DNA of 61,234 nt, taken from the NCBI RefSeq assembly GCF_001194135.2, contig NC_068988.1:931906-993139 (forward strand), in the 5' to 3' direction. Both the position numbers and the translations under genes were made by a program. A model generated the notes under the pieces. That model saw nothing but the letters and a program-made list of their open reading frames with translations, was not told where the DNA came from and searched no databases. Positions 1 through 61,234 of this stretch are shown one piece after another. Positions within the stretch are counted from its first letter, which is position 1, and each line of letters begins with the position of its first letter. Source of the stretch: Octopus bimaculoides (lineage: Eukaryota).

Positions 1-95
1 CCGGCATCGGTCGCTCGCTCCAGCGCCATCCATTTTCGAGGCCGGTCGATTCGGCAGGTAAGTTGTTACACACTCCTGAGCGGATTCCGACTTCC
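1..95 (-). rRNA. 28S (LSU) rRNA fragment, cut by the window edge
   Basis: Reverse complement reads GGAAGTCGGAATCCGCTCAGGAGTGTGTAACAACTTACCTGCCGAATCG...GAAAATGGATGGCGCTGGAGCG, the conserved eukaryotic LSU core. Similarity stops abruptly at 95. Confidence 0.9.
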
Positions 96-916
96 GACAC
101 TCAAGCGCTTTCAAAGTACATTGTTGAAAACGAGCCTAAATTACTTCCGGACCAGCTGCAGGCCTACAGATCTATTATTAACAGTGTACGCCAACGCGAG
201 GGACGAATCTTCTTCCTGGATGCTCCTGGATGGACAGGAAAAACATTTATTACGAAGCTTCTCCTTGCAAAGTTAGGTAGCACCAGGACATCGTGGTAGC
301 TGTGGCTTCCTCTGGGATTGCAGCTACTTTGTTACCCGGTGGCAGGACAGCACACTCCACTTTCAAACTCCCCTTCAATTTAGCAGCATCCAAGATGTCT
401 TCATGCAACATCAACAAAAGCTCAGATCAGGGGCAGATACTTAAAAGGTGTTATCTAATTGTCTGGGATGAGTGCACCATGTCTCACAAGGGAGCTCTGG
501 AAGCATTAGATAGAGCCCTGAAAGACATCCGAAACTGTCAGGCTCTGATGGGAGGCATAACGCTTCTGTTGTCAAGTGATTTCAGGCAAACTCTTCCTGT
601 CATTCCGAAAGGCACTAGAGCAGATGAGGTCCAAGCATGCCTAAAGTCCTCTGCCTTGTGGCATCATGTTACCATCCTCAGTCTTACCACTAACATGAGA
701 GATCAGCTACCCGACGACCAAATGTCCGCAAAGTTTGCACAGGACATTTTGACACTTGGTGATAGCAAGGTGCCTCTCGACGCTGCAGGAGAAATGGAAG
801 TGTGGCCATTTTCCTCTGTTGTTAATTCTGTGGATGAGCTCAAACACAAAGTTTTTCCCAACTTCACAGAAAACTACCAAAATCACAATTGGCTGTGTGA
901 AAGAGCAATATTAGCT

Positions 917-954
<38 letters not shown>

Positions 955-1465
955 GTCGCTGTTAAAAAAATAAATCAACAGTTAATGCATTCTCTTCCCG
1001 GCACTCTTCACACTTACAAGTCTGTTGATACAATTCCAGATCAAAATGAAGTGGTGAACTATCCTCCTGAATTTCTCAATTCGTCGGAGCCTCCTGGACT
1101 ACGTCCCCACATATTAGCACTTAAAGTTGGAACTCCTGTAATGTTACTCCGCAATCTGGAACCACCAAGACATTGCAATGGGACACGACTGGTGATAAAG
1201 AAAATGATGTCAAAGGTTATCGAGGCTAACCTTTCTGGATGTAGAAAAAATGATGACGTCTTCATTCCAAGAATTCCTCTTACTCCATCAGGAACAGAAA
1301 TCCCATTTATGTTCAGAAGACTGCAATTCCCTCTTCGTGTCAGTTTTGCCATGTCCATTAACAAATCTCAGGGTCAAACCCTCTCTGTGACTGGTCTTCT
1401 CTTGGAAGAGCCCTGCTTCTCGCATGGACAACTGTATGTTGGCTGCTCAAGAGTGGGAAGTAATT
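96..1465 (+). pseudogene. Helitron PIF1-family (SF1B) helicase, disrupted
   Basis: Three consecutive ORFs give Walker A DAPG[W]TGKT, ASSGIAATLLPGGRTAHS, IVWDECTM, DFRQTLPV, LLRNL..CNGTRL, QFPLRVSFAMSINKSQGQTL and FSHGQLYVGCSRV. Frameshift near 270-290 and at the A35 run 919-953. No Rep domain or termini seen. Confidence 0.92.
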
Positions 1466-2130
1466 TATATCATTATATGATCGAACGCAGCGCATCCATT
1501 TCCAAGTAAGTTTTATCGTAATAATTCTGATGCGCACTCTACAACTATCTCTATTCTCCCTCTATTATTCTTCCTTCTTTCTGTTTCTCTTCTCCTCCCT
1601 CTTCATTGTTCTCTTTCTCTCCCTCTCTCTTTCTCTCCCTCTCTCTTTCTCTCTCTCACTCTTCCTCCTTGACTCTCTCGTTGCTCACACGTGACCAGCG
1701 GCTATCTTCCTTTTTCCTCTTGCTTTACAAAAGACAAGACACGCTTTTGCCTGTCTCTCCTGTCAAAGCTCGTTTCTCCAGCGTTCACCTCTTCACCTCG
1801 TTATGGCTTAACAGCCCTTACCGTTTGTTTTTACTGTTTTGTACTTACTATCCTGTTTTTGTTATCACTTTAACTCTCCGCAAATCCTAAATTTTATTTA
1901 ATTTGCTTTGCTGGAACGACTGTTTTAACGAAGTCGCGTTTTGTCTCTACCTTCGAAATGCGAAGTAGATAACACAGGGGACAACTGATGAAAGGATTGT
2001 TCTTTATGTTCCCAGTCGTTTCTCTATTTGTTTCTTTCGTTGTTCGAAAAAATAGTTCGTTTTCCATGTTTTTATTTTTTTATGTTCTCGTTTTTCATTT
2101 TGTTCACCCTTATTTTTTTTTGACGTCCTG
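1466..2130. repeat. Unclassified repeat-like segment with CT-rich tract
   Basis: Helicase similarity ends at SRVGSN. Pyrimidine tract ~1545-1680, then non-coding sequence ending in TA/TAT microsatellites. Family not assignable by eye. Confidence 0.3.
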
Positions 2131-2142
2131 TACCCATATATG

Positions 2143-2173
<31 letters not shown>

Positions 2174-2212
2174 AAGTATCTACATATATGTATGTATATA
2201 TGCATATACATA

Positions 2213-2284
<72 letters not shown>
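2213..2284. repeat. (TAT)n microsatellite
   Basis: About 24 uninterrupted TAT units. Confidence 0.95.
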
Positions 2285-2287
<3 letters not shown>

Positions 2288-2289
2288 CA

Positions 2290-3275
2290 TTGCTTGCCGA
2301 CCGACTAAGGAATGAAGCCAGAATGCTCCGATAGATGTCTAGTGTCAGTGTGCATACACGACAGAGTGTAAGCGCCCTGAAAGAAAAGTTGGATTTAAGA
2401 AGCGTCAGATATGGTGTGCAAGAGAGACGACTGCGCTGGTTTGGTCATGTGTTGCGAATGAATGAAGACAGCTGTGCGAAAAAGTGTCACACCCTATCAG
2501 TTGAAAGAACCTTTGGAAGAGGTAGACCCAAGAAAACCTGGGATGAGGTGGTGAAGCACGACCTTCAAACATTGGGCCTTACTGAGGCAATGGCTAGTAA
2601 CCGGAACCTTTGGAGATATGCTGTGCTTGAGAAGACCCGACATGCCAAGTGAGACCATAGCCCATGACCTATGCCAGTGGGTGTAACCAGCCCACTTATG
2701 AATACCCCTCATTCATTGGACAATAAATTTTGCTTGCGAAGACCTATTGAGGCAAGTGAAATCAAAATCAAAATCGATGACGTGGCCGATGACAGTGCCG
2801 CCTGATTGGCACTCGTGCCAGTGGAACATTACAAGCACATCCGAGTGTGATCGTTGCCGGGTCCACGGATTGGCTCTCGTGCCGGTGGCACGTGAAAAGT
2901 ACCATTCGAGCGTGCTCATTGCCAGTGTCGCCTTACCGGCACATGTGCCGGTTGCACGTGAAAAACAACATTCGAGCAGGGTCGTTGCCAGTGCCGCCAG
3001 ACTGGCTCATGTGCAGGTAGCACGTAAAAAACACCTTTTGAGCATGGTCGTTGCCGGAACCGCCTGTCTGGCCCTCGTGCCGGTGGCACGTAAAAGCACC
3101 CACTACACTCTCAGAGTTGTTAACGTTAGGAAGGGCATCCAGTTGTAGAAACTTTGCCAGATCAGACTGGAGACTGGTGCAGCCTTCTGGTTCGCTAGCC
3201 CTCAGTCAAACCGTCCAACCCATGCCAGCATGGAAAGCGGACGTTAAACGACGACGATGATGATGATGATGATGA
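2290..3275 (+). mobile_element. RTE-clade LINE 3' fragment (ORF end, 3'UTR, (GAT)n tail)
   Basis: ORF 2335-2652 has RLRWFGHVLRM and GRGRPKKTWDEVV typical of RTE ORF C-termini. 3'UTR has 66-bp subrepeats and ends CATGCCAGCATGGAAAGCGGACGTTAAACGACGAC(GAT)n. Confidence 0.85.
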
Positions 3276-4462
3276 ATTATTTCTAGCCCACTCTCTCTAT
3301 ATGTACATTGCATGCAAATCACACAGACATATGTGCGTGTATACATATACACCCCCACGTTAGCCCCACGTTCGCCAGCAGCATTTTTTTTCATATTCGT
3401 TTACTACATGTTGTTTTACACCTATTACACTATTTTTGTTTTTGCTTTTTTTTTTTTGCTGTGGTAAAATGTGTGTGTTTGTACACATACACACATACAC
3501 ACATACACTCGACATACGCACTAACACATATACATACATCACGTGCGTGTGTGTATGTGTGTGAAGATATATAAATATATATATACACATACATACTTTC
3601 GGAGTTAACTTATGATATTGGAGTTGCCTCCCTTGACTGCTTTTAAATTTTAAGGGTGGGAGTTCCTTTCTACTTAATTGGTGGGACGGTCCCTGGAAAC
3701 CGAAAGTCCTAAAAACTAACAATAGATTAATGACTATTTTAAACATTGTAACAATTCCGAATTTACTCAAATAGTAATGTGAGAATTACAACAGTTCACA
3801 CAACGAGTCGTAAAAATTAGCATATCTAGATATAAATCGAGGTTAACCATTTAGAGAGCCCATCTGCAGAGAAAAGCAATAGTTAAGTAGGTTTAGGGTT
3901 AGGGTTAGGTTTTTTTTACATTTTATGTTGTGAGCATTTAAAATTGAAACCGATATATTTATGCGCAGCGTGTGGTCTTCTTTCATTTTGTGAGGTGAAT
4001 CGTGAAAGGACACATAAGCACTGTTATATAAAATATTCTAAGTTTGATAAAGGGCTGGCGGGTGAAAACGATTCACTTGCTGGCTATGAAAGAGAACTGC
4101 AACAAGGCCTTTACACTAGCATTTTCTTTATCCACCCCAGGAGGATGAAAGTTGAGATTGATTTTAGCTGGATTTGAACTCGGAACGAAAGAAGCCGGAA
4201 TAAATAGTGAGGTCTCTTATCTGATGCTCCAACAACAATTAGCCGTGAATCAATAAAACTAATAGTAATAAGAATATTCTGTGAATTCTCTAAAGTTTGC
4301 ATAATCCTAAACACTGTTAAAATATAGAAAAACTAGACATCTCCACAAATGTACCCCACCAACTTTATTTCCTCAAAGCTTTTAGAAAAATGGATATGGA
4401 AATCTTTTCAATAAAATTTTCTATAAATACCTACAAATAGGTTACAATTATAAGTACTCAAT

Positions 4463-4729
4463 ACGACTAAGAGGGTTCCAGTAGAACTGCTCGACGGAAC
4501 AGCTTACCCAGACACGGGTAACCCTTAACGTAGTTCCCAGGGAGATTCAGTGTGACATAGGATCAGACAAGGCTGGCCCTTTGAATAACAGGTAAAATTC
4601 ACTTTGCTGGCCGAGTGGACTAGCGCATTGTGGAATAAAGTGTCTATAACACTACGCATGCCGAGAATCGAACTCAGAACCTTGCGACCGTGAGACGAAT
4701 ATCCTAACGACTAAGCTACGTGCCTCCAC
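4463..4729 (-). mobile_element. tRNA-derived SINE, family B
   Basis: tRNA-like head (TAGCTTAGTCG ... GAGTTCGATTC) on minus. Body matches copies at 8605, 17955, 21739 and 44749. Confidence 0.7.
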
Positions 4730-4841
4730 ACACAGACACTGATGCACATCAGTTTTTCTTCCAAAACTTCCTTTTGAATGTGTGCACGCCCATCATTTTT
4801 TTTTCTCACATTAAATTCCTATCTAATCGTAATCTACACTA

Positions 4842-5163
4842 TTCTTTTATTTGTTTCAGTCATTTGACTGCGGCCATACTGGAGCACCGCAGGGCTCTTT
4901 TGCCGAACCGCTAAGTTACGGGGACGTAAACACACCAGTATCGGTTGTCAAGCGATGGTGGCCACACACACACACACACATATATATATACATACATATA
5001 TGACGGGCCTCTTTCAGTTTCCATCTACCAAACCAGTTCACAAGGCGTTGGTCGGCCCGAGGCTGTAGTAGAAGACACTTGCCCAAGGTGCCACGCAGTG
5101 GGACGGAACCCGGAACCATGTGGTTGGGAAGCAAGCTACTTCCCACACACCCACTCCTGCACC
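4842..5163 (-). mobile_element. tRNA-derived SINE, family A
   Basis: tRNA-like head with B-box GGTTCCGTCC, internal CA/TA microsatellite and shared 3' end. More than ten related copies in the window. Confidence 0.8.
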
Positions 5164-5404
5164 TATCTGAAAGGTATTTTTAGAGAATTTTATTAAATAT
5201 ATTAATTTTTCTGAAAGCTATGAGGAAATAAGGTTGGCGGCATGCACATATATGTAGGTATATGCTAAAGACAAATATATATCATTTGAGTGACACAATA
5301 TACGAACGTATCAAATTTACAAATGACGGTCAACGATTTAAAATCGATAAATATCAAATTCTTATATTTGTCGAAAGCAAAAAGTTTTCTGCCAACAAGA
5401 CAAT

Positions 5405-5440
5405 AAAAGGGAAGTAAGTGATGTTGGCTTCCGGTCTCGT
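5405..5440 (+). promoter_or_regulatory. Possible BSDC1 promoter with ETS-like sites
   Basis: GGAAGT at 5410 and CTTCCGG at 5428-5434, ~250 bp upstream of the ATG. Motif match only. Confidence 0.3.
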
Positions 5441-5684
5441 TTTACGACACATCATAGAAGTGTGACTTGTCATAAGAAATATGCTGACAGAATACTATTG
5501 TGGATGCCGAGTGGAATCGCTTCTTTCAAAGTCATTTCTTTTTCTTTTTTAATTTCAAAAGACATTTTATAGAAGTTGTTGTAAACTGGGGTTAAGCTTT
5601 CTTTTAATTTTTAGCATGAGAAATTTATTATTTCTCTAATTTCTTCCCCGACTTTATTTCCTTTCATTACGTTTGTAAACAAAC

Positions 5685-5695
5685 ATGGCTGAAAG
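5685..5695 (+). CDS. BSDC1: BSDC1 exon 1 (MAES, 11 nt)
   Basis: AAACATGG start context, AG|GTAAAA donor, phase 2. Confidence 0.8.
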
Positions 5696-8234
5696 GTAAA
5701 AAAAAATATTTATTTCGTCTTTTTCAGTTATTATTTTGGACTTTCCTGAAAAGATATTTCCGTATTTCTATTCAGTCACTATCCTTTTATAATATTTATT
5801 TTATTCTATTCTATTTCAGCGAACAACAAACCGCCAACGGCTGGTTTAATAGTTGGATCCAATCTGCTAAAGAGAAAGTATGTGAAATATATTGTTTTCA
5901 TTTATAAATTTAAATTTGTCTTTTTCTTTGAGAAATTAATTGAAATGTTAATTTTTCCATAATGTTATTTCAACATAAAGTGTCTTTACAGTCAATACGA
6001 CAAATTCCAACCAGTTTGTATTCTTGTCATTCCTCGTAAAAAATATTTATTCCTCTGCGTTGTGTAAACAGTTTACAAGACCAAAATAACCATATTGTTT
6101 GTTAACTTTGTATAGTCACTAACTGACCTACTATAAGCTATTTTATTTCTGCTTTATTGTTGCAACAATACTGGATAATCAACTTATTCACTCTATCTGT
6201 GCTTTTTAACCGTGTTATAAATTTTACCATAAATCTCGTATAAATAATGTATTTGTAATGTCTTTAAAACCAGCTTGACCAAAACAATCCAGTATTAATA
6301 TTTTCTTTCGGTTTGTTACAGTTATAATGAATTTTTCTCTCCAATATAATAAAATGTGTTCGTTTACAAAACTGAAAACTAACTATCCTCGTTCAAACCA
6401 CGGTGGCAGTTTATTTTGAACCTCGGTAGGGGACCGATTAAGGAAAGTTGGATCTTGTTAGCACCAAGAACAAGTTCATTCAATCTAATATTTTCAGGGT
6501 CTGTAAAATAAATACTCAGACTCGATGTAATCGATTATAATATCCTTGAAAAGTGTACCCCACCATGGTTACTCTCTTAAAACCTGAAACTAGTGTGTAT
6601 ATATATATATATATATATATATTAATCTTAATGTAGTAAATCAAGCGTTGAAATTTTAGCGTCCTTTTAATAAGGCTCCCTACTATATATAGCATTTAAT
6701 ATAATTATCATCCTGGGTGCTTCTTAAATATCCACACGGTTATAAAGATAATGTTATCTCGGTATATGATATGAAGTCCCGAGGAGTAACGGTACAGACG
6801 TAGGGAGACTGGATTAAAATTGGGGACTTATAAGGTGAGAAAAATGAATTATTTACAATTAGTAAAGATTAAAAAGGAAATTCTTTGGCATGACGAACGA
6901 GAATCTACATGTTTTCTAGATCTGCTAGAAAAAACTGCCAAGTTCACCTTAACACGTCTTAGAAAAAATAGGAGCATTTCAGAAAATAAGTTTGGAATGC
7001 TCTGATGATAGGTCTATTCAGTTAGGGTTAACTTGGGGTTAAACAATTTGCAGATAATAATTAAAGACCAGTGACATAACAAGGGGGCAAAGACCTTGTG
7101 TCCCCATCTTAATGAAAGGCATGAGGAGGAGGAGGAAACTTTACAAGCAGTTGAGGGAAGTGACTACCTTTACACCCTCCTTTGCTACACCCATATTCAG
7201 AAAGATAAGATGACCATCCAATTCTGTAGCAGATCAGGTCAAGATTAACAATTCTTATTCATAGAAGATCTAATAAAATATATTTCCAACCACTGAAATT
7301 CTAAATTCTTCTTTTGCTTTGATTATAAACTTAGATCGGTTTATGTACAATTAATGTTTAAGTAATGTCTTTTTTTAGCTTTTCCATGCTTGCATGAGTC
7401 AGATGAATGTTATTAGGGGGCAGTTTTACAGTTGGATGCCTTTCTCCTAATGTATCGACTTAACTGCTTTTCAATTCAGGAATCACGTCCTTTCAAATGT
7501 AAGCAGTGACCTACCCGAGAGTAAGCAGTGACCTACCCGAGAGTGCCCCTGTTTCTCTGATAGAAATTTCCTGTTTTAAACTGGTCCAAATTAAACTCCA
7601 TCAGAATTTCTTAATTTATGTTCTAAAAGTAAATTTGAAGCTTAATAATGACAAATCTATTTTTACTTAATTGAAACAAAGCCAGTGCATTTCAGTAGCA
7701 TTATGGGAAGCAAAAGTTACAACAACAAAAAAGCTGATAGTAAGGATTCTATTGACATATTTTTACTTTCTTTCTTCTGTCATTCCATCTACAGTCTTCA
7801 ACAGCTTTTGAATTTGTAAAACGAGATTTAGCAGAATTCAGCAATGTCATCCAGTCGGACACCAGCAAAGCTGTTTCAATGACAAGGTCTACCATTTCTG
7901 AAAATTTAAAGGTAGGTCAATTTCAGTAGAACCATAATTACAGCTATTTCCCTATGGCCAGAAATGTTTATACAGAATATTGGTAATGAACAACATTCAT
8001 CATCAGCATCGTTTAACGTCCGTTTTACATGCTAGCATGGGTTGGACGGTTAGATGGAAGCCAGTCAAGGTGGCACTGATACTGGCCATGTTCAGATGGT
8101 GCTTTTTATGTGCCACCGGCACAGGGATCACAACTACAATTTCCATTTGATTTTCATTTTGATGTTGATGTACTTGACTCAGTAGGTCTCCTCAACATGT
8201 ATAACAATTATACAACATCAGGATAAGGAGACAA

Positions 8235-8266
<32 letters not shown>

Positions 8267-11200
8267 TATGGATTTCTTTCAGTTTGTGTCTACCAAAGCC
8301 ACCTGCCTCTCAAATACTTCCCTCCACTTAGTTGAGGGGGCTTTTTCTTTTTCTCCTTTGTTTAACCTTTTCCTGTCTTGTAAGTTACTTGGCAACCTTA
8401 CTAGTGCCAGTGACACTAGAAAAACGCCCAGTAAAGTGGTTGGTGTTAGGCCGATCATCTGGCCATAAAAACAATGCCAAAACGGACATTGGAGCTCATC
8501 ACAAGTCTCTAGCAAGCCACACAACCTGCATCTGTCATAAATTATGTTAGGACTGGGTTATGAGAGCAAAACACCTGATTGAATAGTATTTGGTTGGGTT
8601 TATAGTGAAGGTGTTTGGCTTAATGGTTAGGGTGTTCAACTCCCAATCATTAGGTCGTGAGTTCAATTCCTGGTGGTACATTGTATCCTTGAGCAAGACA
8701 CTTTATTTCACATTGCTCCAGTCCACTCAGTTGAAAAAAATGAGTTGTAGCTGTAATTCAAAGTGCTGGCCTTGTCACATTTCTGTCCTCATCATCGTCG
8801 TCGTTTAACGTCTGCTTTCCATGCTGGCATGGGTTGGATGGTTTGACTGAGGACTGGTGAGCCAGACGGCTGCACCAGGCTCAATCTGATCTGGCAGAGT
8901 TTCTACAGCTGGATGCCCTTCCTAACGCCAACCACTCAGAGAGTGTGGTGGGTGCTTTTTACATGCCACTGGCACAAGGGCCAGTCAGGTGGCTCTGGCA
9001 ACAACCATGCTCAAAAGGTGTTTTATATGTATTACCTGCACGGGAGCCAGTCTGGCGGCACTGGCAACGCTATGTCACATTGAATCTCCCCAAGAACTAC
9101 ACTGAGGGTATGTGTGTCTGTAGAGTACTCAGCCACTTGCATGTTAATTTCACAAGCCAGCCGTCCCATTGACTGGATCCACTAGAACCTTTAGACCAAG
9201 TGCTATTTGGGTTTAAATAGAAATTTGAGGAAGGTAAAACAAGAAATTAGGTTAAAATAAGAATATTGGTGTTCAACCTGGAGTCAGCTTTGATTAAAAA
9301 AGACAATCCAGCTGTGACAACCTCTTTATATATATAATTCATTAGATATTACTGCATCCTATTTTAACGTAGTAACGTGTGTTTGGCAGGGGTTTGGCTG
9401 CTATTTCTAGCAGATGGAATGACTAACAAAAAGTCCACACGCACAAAATCAACTTTTTTTTCAACACTTGTCCTGAATTCTGTTGTTTTTATTGCATTTT
9501 GTAGGCTGAAAATGCTGTTGTTGCCAAAAGTAAAATGCAAGAAAGTTTGAGTCACTTTTTGCATGGGATTTCCAAGGCTCTTGAAGTTGTGGAGTTACCA
9601 GAATCTTCTTCCAATGGCACAGACGATACGAAAACTGCTGTATATGACCGAGCACAGGTACTATTTTGTAGCTGTTTGTTTCTTTTTTAAATGTTTTTGG
9701 GTTTTTTAAAAAAATTTTCCACCCTTCAACCGTACTCAATTTTTACAACTGCAGTCTCTACCCACCCTTATCCCCTCATCACCTGCTCCCCATATTATCT
9801 TGTCCCCTTCTCACCAGACCTTGAGAGGACACCTGGACATCTCATTCCTACTGATCATTCTCAGCCTCTTACTAAAATGTAAATAGCTACACAGCTTCTC
9901 TACACGAATCTGCCCCACTGCCCCTACTCTCATTCATTAACCCCTCATTTTTTGGCATAAAGCTGACCTCATCCTTCCAGTTGCATAGTCTTGTGAGCTG
10001 CATGGGGACCTCAGTAGGGCTGGTGACACAAAAAAAAAAAAAAAAGCATCCCATCTGTGTTGTAAACTGATTGGTTTTAAGATATTCCGGCCTTAGAAAC
10101 CATTGCCAAAGTACACATTGGAACATGGTGCAGCTTTTGCACCCATTGAAATCTGTAGAAGCATCCAGCCTTTGTCAGCATGGAGCATGGATGTTAAATG
10201 ATAACTCTTCTTCACATAACCGTTTTCATTCTATCGCTTCTACTGCTCAATGCGTCTGAGTGAAACTGTTTATCAGGTATTTCTGACCTGCTATCACTAG
10301 TCAAACCAAGCTCTTAGTGACGAGTCCTTCACTTCTGACTCTTTAGTAACCCTGTGTAGGCTGAATGTATCCTAGGAGATTCTTCATTGCTGTTTGGATT
10401 ACAGTTACCATAACAACCTTTTATAAATCTCTGTTGGTTTTATTTTTTTTAATAAGGTTTTAGTTTTTTTTAACGCTATTGAGCTACCTGCTCATTGAAG
10501 GACATTCCACCACTTACCTTTAATGACATTCTCAAGTAGAATGAGTGTGGCACTGTCAGTGATAAAGCCAAACCATTAGATTACAGATACAACCCATCTT
10601 GACAGGCTTCTGGACAGTTTCCGGCTACTTTATTTCATTCATAGTATTTGGGCTGAGCTGAGAGTCCAGTATGAAATACTTGCTCCAGATGCCCCGCAGC
10701 AGGACTGAACCCAGCACCTTGTGATTAAGAGTGAGTATCATCTCGACCATTCGGTCATGCTGTGTCCACCACACTCTTGTTAATCAGTTGAAACAATTGT
10801 TTTTAGAAAATCTTTGACATTGTTTATTTGTTTTAGTCATTGCACTGTGGCCATGCTGGAGCAGTGCTATGGAGAGTTGAACAAAACCCCAGGACTTATT
10901 TTTGAAAGTCTAGTATTCTATGAGTTCCTTTTGCTGAACCACTAAGTTACAGGGATGCAAACAAACCAACACTGGCTGTCAAATAGTGGGTGGGACAACA
11001 AATTTCAACACACACACACGGGATTCCTCACAGTTTCCACTTACCAAATCTATTCAAGGCATTGATTAGCCAGGCGCTATAGTAGAAGACACTTGCCCAA
11101 GGTGCCGCAAAGTGGAACTGAACACGGAACTACGTTTGCTGAGTGAGCTTTACTTGCTTCAGTGACCATGTTAGGACTCTGCCTTGAAGCAAAGGCTTTG

Positions 11201-14200
11201 ATGTCAGCACCTGGGTTTCCCCAGCAGTCAGCCATCTTAATTCTAACTTGGCTTGACTTTGGTGACTTGGCAAGAAACCTATTTTTTCAACATGAGGTTT
11301 GATCAGTTGTAGCTGATTAGAGGCAACAGCATCTTACACTCGATGGTCTGCTTGAGAGAGAGAGAGAGGATACCAAACAGTAAAAATCTATTTAAAATAA
11401 TTACTACAAATTAACAATATGTTCAGTCCTTCCTCCCAAATATCATCCCTCTGGAACTCTTTTCCTGCTCCTGTCTTTCTCATTGGTATTGATGTGCACT
11501 GGTTCAGAGGGAACCTTAAACAGCATTGATCTCCCTAGTCTAACAGGGCCTGCAAGCACTGCAGGCTCCACCTCCTCTTTCAGACTTAGTCTAAGGGAAA
11601 ATAAAAAGCATAAATATCGAATTGATAGGTTTCCCCAGAACCTTTTTTTTTTTTTTTTTTTTTTTTTTTTCTTTTTTTAAACATTTATCATGATGGCATG
11701 AAGAGGAAGAAGGAATAAAGGGAGGGAACTGTTTAATCTTGTGCTGGCTAACCCTCTCTAGTGTTGGTGATATCATAAAATGCATCTGGTGAATGTTGAT
11801 TGGTAATAGGGAAGGCAACTGATTGTAAGAATTGTGTGAAGAAAAAGAGACTAACTGAAGAGACCCTAGAATGTTCCTCCAGCACAAAAAGAAATCTGTC
11901 TAGAACAGTAACCCAGAATAAAACCACTGATCCAGGATTGTGAGGGTTTTAGTCCCTAGTGTTGGTAGTGCAATAAGCTACACCTAGCCTATGCTGCAAA
12001 GTTGCTGGTGAGAGTAAATGTATTGTCATTATCAATGCCTTTTGACATCCACTTTTCACTCGCTCGCTCAGCATCTTTCAGTTTCCCTCCACTAAATCCA
12101 GTCACAAGGCTTTAGTTAGCCCAGTGCTATAATAGAAGAGACTTGTTCAAGGTGAAATGCTGTAGGATTGAACTCAGAGCCATGTAATTGGGAAGCAAAC
12201 TTCTTGATCACATAGCTATTTCTCTATGTAAGATGAGGGCAGCACATTGCCTTAGATTTTGATAAAGGAACGAAAAACTGGAAATGAAGTATTCCTGCCA
12301 CCATGTATGTCACTTCTCTTTTTTTTTAATCTTCTAGTCAGGAGGGGAGACAGTGTCCATGGCCTTTTGCAGGGCTTTCAGGCTGGTAAGAAGAAGGTAT
12401 CTACAAACTGGATACCTGCCCCAGATGCTGGATGCCCTTCCTATATAAAAAAAAATTCAGCAAAATGGTTGGCATTAGGAATGTCCTCTAGCTACAGAAA
12501 TCCTACCAAAGTAGACCATAGCTCTTTGGTTTTCTGGTTACTCAACTGTGATACTTATGTATCCACATTGTTTGAATTTATCATGGCTCTTGTCATAGCT
12601 TTGACATTTTCGTGGTAATTCATTTTTAGATTGACTTTGTAGGGTAGGTGTGAAAGGCCAGATCTAGCCAGTTTCAATGTAAAACAGGTTGAATGTCTGG
12701 ACTGGATATGGCTGGTTTGAGTGCTAAAGGGTTAGAGCATGACACAGTCCTTAGACCCATTGGATCCTATCAAAACCGTCCAACCCTTTCCAGCAAGGAA
12801 GCTGAATGTTAAAAGAGCTGGTAAAATCAGCCAAGACAGTTCTGCCGGACTGTTCCTAGATCATCACAAGATACTATGACTAAATTATTTTATTCTGAGT
12901 TCACATGTCTTCTTTTTTTTTTTTTTTTAATTCTATTAAGCATCTATTAACCACAGGGATGGCTGTGTGGTTAAGAAGCTCACTTTGGAACCATGTGCTT
13001 TTGAGTTCAGTCTCACTCTGTGGCACCGTGGGCAAGCCCCAGGCCCAACCAATTCCTTGCGGCTGAATTTGCTAGACAGAAACTCTGGGATATTGGGGTT
13101 GATTTGCTTTGAGGTGGTGCTCCAGCATGGCTGCTGTCCAGTGACTAAAGCATGTAAAAGTGAAGTGAATCAGTTACAAAATAGTTCTAAGGTAAATTCT
13201 CTTGTCCGTCATTTTTATGTATTAATTGCTATTTCAGGCTCGGCTCCATGCCATTCAAGTTGATCCAGGAACTTACTGCAATCCACCATCCTCAACTGAT
13301 AAATTTACAGAGTGGCTCAAGACTTTTGAATTAGAAAATGAGAAGGGATCAATCTCGGAGCTGCTCGTATCAAATGCTAATATTCGAGCCCTTTATACGA
13401 ATTTGGTAAGCATTCATAATAATACGATTTTAATAATTTTTGCTCCAAAACAAAGATTAATCTAATAGCTTAGCTTCATTCAGCTCTTCGTCAGTTCCCC
13501 ACTCATCAGGTAATGCTGAAATACGATATTCCATTAACATAATACAGTTCTATATCTAAGAGATGAGGAATTATTTACATTTGATGGATATTTGTCTTCA
13601 TCTTGTTTGTTGTTAACACAACATTTCAGCTGATATACCCTCCAGCCTTCATCAGGTGTCTTGGGGAAATTTCAAACCTGGGTTCTCATTCCTAAGGTAT
13701 TTTTTGATGTTGTTGTTGTTATTCATGTAACTGCCTGGAATCGAACTTGGAATCTTGGGGTTAGTAGCCTGCACTCTTTACCACTACACCATATGCCCGT
13801 GTTTAGTTGAAGTTTTTTCTAACGGTTGTAATGGATCTATGGGCATATGGTGTAGTGGTTAAGAGTGGGCTACTAACCCTAAGATTCCGAGTTCAATTCC
13901 AGGCAGTGACATGACTATTAATAGTAATAATAATAATAATAATATCGAAAAATAGCTTAGAAATGAGAACCCAGGTTTGAAATTTCCCCAAGACACCTGA
14001 TGAAGGCTGGAGAGTATATCAGCCGAAACATGGTGTTAACAACAAACAAGATGAGGACAAATATCCATCAAATGTTGATCCAAATTCGACGACTGGCACC
14101 CATGCTAACCCCTCCTTCATTGGACACTAAACTCAGCTTGCGAAGACCTGTTGGAGCAAGTGAAATCAAAATCGTGATTGAACCAAATTCGATGACATGC

Positions 14201-15874
14201 TAGTATGGAAAGCGGACATTAAACAATGATGATGTACATTAACATAGTTTGATAATTTTTTTATTCTGTATTACTAATTACAATAATATATTTATGTCTG
14301 CAGGATCCTACATTTTCCCCAACCAAACCACTTGAAAATATCAAGTACAAAGTCTAAGATCAAACATTTTTAGATTTATTTTTGCCACAAGATCTCTTCT
14401 TCAAAAACAGGGAATCAGCTGATGCGAGAGCCTGTCTTATTTACCAGTAAATGCAGTATTTGATTTAATCATTCTTTTTCTCTTTTTCTTTTTCCCCAGG
14501 TTCCCACAACTGTCTCTCACACAGAATTTTGGCATCGTTATTTTTACAAAATCCATCAACTACAACAAGATGAAGCCAGGAAGCTAGCTTTGATGAAAAG
14601 AGCTGATGAATGCAAAGATGATGCGTTTTCTTGGGATGATGGTGTGAAATAGTCTGGTTTTTCTTTAATCAAAATCTTATCCATATCCATGAATCTTTGA
14701 GTTAAAGTGTTTAATGAGTTCTTTTCAATTGTTCATCACTTCCTATAAATCGTTTAAATGTTTTCTCAAATCTAATTGTTGTTTAGCCCTCCCCTCATCA
14801 ACCCTGATCAAGCAGATTTGTGATGAAAAGCATTGCAGTCGTGACCATTCCATCTATTTACGAGTGTCTGAAGTATGTGTCCTCCCTTTTTTTTTTGTTT
14901 AAAAAAAAAAAAAAAAAAAAACCAGTGGGATGTTGTTTGAGGGAAATTTTGCTGCTATTTCTAGCAGGTTGAGCAACTCTGTAGAGGTTCCTTTACTGGT
15001 TCATTTTCTAATCCAATTTGAGTAATTCCCCCTCCTTTTTTTAAAAAAAATCTTCTTCACATTTTCTCAACTTTTCTCCTTTCTCTCATTCCTACTTAAA
15101 TAATCCTCAAATCTTCTCACATTCTTTTTAATTCAATTCTATTTTAATCTACCTTCCTTCCAATGTTTCTTTAATATCTCCTCTCTGCTAATATATACAT
15201 ACATACTTTATATATATATATCTAACAAACTGGGGAAAAGAAATCCTTCAAAGGAGTGTGTTAAACATCCAATTCACTGGTACGTCAGTTGGATGCCAGA
15301 TAAATAAATTAAATATAGAGATATTCTATTAACAAGATTGTAATATAAATAAATTATTGAATGTCAATAGAATATCTCTATATTTAATTTTTATATATAT
15401 TTATATATAAATTCTTTATTTGGTGAATTAAGGCTACCATTGGTTTCATGTTTAGAAGTGTAGGAGAATATCCAAGTACTTTAACAATTTTTCAAGCCAA
15501 TCACATGGGAGAAGGTATTCACCTCCAAAAAGGTACTTGAATATTTTCTTTTACATGAAACCAATGGTTGCCTTAATTCATAAATAAATAAATTATTTAT
15601 CCACCAATACGGTGTTGAGCACACACACACACACAAACACTAGACCCTAGGTTTACAGGTTTTCCCGTTATGACCATCCTCCAGGAATGAATTAACTCAT
15701 ATATCAAGGCATCACTATATTCTTTTACTTGTTTCAGTCATTTGACTGTGGCCATGCTGGAGCACTGCCTTTAGTCGAGCAAATCGACCCCCAGGACTTA
15801 TTCTCTGTAAGCTTAGTACTTATTCTAACATTGGTTGTCAGGTGATGGTGGTGGGGACAAACACGGACAGACAA

Positions 15875-15910
<36 letters not shown>

Positions 15911-16672
15911 GTATATATACGACAAGCTTCTTTCAGTTTCCCCTCTACCAAATCCACTCACAAGCATTTGGTCGTCCCGAGGCTATAGCAGAGGACACTT
16001 GCCCAAGGTGCCACGCAGTGGGACTGAACCTGGAACCATGTGGTTAAACAAGCTTCTTACCATACAGCCATGCCTGTATATAGGACAAGAGAACAGCAAT
16101 TAGATAATCAACTTCATTAGCTTACAGCTGTTTCTGCTATTAGAAGCAGTGCACTCACAGTTGAGTGGTTGCGCATCATCTTCTAACCTCCTCAGAGACT
16201 TTAAAATATGGTGTATGTTTATTTCAGGAAGCATTTCAGTACATAAGGATTACCCTTGAAATGATAAATTTACATAAATAATGCAATACAGTCTGAAAGA
16301 AAAGTTATTCCCCAAAATATGTAGATTTAGATAATCATTTGTATTTACAGTCACGAATAGGGAACATATGTAACTTCATTTGCATAGAAATACATACATT
16401 AATGTACATTTAAACAGTTGCACATACTGGTTCCACATAAAAAGCATTGGTGACGGTGCCGCACAAAAAAGCGCTGGTGATGGAGCTACATCAAAAGCAC
16501 TGGTGCCACATAAAAAGCACCTAGTACACTATGTAAAGTGGTTGGTATTAGGAAGGGAATCCAGCTGTAGAAATCAAAGCCAAAACAGGCAAAGGGACCT
16601 GGTGTGGCTCCTGCCAAGCCATCCAACCCATACCAGCGTGGAAAACAGAGGTTAAATGAAGATGACACAAAT

Positions 16673-16724
<52 letters not shown>

Positions 16725-19700
16725 CATACATACATACATACATACATACACACACACACGCTAATCACATAAAACTTTCTCTATTTGCTTCATTTCTTTC
16801 TAGATCTTTCTTTTAACAGTAGTTCTAACTGTATCCATGCTGAGCATGGATGGGGTGGATTGATTCTACAGATTTGGATATCTGAATGTGGATTGTTTGT
16901 GAAATGATTTTCATAGCCAGGTACTCTTATTGTTCAGCTGTGGAGTAGGAGAGACTCCTGTTTTTCTCAAAGGAAACCTGAGGCAATCAGAGTAATGTAC
17001 TTTGCTAAAAGCATTGACTGGCTGTAACAAGTTTGAGGCTCTTGGTTTTAATCTCAGGTCTGCATTTAATCCTTGGCGGAGAACTAAATGACTAAATGTG
17101 ATTAACTTCACAAGTGGTTTTGTGTAAAAAGATTATACCATTGAAATGTGATGAAAATATTGCTGTAACAACAAATTCCTGTTATGTGGAAATTATTTTT
17201 CCATTGACTTCTATGTTGCATATTAAGGAAGTTTTGAGAAGATAAATAGGGTTTGTTTTACGGAATTCCACTTTACAGCAAGATTTTCTAGGAATGCAAT
17301 GCTTTCATAACATAGAGGAATGCCTATATTGGGGATCTGCTTAATTCATAGGTGCTAACTTGTGTTTGTTTAAAATTCATTTATTAATTCATTTCATTTT
17401 AATTTACTAAACAAAGCAGGAAAAAACATTTCTAAGAATCGTACCATCTGACACCCACATATTTTGAAAATATAATGCTTTATCTTGTTGCAGAGATTAT
17501 AACCTATTTCTTTGAATTATATGTGTGTGTATATATGCTGTATGTTTGTGTATATATGCTGTCAAAAAGTGGAAGCTAGAGATGCTCATTATAGAAAACG
17601 TGTGGTGGTGTTCAAATGATTTGAATTGAAACTCTGAAATCTTTCTATACCTATATGTACAGCATGGGCCAGAATTCAGGACTCGCTTGCTAGTTATATT
17701 CATTAATATGCATATTAAGAAATAAAATAATAAATTTAAATAACAATGAAATATACATATTAAGAAATATAACCGAGTCATTAATTCTGGCCCACCCTAA
17801 GTGTACATAGGTATGTGTATGTTTATACGTAGAAAGTATTTATTGTTCTTAAAAGAATGTTGTAGATAAGTCTCTTGACAAATAAGTTTCACATTCATTG
17901 TTTGCATGATCAGTTAACACTGGGCTTTTGTGTATGTGTGTGTGGTTTGCTTTGTGAAAGCTTGTGGCTCAGTGGTTAGAGTATTCGGCTTATGATTGTA
18001 AGGTCATGAGTTCAGTTCCGGGTGATGCATTGTGTCCTTGAGCAAGTCACTTTATTTCACATTGCTCTAGCTCACTCAGCTGGCAAAAATGTTACCTGTA
18101 TTTCAAAAGGGCCAGCCTTGTCACGTTCTGTATCATGCTGAATCTTCCTGAGAACTACATTAAGGGTATGCATGTCTGTGGAGTACTCAGCCACTTGCAT
18201 GTTAATTTCGTGAGCAGGCTGTTCTGTTGATTGGATCAACTGGGACACTGTTCATTGTAAGCAAGAGAGTTTGCTTTGCGAGAAAAGAACTCTGGGTTAG
18301 GTGTTGAGGGTGGGGTACCAAACACCCAAGTAGTCCTAAAATATTCTCATTTCGAAAACTGGTTATACTTGGAAACCTTTGCATGTGATGATGCCAAATG
18401 TATTACATTGCTTTAATTTATAATTCTGCTGCCAGATGAAGATTGGAGTGCGGATGAAGAGACGGAGGTCATCAATCATTCGACTCTTGCCGAGCTGGTC
18501 GACAACATTGAAGAGGAAGACAGCAATGGTAACACAAAGCAGACGGAGGAGAAAGGGCTGGTTTCCTTGCTACCAGAACCAAAGAGGCATGAGGAAGAAG
18601 AGACTGTGTTTCGTAAAGCTGTGACAGTGGAAGAAGAAATAGGTGCCACTAGAATAGTACCAGAAAATGTTGCTTTGAGTCCAATGGAACAAAGCATAGC
18701 TGAACTCCCTGTTGAAAGCGAAGGTCTGTCCAGCCTCACCCCATCTTCTGTCACCAACTCTGACGATCCCCTCGATCAGCTTCAAGACATTTTTACCACA
18801 AGCACTTTTGTCAATTCAGGTACATTCTTATCATCTCCCTGCTGCATGTGAAAACAACCCCTGTCTTTTGTCTTTGGAAGAAAGTTACCTTGATCTGTAG
18901 CTCCTTATTTAATTCCATGTATTTTGTTTAGTTTTATGTCTATTTTTCCCTCCTAGTATGGGTTAGACTAATTGTGTTTAATAATTACTCCCACCTATTC
19001 TCATCTTGCATGTAACATGGCAACATTGGAGCATAACCATTATTTACATTTGACGGATATTTGTCCTCATCTTGTTTGTTGTTAACACAGTGTTTCAGCT
19101 GATATACCCTCCAGCCTTCATCAGGTGTCATGGGTTCTCATTCCTAAGGTATTTTTCAATGTTATTATTATTCAGGTCACTGCTTGGAATTGAACTCAGA
19201 ATCTTGGGGTTAGTAGCCCGTGCTCTTAACCACTGGGGTGGGCAATTATGGAGTGAATTTTAGGGCTTATAAATCTAATATTTTCCTATCCTAAGCAGAC
19301 CGAGTGCAGATATGTACAGCATATGGGAACCGGTATTAAGGAAGGATAGAAAAATATTAGATTTATAAGCCCTAAATTCACTCCATATGGTGTAGTGGTT
19401 AAGAGCGTGGGCTACTAACCCCAAGATTCTGAGTTCGATTCCAAGCAGTGACCTGAATAATAATAATAATAATAATAATATGGAAAAATACCTTAGGAAT
19501 GAGAACCCAGGTTCGAAATTTCCCCAAGACACCTGAAGAAGGCTGGAGGGTATATCAGCCGAAACATTGTGTTAAGAACAAACAAGATGAGGACAAATAT
19601 CTGTCGAATGTAAATAATGTACATAATTCCTCATCTCTTAAATATAGAACTTGTCAAACCATCCAACCACCCATGTCAGCATGGGAAAAAGGGGCATTGA

Positions 19701-20561
19701 ACGATAAGGATTATCATCATCCTTTATCTTCTCAACACCACATAAAGCCACTTCTCTCTTTACTATACTCCCATTCAGTCGAGAGTGCTCTTTAGTCTTC
19801 CACTAGTACTGGTGCCACAAAAAAAAAACAAACAAAGAAAAAAGGCACTCATACACCCTGTAAAGTGGTTGGTATTAGGAAGGGCATCGAGCTGCAGTAA
19901 CCATGCCACAACAGACATTGGCACACACAATACAGTCCTCTAGCTCATTGGATCTTGTTGAATTGTCCAACCCATGTCTGCAGAGATGAACGTTATATGA
20001 TGCTGAATTAATATCCTACATCTTATGAACATCAACAACATCCCCGATTGACCACATTTAGAACAACAGTGAGAGTGTTCAAAATCCCCTGGTTTTTGGT
20101 TTTCTTTTCCTGATGCCTTCATCTTTTGGCAATATACATCTTTGAAAGATGATAAACACATAATTGGATTATTTTTTCTACCAGTTCTTCCATGCTAGCA
20201 TGGGTTGGATGAGACTTGTGGACATGGTATTTTATGGCCAGGAGTTTTTCTTGATGCTAGCCCTTACTTGTTCCTAAGTAAAACATTTATTTCCTGGGTC
20301 TTTCTCATGACCAATCACTCAATGGTCAGACCAGTTTTTTGAAGCCGATGCCAGCAACAACACCTGCCCCACTGACCAGTGATGACTTTGTTCATGTTTA
20401 ACATATAAGCAGTACCAAGACACACACACAATAGACTTTTCCATGCAGTTTCTGTTTACCAATTTCATTCCTAAGAACTTGGTCAGTTTGAGGGTATGGT
20501 AGAAAGTGCTTACCAATGGTGCCATTCAGTTTTGAAATGAACTTATTAAACAAACTGTCTT

Positions 20562-20592
<31 letters not shown>

Positions 20593-22900
20593 AAGGTTGC
20601 CAGAATTGTTAGTGGGCTGCAGAAAATACCTCGTGGCATTTCATCCAGTCAGCTTACCCGTCCCCTAAAACTGCTGGCCCTGTGCCAAACTTTAAACCCA
20701 TTCATCATCATCATCATCATCGTTTAACGTCCGCTTTCCATGCTAGCATGGGTTGGACGATTTGACTGAGGACTGGTGAAACTGGATGGCAACACCAGGC
20801 TCCAATCTAATTTGGCAGAGTTTCTCCAGCTGGATGCCCTTCCTAACGCCGACTACTCAGAGAGTGTAGTGGGTGCTTTTACGTGTCACCCGCACGAAAA
20901 CGGCCACGCTCGAAATGGTGTCTTTTATGTGCCNNNNNNNNNNNNNNNNNNNNNNNNNNNNNNNNNNNNNNNNNNNNNNNNNNNNNNNNNNNNNNNNNNN
21001 NNNNNNNNNNNNNNNNNNNNNNNNNNNNNNNNNNNNNNNNNNNNNNNNNNNNNNNNNNNNNNNNNNNNNNNNNNNNNNNNNNNNNNNNNNNNNNNNNNNN
21101 NNNNNNNNNNNNNNNNNNNNNNNNNNNNNNNNNNNNNNNNNNNNNNNNNNNNNNNNNNNNNNNNNNNNNNNNNNNNNNNNNNNNNNNNNNNNNNNNNNNN
21201 NNNNNNNNNNNNNNNNNNNNNNNNNNNNNNNNNNNNNNNNNNNNNNNNNNNNNNNNNNNNNNNNNNNNNNNNNNNNNNNNNNNNNNNNNNNNNNNNNNNN
21301 NNNNNNNNCCAACGGAGCATACTGGCTTCATTCCTTGCGAGCTTACGTATGTCCTCAGCAGTTACAGCCCATGTTTCACTGCCATGTAGCATGGCTGTTC
21401 GTACGCATGCGTCATACAGTCTGCCTTTTACTCTGAGTGAGAGTCCCTTTGTTGCCAGCAGGGGTAAGAGCTCTCTAAACTTTGCCCAGGCTATTCTTAT
21501 TCTAGCAGCTACACTTTCAGCACACCCACCCCCACTACTAACTTGGTCGCCCAGATAGCGGAAGCTATCGCCTACCTCTAGTTTTTCACCCTGGAATGAG
21601 ATAGAAGTTGTTTCCTGTTTGTTTACAGTCTTTATTGCACCTGAACATCTGCCACATTATTATTATTAAATGCAATTCCAGTTGTATTGAGTGCTACTTT
21701 CCATACATATACAGTGGCCAGAAAAAGTGTTTATTTGGGTGAAGGCACATGGCTTAGAGGTCAGAGTATTTGGATCCTGATTGTAAGGTCATGAGTTCAA
21801 TTCCCGGCGATGTGTCTTATTTCAAGTTGCTCCAACGTGAAATGAGGCAAAAATGAGTTGTACCTGTAATTTCAAAGGGGCCAGCCTTGTCATGCTGAAT
21901 CTCTCTGAGAACTACATTAAGAGTACGTGTGTCTGTGGAGTGCTCAGCCACTTGTATGTTAATCTCATGAGCAGGCTATTCCATTGATTGGATTAACTGG
22001 GACCCCCATCGTAATAGTTGGAGTACTGGTTATTTGAGTAGAGAATAGTTTATGCAGATATAAAAGAATGCATATACTTGTGTGTGTGTGTGTACATGTC
22101 TGTCACAAATGTCAACTCTTTCATACTTTCTCTCATGGCACAATAACATCATTTACGCTATCTCACTCCATCCACCAAGAGCTGCTTTTAAATTGTTCTT
22201 ATCTCTAACCCTGTCTCTCTTGTGCTTGCTTTTATTTTCCTTTCGTCAAACATTCATTAAACTAATCTTTCTCTTCCTATCTCCATATTGATGTTGCTAA
22301 ATTGTCTTCCCTTGTAGATTCTTCGATTAATGACACATTAGCAGTGATGAAACCATTGACAGAAATTCCTGAATCCAACCTGCTTCCTCCACTCGAGGGT
22401 ACCAATAACAATTCCAATCAGTCCGAAAACGATGACCATATCAACCAAACTGAAATGAGCAGTAAAGAAAGCGAAAACGACGTCCTACTGGAGCCACACC
22501 CCATCGACAACAAGAGCTTGCCTGTGAATGCCAATATGAACTGTGAATGGAAGAGTTTATCTGAGAGTCCTATTTCTTCACTCACTGACTCTTTTAACAA
22601 GTCTAAAGAGTTAAAAACAACTTGTAAAGGAGACATGATAGTGGTCGGTTCTCTGGCTGGGTCGCCCAGTTCCGATGCAAGTGATATAATCAAAGGTAAT
22701 TCTTAAATGTCTATCTTAATTCATCCTTGTCGTAATCATTGTCAGACGTGGCTAAGTGGTAAGAAGCTCGATTCCCAACCACGTAGTTCTGGGTTCAGAC
22801 CCACTGCATACCACCTTGGGCAAGTGTCTTCTAGTTATAGCTTTGGGCTGACCAATGTCTTGTGAGTGGATTTGGTAGGCAGAAACCGAAAGAAGACCAT

Positions 22901-22999
<99 letters not shown>

Positions 23000-25900
23000 G
23001 CGTATCTTTGTGTTTGTCTCCCACCACCACCTGACGACCAGTGTTGGTGTGTTTATGTCCCTTTAACTTAGTGGTTCAGCTAAAGAGACTGATAGAATAA
23101 GTATCAGTCTTAAAAAAAAAAAAATATCCAAGTACTGAGGCAGACAAAAGATCCCTTTTAACAAAGAGATAGGATAGTTGAGAGGGTAGTGGTTTTATGC
23201 GAGCTGTTGAGAGGAACATTTACAATTAAAGACTCATAGAAAGCACCCAATCCACCCTACTGGGTGGTTGGTGTTAGGAAGAGCATCCAACTGTAGAAAG
23301 AATGCCAAAGCAGAAAGTGGAGTCTGGTGCAGCTCCTGTCGAACCGTCCAACCAATGCCAACATGGGAAACAGACATTAATTGATGATGATGATACATTC
23401 ATAAATTTTGTTAATGTACCACATCAGTATTTGCAGAGCTTACTTTCAAAACTTGATATATGCATCAGAACGACACTTGGGTAATTGAGGAAATTTAGCA
23501 ACTTAAATATGTCTGATTTTGATTGGAAGACTCAAGACTTGCCTCCTGTCTATATGGCATTTATCCCAGTTTGAGTGAAAAACATTTCACGTGCGTGAAG
23601 CCAGCAGATTGTGTTTTAATGGTTGTCCCGAGATTGCCCAAATATGCTCTTGTGCCGGTTCTGAGAGTGAGCTCCTCCTTTCAGTTCTTTCCCATACTGG
23701 CACAGATTGAATGGGTTTTGTTGCATCCGTTCTCCTTCGTCCTTCGGGAATGCAAAGGGCCAACATTGTGAAGCCTGCCATGTTTCATACAGTGACGAAG
23801 CAAATTTATGATTTGGTCTTCATTTCAAATTGAAACAAAAACTTTACATTAATATTGCAGCTGTGGATGAGGCATGGATGTTTGGTTAAGACTCTTGTTT
23901 CCCAATTGTGTGGCCATGGACCCTGTCCCTCTGTGTGGCCCCTTAGTGAAGTCTCAGGCTCTCCAGGCTTTTGTAGACAGAAACTGGAAGCAGCTTGTTG
24001 TATGTACGTGTAATCATGTGATGGTTGTTTCCAACCAAACCATCACCATTATACAAGCAGTTGCTTCCAGTCATCCATAGAAAGTATGTCTGACGAAGGA
24101 GAAATATTACTTTTGCTCAGAAACAGGTGAGGGTTGGCAACAGGAAGGGCATCCAGCCATAGAAAATCTGCCTCAACAAATTCCATCTGACCCATGCAGG
24201 CAGGGAAATGTGGACATTAAAACATTGACAAATTTCTTATGATGTGGACACAAGTTCAAATTTCGTATGAAGTATTGTTAATAAAATTGATATCATTATG
24301 ATTGATCAACTTGATCTTGGTGTATTACTGGTATTTTAGGATCCCTGGAAGGTGAAAGTGACCCTGGGAGAATTTTTAATCGGGGGGGGAAAAAGAAAAA
24401 TAACTATTTTGAATTTAGGATGGTTCTATGTTGCTCTTGTTTATTAACAAGCTTCAAAAATAGTTTCATCCTATCATGTTTAAACCAGCCATTTCTGGTC
24501 CAGATATTCTGTTTTACATTCAAACTAGCCAGCTCTAGCCTCGTACACTACAATGTCATTCTCAAGATAATCAGATTACTGAAATCGCAATGATATAATG
24601 CATGACTAAAATCCCAAACAACAGGAATAAATAAGCAATCCATTTGGCAGAGTAATCTAAACCCTTGAGGGTTAAATATTGTTTGTAACGTATATGTCTT
24701 CTATATTCAGATACTGCAAGTAGCTGTCCTGATGATGAGTGGGAACAAGACTTTGCTGTGGATATCACGGAAGATGATCTAAGAAAAGCTCAAGAAGCAC
24801 TCAAAAATCTCTCCACAACTCCACTAAAAGACGTTTACAGAACATCTGGAGATATTGAGGTATTCTGTCCAAGATATTTTACTGACACACATTATTGTCA
24901 AACCCTACTTATCTTTCATCTTTTTTTTTTTTCAACATTTCCTTTATTAGCAATTATTAGGTTAATTAATCTAAAGAAATCATGCTATGAACTCTGAGAC
25001 CATTGCATCAAGCTCCATTTTTGAAGCTGTTTCTACAATTGGAAGCCATTCCTAATGCCAACCGCTTTACAGTGTATCCTGGGTACATTTTACATGGGAC
25101 TGGTTCTAGTGAAGGTCACCAACTCACAAGATATGTTTAAACTTTATGAAAATAATTATCTCAAAATTATACCTCCTGTTCAAATTGGTTTCTCTTATTC
25201 ATCAGAGTTCAGATAAACATGGAACATGGCCATTAATTGATGATGATAGTTGAATCTTTGTCTTCAATTCACTTTTCCATTCAAATACAATAGAAATTGG
25301 TTTTCTTTGATTTATTGGCAGCAACTCTATATTCTTCTTCCTCAGTATGTCACCAAACTCTTTCACAATGGCAAACATCCAAATACTTTTATTGCATCCT
25401 CCAAAACTTCTGTGCTTCCCAAAATTCATCAACAGTACACCTGATGCTCTCTACGTTTTTCCTAATGATTCCGTGTTTGCTTCCTATATAAATGTAACTA
25501 AAAGTCCCTGCACTTTTAGTTACATTTCTTAAGGAGTTGTATGCACCTGAGCACTATCCAATTTCATTATTATTATTAAGGCGGCAAGTCGTCGTTTGAC
25601 GTCCACTTTCCATGCTGGCAATGGGTTGGACGGTTTGACTGACGACTGGCAAACCAGAAGTTTGCACCAGGCTCCAATGCTTAGTGGCATTCTGCGTTCA
25701 AATTCCACTGAGGTCAGCTTTGCTTCTCATTCTTTCAGGGGTCAATGTAATCAACTGGTCTCTTCCCCAGATNNNNNNNNNNCCACTGAGGTCAGCTTTG
25801 CTTCTCATTCTTTCAGGGGTCAATGTAATCAACTGGTCTCTTCCCCAGATTCCAGGCTTTGTACCTTTGGTAGAAAGGATTATTGAGTTTTTGCTTTTTA

Positions 25901-26432
25901 AGATTCCATTGTTTTGAGATCTATTGAGTCGAGTACATCAAAATCAAATGGAAATTGTGATCCCCGTGCCGGTGGCACATAGAAAGAACCATCCAAACGT
26001 GGCCGATGCCAGCACCGCCTTAACTGGCTTCCGTGCTAGTGGCATGTAAAAAAAAGCACCAACCGATCATGACCCATGTTGGTGGAACGTAAAAAGCACC
26101 CACTACACTCTCAGAGTGGTTGGTGTTAGGAAGGGCATCCAGCTGTAGAAACACTGCCAGATCAGGCTGGAGCATGGTGCAGCCTCCTGGCTTCCCAGAC
26201 CCCAGTCGAACCGGCCAACCCATGCCAGCATGGAAAACGGACGTTAAGCGATGATGATTTGACAGAGCTGATTTTTCCATATTGATCTGTCCACTTTTTC
26301 ATTGAAGTTTATTTTGATTAATTATTTCACATAAACTATCCCATTTACCATCTAATCTTCACTAAATTAATTAATTAATACTGCTTCTTTCTTTTAATTT
26401 TTCAGGAAGAAGAATGGGAGAGCTGGGAGTAA
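5685..26432 (+). CDS. BSDC1: BSD domain-containing protein 1, 10 coding exons, 528 aa
   Basis: Join 5685-5695, 5820-5877, 7795-7911, 9505-9657, 13238-13405, 14500-14641, 18436-18819, 22318-22695, 24711-24859, 26406-26432 (1587 nt). All GT-AG and phase-consistent. Peptides FEFVKRDLAEF, DPGTYCNPP, ISELLVSN..IRALY, VSHTEFWHRYFYK, EWEQDFAVDITEDD and EEWESWE* match BSDC1. Confidence 0.92.
5820..5877 (+). CDS. BSDC1: BSDC1 exon 2
   Basis: TTTCAG| acceptor, GWFNSWIQSAKEK, |GTATGT donor. Confidence 0.88.
7795..7911 (+). CDS. BSDC1: BSDC1 exon 3
   Basis: SSTAFEFVKRDLAEFSNVIQSDT, AG/GT flanks, phase 0-0. Confidence 0.92.
8605..9190 (+). mobile_element. SINE family B copy interrupted by an RTE tail
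   Basis: Head and core 8605-8789, remainder resumes at ~9071. RTE tail in between. Confidence 0.7.
8790..9070 (-). mobile_element. RTE LINE 3' tail fragment
   Basis: CATCATCGTCGTCGTTTAACGTCTGCTTTCCATGCTGGCATGGG, reverse complement of the 3225-3270 tail. Confidence 0.8.
9505..9657 (+). CDS. BSDC1: BSDC1 exon 4
   Basis: KMQESLSHFLHGIS...YDRAQ, phase 0-0. Confidence 0.88.
13238..13405 (+). CDS. BSDC1: BSDC1 exon 5
   Basis: ARLHAIQVDPGTYCNPP...IRALYTNL, |GTAAGC donor. Confidence 0.93.
13615..13660 (-). ncRNA. Minimal type I hammerhead-like motif, copy 1
   Basis: GACAC CUGAUGA A GGCUG (10-nt loop) CAGCU GAA AUGU U GUGUU. Confidence 0.5.
13992..14037 (+). ncRNA. Hammerhead-like motif, copy 2 (G at cleavage position, probably inactive)
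   Basis: GACAC CUGAUGA A GGCUG (loop) CAGCC GAA ACAU G GUGUU. Confidence 0.45.
14500..14641 (+). CDS. BSDC1: BSDC1 exon 6 (BSD domain core)
   Basis: VPTTVSHTEFWHRYFYKIHQL contains the BSD FW signature. Long polypyrimidine acceptor. Confidence 0.93.
15720..16078 (-). mobile_element. SINE family A copy
   Basis: Same head, body and tail as 4842-5163. Confidence 0.8.
16440..16670 (+). mobile_element. RTE LINE 3' tail fragment
   Basis: GTGGTTGGTATTAGGAAGGGAATCCAGCTGTAGAAA...CAGCGTGGAAAACAG match to the tail at 3100-3270. Confidence 0.7.
17955..18260 (+). mobile_element. SINE family B, full-length-looking copy
   Basis: A-box TGGCTCAGTGG, B-box GAGTTCAGTTC, central TCCTTGAGCAAGTCACTTTATTTCAC block. 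Confidence 0.8.
18436..18819 (+). CDS. BSDC1: BSDC1 exon 7 (acidic linker)
   Basis: CCAG| acceptor, open frame, TCAG|GTACAT donor, phase 1-1. Low complexity, so homology support is weaker. Confidence 0.78.
19084..19129 (-). ncRNA. Hammerhead-like motif, copy 3 (U16.1 mutated, degenerate)
   Basis: GACAC CUGAUGA A GGCUG (loop) CAGCU GAA ACAC U GUGUU. Confidence 0.4.
19528..19573 (+). ncRNA. Hammerhead-like motif, copy 4
   Basis: GACAC CUGAAGA A GGCUG GAGGGUAUAU CAGCC GAA ACAU U GUGUU. Confidence 0.55.
20702..21597 (-). mobile_element. 5'-truncated RTE LINE spanning an N-gap
   Basis: Minus strand 21597-21309 translates to FRYLGDQVSSGGGC...RIAWAKFRELLPLL...LYDACVRTAMLHGSETW (RT C-terminal region). 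The same family's tail is at 20702-20933. Confidence 0.88.
20934..21308. other. Assembly gap. Others at ~25773-25782, 37524-37664, 41342-41351, 47478-47487, 48774-48950, 58042-58111
   Basis: N runs in the sequence. Confidence 1.
21739..22014 (+). mobile_element. SINE family B copy
   Basis: Matches 17955-18260. Confidence 0.75.
22318..22695 (+). CDS. BSDC1: BSDC1 exon 8 (Ser/acidic linker)
   Basis: TTGTAG| acceptor, open frame, AAAG|GTAATT donor, phase 1-1. Confidence 0.78.
22744..23115 (+). mobile_element. SINE family A copy with expanded (CA)n at 22904-22997
   Basis: Head GTGGCTAAGTGG...GGGTTCAGACCC, internal AC run of ~47 units. Confidence 0.78.
24711..24859 (+). CDS. BSDC1: BSDC1 exon 9
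   Basis: DDEWEQDFAVDITEDDLRKAQEAL matches the BSDC1 C-terminal motif. Confidence 0.9.
25915..26258 (+). mobile_element. RTE LINE 3'UTR and tail fragment
   Basis: Subrepeats plus CATGCCAGCATGGAAAACGGACGTTAAGCGATGATG. Confidence 0.8.
26406..26432 (+). CDS. BSDC1: BSDC1 exon 10 (EEEWESWE*)
   Basis: TTTTCAG| acceptor and conserved terminal W-E-x-W-E. Confidence 0.9.
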   Translation, partial: EEEWESWE

Positions 26433-26460
26433 AACTTATCATTTTATGTATGTATATAAC

Positions 26461-26466
26461 AATAAA
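26461..26466 (+). terminator. Candidate BSDC1 polyadenylation signal
   Basis: AATAAA about 30 nt after the stop codon. Confidence 0.4.
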
Positions 26467-27501
26467 TACACCACTATATAACAACTGTGACTGCTTTCGT
26501 TGTTTGGAACACTGAAAAACACCTGGCTAATGTATATATTATTTTTACCAGATGATAAACAACTGATCCTTCAATCTAGTTTCTTATTTCTTTACTCCTG
26601 AATTCACAAATATTGCTTTTCCATAATAGACTTAAAATGTCATGGCTTTTGGAGATTTCATGAATACTTGACATTTATCATATTCCATATTATTTTTCAG
26701 ATTTGCATCTCTTTGCATTGAACTCAAACACCTGTGATTCACAATGATCAATATAGATATTGAAAGTAAATGGTTTGATCAGTCTTTAGTACTTATTTCA
26801 GACAGAGATACATAGACATTAACATAAATCATTATTGTTAATAGGAAAATTAATTTCGTTGTTTTCCTTGCTTGCTTAATTTGTATAATGCAGAATAGCC
26901 ATAGATTTTCTTTAGCAAACCACCTGTGTTTTACCTTTTATCATCTTTTTAGCCCAGTTATAGGCAAATTGCAGCCATGCCAAATCAGAGTGGAGTCTGG
27001 TGAAGCCTTCCAGCCTTGCCATCCCAGTCAAACCGTCCAACTCATGCCAGCATGGGCAATGGATGCTATATAATGATTATATATATATATATAATGATAT
27101 ATACATAAGTCTACTAGACATCAGTTTTTCTACCGGGATTTTCTATTCATGCATGCACACACAATGGGCTGCTTTGAAATTCACTCACAAGGCATTGGTC
27201 AGTATGGAGCTATTGTAGAAGACGCTGGTGCTTTCACTGTTTCCAGTTGCCTGGGTGTACAAGTGCAAGCAGTCAGATACCCTTTTGCCCCCCCTCCCCA
27301 CACACACACCTATATATATATTCAAGATGCAACAACTGGAGAAATAAGAGAGCTACACGAGCACCAGGGTTGTTCCTCATTTACAGCTGAGTAGACTGTG
27401 GCAACATGATATGCAGTGCCTTTGCTCAAGGACACAACATGCAACTCAGTCCTGAAATTGAACTGATGTTATCATGTGTTGAACACCTTAACCACTACTC
27501 T

Positions 27502-27503
<2 letters not shown>

Positions 27504-27558
<55 letters not shown>
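27504..27558. repeat. (GT)n microsatellite
   Basis: Uninterrupted GT run. Confidence 0.95.
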
Positions 27559-27559
<1 letters not shown>

Positions 27560-28816
27560 ATTTACACAGGTGCATGGATGGCAGGTAGATAAATCTGCTG
27601 TAAAATCAGATTATTTTGGTTTCAATCTCTCTCTGTTACACTCTTACTTGCTATAGCTTTGTGAAATATAATATTGTGTGTCTGTAAAGGATGGCAGAAC
27701 AAGTGCATCACGCGTTCAACGTCAGTTACCTCCCTTTAACGACAAAACCTGGAATACTTAAAGGTGGGGCTCCTGTGTGGATTGCAACCACAAGGTTTCT
27801 GGTTCAGTCCCACTGAACCACTTTGGATAGATGTCTTCTATTATGGCCCCCAGGCCAACCTTGTGAGTGAATGTGGTAGCTTGTGTGTTCGTCCCCTAAC
27901 ACTGCTTCACAGCTGATGTAACCTAGCAGTCTGACAAAAGAGACCAATAGAATAAGTAACAAAGTTGTAAAAATATAAGTATTGGGTCAGGTTGCTTGAC
28001 CAAACTCTTCGGAGCAGTGCCCCAGCCTGGCCACATGCCAATGGCTGAAACAAAAGAAAAAAAGAGAGACACATATGTTATATATATGAATGAATATACA
28101 TTGAGAAAAAGAAATTATACATATGGATCTATATTACATGCAATATTCTGCAGAAACTTTCATGAAACTGAAGAAGAGACAACTGTAAATTACAAAAGCT
28201 TGATGCAATGTGGGTGTACACACACACACACACACACACACACGTTGGATAAATCAAGGAGCTTGGTGGGGGTCTGTATGGGTAAGAGATTTTTTTGAAA
28301 ACAAGCATCAAAAGAGTAGTGACATTGCCATGGGGTTCTCTACACCCCATCCTGGACAGAGACCTTTTGCAGAGTAAAGATGACACAGGAGGGAATTTAT
28401 AAAAGTCAGCAGTTTTACATCATCTTTGCGAAACTGAGCAGCATCCAGTTTCTCAAAGAGGATGAAGAATAAACTTATTTCCCTTCTGTTATCTTTACCT
28501 CAAAGAATAACACAGTTCATGACATTCAATACTCTACTACAGCAATTTCACTCTTAATTTCTCTCTCTCATATATATATATATATATTATACGCATGTGT
28601 ATAATATTATATGTTGTTCACATGTATGTATGGTAATTGTCATCTTAATATGCATCTCAGATTTAATTTTAAATTTCATAAAAAGTTACCACTTTACAAC
28701 TCCTTTCAGGAATCTCTATTGTTCAAAGAAATTTGGTCTCAAAATATTTCCTCAGTAATTCTGAAACCATTTTAAGTCTTCAAACTTTGTAACAACTGAT
28801 TTACCATTAACCATTT

Positions 28817-31800
28817 TTATTTTGGATTTTTGGAAAATAATTTTTTCTTTTTTTTTAAATTCCAAGAATTAGCAGGTTTCTTACTTGGAATGGTCATGTA
28901 ACCATCTGGGTGGACACTGTCCATGTAAGCAAGTGACCGATCATAAATGTATAACGGATGTTTAGGGTTGGTATATCTCTGGTCATCGTATGCGTAACAG
29001 GGTGGATGTTGTGATTGTGGTTCTTTGTAAAGATACGTGTCAGAAATCGCATCATCATATATAAATTGCTCTGTCATTATTTTATTCTCAAAGATTGTTG
29101 GCATCACTTGAGGGTCAACTGGTCGGGATACAGTTCTGGGGAATCTTGACTGAAAACTCTGGGTTCTCAGAGGAAATTTTCTGATGCCATAACTTAAATC
29201 ATCCATTGAGTAATTTGGTTTAAATCTATCAAATGGACTTCCCCATAAATAATTAGTTTCTCTTGCCAATTTCTCTCTAAACAAGGAATTATTTAATTCA
29301 TCAAAATTATTTGCATTGCTTTTATTCTCAGCAAATTCTAACCCTTTTGACTGGGCTGACACTTGCCAATTCTTAATATCTTCTTCTGAAATAAAATCTC
29401 CAACATAAGATGCTTTGGCGTCAGCATAAATATTCGTGAGTTTTTTCTGATATTTACCTGTCAATGGCAACTTTGAAGAATTATCGTCTCCAGCATCATA
29501 TATTCTCTGATCTGAACAATGTTTTCCAGACTTATTATTCGTATTAATACTTTCTCTAGAACATTCCTTTCTCTCTGTAGCTAAAGGCTCCAAAACGGTC
29601 AGATCTTTGAGATGTGAAAGTTTCTCTTTCTGACAAACTCCTAAAGTAATTCCTTTCTCTTCAAGACCCATTTTCTCCTCTTCGTTATTACATTTCCAAT
29701 CAATATTGGGTTGTAATCTGCCACTACAGGTACCGGATATCTCACACCCAGAACTGTTTTCACTTTCAGATTCTTCTGATTGGTGCAGACTGTTTCGGCT
29801 GTTACCAATATTATTTCCATCAACATCTTTTCTAATTGATTCATTTACACCTTCATTACAGTTATTCCGATTAATTATTGGAATTTGGTCACAACTGACT
29901 CGAGGCATTTTCTGTAAACTTGCATCTTCTCTAAAATGTTTCTCAGCAGCCATCGTCGAACCATCTTGTATAAGATCTTTGGTAATATTTCTCTGTCTGG
30001 ATTTTTCAGAGAAGGCTTGGGTGCTCCCACTGAAACTGGAAGTATGGTGGTCAGATATTCTAGACAAATGGTCCAGTACATCAAGAGCCCAGTCACGATC
30101 ATCTGTAGTTCCAAAATTTGAAGAATTAACCTCATTATCCTTTTCAACATCCTCATCGTTATCCGCAAGATAATTACTTGATAGATTTACTCTTGCTTTT
30201 CTATCAGTTAACGATGTTTCATTTTGCACTTCTTTCGCAGAAATTTTCCCTTCTTGAAAATCCTTAACGTTTTCAGTGTTTTTATCTTCTAAATATTTCA
30301 CCTTTACCAAATTACAAGCAGCTGTGTCACTTTTCACCTCATCCAGTATATCGTTTGCACTCCGCCACTTTTTCCGATCAAAGAGATCGATGCTGCGTCC
30401 AAATTTGAACGGAGAATTAACAAAAGTTTGAATACGAAGTGGGCTTAGTTTGTCTTTTAACTTTGATAAACGGTTTTTATCCATAATGCTTATTGATTGA
30501 GATCGACCCAGCTTCAGAGGAGAATTCTTCAACTGTTGAATTGTTAAGGGACTTAAACGGAAAGCTTTGTTTAGTTCTTCGGATTTTATTTTCTCTTTAG
30601 GGAGATCTTTAGGAACTTGGGGTCTTCTAGGCTGTTCTTCAATGTCAGATTCACACAAAGAATTTGGAGAACAGCTAATAGGGTCTTCGTTATGATTCAG
30701 TGTTTTGGATACAATGGTATTATGGGAATCAGAATCATCAGAATCAGGTTTCTTAAACTCTTGGAATATTTTTGCATCAGTTCCATCTAAATTTTCATGA
30801 TTTTCCTGAAAACTGTTGGAATATTTCTTCTCTCGTGTTACTTCTGTCTTGCATACCTCCTTAGCAATTCTACCAAAAGATATACCTGCAACTGTTCTCT
30901 GTTCTTCATCAATAATTTCTTGGTTCTTTGTCATATTTTCTTTGATTCCTGGAGAAATTGGACTAATTGTGATTCCAGAATGAACGTGTAGGGACATTTT
31001 TTTTAATCTAGTCAGGTTTTGAGGAATGTCTTCCTCATTTGTTGTTTGAGATTTTGTAGCCTCAACCTCGGTCAGCTCGTGTGAAGAATCGACTTCCTCG
31101 GATGTTGATTGACTCTTCAACGATTCCATTTCTGACTTTAGATTATTTGTTTCAGAATTCAAACAATTGTCCAACGCTTCCAAATGTTTGGCTGCTTTGT
31201 CTTCGGCCGATCGAGCATCACCAACCGAATCTGGGAAACTGGAAAGTGAAGTAACAGAGGTTGTGTCCGTATCTGTGTCAGTTGAGTGGGAGGAGTTGAA
31301 CGGAACCGACAGAGACCGTTCTGGAAGATATGGATGCTTACAACTGAATAGCGGAGACTGATTGCTGTTAGGTGGGACACTAGGAAGCGCAGGTGTTGTC
31401 CTGTAAGACGGGCAGATTGCTGCAGCAGATTTTATTGTTTGAGAATCTGGAGGAATGGATAGATTGAAATCAGAATAAACAGTAAATTGTCCACGTGATA
31501 AACAACGATCATCGGCAATTGATTGAGTGGCAGTCATTGATCTTTGCCCTTTATTATAATTACAGTTCATACCTGGCATCACTGAAATCTCAGTACTTTG
31601 AGCATGCGGGTAGCTCTGGGTTTTACCATGGAAAGTGTAATCAGCTGGAACTGACGCTGGTCTGTTTGAAGACTCACCATATTGGGAGTAACATTCTTGC
31701 TCTTTGGGAGATTGATTTGGAATCACAGAAACCGATCTTACAGGAGACATGGTGAGATTTCTTAAAGCTTCTATACTGGTTACTTTATCTGGTGGCACCG

Positions 31801-33631
31801 ACATGGATTGCACTGGTGATATGGTCAGCTGCCGGAAGTCGTAACAATCTGTCTCGGTAGCATTATTAGAACCATAAGTGGTTGACCTGGGTGGAATTTT
31901 TCTGAGATTTTTGAAACTCGCTCTGAAGAGATTTTCATTTGGTGGAGCACTTTCAGAACGTCTCGAAGAAATAGTACAATACCTAAAGTCATGATCGACA
32001 ATTGGTTCTTTTGGGTTATTTTGCCTGGAGAGTACGGTTCGGCCTCGTAAGGACCCGTAATTGGCTGATGGGTTTGGTGGTGCTGACACACATCTCTTGG
32101 CAGAGGGTCTGTCACTGTACACAACGTACGTGCGAGCATCGGAGGGTGGTTGCTGCTTGCAGTTGTATTCAGGGTGGACATTAGCTTCGTCATAAACACC
32201 ACCCTCATGGCAAGGGGAAAAAGCTGAAGAACAAGGATACTGGCTAATGTAATGGCTTGGTCTGTATGGTAATGTGCGATACGGAGCATGGCTAGGCACT
32301 TGTTTACAGCTGTGAGGATCTGCAGTGGAGAGATTCCTCAAAGCCTGATTGTCATTTAAAGTGTTTAGATTTTCAAGACTTGTAGCTTTACGTATTTGGT
32401 ACGATGCTGCATTCTCCATCAAATTACTGTGGGAACAGTTTTCAGCATAGGACATTCTTTTGTGAGAACAATAATTGTTACAATTAGTCATTGGATTGTA
32501 ACACTGTTGACGATTAAGACAATGAGCTGGCTCATTATAGACTTGATGACATGGAGGTCTTTGAAGGTAACTTTGGTAAGTAAATTCTTCTGAATTAGAA
32601 CTGTGTACTCTTGGGTTACGTATGTCATAGAATCTCCCAGCATGGTCCCTTGGATAATGACGCAGTTCACAATTTGGCCACGGATGACCTTGCTGAAAGG
32701 AACCCGATTTTGGATCTAGAGTCTCTTGGTTTGTGCAATACTGACCTGGATTTAGAACTGGGGACATTTCTTTGTAAGTGGGAGTCTTTATAGCATTCAA
32801 ATGACGGCGAAAGGAAGACCGTAATCGTGTTAAGGGACCTTCCTTGGTTTTACATTCCATTGGTTTCGTGGTTGGTTGGTAAACACTATTCAAATAGGTG
32901 TACTTGGCTGGTTTATTGCCAGGGTCACGATATTTTTCAAGCATTTCAAGATAATGGTCAGATCCTTCCCTGGATTCCTGCCAGTTGTGGTATTGATCAG
33001 AAAGATTATCCAATGTCGAAATGGAGGAGGATTTGACATTTTCACTATGATGTCTTGCAAGAGGACGTCTCCCTTTTGTTATATGGCACACTGGAGAAAT
33101 GGTTACGTTTGGCGTCTGAGATATTTGAGGATAATAATTGGGATGGATTTGCATCTCAGATGTAGCACTCATCAACTGTGCCTTTGATATGCCGTCTTTG
33201 AAATCGCCAGATTTATTACATTTCAGTTGGCACCTCAGCGAACCATTTTCTGCATCTTCCTTCCTTTTATATCTATCTACAGTCAAAGAACCGTGCTTTA
33301 TTTTCCTTTTAATAGATTTGGAACTGTAAGGAGTAACTTCTTCATCAATAACAGACGAGGTAAATATTTTATTTGTGCTAGGTTCGTTCGGTCTTTCAGC
33401 GTATGTGGAGTCATCAAATAATGTACCTTGGTTGACAGCAGGGGACACGCTGCCAGAAATACTGGGACTGCTACCATTGCTGGAGAAAAAGTGTATGTTA
33501 TCACTCATCTTGGAATAACAACCAATTGGATCTTCTCGACAAGGATACACACTCGAAGTATGTCTGATGCTGCTGTCAATTATATGTTTGTTCATTAACG
33601 ATCGATTGGATGTGAGCGATGATGAAGAAGG
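28817..33631 (-). CDS. XKR: XKR terminal exon, 4815 nt, 1604 aa low-complexity tail
   Basis: Stop-free 4.8-kb frame in ~65% AT DNA. Acceptor TTTATTTCTCATTACAG|CCT is phase 0 and matches the phase-0 donor at 35267. Confidence 0.8.
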   Translation of the reverse strand, partial: PSSSSLTSNRSLMNKHIIDSSIRHTSSVYPCREDPIGCYSKMSDNIHFFSSNGSSPSISGSVSPAVNQGTLFDDSTYAERPNEPSTNKIFTSSVIDEEVTPYSSKSIKRKIKHGSLTVDRYKRKEDAENGSLRCQLKCNKSGDFKDGISKAQLMSATSEMQIHPNYYPQISQTPNVTISPVCHITKGRRPLARHHSENVKSSSISTLDNLSDQYHNWQESREGSDHYLEMLEKYRDPGNKPAKYTYLNSVYQPTTKPMECKTKEGPLTRLRSSFRRHLNAIKTPTYKEMSPVLNPGQYCTNQETLDPKSGSFQQGHPWPNCELRHYPRDHAGRFYDIRNPRVHSSNSEEFTYQSYLQRPPCHQVYNEPAHCLNRQQCYNPMTNCNNYCSHKRMSYAENCSHSNLMENAASYQIRKATSLENLNTLNDNQALRNLSTADPHSCKQVPSHAPYRTLPYRPSHYISQYPCSSAFSPCHEGGVYDEANVHPEYNCKQQPPSDARTYVVYSDRPSAKRCVSAPPNPSANYGSLRGRTVLSRQNNPKEPIVDHDFRYCTISSRRSESAPPNENLFRASFKNLRKIPPRSTTYGSNNATETDCYDFRQLTISPVQSMSVPPDKVTSIEALRNLTMSPVRSVSVIPNQSPKEQECYSQYGESSNRPASVPADYTFHGKTQSYPHAQSTEISVMPGMNCNYNKGQRSMTATQSIADDRCLSRGQFTVYSDFNLSIPPDSQTIKSAAAICPSYRTTPALPSVPPNSNQSPLFSCKHPYLPERSLSVPFNSSHSTDTDTDTTSVTSLSSFPDSVGDARSAEDKAAKHLEALDNCLNSETNNLKSEMESLKSQSTSEEVDSSHELTEVEATKSQTTNEEDIPQNLTRLKKMSLHVHSGITISPISPGIKENMTKNQEIIDEEQRTVAGISFGRIAKEVCKTEVTREKKYSNSFQENHENLDGTDAKIFQEFKKPDSDDSDSHNTIVSKTLNHNEDPISCSPNSLCESDIEEQPRRPQVPKDLPKEKIKSEELNKAFRLSPLTIQQLKNSPLKLGRSQSISIMDKNRLSKLKDKLSPLRIQTFVNSPFKFGRSIDLFDRKKWRSANDILDEVKSDTAACNLVKVKYLEDKNTENVKDFQEGKISAKEVQNETSLTDRKARVNLSSNYLADNDEDVEKDNEVNSSNFGTTDDRDWALDVLDHLSRISDHHTSSFSGSTQAFSEKSRQRNITKDLIQDGSTMAAEKHFREDASLQKMPRVSCDQIPIINRNNCNEGVNESIRKDVDGNNIGNSRNSLHQSEESESENSSGCEISGTCSGRLQPNIDWKCNNEEEKMGLEEKGITLGVCQKEKLSHLKDLTVLEPLATERKECSRESINTNNKSGKHCSDQRIYDAGDDNSSKLPLTGKYQKKLTNIYADAKASYVGDFISEEDIKNWQVSAQSKGLEFAENKSNANNFDELNNSLFREKLARETNYLWGSPFDRFKPNYSMDDLSYGIRKFPLRTQSFQSRFPRTVSRPVDPQVMPTIFENKIMTEQFIYDDAISDTYLYKEPQSQHPPCYAYDDQRYTNPKHPLYIYDRSLAYMDSVHPDGYMTIPSKKPANSWNLKKKKKLFSKNPK

Positions 33632-36600
33632 CTGTAATGAGAAATAAATCGATATATATAAATATAGACATAATCTCAATATAAACTAATAAAACACTTG
33701 TTAATTAACTTTTGTGATGGTAACTTATTAAGTTCTCTCACAGACTTGTGTTAATCTTTTTGTTACCATATTTCTGTAGAAATACACATACTTTATTTCA
33801 ATTAATTTTGAAAATATTAGTTTCAAATTCTGGCTTTTCATTATATCAAAGCAAAATGCTCACCTTACACTTGTTTTATCAATCCTGAAAGGACAAAAAG
33901 CAAAGCTGACGACCATGCTGGAGCACCGCCTTTAGTCGAACAAATCGACCCCAGGACTTATTCTTTGTAAGCCTAGTACTTATTCTATCAATCTCTTTTG
34001 CCAAACCGCTAAGTTACGGGGACGTAAACACACCAGCATCGGTTGTCAAGTGATGTTGTGGGGACAGACACACGTACACTTATATGATGGGCTTCTTTCA
34101 GTTTCCGTCTACTACATCCACTCACAAGGCTTTAGTTGGCCCAAGGCTATAGTAGAAGACACTTGCCCAAGGTGCCACGCAGTGGGACTGAACCTGGAAC
34201 CATGTGGTTGGTAAGCAAGCTACTTACCACACAGCCACTCCTGTGCCTACATGAAAGAAAATTACCAGAGAACTTTCATCTAATTCTTCCAAATCTTTCT
34301 GTTAAAAGTGTATTGAAACAATTTGTGGGGAATTCTTTTTTTATCACAGCAACTGGTTGCGCACCACAAGGTTTAACAGAATCTACTGAACCAAGCCAGC
34401 ACGCTTGCAGCATTACCACGAGCAATGGAAAGGCTCAGGCATTGGAAAAGCCAAAGCACCCTCACAGGCATCACCTGACACCTAATGAAGAATAGAGTAA
34501 AATAACTTTGTCACTATTAAGCTAAGGTTTGGAACATAACATGAAATTTTAGTGGGAAATTTTAATTTAGATCGCTTTAGAACTAGAAGCTTATATCGTA
34601 AAACCAGGAGTGAGGCGGCCACAGGTGGGAGTTTGGTGTCCAAAAGATTAAATTAATACCTTTTCTCGGTGAAAGGAAATATTCTCTATCAGCTTCAAAG
34701 GTTGAAAACCAAGAGAACTTTCAATGCGCACAGTCTTTGACAGTAACAGCCAATGTTTTTTTTTTTTTTTTTTTTAGGCAGAATGATTTGAGAAGAATTT
34801 CACTGCTATTTCTGGCAGATCATGCAACTGCATAGAGGTCTTCCTAATTGGATTGTTGAGTATTTCATTAGCTTGGTTTGTTAAGCTCAAACTAATTGAG
34901 AAAATATCTGGTCAAATATAATATCACAGGTGAATTCTTGCAGACAGTGAAATAAATGAGCTTAGCACTGAAAATGGGAGATGAGGGCCACTACACTGCA
35001 ACACTTTTTAAACAAAAGAGGAAAGAAACATACATTTGATTTCAAATCTTGGCACAAGGCCAGCAATTTTGAGGGAGAGAGTCAATTACATTGACCCCAT
35101 CTGGTACTTATTTCATCGACCCTGGAAGGATGAAAGGCAAAGTCAACCTCAGCGGAATTTGAACTCAGAACGTGAAGAGGGATGAAATGCTGCTAATGAT
35201 TTTGCCCAGCAGGCTAACGAGTCTTGCCTTGGAAAGCAAAATGTATTTGAAAAATTCACGAGTTACCTTGGCTCTTTCTATTCTGGCAATAGTTTTATCT
35301 TCGGTTGATGTACAATCCTCTAGGGAATTGTTTTGGTCAGGATGGAAGCAACAATAAAATAAGAGCAAACAGACCACTCCTACAGCAGAAAAAAACAGTA
35401 AAATTATATATATGATGGAACAAAAACAATAGAGGACAATAAAACATCTGGACAGACAGGAAAAACAACTATTAGAGGGACAGGAGAAAAATGACAGGTC
35501 ATTCGTAGCCTTCTTTCATCAGTCAAGTTACCAGATGTCCTTACAGTTTCAGGCAGTTACACTTGAGATCTTCAGTTTGGTTGCCCCCAAAAAAGTCTCA
35601 GCTAAGAGCATTAGATTTTTTTGTATATATATATATATATATATAAAGATGTTGGAAATAGCACAATGTATGCAACAATTAGTTATGTATTGTCAAGATC
35701 TCATTAAAGATTTGAAGTTTTCATAAATATACATAAAAATATGATGCGTATATAATTTGCCCAACTTCTGACATTAATTTTAAAAAATGAATTATCTTTT
35801 GACGAAGATAATAATGATGTTAGCCTGGTGATTACTGTGGAGAAAAATACGACAAATACTTCTGCCTAAAACAACAAAATATGTTATAGTCTTTCAGTCA
35901 GTTTTAGAATGACTGGATTATAGAAATCCCTTGAATTTAATTTGTTTAATCCCCTCTTCATTCAGCAGATTTGGGATCAAAAACATTAGAGCAGCCCCTA
36001 AAGGCCACTTTGTCATTTGTTTGCAACAAATTTTTAGGAGGAAAAATTCCTGTATTTTAAGCCTTGTAACATTCATGTCTCTCCAAACGAGATTCATAGA
36101 CTTATTCTATAATGTATCTCTGGCTAAGACAATTTTTATATTCTGTTGAACAGATGAGGAAGCACTACTTGAGAAATACCCAAACATTTTGCATATGTGA
36201 TGCACTTTTTAGAAATGAAATTTTCCAAGACACATTACAAAAAAAAACAAAACAAAAGGGAGAGAGAATTCACTCAGGTATATCTGTGTGGTAAAGAAGT
36301 TTGCTTCTCAACCACATTGTTCCAGGTTCAACACCTTGGACAAGCGTCTTCAGCTATCATCCTGGGCTCAACAGTGTCAACGGGAAAGGGATAGTCAATG
36401 CTTTCAACTCCAGTACATGACTGGTACTCCAAAAGGATAACTGGCAAAGTTGACCTTGACTGGATTCAAACAGAGAATAAAGAACTGGTAGGAATTCCAC
36501 AGAGCATTTTGTCTGATACTCTGCAGATTCTATCAGCTCGTTGCCTAAATAACAACAACAATAATAATAATAATAATGGTTTCAAATTTTGGCACAAGGC

Positions 36601-37721
36601 CAGAATTTTAAGGGAGGGTTAAGTTGATTACATTGACCCCAGTGTTCAACTGGTACTTATTTTATCAATCCTGAAAGGATGAATGACAAAGCTGACCATG
36701 GCAGAATTTGAACTCAGAATGAAACGCCAAACAAAATTCTGCCCAGTGTGCTAACAATTCTGCCAGCTCGCTGCCTTAACCATCGCTTCAAATTTTGGCA
36801 CAAGGCCAGCAGTTTTGGGGGGAGGAGGTAAGCTGATTACATCAATCCCAGAATGCAACTGGTACTTTATTTTCTCAACTTCAAAAGGATGAAAAACAAA
36901 GTTGTTGACCTCAGCAGAATTTGAACTCGGAACATAAAAACAGAGGAAATGCCACTAAGCATTTTACGTGGGGTGCCAACAATTCTGCCAGCTTGCTACT
37001 TTAATAACAATAATAATAACAACCAGTGTCTCACCTATGAGAAATCCTGTAAAGACAAGAGCTGTAAACAGCCACTGATATGCTTCCGCGATATCAATTG
37101 GAGTCAACAACCAGGCGATAACTGCAAGAGAATTCTCCAGTAAAAGCAGGGCATAAAAGAAGAGCAGGCGCCAGCGGCCAGAACCCTTTTGAATTTGTAA
37201 GAAAGAAAAAATGTAGATGAATCCAACGACACAGGAAAGTAACTTGTCTTGCCACCAAACACTGCTTAGTTTTGGTTTCTCAGCAATTATCCACAGACTC
37301 ATCAACATCCAATGAACTCCTATAGGAAAGAAAAGTTTGGAAGAATAGAAATATTCTTAGTAAATTATTGTGTTTAAAATATGTGTAGAAACTGTACTGA
37401 TAGATATATATATGCACAAACTATGCATGTGTGTGTGTGTATATACATGAAGACAGGTGTATAAACAACAAATAGATGTATTAGTTTAATGCTTGGGAAG
37501 TAAGAAAGTCTTTTACGTTTCGANNNNNNNNNNNNNNNNNNNNNNNNNNNNNNNNNNNNNNNNNNNNNNNNNNNNNNNNNNNNNNNNNNNNNNNNNNNNN
37601 NNNNNNNNNNNNNNNNNNNNNNNNNNNNNNNNNNNNNNNNNNNNNNNNNNNNNNNNNNNNNNNNTATATACACACACACACACACACATCTTGTGATTCC
37701 GAATTCAATTCCAGGCAGTGA

Positions 37722-37756
<35 letters not shown>

Positions 37757-40700
37757 TCGAAAAATACCTTAGGAATGAGAACGCAGGTTCGAAATTTCCC
37801 CAAATTACCTGATGAAGGCTGGAGGGTATATCAGCCGAAACATTGTGTTAACAACAAACAAGATGAGGACAAATATCCATCAAATGTAAATAATAATGTT
37901 TGTTGTGGTTGTGGTGATGATCAATCTTATCTATAGAGCCTTCTCATTTCTCAACTGCTCAAACTCATTCTTTTTCCCATTTTACCAAACGAGTCCTACA
38001 TTTGTTTTATCTATTTATCCTGATTAAGACAGCTTCACAAAAGTTAATTACGTCCAGGTAGTTTCTCTAAAACTAATTATAGAGATTTGGTAATTAAATA
38101 TTACAATTAGGTGTAATGTTGCCCTTCCAAAGCTCATTTAGCTCAATGAAATGAGTTTGCACAATTGAACAATAATATGAAAGGAGCATGAGTCATAAAG
38201 CACGCTTCTATATGGTCATTCAGTCAGCTAGAAATAACAGCAATAGTTCTCTCAACATCTCATTGCTTTACAAAATGGAGGGCATGTTGTGTAACATAAG
38301 CTAGACGTACGAAAGGATAGGATGTCATTTATGGTGGGTGCTTCTGTGTGATCAGTTTATTTACTAGAAATAGCAGTAACACCATCTTCAAATTATGCTT
38401 GAGGTAAAGTTGAAGATCATCAGACACTGGTGTTTCAACCTCATTTGGTTTCTTCAGTGATGAAACACCCACTGGACATTCTAAGCTCAGCTGAAAGAAT
38501 ATTCATTTTGGTATAGAAATTAGTAAACAAAGCATTCAAGATTTGCATGAAAGCTGGCCAGGCTTGAATTAAGTCAATACATACACAAGAAACAGCCCTT
38601 GATTAAAATAATGGTGCGTTTAACAGTATTTTTATTGACATAAAATGATGATAGTTATATTTTGTCCCAAAGAAACATCTAAAAGAAACTTGTGTATTAT
38701 ATTCCCACAGAATTCTGAAGATGGTTTGATAAAAAGCAAAAGAGTTTTGAGGTCAATTGTGTGGAGAAATTCTTAATTATCTAAATACTTTTAGATTCAG
38801 ATGAAAAGATCAGAAATAAGCCAAATATAACAAAGAATTAAGTTTGATATACAGAAGAAAATATCAAAGGAGAAAGAAATTGATTCATAATACAAGGGAA
38901 ACATTGTGTTCCTGAAAAACTTGCCATAACATGGAATTCTGTAACAAGAAATTTATTTCCTGTTGACTTCCAGGTGACATAAAAATCAAAGAGCTTGGAA
39001 GTGAATGGGAAATTAGTTTTTCATCACAAAATTCCACAATACAGAAAGATTATCAGGAACGTAATGCTTTGATAAACACAAAGAAATACTGGTATTCTTA
39101 CCTATAGCAAAAAAGATCCAACTCTTAAAACAAAAAGCAAACAATATAATTGCCGCCACTCTGGATAATGTCATTCCAGTCTGCCAACCAATCTGTAGCA
39201 GAAAACTTGGCCATTTTGGACGAGGAATATTTCGAGATTGAAGTCGGAGATTGTCGGAGTATGTTACAAAGCCCCAGGAAAACGATATGAGAGAAATTAT
39301 TAAAGAAAAACCTGGAAACATAAATAAATAAATAATGATAACATGTATATTAATATCTTTTATACACACACACACAATATACATCAAGGGTTATGATATC
39401 GAAGTTGTGTTCTCATGAATTTTTGTCAAAAGAATTACAGGTAAGAGAGTCTATACATATATTTTCAATAAAGATTATTTGCCAACATAACATGGCAGTC
39501 CTGGTTTAGAATGAATGTTGCTGTAATTTAGCCTCAGGAAACATCGTCTCCAGCTGGCTATATGACACGATCTGTGTCCTTATATTTTTGAACAAGAGAA
39601 TCTAGCATCCCCACTCAGCTCAAAACAATATCTGTGTATCGCCATTCCTGGGTTATTTCTCTTCATCGCGATACACAGATATTGTTTTGAGCTGAGTGGG
39701 GGTGCTGGATTCCCTTGTTCGAAAATATAAGGACACAGATTGTTTTGTATAGCCAGCTGGAGATGATGTCTCCTGGGGCTAAATTACAGCAATATTCGTC
39801 CTAAACCAGGACTACTACCATGTTATGTTGGCAAACAATCTTTACCACAAAGTACTGTCGCTGAATATCTCACGTTGTGAGATTTAAAAATAGTAATTTT
39901 CTAATGTCTTGTTAACATCTACCTTTGTAACTTCTTTCCTGTAATGAAACGTGTAACATGGAATTAAAAATGTACCAAATTTTTCCAGTCTTTTGTTTTG
40001 ATTATATATATATAAATTTAATTAGAGGGTGTGTTAAGCTCATGAAGGAATGGTTTCATCCAAGGAAATACTGGTTCAATACCCAGTATTTTGGAGGAAT
40101 GGATTTCTTTAAAATAATAGGTATATATAAAAATATATAGTTTATATAAAAGAAGAAAATGGAGACTGGAAAGTTAATAATTGTTTATTATTAACAGCAA
40201 ATTGGTCATCTTCACTATATTCTTAGTGGTGTGAATATACCACAAAACACTTTTAAATGTATTCCCCAGTGTTGATATATATTTGCACAGAGCGGTCCTC
40301 AGTATCCAAAAAGGTTAATCTCATCATCATCATCGTTTAACGTCCGCTTTCCATGCTAGCATGGGTTGGACGATTTGACTGAGGACTGGTGAAACCGGAT
40401 GGCAACACCAGGCTCCAGTCTGATTTGGCAGAGTTTCTACAGCTGGATGCCCTTCCTAACGCCAACCACTCAGAGAGTGTAGTGGGTGCTTTTACGTGTC
40501 ACCCGCACGAAAACGGCCACACTCGAAATGGTGTCTTTTATGTGCCACCCGCACAAGCCAGTCCAGGGGCACTGGCAACAATCTCACTCGAAAATCCTAC
40601 AGGAGCCAGTCAGGCGGTACTGGCAACGGCCACGCTCAAAATGGTGCATCTCATGTGCCACCCGCACAAGAACCAGTCCAGGGGCACTGGCAACGATCTT

Positions 40701-41292
40701 ACTTGGCTTGCCGGGTCTTCTCACGCACAGCACATTTCCAAAGGTCTGTTTGTTAAAACTATATGATTACAAGATTTAATATATTTTTAAAGATAGATTA
40801 AAAGAAAATATTTCTGGCAATATATTTCCAGTCAGACTAACCTGTCCCTGCAGATCCATGCCAGGTACTTAGAAGCACATAGGACTGAAGAATTAACTGT
40901 GGTGCTGCTTCAAGGAAAGTTTGAAACAGCCGAAGCAGAAAAGCACTGTGGACTTGCTGGAATAATTTCTCAAATCGAAGGGGATCAGAGGTTGTTTTCA
41001 ATTCACTCCAAGTTAATAATACATCAGCGTACCTGGAAACAGTAACAAGATCAAATTGGATTTTCACATTTCATTTGAAGATGACAAGTAATTTACTTGT
41101 CTCAGTCATTTGACTGTGGCCATGGTAGAGCACTATCTTTAGTCGAACCAATTGACCTCAGGACTTATTCTTTGTAAGCCTAGTACTTATTTTATCAATC
41201 TCTTTTGCTGAACAGTTAAGTTACAGGAACGTAAACACACCAACATCGGTTGTCAAATGATGATGGTGGGGGTGACAAGCACAGACACATAC

Positions 41293-41341
<49 letters not shown>

Positions 41342-44300
41342 NNNNNNNNNNAGGCTTCTTTCAGTTTCTGTCTACCAAATCCACTCACAAGCCTTTGGTC
41401 AGCCCAAGGCTAGAGTAAAAGACACTTACCACGGAACGGGACTGAACCCGGAACCATGTGGTTGGGAAGCAAGCTTCTTACCACACAGCCACGTGTGGGA
41501 AGCTAAATTAGTAACTTGGGCGATGTTATTAGGTAGTTCTCTTTATAACAATGAGGTTATGGATCCAATCCCATTTGCTCAGTTCCAAATCGTAGATTGA
41601 CCAATACCTTATGACTGAAATTTGATAAACAGGAATTGTATGGAAGCCCATTACATAAGGCAATGGCCAATGGTGTAGAGAGAGAGAGAGGGTGCCACCC
41701 AAAGCAGTCCTTTACTTTGCACACCACCAAGCTCTCAAGCCTATACAAACTTATACAGCAGACCCAAAAGTGGGCCCCATATCACGGCTGTGGTGCTTAA
41801 GAATACCTAAGAAGCCCATTATTCATGACTGTGGTGCTTTAGAAATTCACTCAAGTATGTCATTTTCGGTTCAGTCTTATTGTATACCACCTTCAGGCAA
41901 GAAGTGTCTTTTCCTATAATCCTGGGCCAGTCAAAGTTTCTAAGTGAATTTGGTACACATGATAACATGGCCGCAGTCAAATGACTGAAACAAGAGAAGA
42001 CAAGAAATCTGGAAAAAAAAAAAGTGCTTTGTAACTGAAGTTCCTTTTGATATTTGTTCTACAATGGGTTATAGATTCTCCCTTGTCATTTTCAAAATTA
42101 ATTAAAACAAAAGCACTGCATTTCAACAGAAATATCATAACATAACAACAAACTTATTAAAGATATCCAACTTCCTTTTCCATGTAATCTAAAAAGTGAT
42201 TAAGTAATACTAAATCCTGGTTTGTGATTTTTAATTTCACCTTCTTTCTCCATTTTCTTTATTTCGAACACCAACAGGAATTAATGAACTAAGCAAATGA
42301 ACTGAATAAACTCAACATTAAAAGAGAGACAAAGAAAACAATTTAGAATTTCAATAAAATTTCAGAGATTTTTTTTTTATTCAGAAAATGTTCTGAATAA
42401 ATATTTCACAGCAAAATGGAAGCAAGAAACTAAAATATCATTAGAAAATATTTGAAAGTCAACTACACAAGTCTAAAAAAACTAAAAGTTATATAACAAA
42501 CCACATGACAACAACAAAAAAAAAATATATAATGTCTCCACTCGAGTGATGTCACTCAACAAGCTCCAAATAAAACTAAATAGATGTAATTTTCCTTGAA
42601 ATTACGTCCAACCTTTCAGGGTAAAATGTGAAAGTGGAGCAACATATTTGGTTTCTGATGCTTTGGAAGACATCAAGAGAAGAAAGTAGAGTAATTGGCC
42701 ATCATTAAGTTTACATTCCTGTAAACTGGTTACAGAGATTTTCATAATTTATTCAATAAAAGTTACAGTCCCTTATTCTAAATGAATGTTTTAACATCAG
42801 ATTTTACAGCTTTCTATGATGTTTTTGTTGTTGTTGTTCATAATTTTAAATCAAGGAATTTCATTCATGTCACAAATACTAAGTAGAAAGATCTGAAAAA
42901 TAAAACCTCCATGTTTATTTTAAGCATGACTGTGGTTAGAAGCTTGCTTTCCAATCACATGATTCCGGGTTCAGTCCTGCTGCATGGCAACTTGGGCAAG
43001 TGTTTTCTATTATAGCCTCAGGCCAACCAAAGCCTTGTGAATGGATTTAGAAGAGCAGAAACTGAAAGAAGCCTGTCATATATACATATGTGCGTGTCTG
43101 TTCCCCCACCACTGCTTGACAACCAGTGTTGTGTTTACATCTCCATAACTTAGTGGTTCAGCAAAAGAGTCTGATAGAATAAGTACTTTAAAAAAGTACT
43201 GGTGTTAATTGCCCCAGCATGGCCACAGTTTAATGAGTGAAACAAGTAAAAGAACTGCAAATTTATGCATCGAAGTTCAGCTAAAGTCAACAGTTTTGTC
43301 ACCCTATTTCTTTTGAAATAACATCGCCTTTCTTTCAATTAATTGTTTAAATAAGGAAGAATTCATTTAATGACTTTGTCGTTATTAAACTAGCATTTGG
43401 AAGCAGTGAGCTGGCAGAATCGTTAGCAGAATCGTTAGCAGAATCGTTAGCACATTGGACGAAATGCTTAGCAGTATTTCATCCGTTGTTATGTTCAGAG
43501 TTCAAATTCCACCGAGGTCAACTTTGCCTTTTATCCTTTTGGAGTCAATAAATTAAGTACCAGTTGTGTACTGGGGTCGATGTAATCAACTAGTCCCTGC
43601 CCCCACATTTCAAGCCTTGTGCCCACAGTAGAAAGAATTATTAATCGAGCATCTGGAGCATAAATTAACATGAAATTTTGATGAAGGTTTAAATTTAGAT
43701 CACCTTAAAACAGGAAGTTTATATCATAGAACCAGTGGGGGTGGTCTCATGTGGGTTGGTATCAACAGAGTTAAATATCAATATGAACCTCTACAATGGT
43801 TCTCTAATAGACTATGGAATTAAATTTTACATTTGAAGATAATTTAAGAACATCAGCATCAATGACTATGATATAACGAGTTTAGTGGTCTCTTTTTGCC
43901 AAACCACTAAGTTACAGGGATGGGAAAAAAAAGCAACACCAGTATCATGCACTGGGGGTAGGGAACAAACCCACACACAAAACAAGCTTCCACAGTTTCC
44001 ACCTACCAAATTTACTAACAAGGCATTAGTTGAACAGGGGCTATAGTTAGAAGATAATTGTCCAAGATGTCACATTGTGGGACTGAACCTAAAAGCACAG
44101 GATTTCAAAGTGAGCTGCTTAACCACACAACCATGCCGGTACCTTCAACATTTTCATAAAGTTTGACATTTTTATAAAATTTTTCTTATTCTCTAGAAAT
44201 TTATCAAGATAGAAATAACGTGATAAAAAAGATCCTTACCGTTTTATAAGAGCAAGTCCAATAAAATGAAGGAAACCAGAAATACAACTTATTTTTATAT

Positions 44301-44448
44301 TTCTCTTAGTCAACAACCACTTCAGGCTGAACACTTGAATGCAGACCATAGGAACCACCACAAAAGCCAAACTCAAAGAAAACCATATCAGTCGTTCCTC
44401 AAACATGTATTGTATAACGACAACGACATCTGAAAGAGAAGCGAAAAA
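28817..44448 (-). CDS. XKR: XK-related protein (XKR scramblase family) with giant C-terminal tail, 5'-partial, 1940 aa from the exons found
   Basis: Join complement 44448-44240, 41032-40842, 39311-39102, 37319-37035, 35379-35267, 33631-28817 (5823 nt, open, GT-AG, phase-consistent). XK motifs: SDVVVVIQY, QVFSLKW, FLEAAPQLILQ, SRVAAIILFA, HW, ENSL, FYCCFHP. Paralogue cannot be assigned. Confidence 0.85.
33912..34250 (-). mobile_element. SINE family A copy
   Basis: Well-preserved match to 4842-5163. Confidence 0.82.
35038..35230 (-). mobile_element. tRNA-derived SINE, family C
   Basis: Reverse complement of the 43399-43645 type (GAGTTCAAATTCCGCTGAGGTTGACTTTGCCTTTCATCC). Confidence 0.75.
35267..35379 (-). 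CDS. XKR: XKR exon (last TM helix end, FYCCFHP)
   Basis: TTTTTTTCTGCTGTAG| acceptor, AAG|GTAACT donor, phase 1-0. Confidence 0.85.
36414..37001 (-). mobile_element. Three adjacent SINE family C copies
   Basis: Copies at ~36414-36547, 36575-36777 and 36787-37001, all in the same orientation. Confidence 0.72.
37035..37319 (-). CDS. XKR: XKR exon
   Basis: GVHWMLM...VGFIYIFSF...FYALLLLENSL, |GTGAGA donor, phase 1-1. Confidence 0.9.
37695..37898 (+). mobile_element. Single 5'-truncated copy of the Penelope-like repeat
   Basis: B-box remnant, (AAT)n, hammerhead-like motif and tail as at 19400-19620. Confidence 0.8.
37804..37849 (+). ncRNA. Hammerhead-like motif, copy 5 (stem I weakened)
   Basis: AUUAC CUGAUGA A GGCUG GAGGGUAUAU CAGCC GAA ACAU U GUGUU. 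Confidence 0.45.
39102..39311 (-). CDS. XKR: XKR exon
   Basis: SLISFSWGFVTY...LSRVAAIILFA, |GTAAGA donor, phase 1-1. Confidence 0.9.
39471..39842. mobile_element. Palindromic MITE, ~172-bp arms with 25-nt spacer
   Basis: 39471-39642 is the imperfect reverse complement of 39668-39842. TA on both flanks. Confidence 0.75.
40321..40746 (-). mobile_element. RTE LINE 3' end (last codons DLWKCAVREKTRQAK*, UTR, tail)
   Basis: Matches the end of the 2335-2652 ORF and the (GAT)n tail. Confidence 0.85.
40842..41032 (-). CDS. XKR: XKR exon
   Basis: LRLFQTFLEAAPQLILQSY signature, phase 2-1. Confidence 0.92.
41093..41492 (-). mobile_element. SINE family A copy (10-N gap in its TA run)
   Basis: Family A head and tail. 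Confidence 0.8.
42925..43260 (+). mobile_element. SINE family A copy
   Basis: Family A head, body and tail in + orientation. Confidence 0.75.
43399..43645 (+). mobile_element. SINE family C, full-length-looking copy
   Basis: A-box-like TGGCAGAATCG, B-box GAGTTCAAATTCC, shared 3' body. Confidence 0.78.
44240..44448 (-). CDS. XKR: XKR exon (most 5' coding exon found)
   Basis: FFASLSDVVVVIQY...WFSLSLAFVVVP..QVFSLKW...FLHFIGL, CG|GTAAGG donor. Begins at an acceptor, so a start exon lies further upstream. Confidence 0.88.
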
Positions 44449-44748
44449 CTGGACATTAATCGAAGGAATAAAAGTTACAAGTAGTTTATTTTCAAAGTAC
44501 AATTCAAAGAGAATTCATTTAGAAATGAAGAACAATTACCAAACAATAAAACTGAAATGAAATTGATAACACTGCAACGAGAAGAAAGAGAACGGAAATG
44601 AAGTTAGAATAGACATCATCATCATCATCGTTTAACGTCCGCTTTCCATGCTAGCATGGGTTGGACATGATCTTGTGAAATGGCAGGGAATCAAATGCAT
44701 CAGTTAATATATGCAAAATGGATGGCTGTAATGTTATAACAAGAATGT

Positions 44749-45074
44749 GTGAAGGTGTACGGTTTAGTGGTTAGGGCATTCAGTTCGTGATCGTAAAGTC
44801 AGGAGTTCAATTCCTGGCAGGGCATTGTGCCCTTAAGCAAGACCCTTTATTTCACATTGCTCCAGTCCACTCAACTGGCAAAAATGAATGGTATCTATAA
44901 TCCAAAGGGACCAGCCTGGTCACATTGTGTGTCACGCTGAATCTCTCACAGGACTACACTCAGGTTACACATGTCTGTGGAGTGCTCGGCCACTTGCATG
45001 TTAATTTCATGAGGAGGATCTTCTGTTGATCAAATGAACTAGAAGCCTCGTCATCAAGATCAACAGAGAGCCAG
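44749..45074 (+). mobile_element. SINE family B copy
   Basis: Matches 17955-18260. Confidence 0.75.
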
Positions 45075-48000
45075 TTGGGTTTTAATAGAAATTTAAAGAA
45101 AGTAAAACAAGAAATTCAAATTCCAAATCCTTCCCCATTTTATTTTACCATTCATCTCCCTCTGGTCAATGTAAAGTCCATCTGACCCATGCAAGCATGG
45201 AAAAGTGGACATTAAAATGATATAAATTATAAACTAACATTACTTTAAAAAAAAAAACCAATATGGTTTAGCCTTTTATTGTTGTTTAGTCTGAAAGGCA
45301 TTCCAGATATGACCATCCTGATGTTATAAGGGCTTCTAGTGTCACATTTTTTAATGTGATCTCTCTTTTAAAGATGGTCTGATTCAAGAGAAACATACAA
45401 CAGCGATTTCTAATTGAAATTGCACAGAGATTCCTTTGTTGGTTAAAAGTTTAGACAGCTGTGGAGTTGAAAGGTCACAAGCTAAAATAGTGCCACAAGC
45501 AGGAACACACGTTTCCTAACCTTTGAATGTCTCTGATTTCCAAAAATGGATATTTATATTCATAGAGAGTTGTTCAGGTTATGAAAATTTGCTCTGATAA
45601 CTGAGGGGAACTACCGCTTGGGATAAAGATAGAAATCTGCTTAAGAAGCAAACATTAGGAGACCAGATTATAACTAAAATTGATTAAGGATGCTGGTGTC
45701 ACATAAAAAAAAAGCACCTAGTCCATTCTATTTAGTGGTTAGCATTAGGAAGGGCATCTAGCTGCTGAAACCATGCCAAAGCAGACCTCACCAGTGCTGG
45801 TGTTATGTAAAAAGCATCCAGCTCACTTTGTAAAGTGGTTGGTGTTAGGAAGGGCATCCAGCTGTAAAAGCCATGCTAGAACACACAGTGGAACTTGGGG
45901 GTCAGTCCTTTGGCTTACCAGCTCCCGTCAAACCATCCAAACTATGCTAGCATGGAAGACGGGTGTTAAATGATGATGTTGATGATTGAGTTACATAAGA
46001 CATACTAGTCTATGGAAATACAAATTGATACATGGTATGGTCAGAGAACAGCAATGTAGTTAAAATGTTAAACACATTCAACTCTAGTTTGAATTTATTA
46101 ATTTAGAGAAAGCTTTTACAAGATTGCACATTTTTACTGATGAGTAATGAGGAATCTGGTTATGATTGAATAGTTTCTGAGAAATGTATGAAGATTCTAA
46201 ATACACAGTAAGGATCGGCTGGGAGTTGGACCTTAATTTTAATGAATAAATAACTGTCTATAGGATATGGACCTAGTGGACAAAGTCCATAACCTTATTT
46301 AAGTTTTGCTAACCCTACATTTTGCAACCATCAAAACGAAATTTGAATTTATATTTGGTTTTAAAATTCTGTAGATTGATGACTTTGTAACATTGATGCC
46401 ATTAACCTAAGAACAGTAAAAGAAATTTGAAAGAATTTGCTTTTATCAAACTTCACAAGCCCTCCTCTGCTCCAGAGAAGACTGCAAAATTGGTCAATGT
46501 CTGCAAGAAAACTGGACATCTGAGAGTACAGAGTCATCTTACACAATGGCACACTGTGCCCCCACAGTAATAGAGAGAAATGACTTGTCTTTACTCTCAG
46601 AACATCCCAGCCTGCAGGTATTAATGAACACCACTCATTCTCCTGATTTTATTTCTTCCATTCTCTCACTTTTCAAATTCATCATTCTAATTCCTCAAAG
46701 TGCCATCATTCTTTATTAAGTACCACAAGTTGTAGTTCATGATAGACTCTCTACAGGATTTTTTAGGGGCCACACCAAAAAGAGTGAAATACAAGTCAAT
46801 TAAAGAAAAAATAGGGAAGAACGCTTGAGGGCCGTAAGCGTCCCTGGGAGCCATGGTTGAGAATCACTAGCCTAACACAAAACAGTTTGAAAAATAGATG
46901 TGATGATGATGATGGCAATGGTATGATGATGATGATGATGGAAACGAGTAATTGATGAAATAACGAGGGACTTCCTAAGTGTTTAAAAATAATATCTCTT
47001 TGATAACATATTTATAAGAGATCAAATAGAATATATAAAAAGAAACAATTATTCATAAAGATATACAGACTGTAGTAGTAGTAGTACATCTGCTACAGCT
47101 TATAGACCTCCTCGTCCTCCTCCTCCTCCTGCATGCATTAAAGAAAACACTATTATTCAACCTATTTAAAGATCAGGGACATATTAGGAAGCCCTCCACA
47201 ATAGAAGTTATTATGAGGCTCAGTTAAAGTGCTGAAGGCCAGATGGAACAACACACACACACACACAGTTGTATTGTTTTCAGCTAGTAACTGATGAATA
47301 ATTTTGTATGTGTATGTGTGTGTGTGTGTGTGTGTATGTGTGTGAAGTAAATTCAATCATGGCCAAACATTTAAAAACAATGCTTTTCATTGTGTTTAAG
47401 TTACTGAATGATTGTTGAAAGGTTCATCACCATCATCGCAACTATCATTTTACTGTTCCCTTCTCCATGCTGGTATGNNNNNNNNNNTAGTAACTGATGA
47501 ATAATTTTGTATGTGTATGTGTGTGTGTGTGTGTGTGTATGTGTGTGAAGTAAATTCAATCATGGCCAAACATTTAAAAACAATGCTTTTCATTGTGTTT
47601 AAGTTACTGAATGATTGTTGAAAGGTTCATCACCATCATCGCAACTATCATTTTACTGTTCCCTTCTCCATGCTGGTATGGGTTGGATGGCTTGACAGGG
47701 GCTGGCAAGGCCAAGGGCTACACCACACTTCATTGTTTTGGCTCAGTTTCTACAGCTGGATGCCCTCCCTAATGCCAACCAATTTACAGAGCATACCAAA
47801 TGCTCACAAGGCAATTTTTTTTTACAACCAGATGCCCTTCCTGTCACCAATCCTCACTTGTTTTCAAGCAAGGGAATTTTTCCCATGACCAGACATGTTT
47901 TTGCAGAATATTGGAAATGAATGACACTGCATTTATTAGAGACACTTTTAAGCAGCACGTGACAAGGAGACAAACATATATACACTCACACATAAATGCA

Positions 48001-49707
48001 TGCATACACACACAAATCTATCCACCTATGTGCTCTGTCCCCTATTCAAGGGTTGCAGAGATAAAGTCTTGAGGCATCTCACCATAAGATTCTCTCAAAA
48101 ACAACTGTTAGACTTATCAGCTGGATTCTTAACCATAACCAATTGAAATCATAGATATTACCCAACCATCTTATTCTTGATCTACCCCTAAGTCTCCTGC
48201 TGGTTGGCTCAACTTGAAAAATCCATCTTATGATTCTTTCCTATGACAGTTTAATCACATCTCCATAGTATTGGCACTGTGACCTCTCAATGTGGCACTA
48301 TAGTACGTCTTTGAGGACTCATGGTGTTTGTTTTCTTTTTTTTTCATTAGGTATCAGGTTAGAATGGTGTCACATAACCTGAACAGAAAAGGGCCAAGAA
48401 AGAAATGAGCAAAAATCAAGAGTAGAATCAGACAACAGCCATGTTCTTTCAGCTGTCAAACAGATTGCTCTGCCCAAAGGCAAAAAGTAGTTCTAGAACC
48501 AGTCATTTGAGTAACAAACAAATTTAGGACAATCCTAGCCGTAGGCCATCAAGTGTTTTTTTTTATTTACCCAATAAAAAAAAAGGAAGGAAAAATGTTT
48601 AGGGATAAAGAAAAGCACTAATTAAGTAGATGAGAAGAGTATGAAGGTCAGAGTTCCTCATGTCTATGAGTAAACTTGATGTAAGGGGGGGGGGGAAGAT
48701 TTTATGAAAAGAAAAACAAAGGTTTCTAATATGTGTGTGTGTGTGTGTGCATGCACGTGTGTGTGTGTGTGTGNNNNNNNNNNNNNNNNNNNNNNNNNNN
48801 NNNNNNNNNNNNNNNNNNNNNNNNNNNNNNNNNNNNNNNNNNNNNNNNNNNNNNNNNNNNNNNNNNNNNNNNNNNNNNNNNNNNNNNNNNNNNNNNNNNN
48901 NNNNNNNNNNNNNNNNNNNNNNNNNNNNNNNNNNNNNNNNNNNNNNNNNNGTGTGTGTGTGTGTGTATGTATATACATATATATAGTATGTGGATTGGGT
49001 TATAATCAAACCCGTGTCCTCGTGGAGCACATCTGCATATTCCAGTACTTCAAAGTTGTACGTAGATGTTACATCTGCATTGAGGTCACTCTTGAGTTTT
49101 GCTGCTAACATGTAACCCAACATAACCTGTCACATGGTCAGGTCATCAGTGACTAAATCAGAAACCCCCACCAAGCTTACTTCAAGAGAATGGGGATTTG
49201 GACCCCTTGCCAGATGAAAAACAATCCGTCAAAGGGCAGAGGAACTCAAGAATCAATGGCCATCCAATAGGGTATATACATGGAGGAATTAACTCCAGTG
49301 ATGAAAAATCCCAAAGCTAAGGACACAACAAAGTTATGGGGAGCAGCATGGCAAATGTGGAGCAGAGTGCATTGATCTTCATTCGACACAGTCTAAGTGG
49401 AAGAACCCGTTCAGCCAATGAACGGTCAAGGGTCAAGCAATCTAGTCAGTGGATTACTGCCAGTTGATAGAACTGGTAACTCATCAACTCACTTTAGCTG
49501 CTTGAAAACCCTATGGAACTCTGGAACCTCAGAGTGTCACCAGTCAAAGATGGACGACTAGCAGCTAGTTGTATATTTGTGTGAGGAATGCATAAGAGTT
49601 GATAAATACTGAAAAATAGTATTTGCAGAGTAATTTCATATCAAAACAGGAGATTGGGGAAAATCTTTTGGTATTATTTATTCACCATTACATGTGTTTC
49701 ATTTGCT

Positions 49708-49866
49708 AATAGGAGCTACACAATTGAACATGTAGTAGAAACTATGAAAAACATCTTTTAGAAATTCTTCAGACAGAGAATCAATTAACATTTGACTCTC
49801 TGTCTGAAGAATTTCAAATAAGTCTGACATGTTTTCTATTACATGCTCGATTTTGTAGCTCCTATT
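49708..49866. repeat. Imperfect inverted repeat, ~75-bp arms
   Basis: AATAGGAGCTACA...GAAATTCTTCAGACAGAGA versus TCTCTGTCTGAAGAATTTC...TGTAGCTCCTATT. Confidence 0.75.
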
Positions 49867-52300
49867 ATCAAACGAAACACATGTAATGATGAATAAATAA
49901 TACCAAAAAAGATTTTTCCAATCTCCTATTTTGGTGTGTAATCAAAATGAAAGCTGAAAGAAGCCCACTGTATATATGTATGCATTTATTAAGTGCCCAT
50001 GTCAGTACCACATTAAAAGCACCCAGCATAGACTGCAAAGTAGTTGGTATTAGGAAAGGAATCCGGCCACAGAAAGCATGCCAAACAGACAAAGGAAGCC
50101 TGCTATAGTCCACTAGACTTACCAGCTCCTGTCAAACCGTCCAACCCATGCCAGCATGGAAAACAGACGTTAAATGATGATGATGATGATGATGATATCT
50201 ATTTCTGCATGGATGTGTGAGTGTGTGCATGTGTTTGTGTCTTCTTGGTTTCACATAATGTGATAGATAAAAACGAGCTTCAAAATCATACAAACAGTGT
50301 ACGTTTCCAATATTCTATGAAAACATGTCTATTCAAGCGGATATATTACCTTGCTTGGAAACAGGCAAGGGTTGATGACAGGAAGGGCATCCAGACATAG
50401 AATATCTGCTTTGACAAGTTCTGTCTGACCCATAAAAGTGTGGAAAAAGAGACATTAAAATGACAACGATGACTAAAATATCAATTTCATGACAAGAATC
50501 CTGAATATATTTCCATGACCAAAGGAAGCTTTTGGCATTCAAAATATTCATGATGATGTCTCACATTTACAAGCTGATTCATTAACTCAACGAAGAAGTG
50601 TTAAATGGTAAATTATTTTCCTGAATTGTAAATGAAGAATCGAGACCTTAATTAGCAAACATCAACTTCTGACTTTGGATTATATAATGTTACCAATTAT
50701 AAACCTCTGACTTCACCGATTCCAAACAACAACAACAACAACAAATACTACATTACTGACACCTTTACCAAAACCTTTAGCATTGCTTCACATCAAATAA
50801 ATTAACAATAAAATAATTGGTTCAAATTTTGACACAAGACCAGGAGATTTAGAAGAAGAAGGTCAGCCAGTTACATCAACAACCCAAAACCTCACGGGTA
50901 CTTTATTTGATTAACCCTAAAAGGATGAAAAATAAGGTTGACCTCGGCAGGATTTGAACTCAGAAGAAATGTCACTACGCATTTCATCCAGCATGCTAAT
51001 GAGTCTGCCAGTTTATCATCTCAATAATTAATTCTAATTTTGACATAAGATAGCATTTTGAAGGGATGAAAAAGTTGATTGCATCAGTCTCGATGCTCAA
51101 CTTGAACCTATTTCGTCAACGCCAAAATGACGAAAGGCAGAGTGAACTTTGGTGGAATTGGAACTCCGGACGTACAGAGCAGAAAGAAATGATGTCAAGC
51201 TACTTCCAATGCCCAAATGACTCTGCCAGCTTGCCAAATACTTTACTGGCCACAAGGGCCACAAAAAAACATTTAGGACAATACAAAGGAACGTGGGGAC
51301 TTACATAAACATAATAAAACAATGACAATTAAGAAAATTGATAACAAAATTCCCAAGTAGTGGGGGAGCACCACCCAGGGGCAATCCAAAAACCCCTACT
51401 GATTCTAGATCACCCCCATCTACCAAGGGAGGAGCCCCTCTTCCATCCGTTCCCTCCTAGCTACAGGCACAAGCTTAGATCCACTCACTCAGGCCTCCTC
51501 CTTACGTTCGCCCACAACTGGAGCAACAAACAAACAACACAAACGCTGCAGAGTGAGGAGGAAAATAACTCGTTATCTCTAGAATGAAAGTTCATACCTT
51601 ATTAACTGCTGGAATATGTTGACATTTCTATGACTTATTTATTTAAGCTTTTTGTTTTTTCCTTTCCTGAGATTCTTCTGTTAATGAATTTAAAATGGAG
51701 TTTCCTGTTTTTTTTTTATTTTTCCACACTTGTGACATAGTTTAATGTTGCACACACTTACATCGATGTCTTTTTCCATTTCCTCTTTAAAAAAAGTTAC
51801 AAATTGAGAACTTCCTTTCCTGATTTCCCTGTTTACCATTTTCTTCATCATTATCTGCGCCACAAAATTCTCTGGTGCAAAACATTTATTCGTTTTAATA
51901 CAAAAACAAATATGTTACCATTTTCTAATTCAAGTTGAAAATATTCAAAATATAACAAATACCTAAACTATTCCACATCTGCTGCTAACCATCAAATCTT
52001 TGTATCCTTTGAAAATTCCATGCACCCTGGACTTCATTAATGCTACTCCTGATACGCCTATGCACTCTTTCCTCTTCGTGACTCTTTTACTGTTGACTTT
52101 TCTGTCTTTTTGTGTGTTTTATCCGGTCTACTCTACTGGTACCTCTTTCACTGCTGCCTTTCTTGACTTCTGGTTACATTCTGTCCCCTCTTTTAACCTT
52201 TTCCAACAAGTTGTAGTGCACATGACCACAGAATGCAGTCAGCTCGTTAATATTTTTATCTCATATATTTTCAAGTTCTTTCACACAAATACAAGGCATA

Positions 52301-52514
52301 CAGGGTGGCCCCCAAAGTAGGTTTACAGTTATTCAAATATCTCTTTCACATTCATATATTAACAGTTTAGTTCTTAATTATAAAAAAAATATGAAACCAT
52401 TATTCTATGCTAATTTAGTTGATTGTAAGATAGAAATTTAAATGTAATAAAATGTTTTAAAAGAAATTTAAAGTGCCTACGTGATGACTATAAACCTACT
52501 TTTGGGCCACCCTG
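52301..52514. mobile_element. Tc1/mariner-type MITE, 214 bp
   Basis: ~30-bp TIRs CAGGGTGGCCC...AAAGTAGGTTTA, flanked by TA at 52299-52300 and 52515-52516. Confidence 0.85.
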
Positions 52515-54656
52515 TATATGTATTATTCAGTCGATTGTTTCAGAATATTTTCATGAATAAAATCATTCTAAATAAAACTATTGATCTTACACAAAACTTA
52601 AGGGATTTATGAAATAACTTCCTCTTAGCTGTCACTCACAAGGGGGTATGGACACCTTCTTGCCCCTGCCCTACTCTTGACCAAGTTGCACACCCAGGAA
52701 GTGACAGTTGGATGGAGAGAAAGCAGCACCAGCACTCAGCTGCTACTCACAAACACTAGAGTGGAATGAAGTGTCTTGCTCAAGAATACAGTGCACTGCT
52801 CTAAGAATTGACCTCATAATCTTATGATTGGGAACACTGACCCCGAAAGAACGAAAGTCGACCTCGGCAGAATTTGAACTCAGAATGTAAAGACAGACGA
52901 AATATTGCTAAGCATTTCACCCGGCGTGCTAATGTTTCTGCCAGAAGCTGGAGGTATAATTGTGGGGTTCATTAAGCTTTCCAACCACGTGGTTTCGGGT
53001 TCAACCCCAGTGTGACACCTTAGGTAAGTATCTTCTACAATAGCCCCGTGACCAGTGATGTAAGGGAATGAATGGCAATAATGTTACTGGAGGCAGAGGT
53101 TGAAGCAAATTTGTATTTTGAATGAAATATTTGAGAGCGACATTTTCTATCGGTGGTTGATGGTGGTGCATCGGGAAGATATTGGCTCTAACAGAAAGAA
53201 CAAAGAACAACTTCTGAATAATCAACAAGTGTTAAGGAAAGAAAGAAAGAAAGGTGAAGGGTTTTAAAGGGATTACTACAATAGACGTAGGAATGAAAGT
53301 GAACTTAACAGCAAGGACAAAGGGGCAAAACAAGATTAGGTAGGAGAAAAAAAAAAGGGCAAGACAAAGTACTGGGTTTCATAGCCTAAAGGTATACATA
53401 GTTTTAAGATGTTTAGAGATACACAAAATAAGATTAATGAACAGAGAGCAGCAGCTGTCGTTTGACAATGAACTGATGTTAATTAGAATAACAAGTAAAA
53501 CAAGCTGGAAATATAGAAAACTATTTTTTTTCTAATACAGGACGCCACAGAAAAACCTCCCGTATTTTCCATAGTCATTGGTGTCACACTGGGAAAGTTA
53601 TAGAGGTGGTTAGGGTGTCTTCATATAGCGAAGAGTTTACCAGTTTTGTTTTAATTTGTTATTTTATCAGAGTTTGAAGTCGGATACATTATGTATTTGC
53701 TGTCGAAACGTCTGCCAACCTATAAATTGCAGGCATTTGTTTGCTGTGCCCTGTGTATTAAACCAAGAAATGACAATCCATCATATTTACACAGTTTCCT
53801 CTGCATCATATAAGTTGCTGTCAAACCACAAATCAGCCCTGATCAAACAGACATAATCAAACAGGTCCCAGCCGTGATTGTCTCTTCTTTCTTTTTTTTT
53901 TAATATATCTAGGACTACATTGTCTAATGTTTTTTTTTTTTTCCCAAAGTTGTAAAGGGAGATTTATCTGCTATTTCTAGCTAATCAGTTGATGATCACA
54001 CACAAGCTTCTTTCAGTTTCCATCCTCCAAATCCACACACAGAACTTTGATCAGCTTGAGACAGTGGTAGAAGACACTTGCACAAAGTGCCATGCAGTGG
54101 GATTGAACCTGGAACCCTGTGGTTAGGAAGTAAGCTTCTCATCACACAGCCAGGAAAAAGCTGGAATATGTGATTCAATGTGTCTTTTTAAAGATTGCAA
54201 AGTTTGATTTGAGGGAGACAGTCTGCTATTTCTAGCTGGTCAATTGACCATGTAAGGGTTCTCTCAGTTATTAATTGAAGAGGGCTGGGAGTCTAGATAT
54301 GTTGAAAAAGGTTGGAATATGATATACTGTCCCAAAAACAATGGGTGTGGTACCTGATCATTAACTAGGATGACTGAGCTAAACACAGCAATGTGTCTGA
54401 CACTAAAAACTTGATATCTAACAAGCATGAGTCAGAGACAAGGACCCTAATCTTTTAACAACAACTTATTACATTATACTTTAAATAAAGTTTCACCTTC
54501 ACAGACACAAGAAAATAGGATTAATTTGGAGATAAAAATCCCCACCGAAACCGCCCCCACCTGCTTAAAAAATGTAACAGGTAAAACAGCGTAAACATCT
54601 AGATGAAGATTTTGGGTCATTGACAACATCAACCCTTTTACTGCAGAAATCCGATA

Positions 54657-54818
54657 TAGGCACAGGAGTGGTTGTGTGGTAAGAAGCTTGCTTACCAACC
54701 ACATGGTTCCAGGTTCAGTCCCACTGTAAGGCACCTTAGGTGAATGTCTTCTACTATAGACTCGGGTCGACCAAAGCCTTGTGAGTGGATTTGGTAGATG
54801 GAAACTGAAAGAATCCCA

Positions 54819-54867
<49 letters not shown>

Positions 54868-55055
54868 TCCCACCACCATCACTTGACAACTGATGGTGGT
54901 GTGTTGACGTCCCTATAACTTAGTGGTTCGGCAAAAGAGACTGATAGAATAAGTACTAGGCTTACAAAGAATAAGTCCGGGGATCGATTTGCTCGACTAA
55001 AGGTGGTGCTCCAGCATGGCCACAATCAAATGACTGAAACAAGTAAAAGAGAAAA
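54657..55055 (+). mobile_element. SINE family A, full-length-looking copy
   Basis: GGCACAGGAGTGGTTGTGTGG head, GGTTCAGTCCC B-box, (GT)n, complete 3' end. Confidence 0.85.
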
Positions 55056-55679
55056 AGAATAAAGGAATATCCACTCAAAATCTCGTTCCCCTTAACCATG
55101 GAAAGCAGTTTTCTGCATCTTTTGCAGAGGAATGTCAAGTTTATTGAGGCAACGTGACTTGGAGAAAATACCAAATCTGTTTTGTTGGTTGATATTTAAG
55201 ATGATCACTGGAATAACCATGAAATTTCATTTCACAGTTAAAGGGTAAATTTAAAATTTATTAAACAGCATTTTTTAGATAATGTGAAATGTAAGGTAGA
55301 TTTGTTTTAATAAAATGTACAATTTAGCCAGGCTGCAAGGAGAGGCTATGCAAGAGAAATTATTTTGTTGGCAGAAAAAAGTGAAACTGCTCTGATTAGT
55401 TTCTAGTTTTCTTTTATGATCATCAGGGAAAGAATATTAATCCTCTGTCCACAGAGAGACATTAGCTTACAGCTATTTGTGATATATAGACAAGAACTCA
55501 ACTCGATTGGTCAGTCTGACTCGTACAACAATATCTATGAACTGACAACATGGATTAATTAAATCATCCACAGAACATTAGAATTAATTTCTGGATGGTT
55601 TGAAATGTAAAAATACTAAGCAGATATCATCATCACCATCATCACTTAATGTCCACTTTGCCAGTATGAATATGGACCG

Positions 55680-56750
55680 CGAAAGTGTGGCCCATCAATC
55701 CTTTCCGAACAACTCAGATCCGGCTACGGTTCCGGCTTAGAGGCGTTCAGCCGTTATCGCTCAGCTCAAGAAACTCTTCTTGCACTTCATCCAAAACATC
55801 ATCACTTCACATTGAAAAGAGTTCCTGATGAATTTCCAAGCTTCACACTTTTCATCTGTATCTGGGAAGTATCTGAGGAATTTTGTTTTGAAGTCAGTGA
55901 GACGAGTAATTATTTGTTTAACTCAGAATCAAGGTTACCGTGAATGAGAGCAAAATCCAAGTAACTAAAACTGGGGCTGTATTTCCTTGCTGAATTTGAC
56001 ATTTCCAGAGGTCGAGTTTGGCCATGAAGGTTTGAATGGTGTTGTGGTACGTGAGAATGTTGATATTTTTTCCCTTGTAATTTAAGATCGAGAGCATTCA
56101 GCATTCAGCACTTCAAAGATGTCCACTTCAAAGATGTCCACCAGGTAAGCTAGAGATAGCTGAGAGCCATCTCAGTCTGGAACTTATCATGGAGATCTGT
56201 CTTCTGCTGCAAATCTAGAAATATTGCTACTTCTTCTCGTAGTTAATAAAGCAGTCTAAGCATGTTCCCCTTTGTTAACCATTGTACGTTCGTATGAAAA
56301 AGCAACGTACAGATTCATGTTCAGATTCCATATCTTTACACAACAGTTTGGAAAGACGACTGTTTAAGGCTCCACCTTCGACAAAGTCGACAACCTTGAT
56401 AGCCACGTTCAAGACCTTTCTCACTTCAGTGGGTAAGGGTCTGGATGCTGAGGCATCACAATGAAGCAAGCAATTTTTTACCTACAACAGATGGATTTTT
56501 TTCTTTCACCCTAATAATGAATCCAGACTGCAGACCAAGCATGGCTGGAGCTCCATCAGTGCCCACCCCTACCTGCGAATTGCACGGAAGTTGGTTTTCC
56601 TGAAAGAAGTTTGATGCATCACAAAAAATAGCTGCTCTTGGTGCACAACTATCCATAACATGACAGAGCAACGTTCCCTCTTTTACGCAATCGCCCGGCA
56701 CAAAACGAGCACAAACTAGGGTCCTTACACGATTATAATAGCTAAGCTTT
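55680..56750 (-). pseudogene. hAT (Buster/Charlie-like) transposase relic
   Basis: Frameshifted peptides VGTDGAPAMLG..SGF..RVKEKNP, VLNVAIKVVDFV..GALNSRL, LNALDLKLQGK and EEFLEL. Confidence 0.82.
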
Positions 56751-56754
56751 ATAC

Positions 56755-57072
56755 AAATGGTTCTTAATCCGAGTCTTGTAACAGAAAAAAAAAATTACAA
56801 AATAAAGGTAAATATTAAAGGTACAATTCAGAATTAAGGAGGGTTTTGAGGAATATGAAGTGGGGTCAATAAGTACAGAAAATGGTAAGTGGCGCTAAGA
56901 TAGTAGAATAAAAGGACTAAAGTTATAAGGCGATACTTTTGCATTTTTTCATAAACTTCTCATTATTTGACTTTGCTCTCGTTAAGAGAATAACAAATAT
57001 TATTGAAGAAATTCCTGCTTTTTCTCAAGGGCTCGTGCTCCCCCACCACCACCCCAAGGTTAAGAACCACTG
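56755..57072. mobile_element. hAT/Buster-type MITE
   Basis: TIR CAGTGGTTCTTAA (right end exact, left end 11/13). 8-bp TSD CTTTATAC/ATCTATAC with central TA. Confidence 0.7.
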
Positions 57073-57075
57073 ATC

Positions 57076-57111
<36 letters not shown>

Positions 57112-57114
57112 TAT

Positions 57115-57480
57115 GTGGATCCAAAGGTCACAGAAACCCGTGCTTCAGACTGAGCTGAATGGTGAACAAAAGTGTGGAGTGGAGTGAAAATCTTTGAGGA
57201 GGCCAGGATAACACATGCAAGACTCAAGAGAGATTTAAAGAAGAATATTGCGACCAAGAAGGTGAATCTCAGTGACCTTTCGGTGTGCACAGTTTGTGAC
57301 AGACCAGGTCTTTCTTTTGCTGGGTTCAAATCTCATTTGTGGACCCATGAAAAACAAACCTCCACCAACAATTCTGCCTATGTGTCTGTGCACACCTTTC
57401 AATGCCATGTATGCCATAAGGGCTGCAAATCTAAAGAGGCCTCAAAAGACATTTTAAGATCCACAAAGATCAGAACTTAA
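57115..57480 (+). mobile_element. RTE (BovB-like) LINE ORF C-terminus with two C2H2-like fingers, frameshifted
   Basis: W.GVKIFEEAR...KR, then CTVCDRPGLSFAGFKSHLWTH and CHVCHKGCKSK/GLKRHFKIH across a one-base shift. Confidence 0.7.
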
Positions 57481-57631
57481 CTGCAGCTCTTTGTGGTCCA
57501 AATCAGATAAGCAATCTATGTGGGTGTCTTTTCAATACATTGGTTTAAAAACCCACATCAGACACCATGACAGATCTAAGGTGTAGGCACAGGAGGCGGT
57601 CACACTCTGCTTAACGAGTAGACCACCACCA

Positions 57632-57683
<52 letters not shown>

Positions 57684-57811
57684 CATACATAGACACAAGT
57701 ACGTATGTACCTGTATTTTTGTATATATGGGTGGATGTCTGAGTTTAAGCATATACAAGTGCAGATGCAATGGGGAGGTGCATGCAGGCAGTAATTAATC
57801 AATTATGTGGA

Positions 57812-57852
<41 letters not shown>

Positions 57853-59380
57853 CATGAATAGGTTTTAAAAGGTACAGTATGTATGTGTATACTTATATAT
57901 TACAACACGTGTATTTGTGAATGCACATGCGTCTGCATATGCTGATGAAAGTGTTCAAATTAAGGGTATTGACCTTTAATAAATCAACCAATAGACTTCC
58001 AGAAAGGGAGAGCAACTTACACCGATTCCTTCGCCCCTCCCNNNNNNNNNNNNNNNNNNNNNNNNNNNNNNNNNNNNNNNNNNNNNNNNNNNNNNNNNNN
58101 NNNNNNNNNNNTCCTTTCAGACGATCTCTTAATTGAGGCTTCAGAAATGGTTGACCTTTTGTCAAAGTGTCAAAGTAAGAGAGAAATCAACAGGGAAGTC
58201 GCCTCACTTGCGTAGTTCAAGGCTGATAGGGGTGGACAGACAGACAGACAGAGATAACAGAGAGAGGGGAGAGAGAGGGGGTGGATAGATAGACACAGAT
58301 AACAGAGGGTGGGAGGAAGGAGGGGGGGAAGAGATAGGTGAAAAAGGAAGAGGAGAGAGGTGCAGCAAAAGAAATAATGAAAGTGTAAGTGAAAAAGAGG
58401 AGAGGAAAAGGATTTTTTTATGTGTGTTTATATTATGAAAAAGGACAGGGAATACTTTAAAACTGAAAAACGAAGAGAACAGCTAAACAGATAACTAAAC
58501 GACTGGCGAGATAAGCAAAGAGATACATGTCGTATTAAGTAAGTGTTAAGAATTCTCTGTTTGATACGAGGATAATTTAAAAAAAAAGAATGCTAGCTAC
58601 AAAAATGTTTCCAGTGAGTAAAAGAACAATGTTAGTTAATTATTAATGTTGTTTTGAGTGTTTCAACAAGTGAGATAACACCAGGCATGTTTTCATCATA
58701 TAAGACCAAACCAAAATAGATATACCATATTTGCTCAAGTCATTGTGGGAAAATCATTAAGTGGAGTCAAAAAAACCCCCCTAAATGTTGAGAGAATAAA
58801 TTACTCATACATGACATCTGCATAAAAATAAAAAGAAACAATAGCTAAGTGTTTACATGTTTAATGAAGGGAACATCAAAGTGCTAAATGGGCAAAAACA
58901 ATGCAAACTGACAAGAGATAAGCTAGCAGATGATCCCACCATGTGTGTTTATGTGTTTTCTTATTTGTTTGCAAATGAAATGGAGGTAACATGTAGCAGT
59001 CCTACAAAGGACAATGTTACTGCTGTTTTAGCCCCAGGCAAACAATTTTCCAACTGGCCATCAACACACAGTCTGTGTCCATATAGCATTTGCAAGGGAG
59101 GCCATCACTCCCAGTTCTAGCCATATATATGGAAAATGGTTTCAAGATATATGGAATGAATAGAAAGGAACTTGATACAGTGTTCTTAATGCAAACAATT
59201 TGTACACAAAATATGCAGAGTGTAATATCTTAGCAGATTAACAAAGAAACTAAGATTTAACCACAGTAAATTTGCAGGAGTAGTTCACAAGAAGAGTATC
59301 ATAAAAGTCTCTAGTCTATTCAAATGACTCCCTACATTTAGTTGGTAGTTTTTGTTTCCAAATTGGTGCTGGAGTTTGTT

Positions 59381-59825
59381 ATAGTGCAATCAAAGAACTG
59401 GCAGATGTTCAGAGACCTGGATGAATGGAAATATATATATATATATATATATATAGCGATGTGAAGAAGTGTCACATAGGAAGAGGTAGACCCAAGAAGA
59501 CATGGGATGAAGTGGTGAAGCATGATCTTTGAATGTTGAGCCTCATGGAGGCAATGACAAGTGACTGAGACCTTTGGTGATAAGCTGTGCTTGAGAAAAC
59601 CATTTCAGCGCATAGCTGATGCCAGTGTCATGTCAACGGTACCTGTACCAGTGGCACGTAAAAAGCACCTACTACACTCTTGGAGTGGTTGGTGGTAGGA
59701 AGGGCAACCAGCCATAGAAACCTTGCCAAATCAGATTGGAACCTGGTGCATCTCCCTGGCTTACCAGTTTTCAGTCAAACCATCCAACCCATATCAGCAT
59801 GGAAAACAAACATTAAACGATGATA
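59381..59825 (+). mobile_element. Degraded RTE LINE 3' fragment
   Basis: GRGRPKKTWDEVVKHDL frame with stops, followed by the family tail. Confidence 0.8.
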
Positions 59826-59878
59826 TATATATATATATATATATATATACATTGACCTATATAATGTAAGTGTGTATA

Positions 59879-60086
59879 AGGCAAGGTGGCAGAATTATTA
59901 GCACACTGGAGAAAATGCTTAGCAGTATTTTGTCCATTTTTAAGTTCCAAGGTCAAATTCTGCCCAGGTCACTTGTGCCTTTCATCCTTTCGCTGTTCAT
60001 AAAATAAGTACCAGTATCGGGGTCAATATAATCAACTTCCCCCACCCCTCAAAAACTGCTGGCCCTGTGCCAAAATGTGAAACCAT

Positions 60087-60089
<3 letters not shown>
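59879..60089 (+). mobile_element. SINE family C copy
   Basis: Matches 43399-43645. Confidence 0.7.
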
Positions 60090-60120
<31 letters not shown>

Positions 60121-60123
<3 letters not shown>

Positions 60124-60271
60124 CAAGGCCAAGCTGGTGGTTAAGATTAAGATGTTCGAAGACCTTCTCAGGGACACACTGAGGAGCGCATGCGCCAGGT
60201 TCCAGGACCATTATGAGGTTGTGGTGGAAGCAGAGGGTGGTGACTTTGAGCAGACTGTTACCTCTAGTTAA
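60121..60271 (+). pseudogene. Tc1/mariner-superfamily transposase C-terminal fragment
   Basis: LRSACARFQDHYEVVVEAEGGDFE resembles the AC..F..R.EAV..A.GG.FE end of IS630-Tc1-mariner transposases. Confidence 0.65.
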
Positions 60272-60897
60272 GGATGATAATGGTACATTCCGAGTTTGGT
60301 GACACAAAAACAAAAAAGAGAAATAAGAACTCAATATGTGTAATAGAATTTATGAAACATTCAAAGGTGAGGCTCGAGTCCTTCAATATTCTGGCTTGCT
60401 ACCTCATCCTCGAGGTAACTAAGAAAAAAAACAGGTAATGTTATCACAGCGGGAAACTAAGAGAAATTAAGAAACACACAGACAGGGGGAGAGGCAGGGA
60501 TTGATAACCTGAAAGTAAAGCAGACAGGAAGAGAGATAAATAAACACAGGTAGATTGATGGGAGATAGGCAGGTAAACAGACAATCCCATAATGAAGTGA
60601 CACCTGTACATCTTTGTTACTCATATACATACACACACACACTTTTACATTTATACTCCACACATATATACGCCTGTGTGTGTGCACATATATGTGTATA
60701 TATATATATATATATATAATTATGAGCAGAGAGCCGTTGGTACAGTGTTATCCATTTGAGAAAATGAAAGAAATGGCTTTACTGATAATTTTTCCATTTC
60801 AATAATTAAATATTTATGAATTATTAACACCCAATAATTTATAAACATCTAATTATTAAAATGTAAATATCAGTAAAGCCATTTCTATTCATTTTTC

Positions 60898-61234
60898 AAA
60901 TAGGTCTGGAGATGCCACTACGATAGATTGCTTAATAAAGAGAATGAATGGGAGAAAGAGAGCCTGCAGTATGTCGACCCAATAGAGGGACCAGCTATCC
61001 GAGTTGATAGTACCAGGGTAGATAAGGCAATTAAGAGTATGAAGACCGGGAAAGCCCCCGGCCCATCAGGAATCACTGCATAGATGCTCAAAATATCTGG
61101 CAGTGTTGGCTATAGCCTAGTCACCCGTATTACGAACCAGGTGATACACGAAGGAGTCATACCCAATGACTGGTGTAGCAGCATCATAGTCAACTGCTAC
61201 AAAGGTAAAGGTGACGCTTTAGATACAAATAATT
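60898..61234 (+). mobile_element. RTE LINE reverse transcriptase N-terminal fragment, runs off the window
   Basis: VWRCHYDRLLN.ENEW...KTGKAPGPSGITA*MLK...IPNDWCSSIIVNCYKGKGDALD with TAG stops in place of GAG. Confidence 0.9.

Follow-up and report, generated by a model that had tools for sequence, protein, structure and literature searches.

The window, a 61,234-nucleotide stretch of DNA from Octopus bimaculoides, contains most of the minus-strand gene LOC106872646, whose protein is RefSeq XP_014775197.1 (also the numbering of P0006). Six exons between 44429 and 28817, all with GT-AG splice sites, have a joined translation that is exactly residues 29-1962 of this protein (Table 1). Exon 1 (residues 1-28, MSTGRDFHSQDV...) had no match within the window, by either a pattern search or a permissive tblastn search. 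This is explained by the length of intron 1, which is 42 kb in O. vulgaris, and we place exon 1 beyond window position 61234. Scanning the window for Rfam families and tRNA genes gave no hit. RefSeq and UniProt already list the gene model (under "uncharacterized" or "XK-related protein"), so what is new here is its verification and characterisation, not its discovery. A literature search for XK-related protein and octopus found nothing, and the gene model is undescribed in the literature that we searched.

Table 1. Features of LOC106872646 in the window, from the 5′ end of the gene (positions are those of the window; TM, transmembrane)
Feature	Position	Strand	Evidence or remarks
Coding exon 2	44240..44429	-	First coding exon of the XKR gene inside the window; XP_014775197.1 residues 29-92, exact translation; Pfam PF09815, E = 1.3e-11
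Coding exon 3, XK-related domain	40842..41032	-	Exact translation and Pfam search
Coding exon 4, XK-related domain	39102..39311	-	Exact translation and Pfam search
Coding exon 5, XK-related domain	37035..37319	-	Exact translation and Pfam search
Coding exon 6	35267..35379	-	End of the last TM helix (...LLLFYCCFHP) and 24-residue linker to IERAK
Intron 6	33632..35266	-	1,635 nt; interspersed repeats throughout, with a repeat copy directly 3′ of the donor
Tail open reading frame	28817..33679	-	1,620 codons counted from the upstream stop; 1,604 sense codons from the acceptor at 33631
Terminal coding exon, whole tail	28817..33631	-	1,604 codons and TAA stop; single 4.8-kb exon
Full motif cluster	~31150-30206	-	Residues 852-1167 (P0006); approximate, from residue numbering
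Start of motif cluster, example block S-x-S-[AV]-P-P / RxxSxP	30986..31102	-	Tail ~844-882, XP_014775197.1 1202-1240; approximate

By its sequence, LOC106872646 belongs to the XK-related (XKR) scramblase family, with XKR4 as the nearest vertebrate protein, and scramblase activity is predicted. Four exons in the window match the XK-related family in Pfam (PF09815) with E values of 1e-11 to 1e-14, and piecewise they span profile positions 3-329 of 337. The orthologue P0010 matches profile positions 3-337 (E = 5.4e-80), and P0001 and P0002 have a precomputed PF09815 annotation. When we compared the protein to the PDB with phmmer, the best match was human XKR4 (9boj_B, E = 5.4e-41, residues 13-336), followed by XKR9 and XKR8 (7p14_A, 8.3e-21, and 7dce_X, 1e-19) and then XK (9yg5_D, 2.3e-4). 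The octopus domain also keeps two motifs of the family, D-x-x-T-D in the first helix and FLE-APQL-LQ. A word-indexed protein search with the XKR domain alone gave no match (its prefilter is evidently blind to other XKR proteins), and the same kind of search with full-length XP_014775197.1 gave two octopod clusters and nothing else. Phosphatidylserine exposed by XKR scramblases serves as an "eat-me" signal or a signal for pruning.

The first-pass annotation had proposed that a donor at 35267 is joined in phase 0 to an acceptor at 33631, which gives the protein a C-terminal tail of ~1,630 amino acids, mostly from a 1604-codon frame in a 4.8-kb exon. Both parts of this proposal are correct. The donor follows ...IERAK (AAG/gtaact, where the slash marks the splice site) and the acceptor is ttctcattacag/CCTTCT, both in phase 0, and translation across the junction agrees exactly with XP_014775197.1. 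From FYCCFHP (~residue 334) to residue 1962 is ~1,630 amino acids, and the codon count of the open reading frame agrees as well. Given the base composition of the window, the probability of such a long open frame arising by chance is ~1e-47.

Comparisons across cephalopods indicate that splicing joins the last transmembrane exon to the tail exon in phase 0, and that the tail is a real, translated, and selectively constrained part of the XKR protein. The ERAK/PSSSS junction is present in the GenBank or RefSeq models of four octopods (O. bimaculoides, O. sinensis, O. vulgaris, and Argonauta hians), which are computational predictions. Might this long form be just one of the isoforms? The main XKR product could end soon after exon 6, by intron retention or alternative polyadenylation, and the tail could be a tissue-restricted (for instance, neuronal) alternative terminal exon. 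Alternative terminal exons are common, reading through the donor leads to a stop after 32 codons, and intron 6 contains ATTAAA and AATAAA hexamers. But the read-through sequence is a copy of a repeat. As for the hexamers, they are a long way from the donor, and chance alone should produce them in AT-rich sequence. Also, the annotated isoforms in O. bimaculoides and O. sinensis (X1 and X2) are all long. We consider a predominant short product to be unlikely, though a short isoform with its end in intron 6 may also be made.

We then considered whether the 4.8-kb open reading frame could be an independent intronless gene, so that its fusion to XKR would be an artefact of gene prediction. The first-pass annotation had named this as the alternative. 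An in-frame methionine 13 codons past the acceptor is conserved, and a prokaryote-style gene caller, when run on Logan contigs, gives a stand-alone tail frame (P0003). Nevertheless, several observations contradict an independent gene. First, in a distant cephalopod, an intronless, spliced transcript contig of 6,588 nt (L003) has XKR and the tail in one open reading frame of 2,148 amino acids, with a 5′ UTR. A genomic contig from the same animal (L001) is 99.85% identical to L003, and the point at which the two part is precisely a polypyrimidine-tatag acceptor in the homologous position. Second, the 12 codons that precede the first in-frame ATG of the tail exon are conserved as protein (SSSS[LI]TSN.SL), with synonymous changes in several codons, so the start of the tail exon is translated. 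Third, the phase-0 AG acceptor and its polypyrimidine tract are conserved in five loci; O. vulgaris, Argonauta, and a further cephalopod with XKR exons upstream (L005) all keep the acceptor in phase 0 and the tail in one large exon. Fourth, the tail frame opens merely 16 codons upstream of the acceptor. Finally, in every locus examined, the XKR exons lie upstream of the tail exon and on the same strand. Given the joint reading frame in L003, the acceptor in L001, and the octopod models, we reject the independent gene, which seems very improbable. Because the first methionine of the tail exon is conserved, a tail-only product from this internal start may be made in addition to the fused protein; an exact database look-up of that product, from the first methionine, found nothing on record.

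The XKR with this tail had been suggested to be lineage-specific, and for the tail our searches agree. We searched 1.84 billion representative proteins exhaustively with a profile of tail residues 1-1,200 and obtained three hits, all of them cephalopod orthologues or fragments of these; the last 404 residues were covered by a word-indexed phmmer search only. As judged from these similarity searches, the tail is an extension with no detectable homologue outside of cephalopods. It is conserved, and selection acts on it, in octopods and in two further, distantly related cephalopod lineages.

The divergence between O. bimaculoides and O. vulgaris indicates that the tail is under purifying selection. 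The dN/dS ratio, a check that had been proposed at the outset, is 0.26 for the tail versus 0.12 for the XKR domain (dS is ~0.15 in both). All of the indels in the tail are in frame, and DNA identity is 92.7% in the tail exon and 84.7% in intron 6. These results also bear on the idea that the tail is a domesticated or decaying frame from a transposable element or repeat, captured as a terminal exon and without function. This is scarcely credible: interspersed repeats do fill the introns around it and the tail has no recognisable domain, but the tail is single-copy within the window, lacks any match to Pfam families related to transposable elements, occurs as a syntenic orthologue at five or more cephalopod loci, where its frame stays open for 1,500-1,800 codons, and has, besides its low dN/dS, highly conserved blocks in lineages that are ~40% identical overall.

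The spliced tail is rich in serine (13%), asparagine (7.5%), lysine (7.2%), and proline (6.7%), which matches its initial description as rich in Ser, Asn, Pro, and charged residues. About a dozen short conserved blocks are separated by fast-evolving linkers of Ser, Asn, Pro, and charged residues. As had been anticipated, there is no recognised domain: the tail has no match in Pfam or the PDB, whether to a transposable element or to another known family. There is also no transmembrane or hydrophobic segment in the tail (the highest Kyte-Doolittle hydropathy over 19 residues is 0.6). AlphaFold2 gave a mean pLDDT of 28.8 for tail residues 1-1200, with none reaching 50, and of 36.5 for residues 1201-1604, which is weak evidence for disorder because the alignments held four sequences. 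The pLDDT is below 50 almost everywhere, and the only structures are short helices at the conserved blocks. Overall, the tail is predicted to lack a stable fold, which supports the earlier suggestion of disorder. A self-BLAST of the tail found no internal repeats at E ≤ 1, because its repeated motifs are too short.

These short motifs are more frequent than expected. The tail has five R..[ST].P sites, versus 1.1 expected from shuffled sequence (P = 0.005), and six S[AV]P[PAF] sites, versus 0.16 expected from shuffled sequence. Each of the five R..[ST].P positions is kept in four lineages, although Argonauta and the distant cephalopod each have another residue in place of the arginine at one site. 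These five RxxSxP sites resemble 14-3-3 binding sites, and we view them as putative. Proteins with long disordered tails that bear multiple 14-3-3 sites form a general class. The octopus tail is similar to them in having clustered, conserved RxxSxP sites in a Ser-rich region with little predicted structure, but the resemblance lies in the motifs alone. The tail also has a pair of LSPLxIQ..NSPxKxGRS repeats, a C-terminal block that is highly conserved (PRTVSRPVDP..MTEQFIYDD), and a Cys/His cluster at residues ~742-757 of XP_014775197.1, a candidate for zinc binding. We rejected FFAT, LIR, and SxIP as readings of the conserved blocks, as the motifs did not fit or were not conserved.

C-terminal tails regulate XKR8, XKR9, and XKR4 (PMC12334663, PMC10938166). 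In XKR8 and XKR9, a cytosolic C-terminal segment gates scrambling via caspase cleavage or via phosphorylation at three sites (PMC10938166, PMC12334663). According to the paper on the XKR4 structure, the tail of XKR4 is longer than those of XKR8 and XKR9. XKR4 (of the XKR4/6/7 subgroup; PDB 9boj) has the best-matching membrane domain and shares the family motifs with the octopus protein, but its tail is about ten times shorter (~130 residues versus ~1,630). The two tails have no detectable similarity (octopus tail against the PDB, including full-length XKR4, nothing at E ≤ 1), and XKR4 has a long N-terminal extension and a large loop insertion that are absent from the octopus protein. XKR8 (7dce) and XKR9 (7p14) belong to the same XK-related fold family as the octopus protein (E of 1e-19 to 8e-21). 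In those proteins, a short C-terminal helix plugs the cavity and is removed by membrane-proximal cleavage, whereas the octopus protein has a 1,600-residue extension, predicted to be disordered, with many conserved motifs.

Another difference from XKR4 is that the octopus protein lacks a conserved caspase-type DxxD near the membrane: close to the last helix, the four lineages have no such motif in common. The sole DxxD in all four sequences is DLFD (residue 1440), which is followed by arginine. DVLD (residue 1542) is present in three of the four, and Argonauta has DVLN instead. Both motifs are in conserved blocks far from the membrane.

As a whole, it seems likely to us that LOC106872646 encodes an XKR4-like protein of the scramblase family with a spliced, cephalopod-specific tail that would act as a cytosolic, disordered platform for regulation and docking. 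The C-termini of XKR4, XKR8, and XKR9 are cytosolic, and by homology the tail would be cytosolic too. It is most likely a disordered platform at which basophilic kinases would phosphorylate the conserved RxxSxP and SxS[AV]PP sites, and 14-3-3 proteins or other adaptors might then bind the phosphorylated sites. The outcome could be to tune scramblase activity, localisation, or the recruitment of partners. By analogy, the tail would correspond, in enlarged form, to the short C-terminal tails that gate XKR8, XKR9, and XKR4 via caspase cleavage or phosphorylation.

A more specific proposal, which we offer tentatively and which is rather doubtful, is that coleoid cephalopods control an XKR4-like scramblase independently of caspases. 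The 1,600-residue disordered arm in the cytosol would be both a multi-site phospho-switch and a scaffold, by way of the clustered 14-3-3-type sites, the two repeats, and the C-terminal block. It would couple scrambling to signalling or to partners, perhaps in neurons. If so, no other animals would have a counterpart to this way of regulating XKR proteins. The protein also serves as a naturally occurring test case for the rewiring of a membrane lipid transporter by disordered extensions, and its defined conserved motifs can be used to test whether gating, localisation, or partner binding depend on the tail. The tail exon itself illustrates cleanly how a coding exon can be restricted to one lineage, here the cephalopods.

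The long frame belongs to a gene of the XK-related (XKR) family. On the minus strand, 33679-28817 is a single unbroken frame of 1,620 codons; given the base composition of the window, the chance of 1,604 codons without a stop is ~1e-47. Four ORF fragments upstream on the same strand match PF09815 (XK-related) at profile positions 3-329 of 337 (E of 1e-11 to 1e-14). A search for AG/GT boundaries found one chain, of six exons (see the table), and residues 29-1962 of P0006 are its residue-for-residue translation. (P0006 is the Octopus bimaculoides entry XP_014775197.1, annotated as "uncharacterized protein LOC106872646 isoform X1", so the window is from this species.) The first-pass annotation had proposed a phase-0 junction between 35267 and 33631. 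Both boundaries are indeed in phase 0 (exon 6 ends in ...ATT GCC AGA ATA GAA AGA GCC AAG/gtaact, and ttctcattacag/CCT TCT TCA leads into the long frame), and the RefSeq model has the same junction. RefSeq, GenBank, and UniProt already list the model, either as uncharacterised or as an "XK-related" protein; the literature we searched held no papers on XK-related proteins in octopus.

Features of the window
Feature	Position	Strand	Remarks
Exon 2	44429-44240	-	AG/GT chain; identical to P0006
Exon 3	41032-40842	-	AG/GT chain; identical to P0006
Exon 4	39311-39102	-	AG/GT chain; identical to P0006
Exon 5	37319-37035	-	AG/GT chain; identical to P0006
Exon 6	35379-35267	-	AG/GT chain; identical to P0006
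Terminal (tail) exon	33631-28817	-	AG/GT chain; identical to P0006
Repeat family in intron 6	33890-34260		at least 15 copies in window, 72-82% identity
Repeat family in intron 6	35080-35262		at least 7 copies in window, 72-82% identity
Further copies of these repeats (examples)	54654-55019, 4895-5173, 41120-41492, 43440-43586
Two adjacent PIF1 ORFs	293-1509	+	PIF1-like helicase (PF05970, E = 6e-48); Pif1 2B domain (PF21530)
Region collinear with O. vulgaris BSD-domain gene	~21736-26976	+	PF03909; convergent to XKR gene
ORF, probably part of BSD-domain gene	22302-22706	+	no Pfam match on its own
Assembly gaps	20934-21308, 37524-37664, 48774-48950, 58042-58111
Assembly gaps, 10-N runs	25773, 41342, 47478
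Nearly duplicated ORFs	47162-47390, 47401-47621		flank 10-N gap at 47478

Exon 1 (28 residues) was not found within the window. Intron 1 of the O. vulgaris orthologue is 42 kb, and collinearity between O. bimaculoides and O. vulgaris places the putative exon 1 ~15 kb past window position 61234. (The X2 isoforms from O. bimaculoides and O. sinensis, P0004 and P0005, start at MFEERL within exon 2, so that 36 N-terminal residues are missing and with them part of the first helix; they retain the full tail.)

With the tail as the sole query, we found three clusters of proteins: an Octopus cluster (O. vulgaris CAI9727358, "XK-related protein 6", and two isoforms each from O. sinensis and O. bimaculoides), GAB1600182 from Argonauta hians, and a cluster from Logan assemblies that is ~38% identical. 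Every named model has an N-terminal PF09815, and the junction reads ...ARIERAK-P[ST]SSSLTS... These octopod fusion models are predictions, so we sought evidence from transcripts. The Logan cluster includes a protein of 2,148 amino acids from a distant cephalopod (P0010), which is encoded on a 6,588-nt contig (L003, run SRR8281677). L003 has a 5' UTR and one intronless ORF, in which the XK-related domain (E = 5e-80) is complete and the tail follows it. A genomic contig from another run (L001) matches L003 at 99.85% identity, ungapped, over 5,404 nt, with position 1185 of L003 as the exact start of the match. Upstream of it, XKR coding sequence continues in L003, but L001 has ...ttttctttttttttctttggatattatag, which is a polypyrimidine tract plus acceptor. 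Because the two diverge at an acceptor homologous in position to the one at 33631, they give direct evidence that XKR and tail are spliced into one mRNA in a distant cephalopod.

Alternatively, the tail exon could be an independent gene that starts at its first in-frame ATG. But L003 joins XKR and tail in one ORF. Furthermore, the first 12 codons, from the acceptor to that ATG, read SSSSLTSNRSL in octopus and SSSSITSNTSL in the distant species, and several differ only synonymously (TCG/TCC, ACA/ACT, AAT/AAC, TCG/TCT, TTA/CTG), so the constraint on this stretch is at the protein level, and a separate gene with its start at the ATG would leave that unexplained. The phase-0 acceptor and single large terminal exon are also found in O. 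vulgaris, Argonauta, and cephalopod contig L005, which has XKR exons 4 and 8 kb upstream of the tail exon on the same strand. The contig comparison, the conserved acceptor, and the conservation ahead of the ATG all support splicing of XKR to the tail, as first proposed, over a separate gene. (In L005, ENA ERZ21867824, the tail exon has a one-base frameshift in a C run at ~11600-11625, inside the RSESAPP motif, which gives ORFs of 572 and 1,169 amino acids. Since both halves remain open, this looks like an assembly error, probably of the long-read homopolymer type, and not a pseudogene.)

Comparison of O. bimaculoides with O. vulgaris indicates that the tail is constrained coding sequence. The tail exon (92.7% DNA identity) has dS = 0.148, dN = 0.038, and dN/dS = 0.26 (0.15 to 0.67 across 200-codon windows), and every indel preserves the frame. 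The XKR domain has dS = 0.161, dN = 0.020, and dN/dS = 0.12; intron 6 is 84.7% identical. The tail exon occurs once in the window, and the interspersed repeats that make up most of intron 6 occur 7 to 15 or more times. One repeat copy begins a few bases past the exon-6 donor. Since the stretch directly past the donor is a repeat copy, the 32-codon read-through there is repeat-derived, which argues against its being coding.

We scored a HMMER profile of tail residues 1-1200, built from four lineages, against all 1.84 billion representative proteins. Exactly three matched, each with E < 1e-169 (one is the Argonauta orthologue, and the other two are the halves of the one from L005), and there were no weaker matches. 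At the sequence level, this exhaustive search indicates that the tail is restricted to cephalopods, in keeping with the lineage-specific tail suggested earlier. The tails from L001/L003 and L005 are each ~40% identical to octopus and ~62% identical to each other, and we infer that their sources are decapodiforms. Word-indexed protein searches found no XKR-domain homologues outside octopods; with the XKR domain alone as query, even O. vulgaris was missed, so the empty result does not mean that relatives are absent.

The tail had no match at E <= 1 to Pfam families or to PDB sequences (including full-length human XKR4). It has no hydrophobic segment: the top 19-residue Kyte-Doolittle mean is 0.6, versus 2.65 in the membrane domain. 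In AlphaFold2 models, mean pLDDT is 28.8 for tail residues 1-1200 (no residue as high as 50) and 36.5 for 1201-1604 (16 residues at 50-70), with just a few short helices, at conserved blocks. These models are consistent with disorder, but they fall short of proof because the input alignments were shallow (4 sequences). An ordinary XKR4-like membrane domain is combined with an extraordinary cephalopod-restricted tail that is predicted to be disordered: a well-defined, testable oddity.

The four-lineage alignment of the tail has ~12 conserved islands amid variable linker. These include KYTYLNSVY.PTTKPME.K.K..PLT.LRSSFRRH; C..C.HKR.SY.ENC; YVVYSD.PS..R..SAPP; DFRYCT.SS.RSESAPP.EN..RASFK; YDFRQLT.SP.QSM.VPPDK; LRNLT.SPVRSVSV.P; two tandem LSPL.IQ....SP.K.GR units followed by IDLFDRK.WRS.NDI; DWALDVL..LSRISDHH; and, near the C-terminus, P.TVSRPVDP..MPTI.E.K.MTEQFIYDD. 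S[AV]P[PAF] occurs 6 times (0.16 expected) and R..[ST].P occurs 5 times (1.1 expected; P = 0.005, 20,000 shuffles). The four lineages share all five R..[ST].P positions, with Arg replaced by Gln at site 4 in Argonauta and by Lys at site 5 in the distant cephalopod. These positions fit the 14-3-3 mode-1 and basophilic-kinase consensus, and as candidate sites they offer a lead. An invariant Cys/His cluster, C-x3-C-x-H-x8-C (NCNNYCSHKRMSYAENC; window ~31360-31410, P0006 residues 742-757), lies in disordered surroundings and might form a small metal-binding knuckle.

This membrane protein thus belongs to the XKR family, with XKR4 as its closest relative, and it has a very long constrained C-terminal extension for which no fold is predicted. 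By analogy with the C-termini of XKR4, XKR8, and XKR9, the tail is probably cytosolic, and it may act as a regulatory and docking arm whose phosphorylation would lead to partner binding. XKR8 and XKR9 are kept inactive by a short C-terminal helix until caspase cleavage or phosphorylation; XKR4 has a longer, dynamic tail with distal cleavage, and it is suspected to have unknown partners in the cell (PMC12334663, PMC10938166). In the four-lineage alignment, the octopus tail has no conserved caspase-type site near the membrane. Because of this, and because many of its Ser-Pro motifs are conserved, partner binding that depends on phosphorylation seems most likely, judging from sequence. We are quite confident in the overall picture, and much less so in the specific 14-3-3 mechanism. 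The first-pass annotation holds overall, with a regulatory or scaffold role that we still infer.

As for the rest of the window, the PIF1 ORFs, the first of which terminates in a lysine/poly-A run, are probably the remnant of a Helitron-type transposon. The near-duplication around 47478 points to a tandem repeat or to an artefactual duplication in the assembly.
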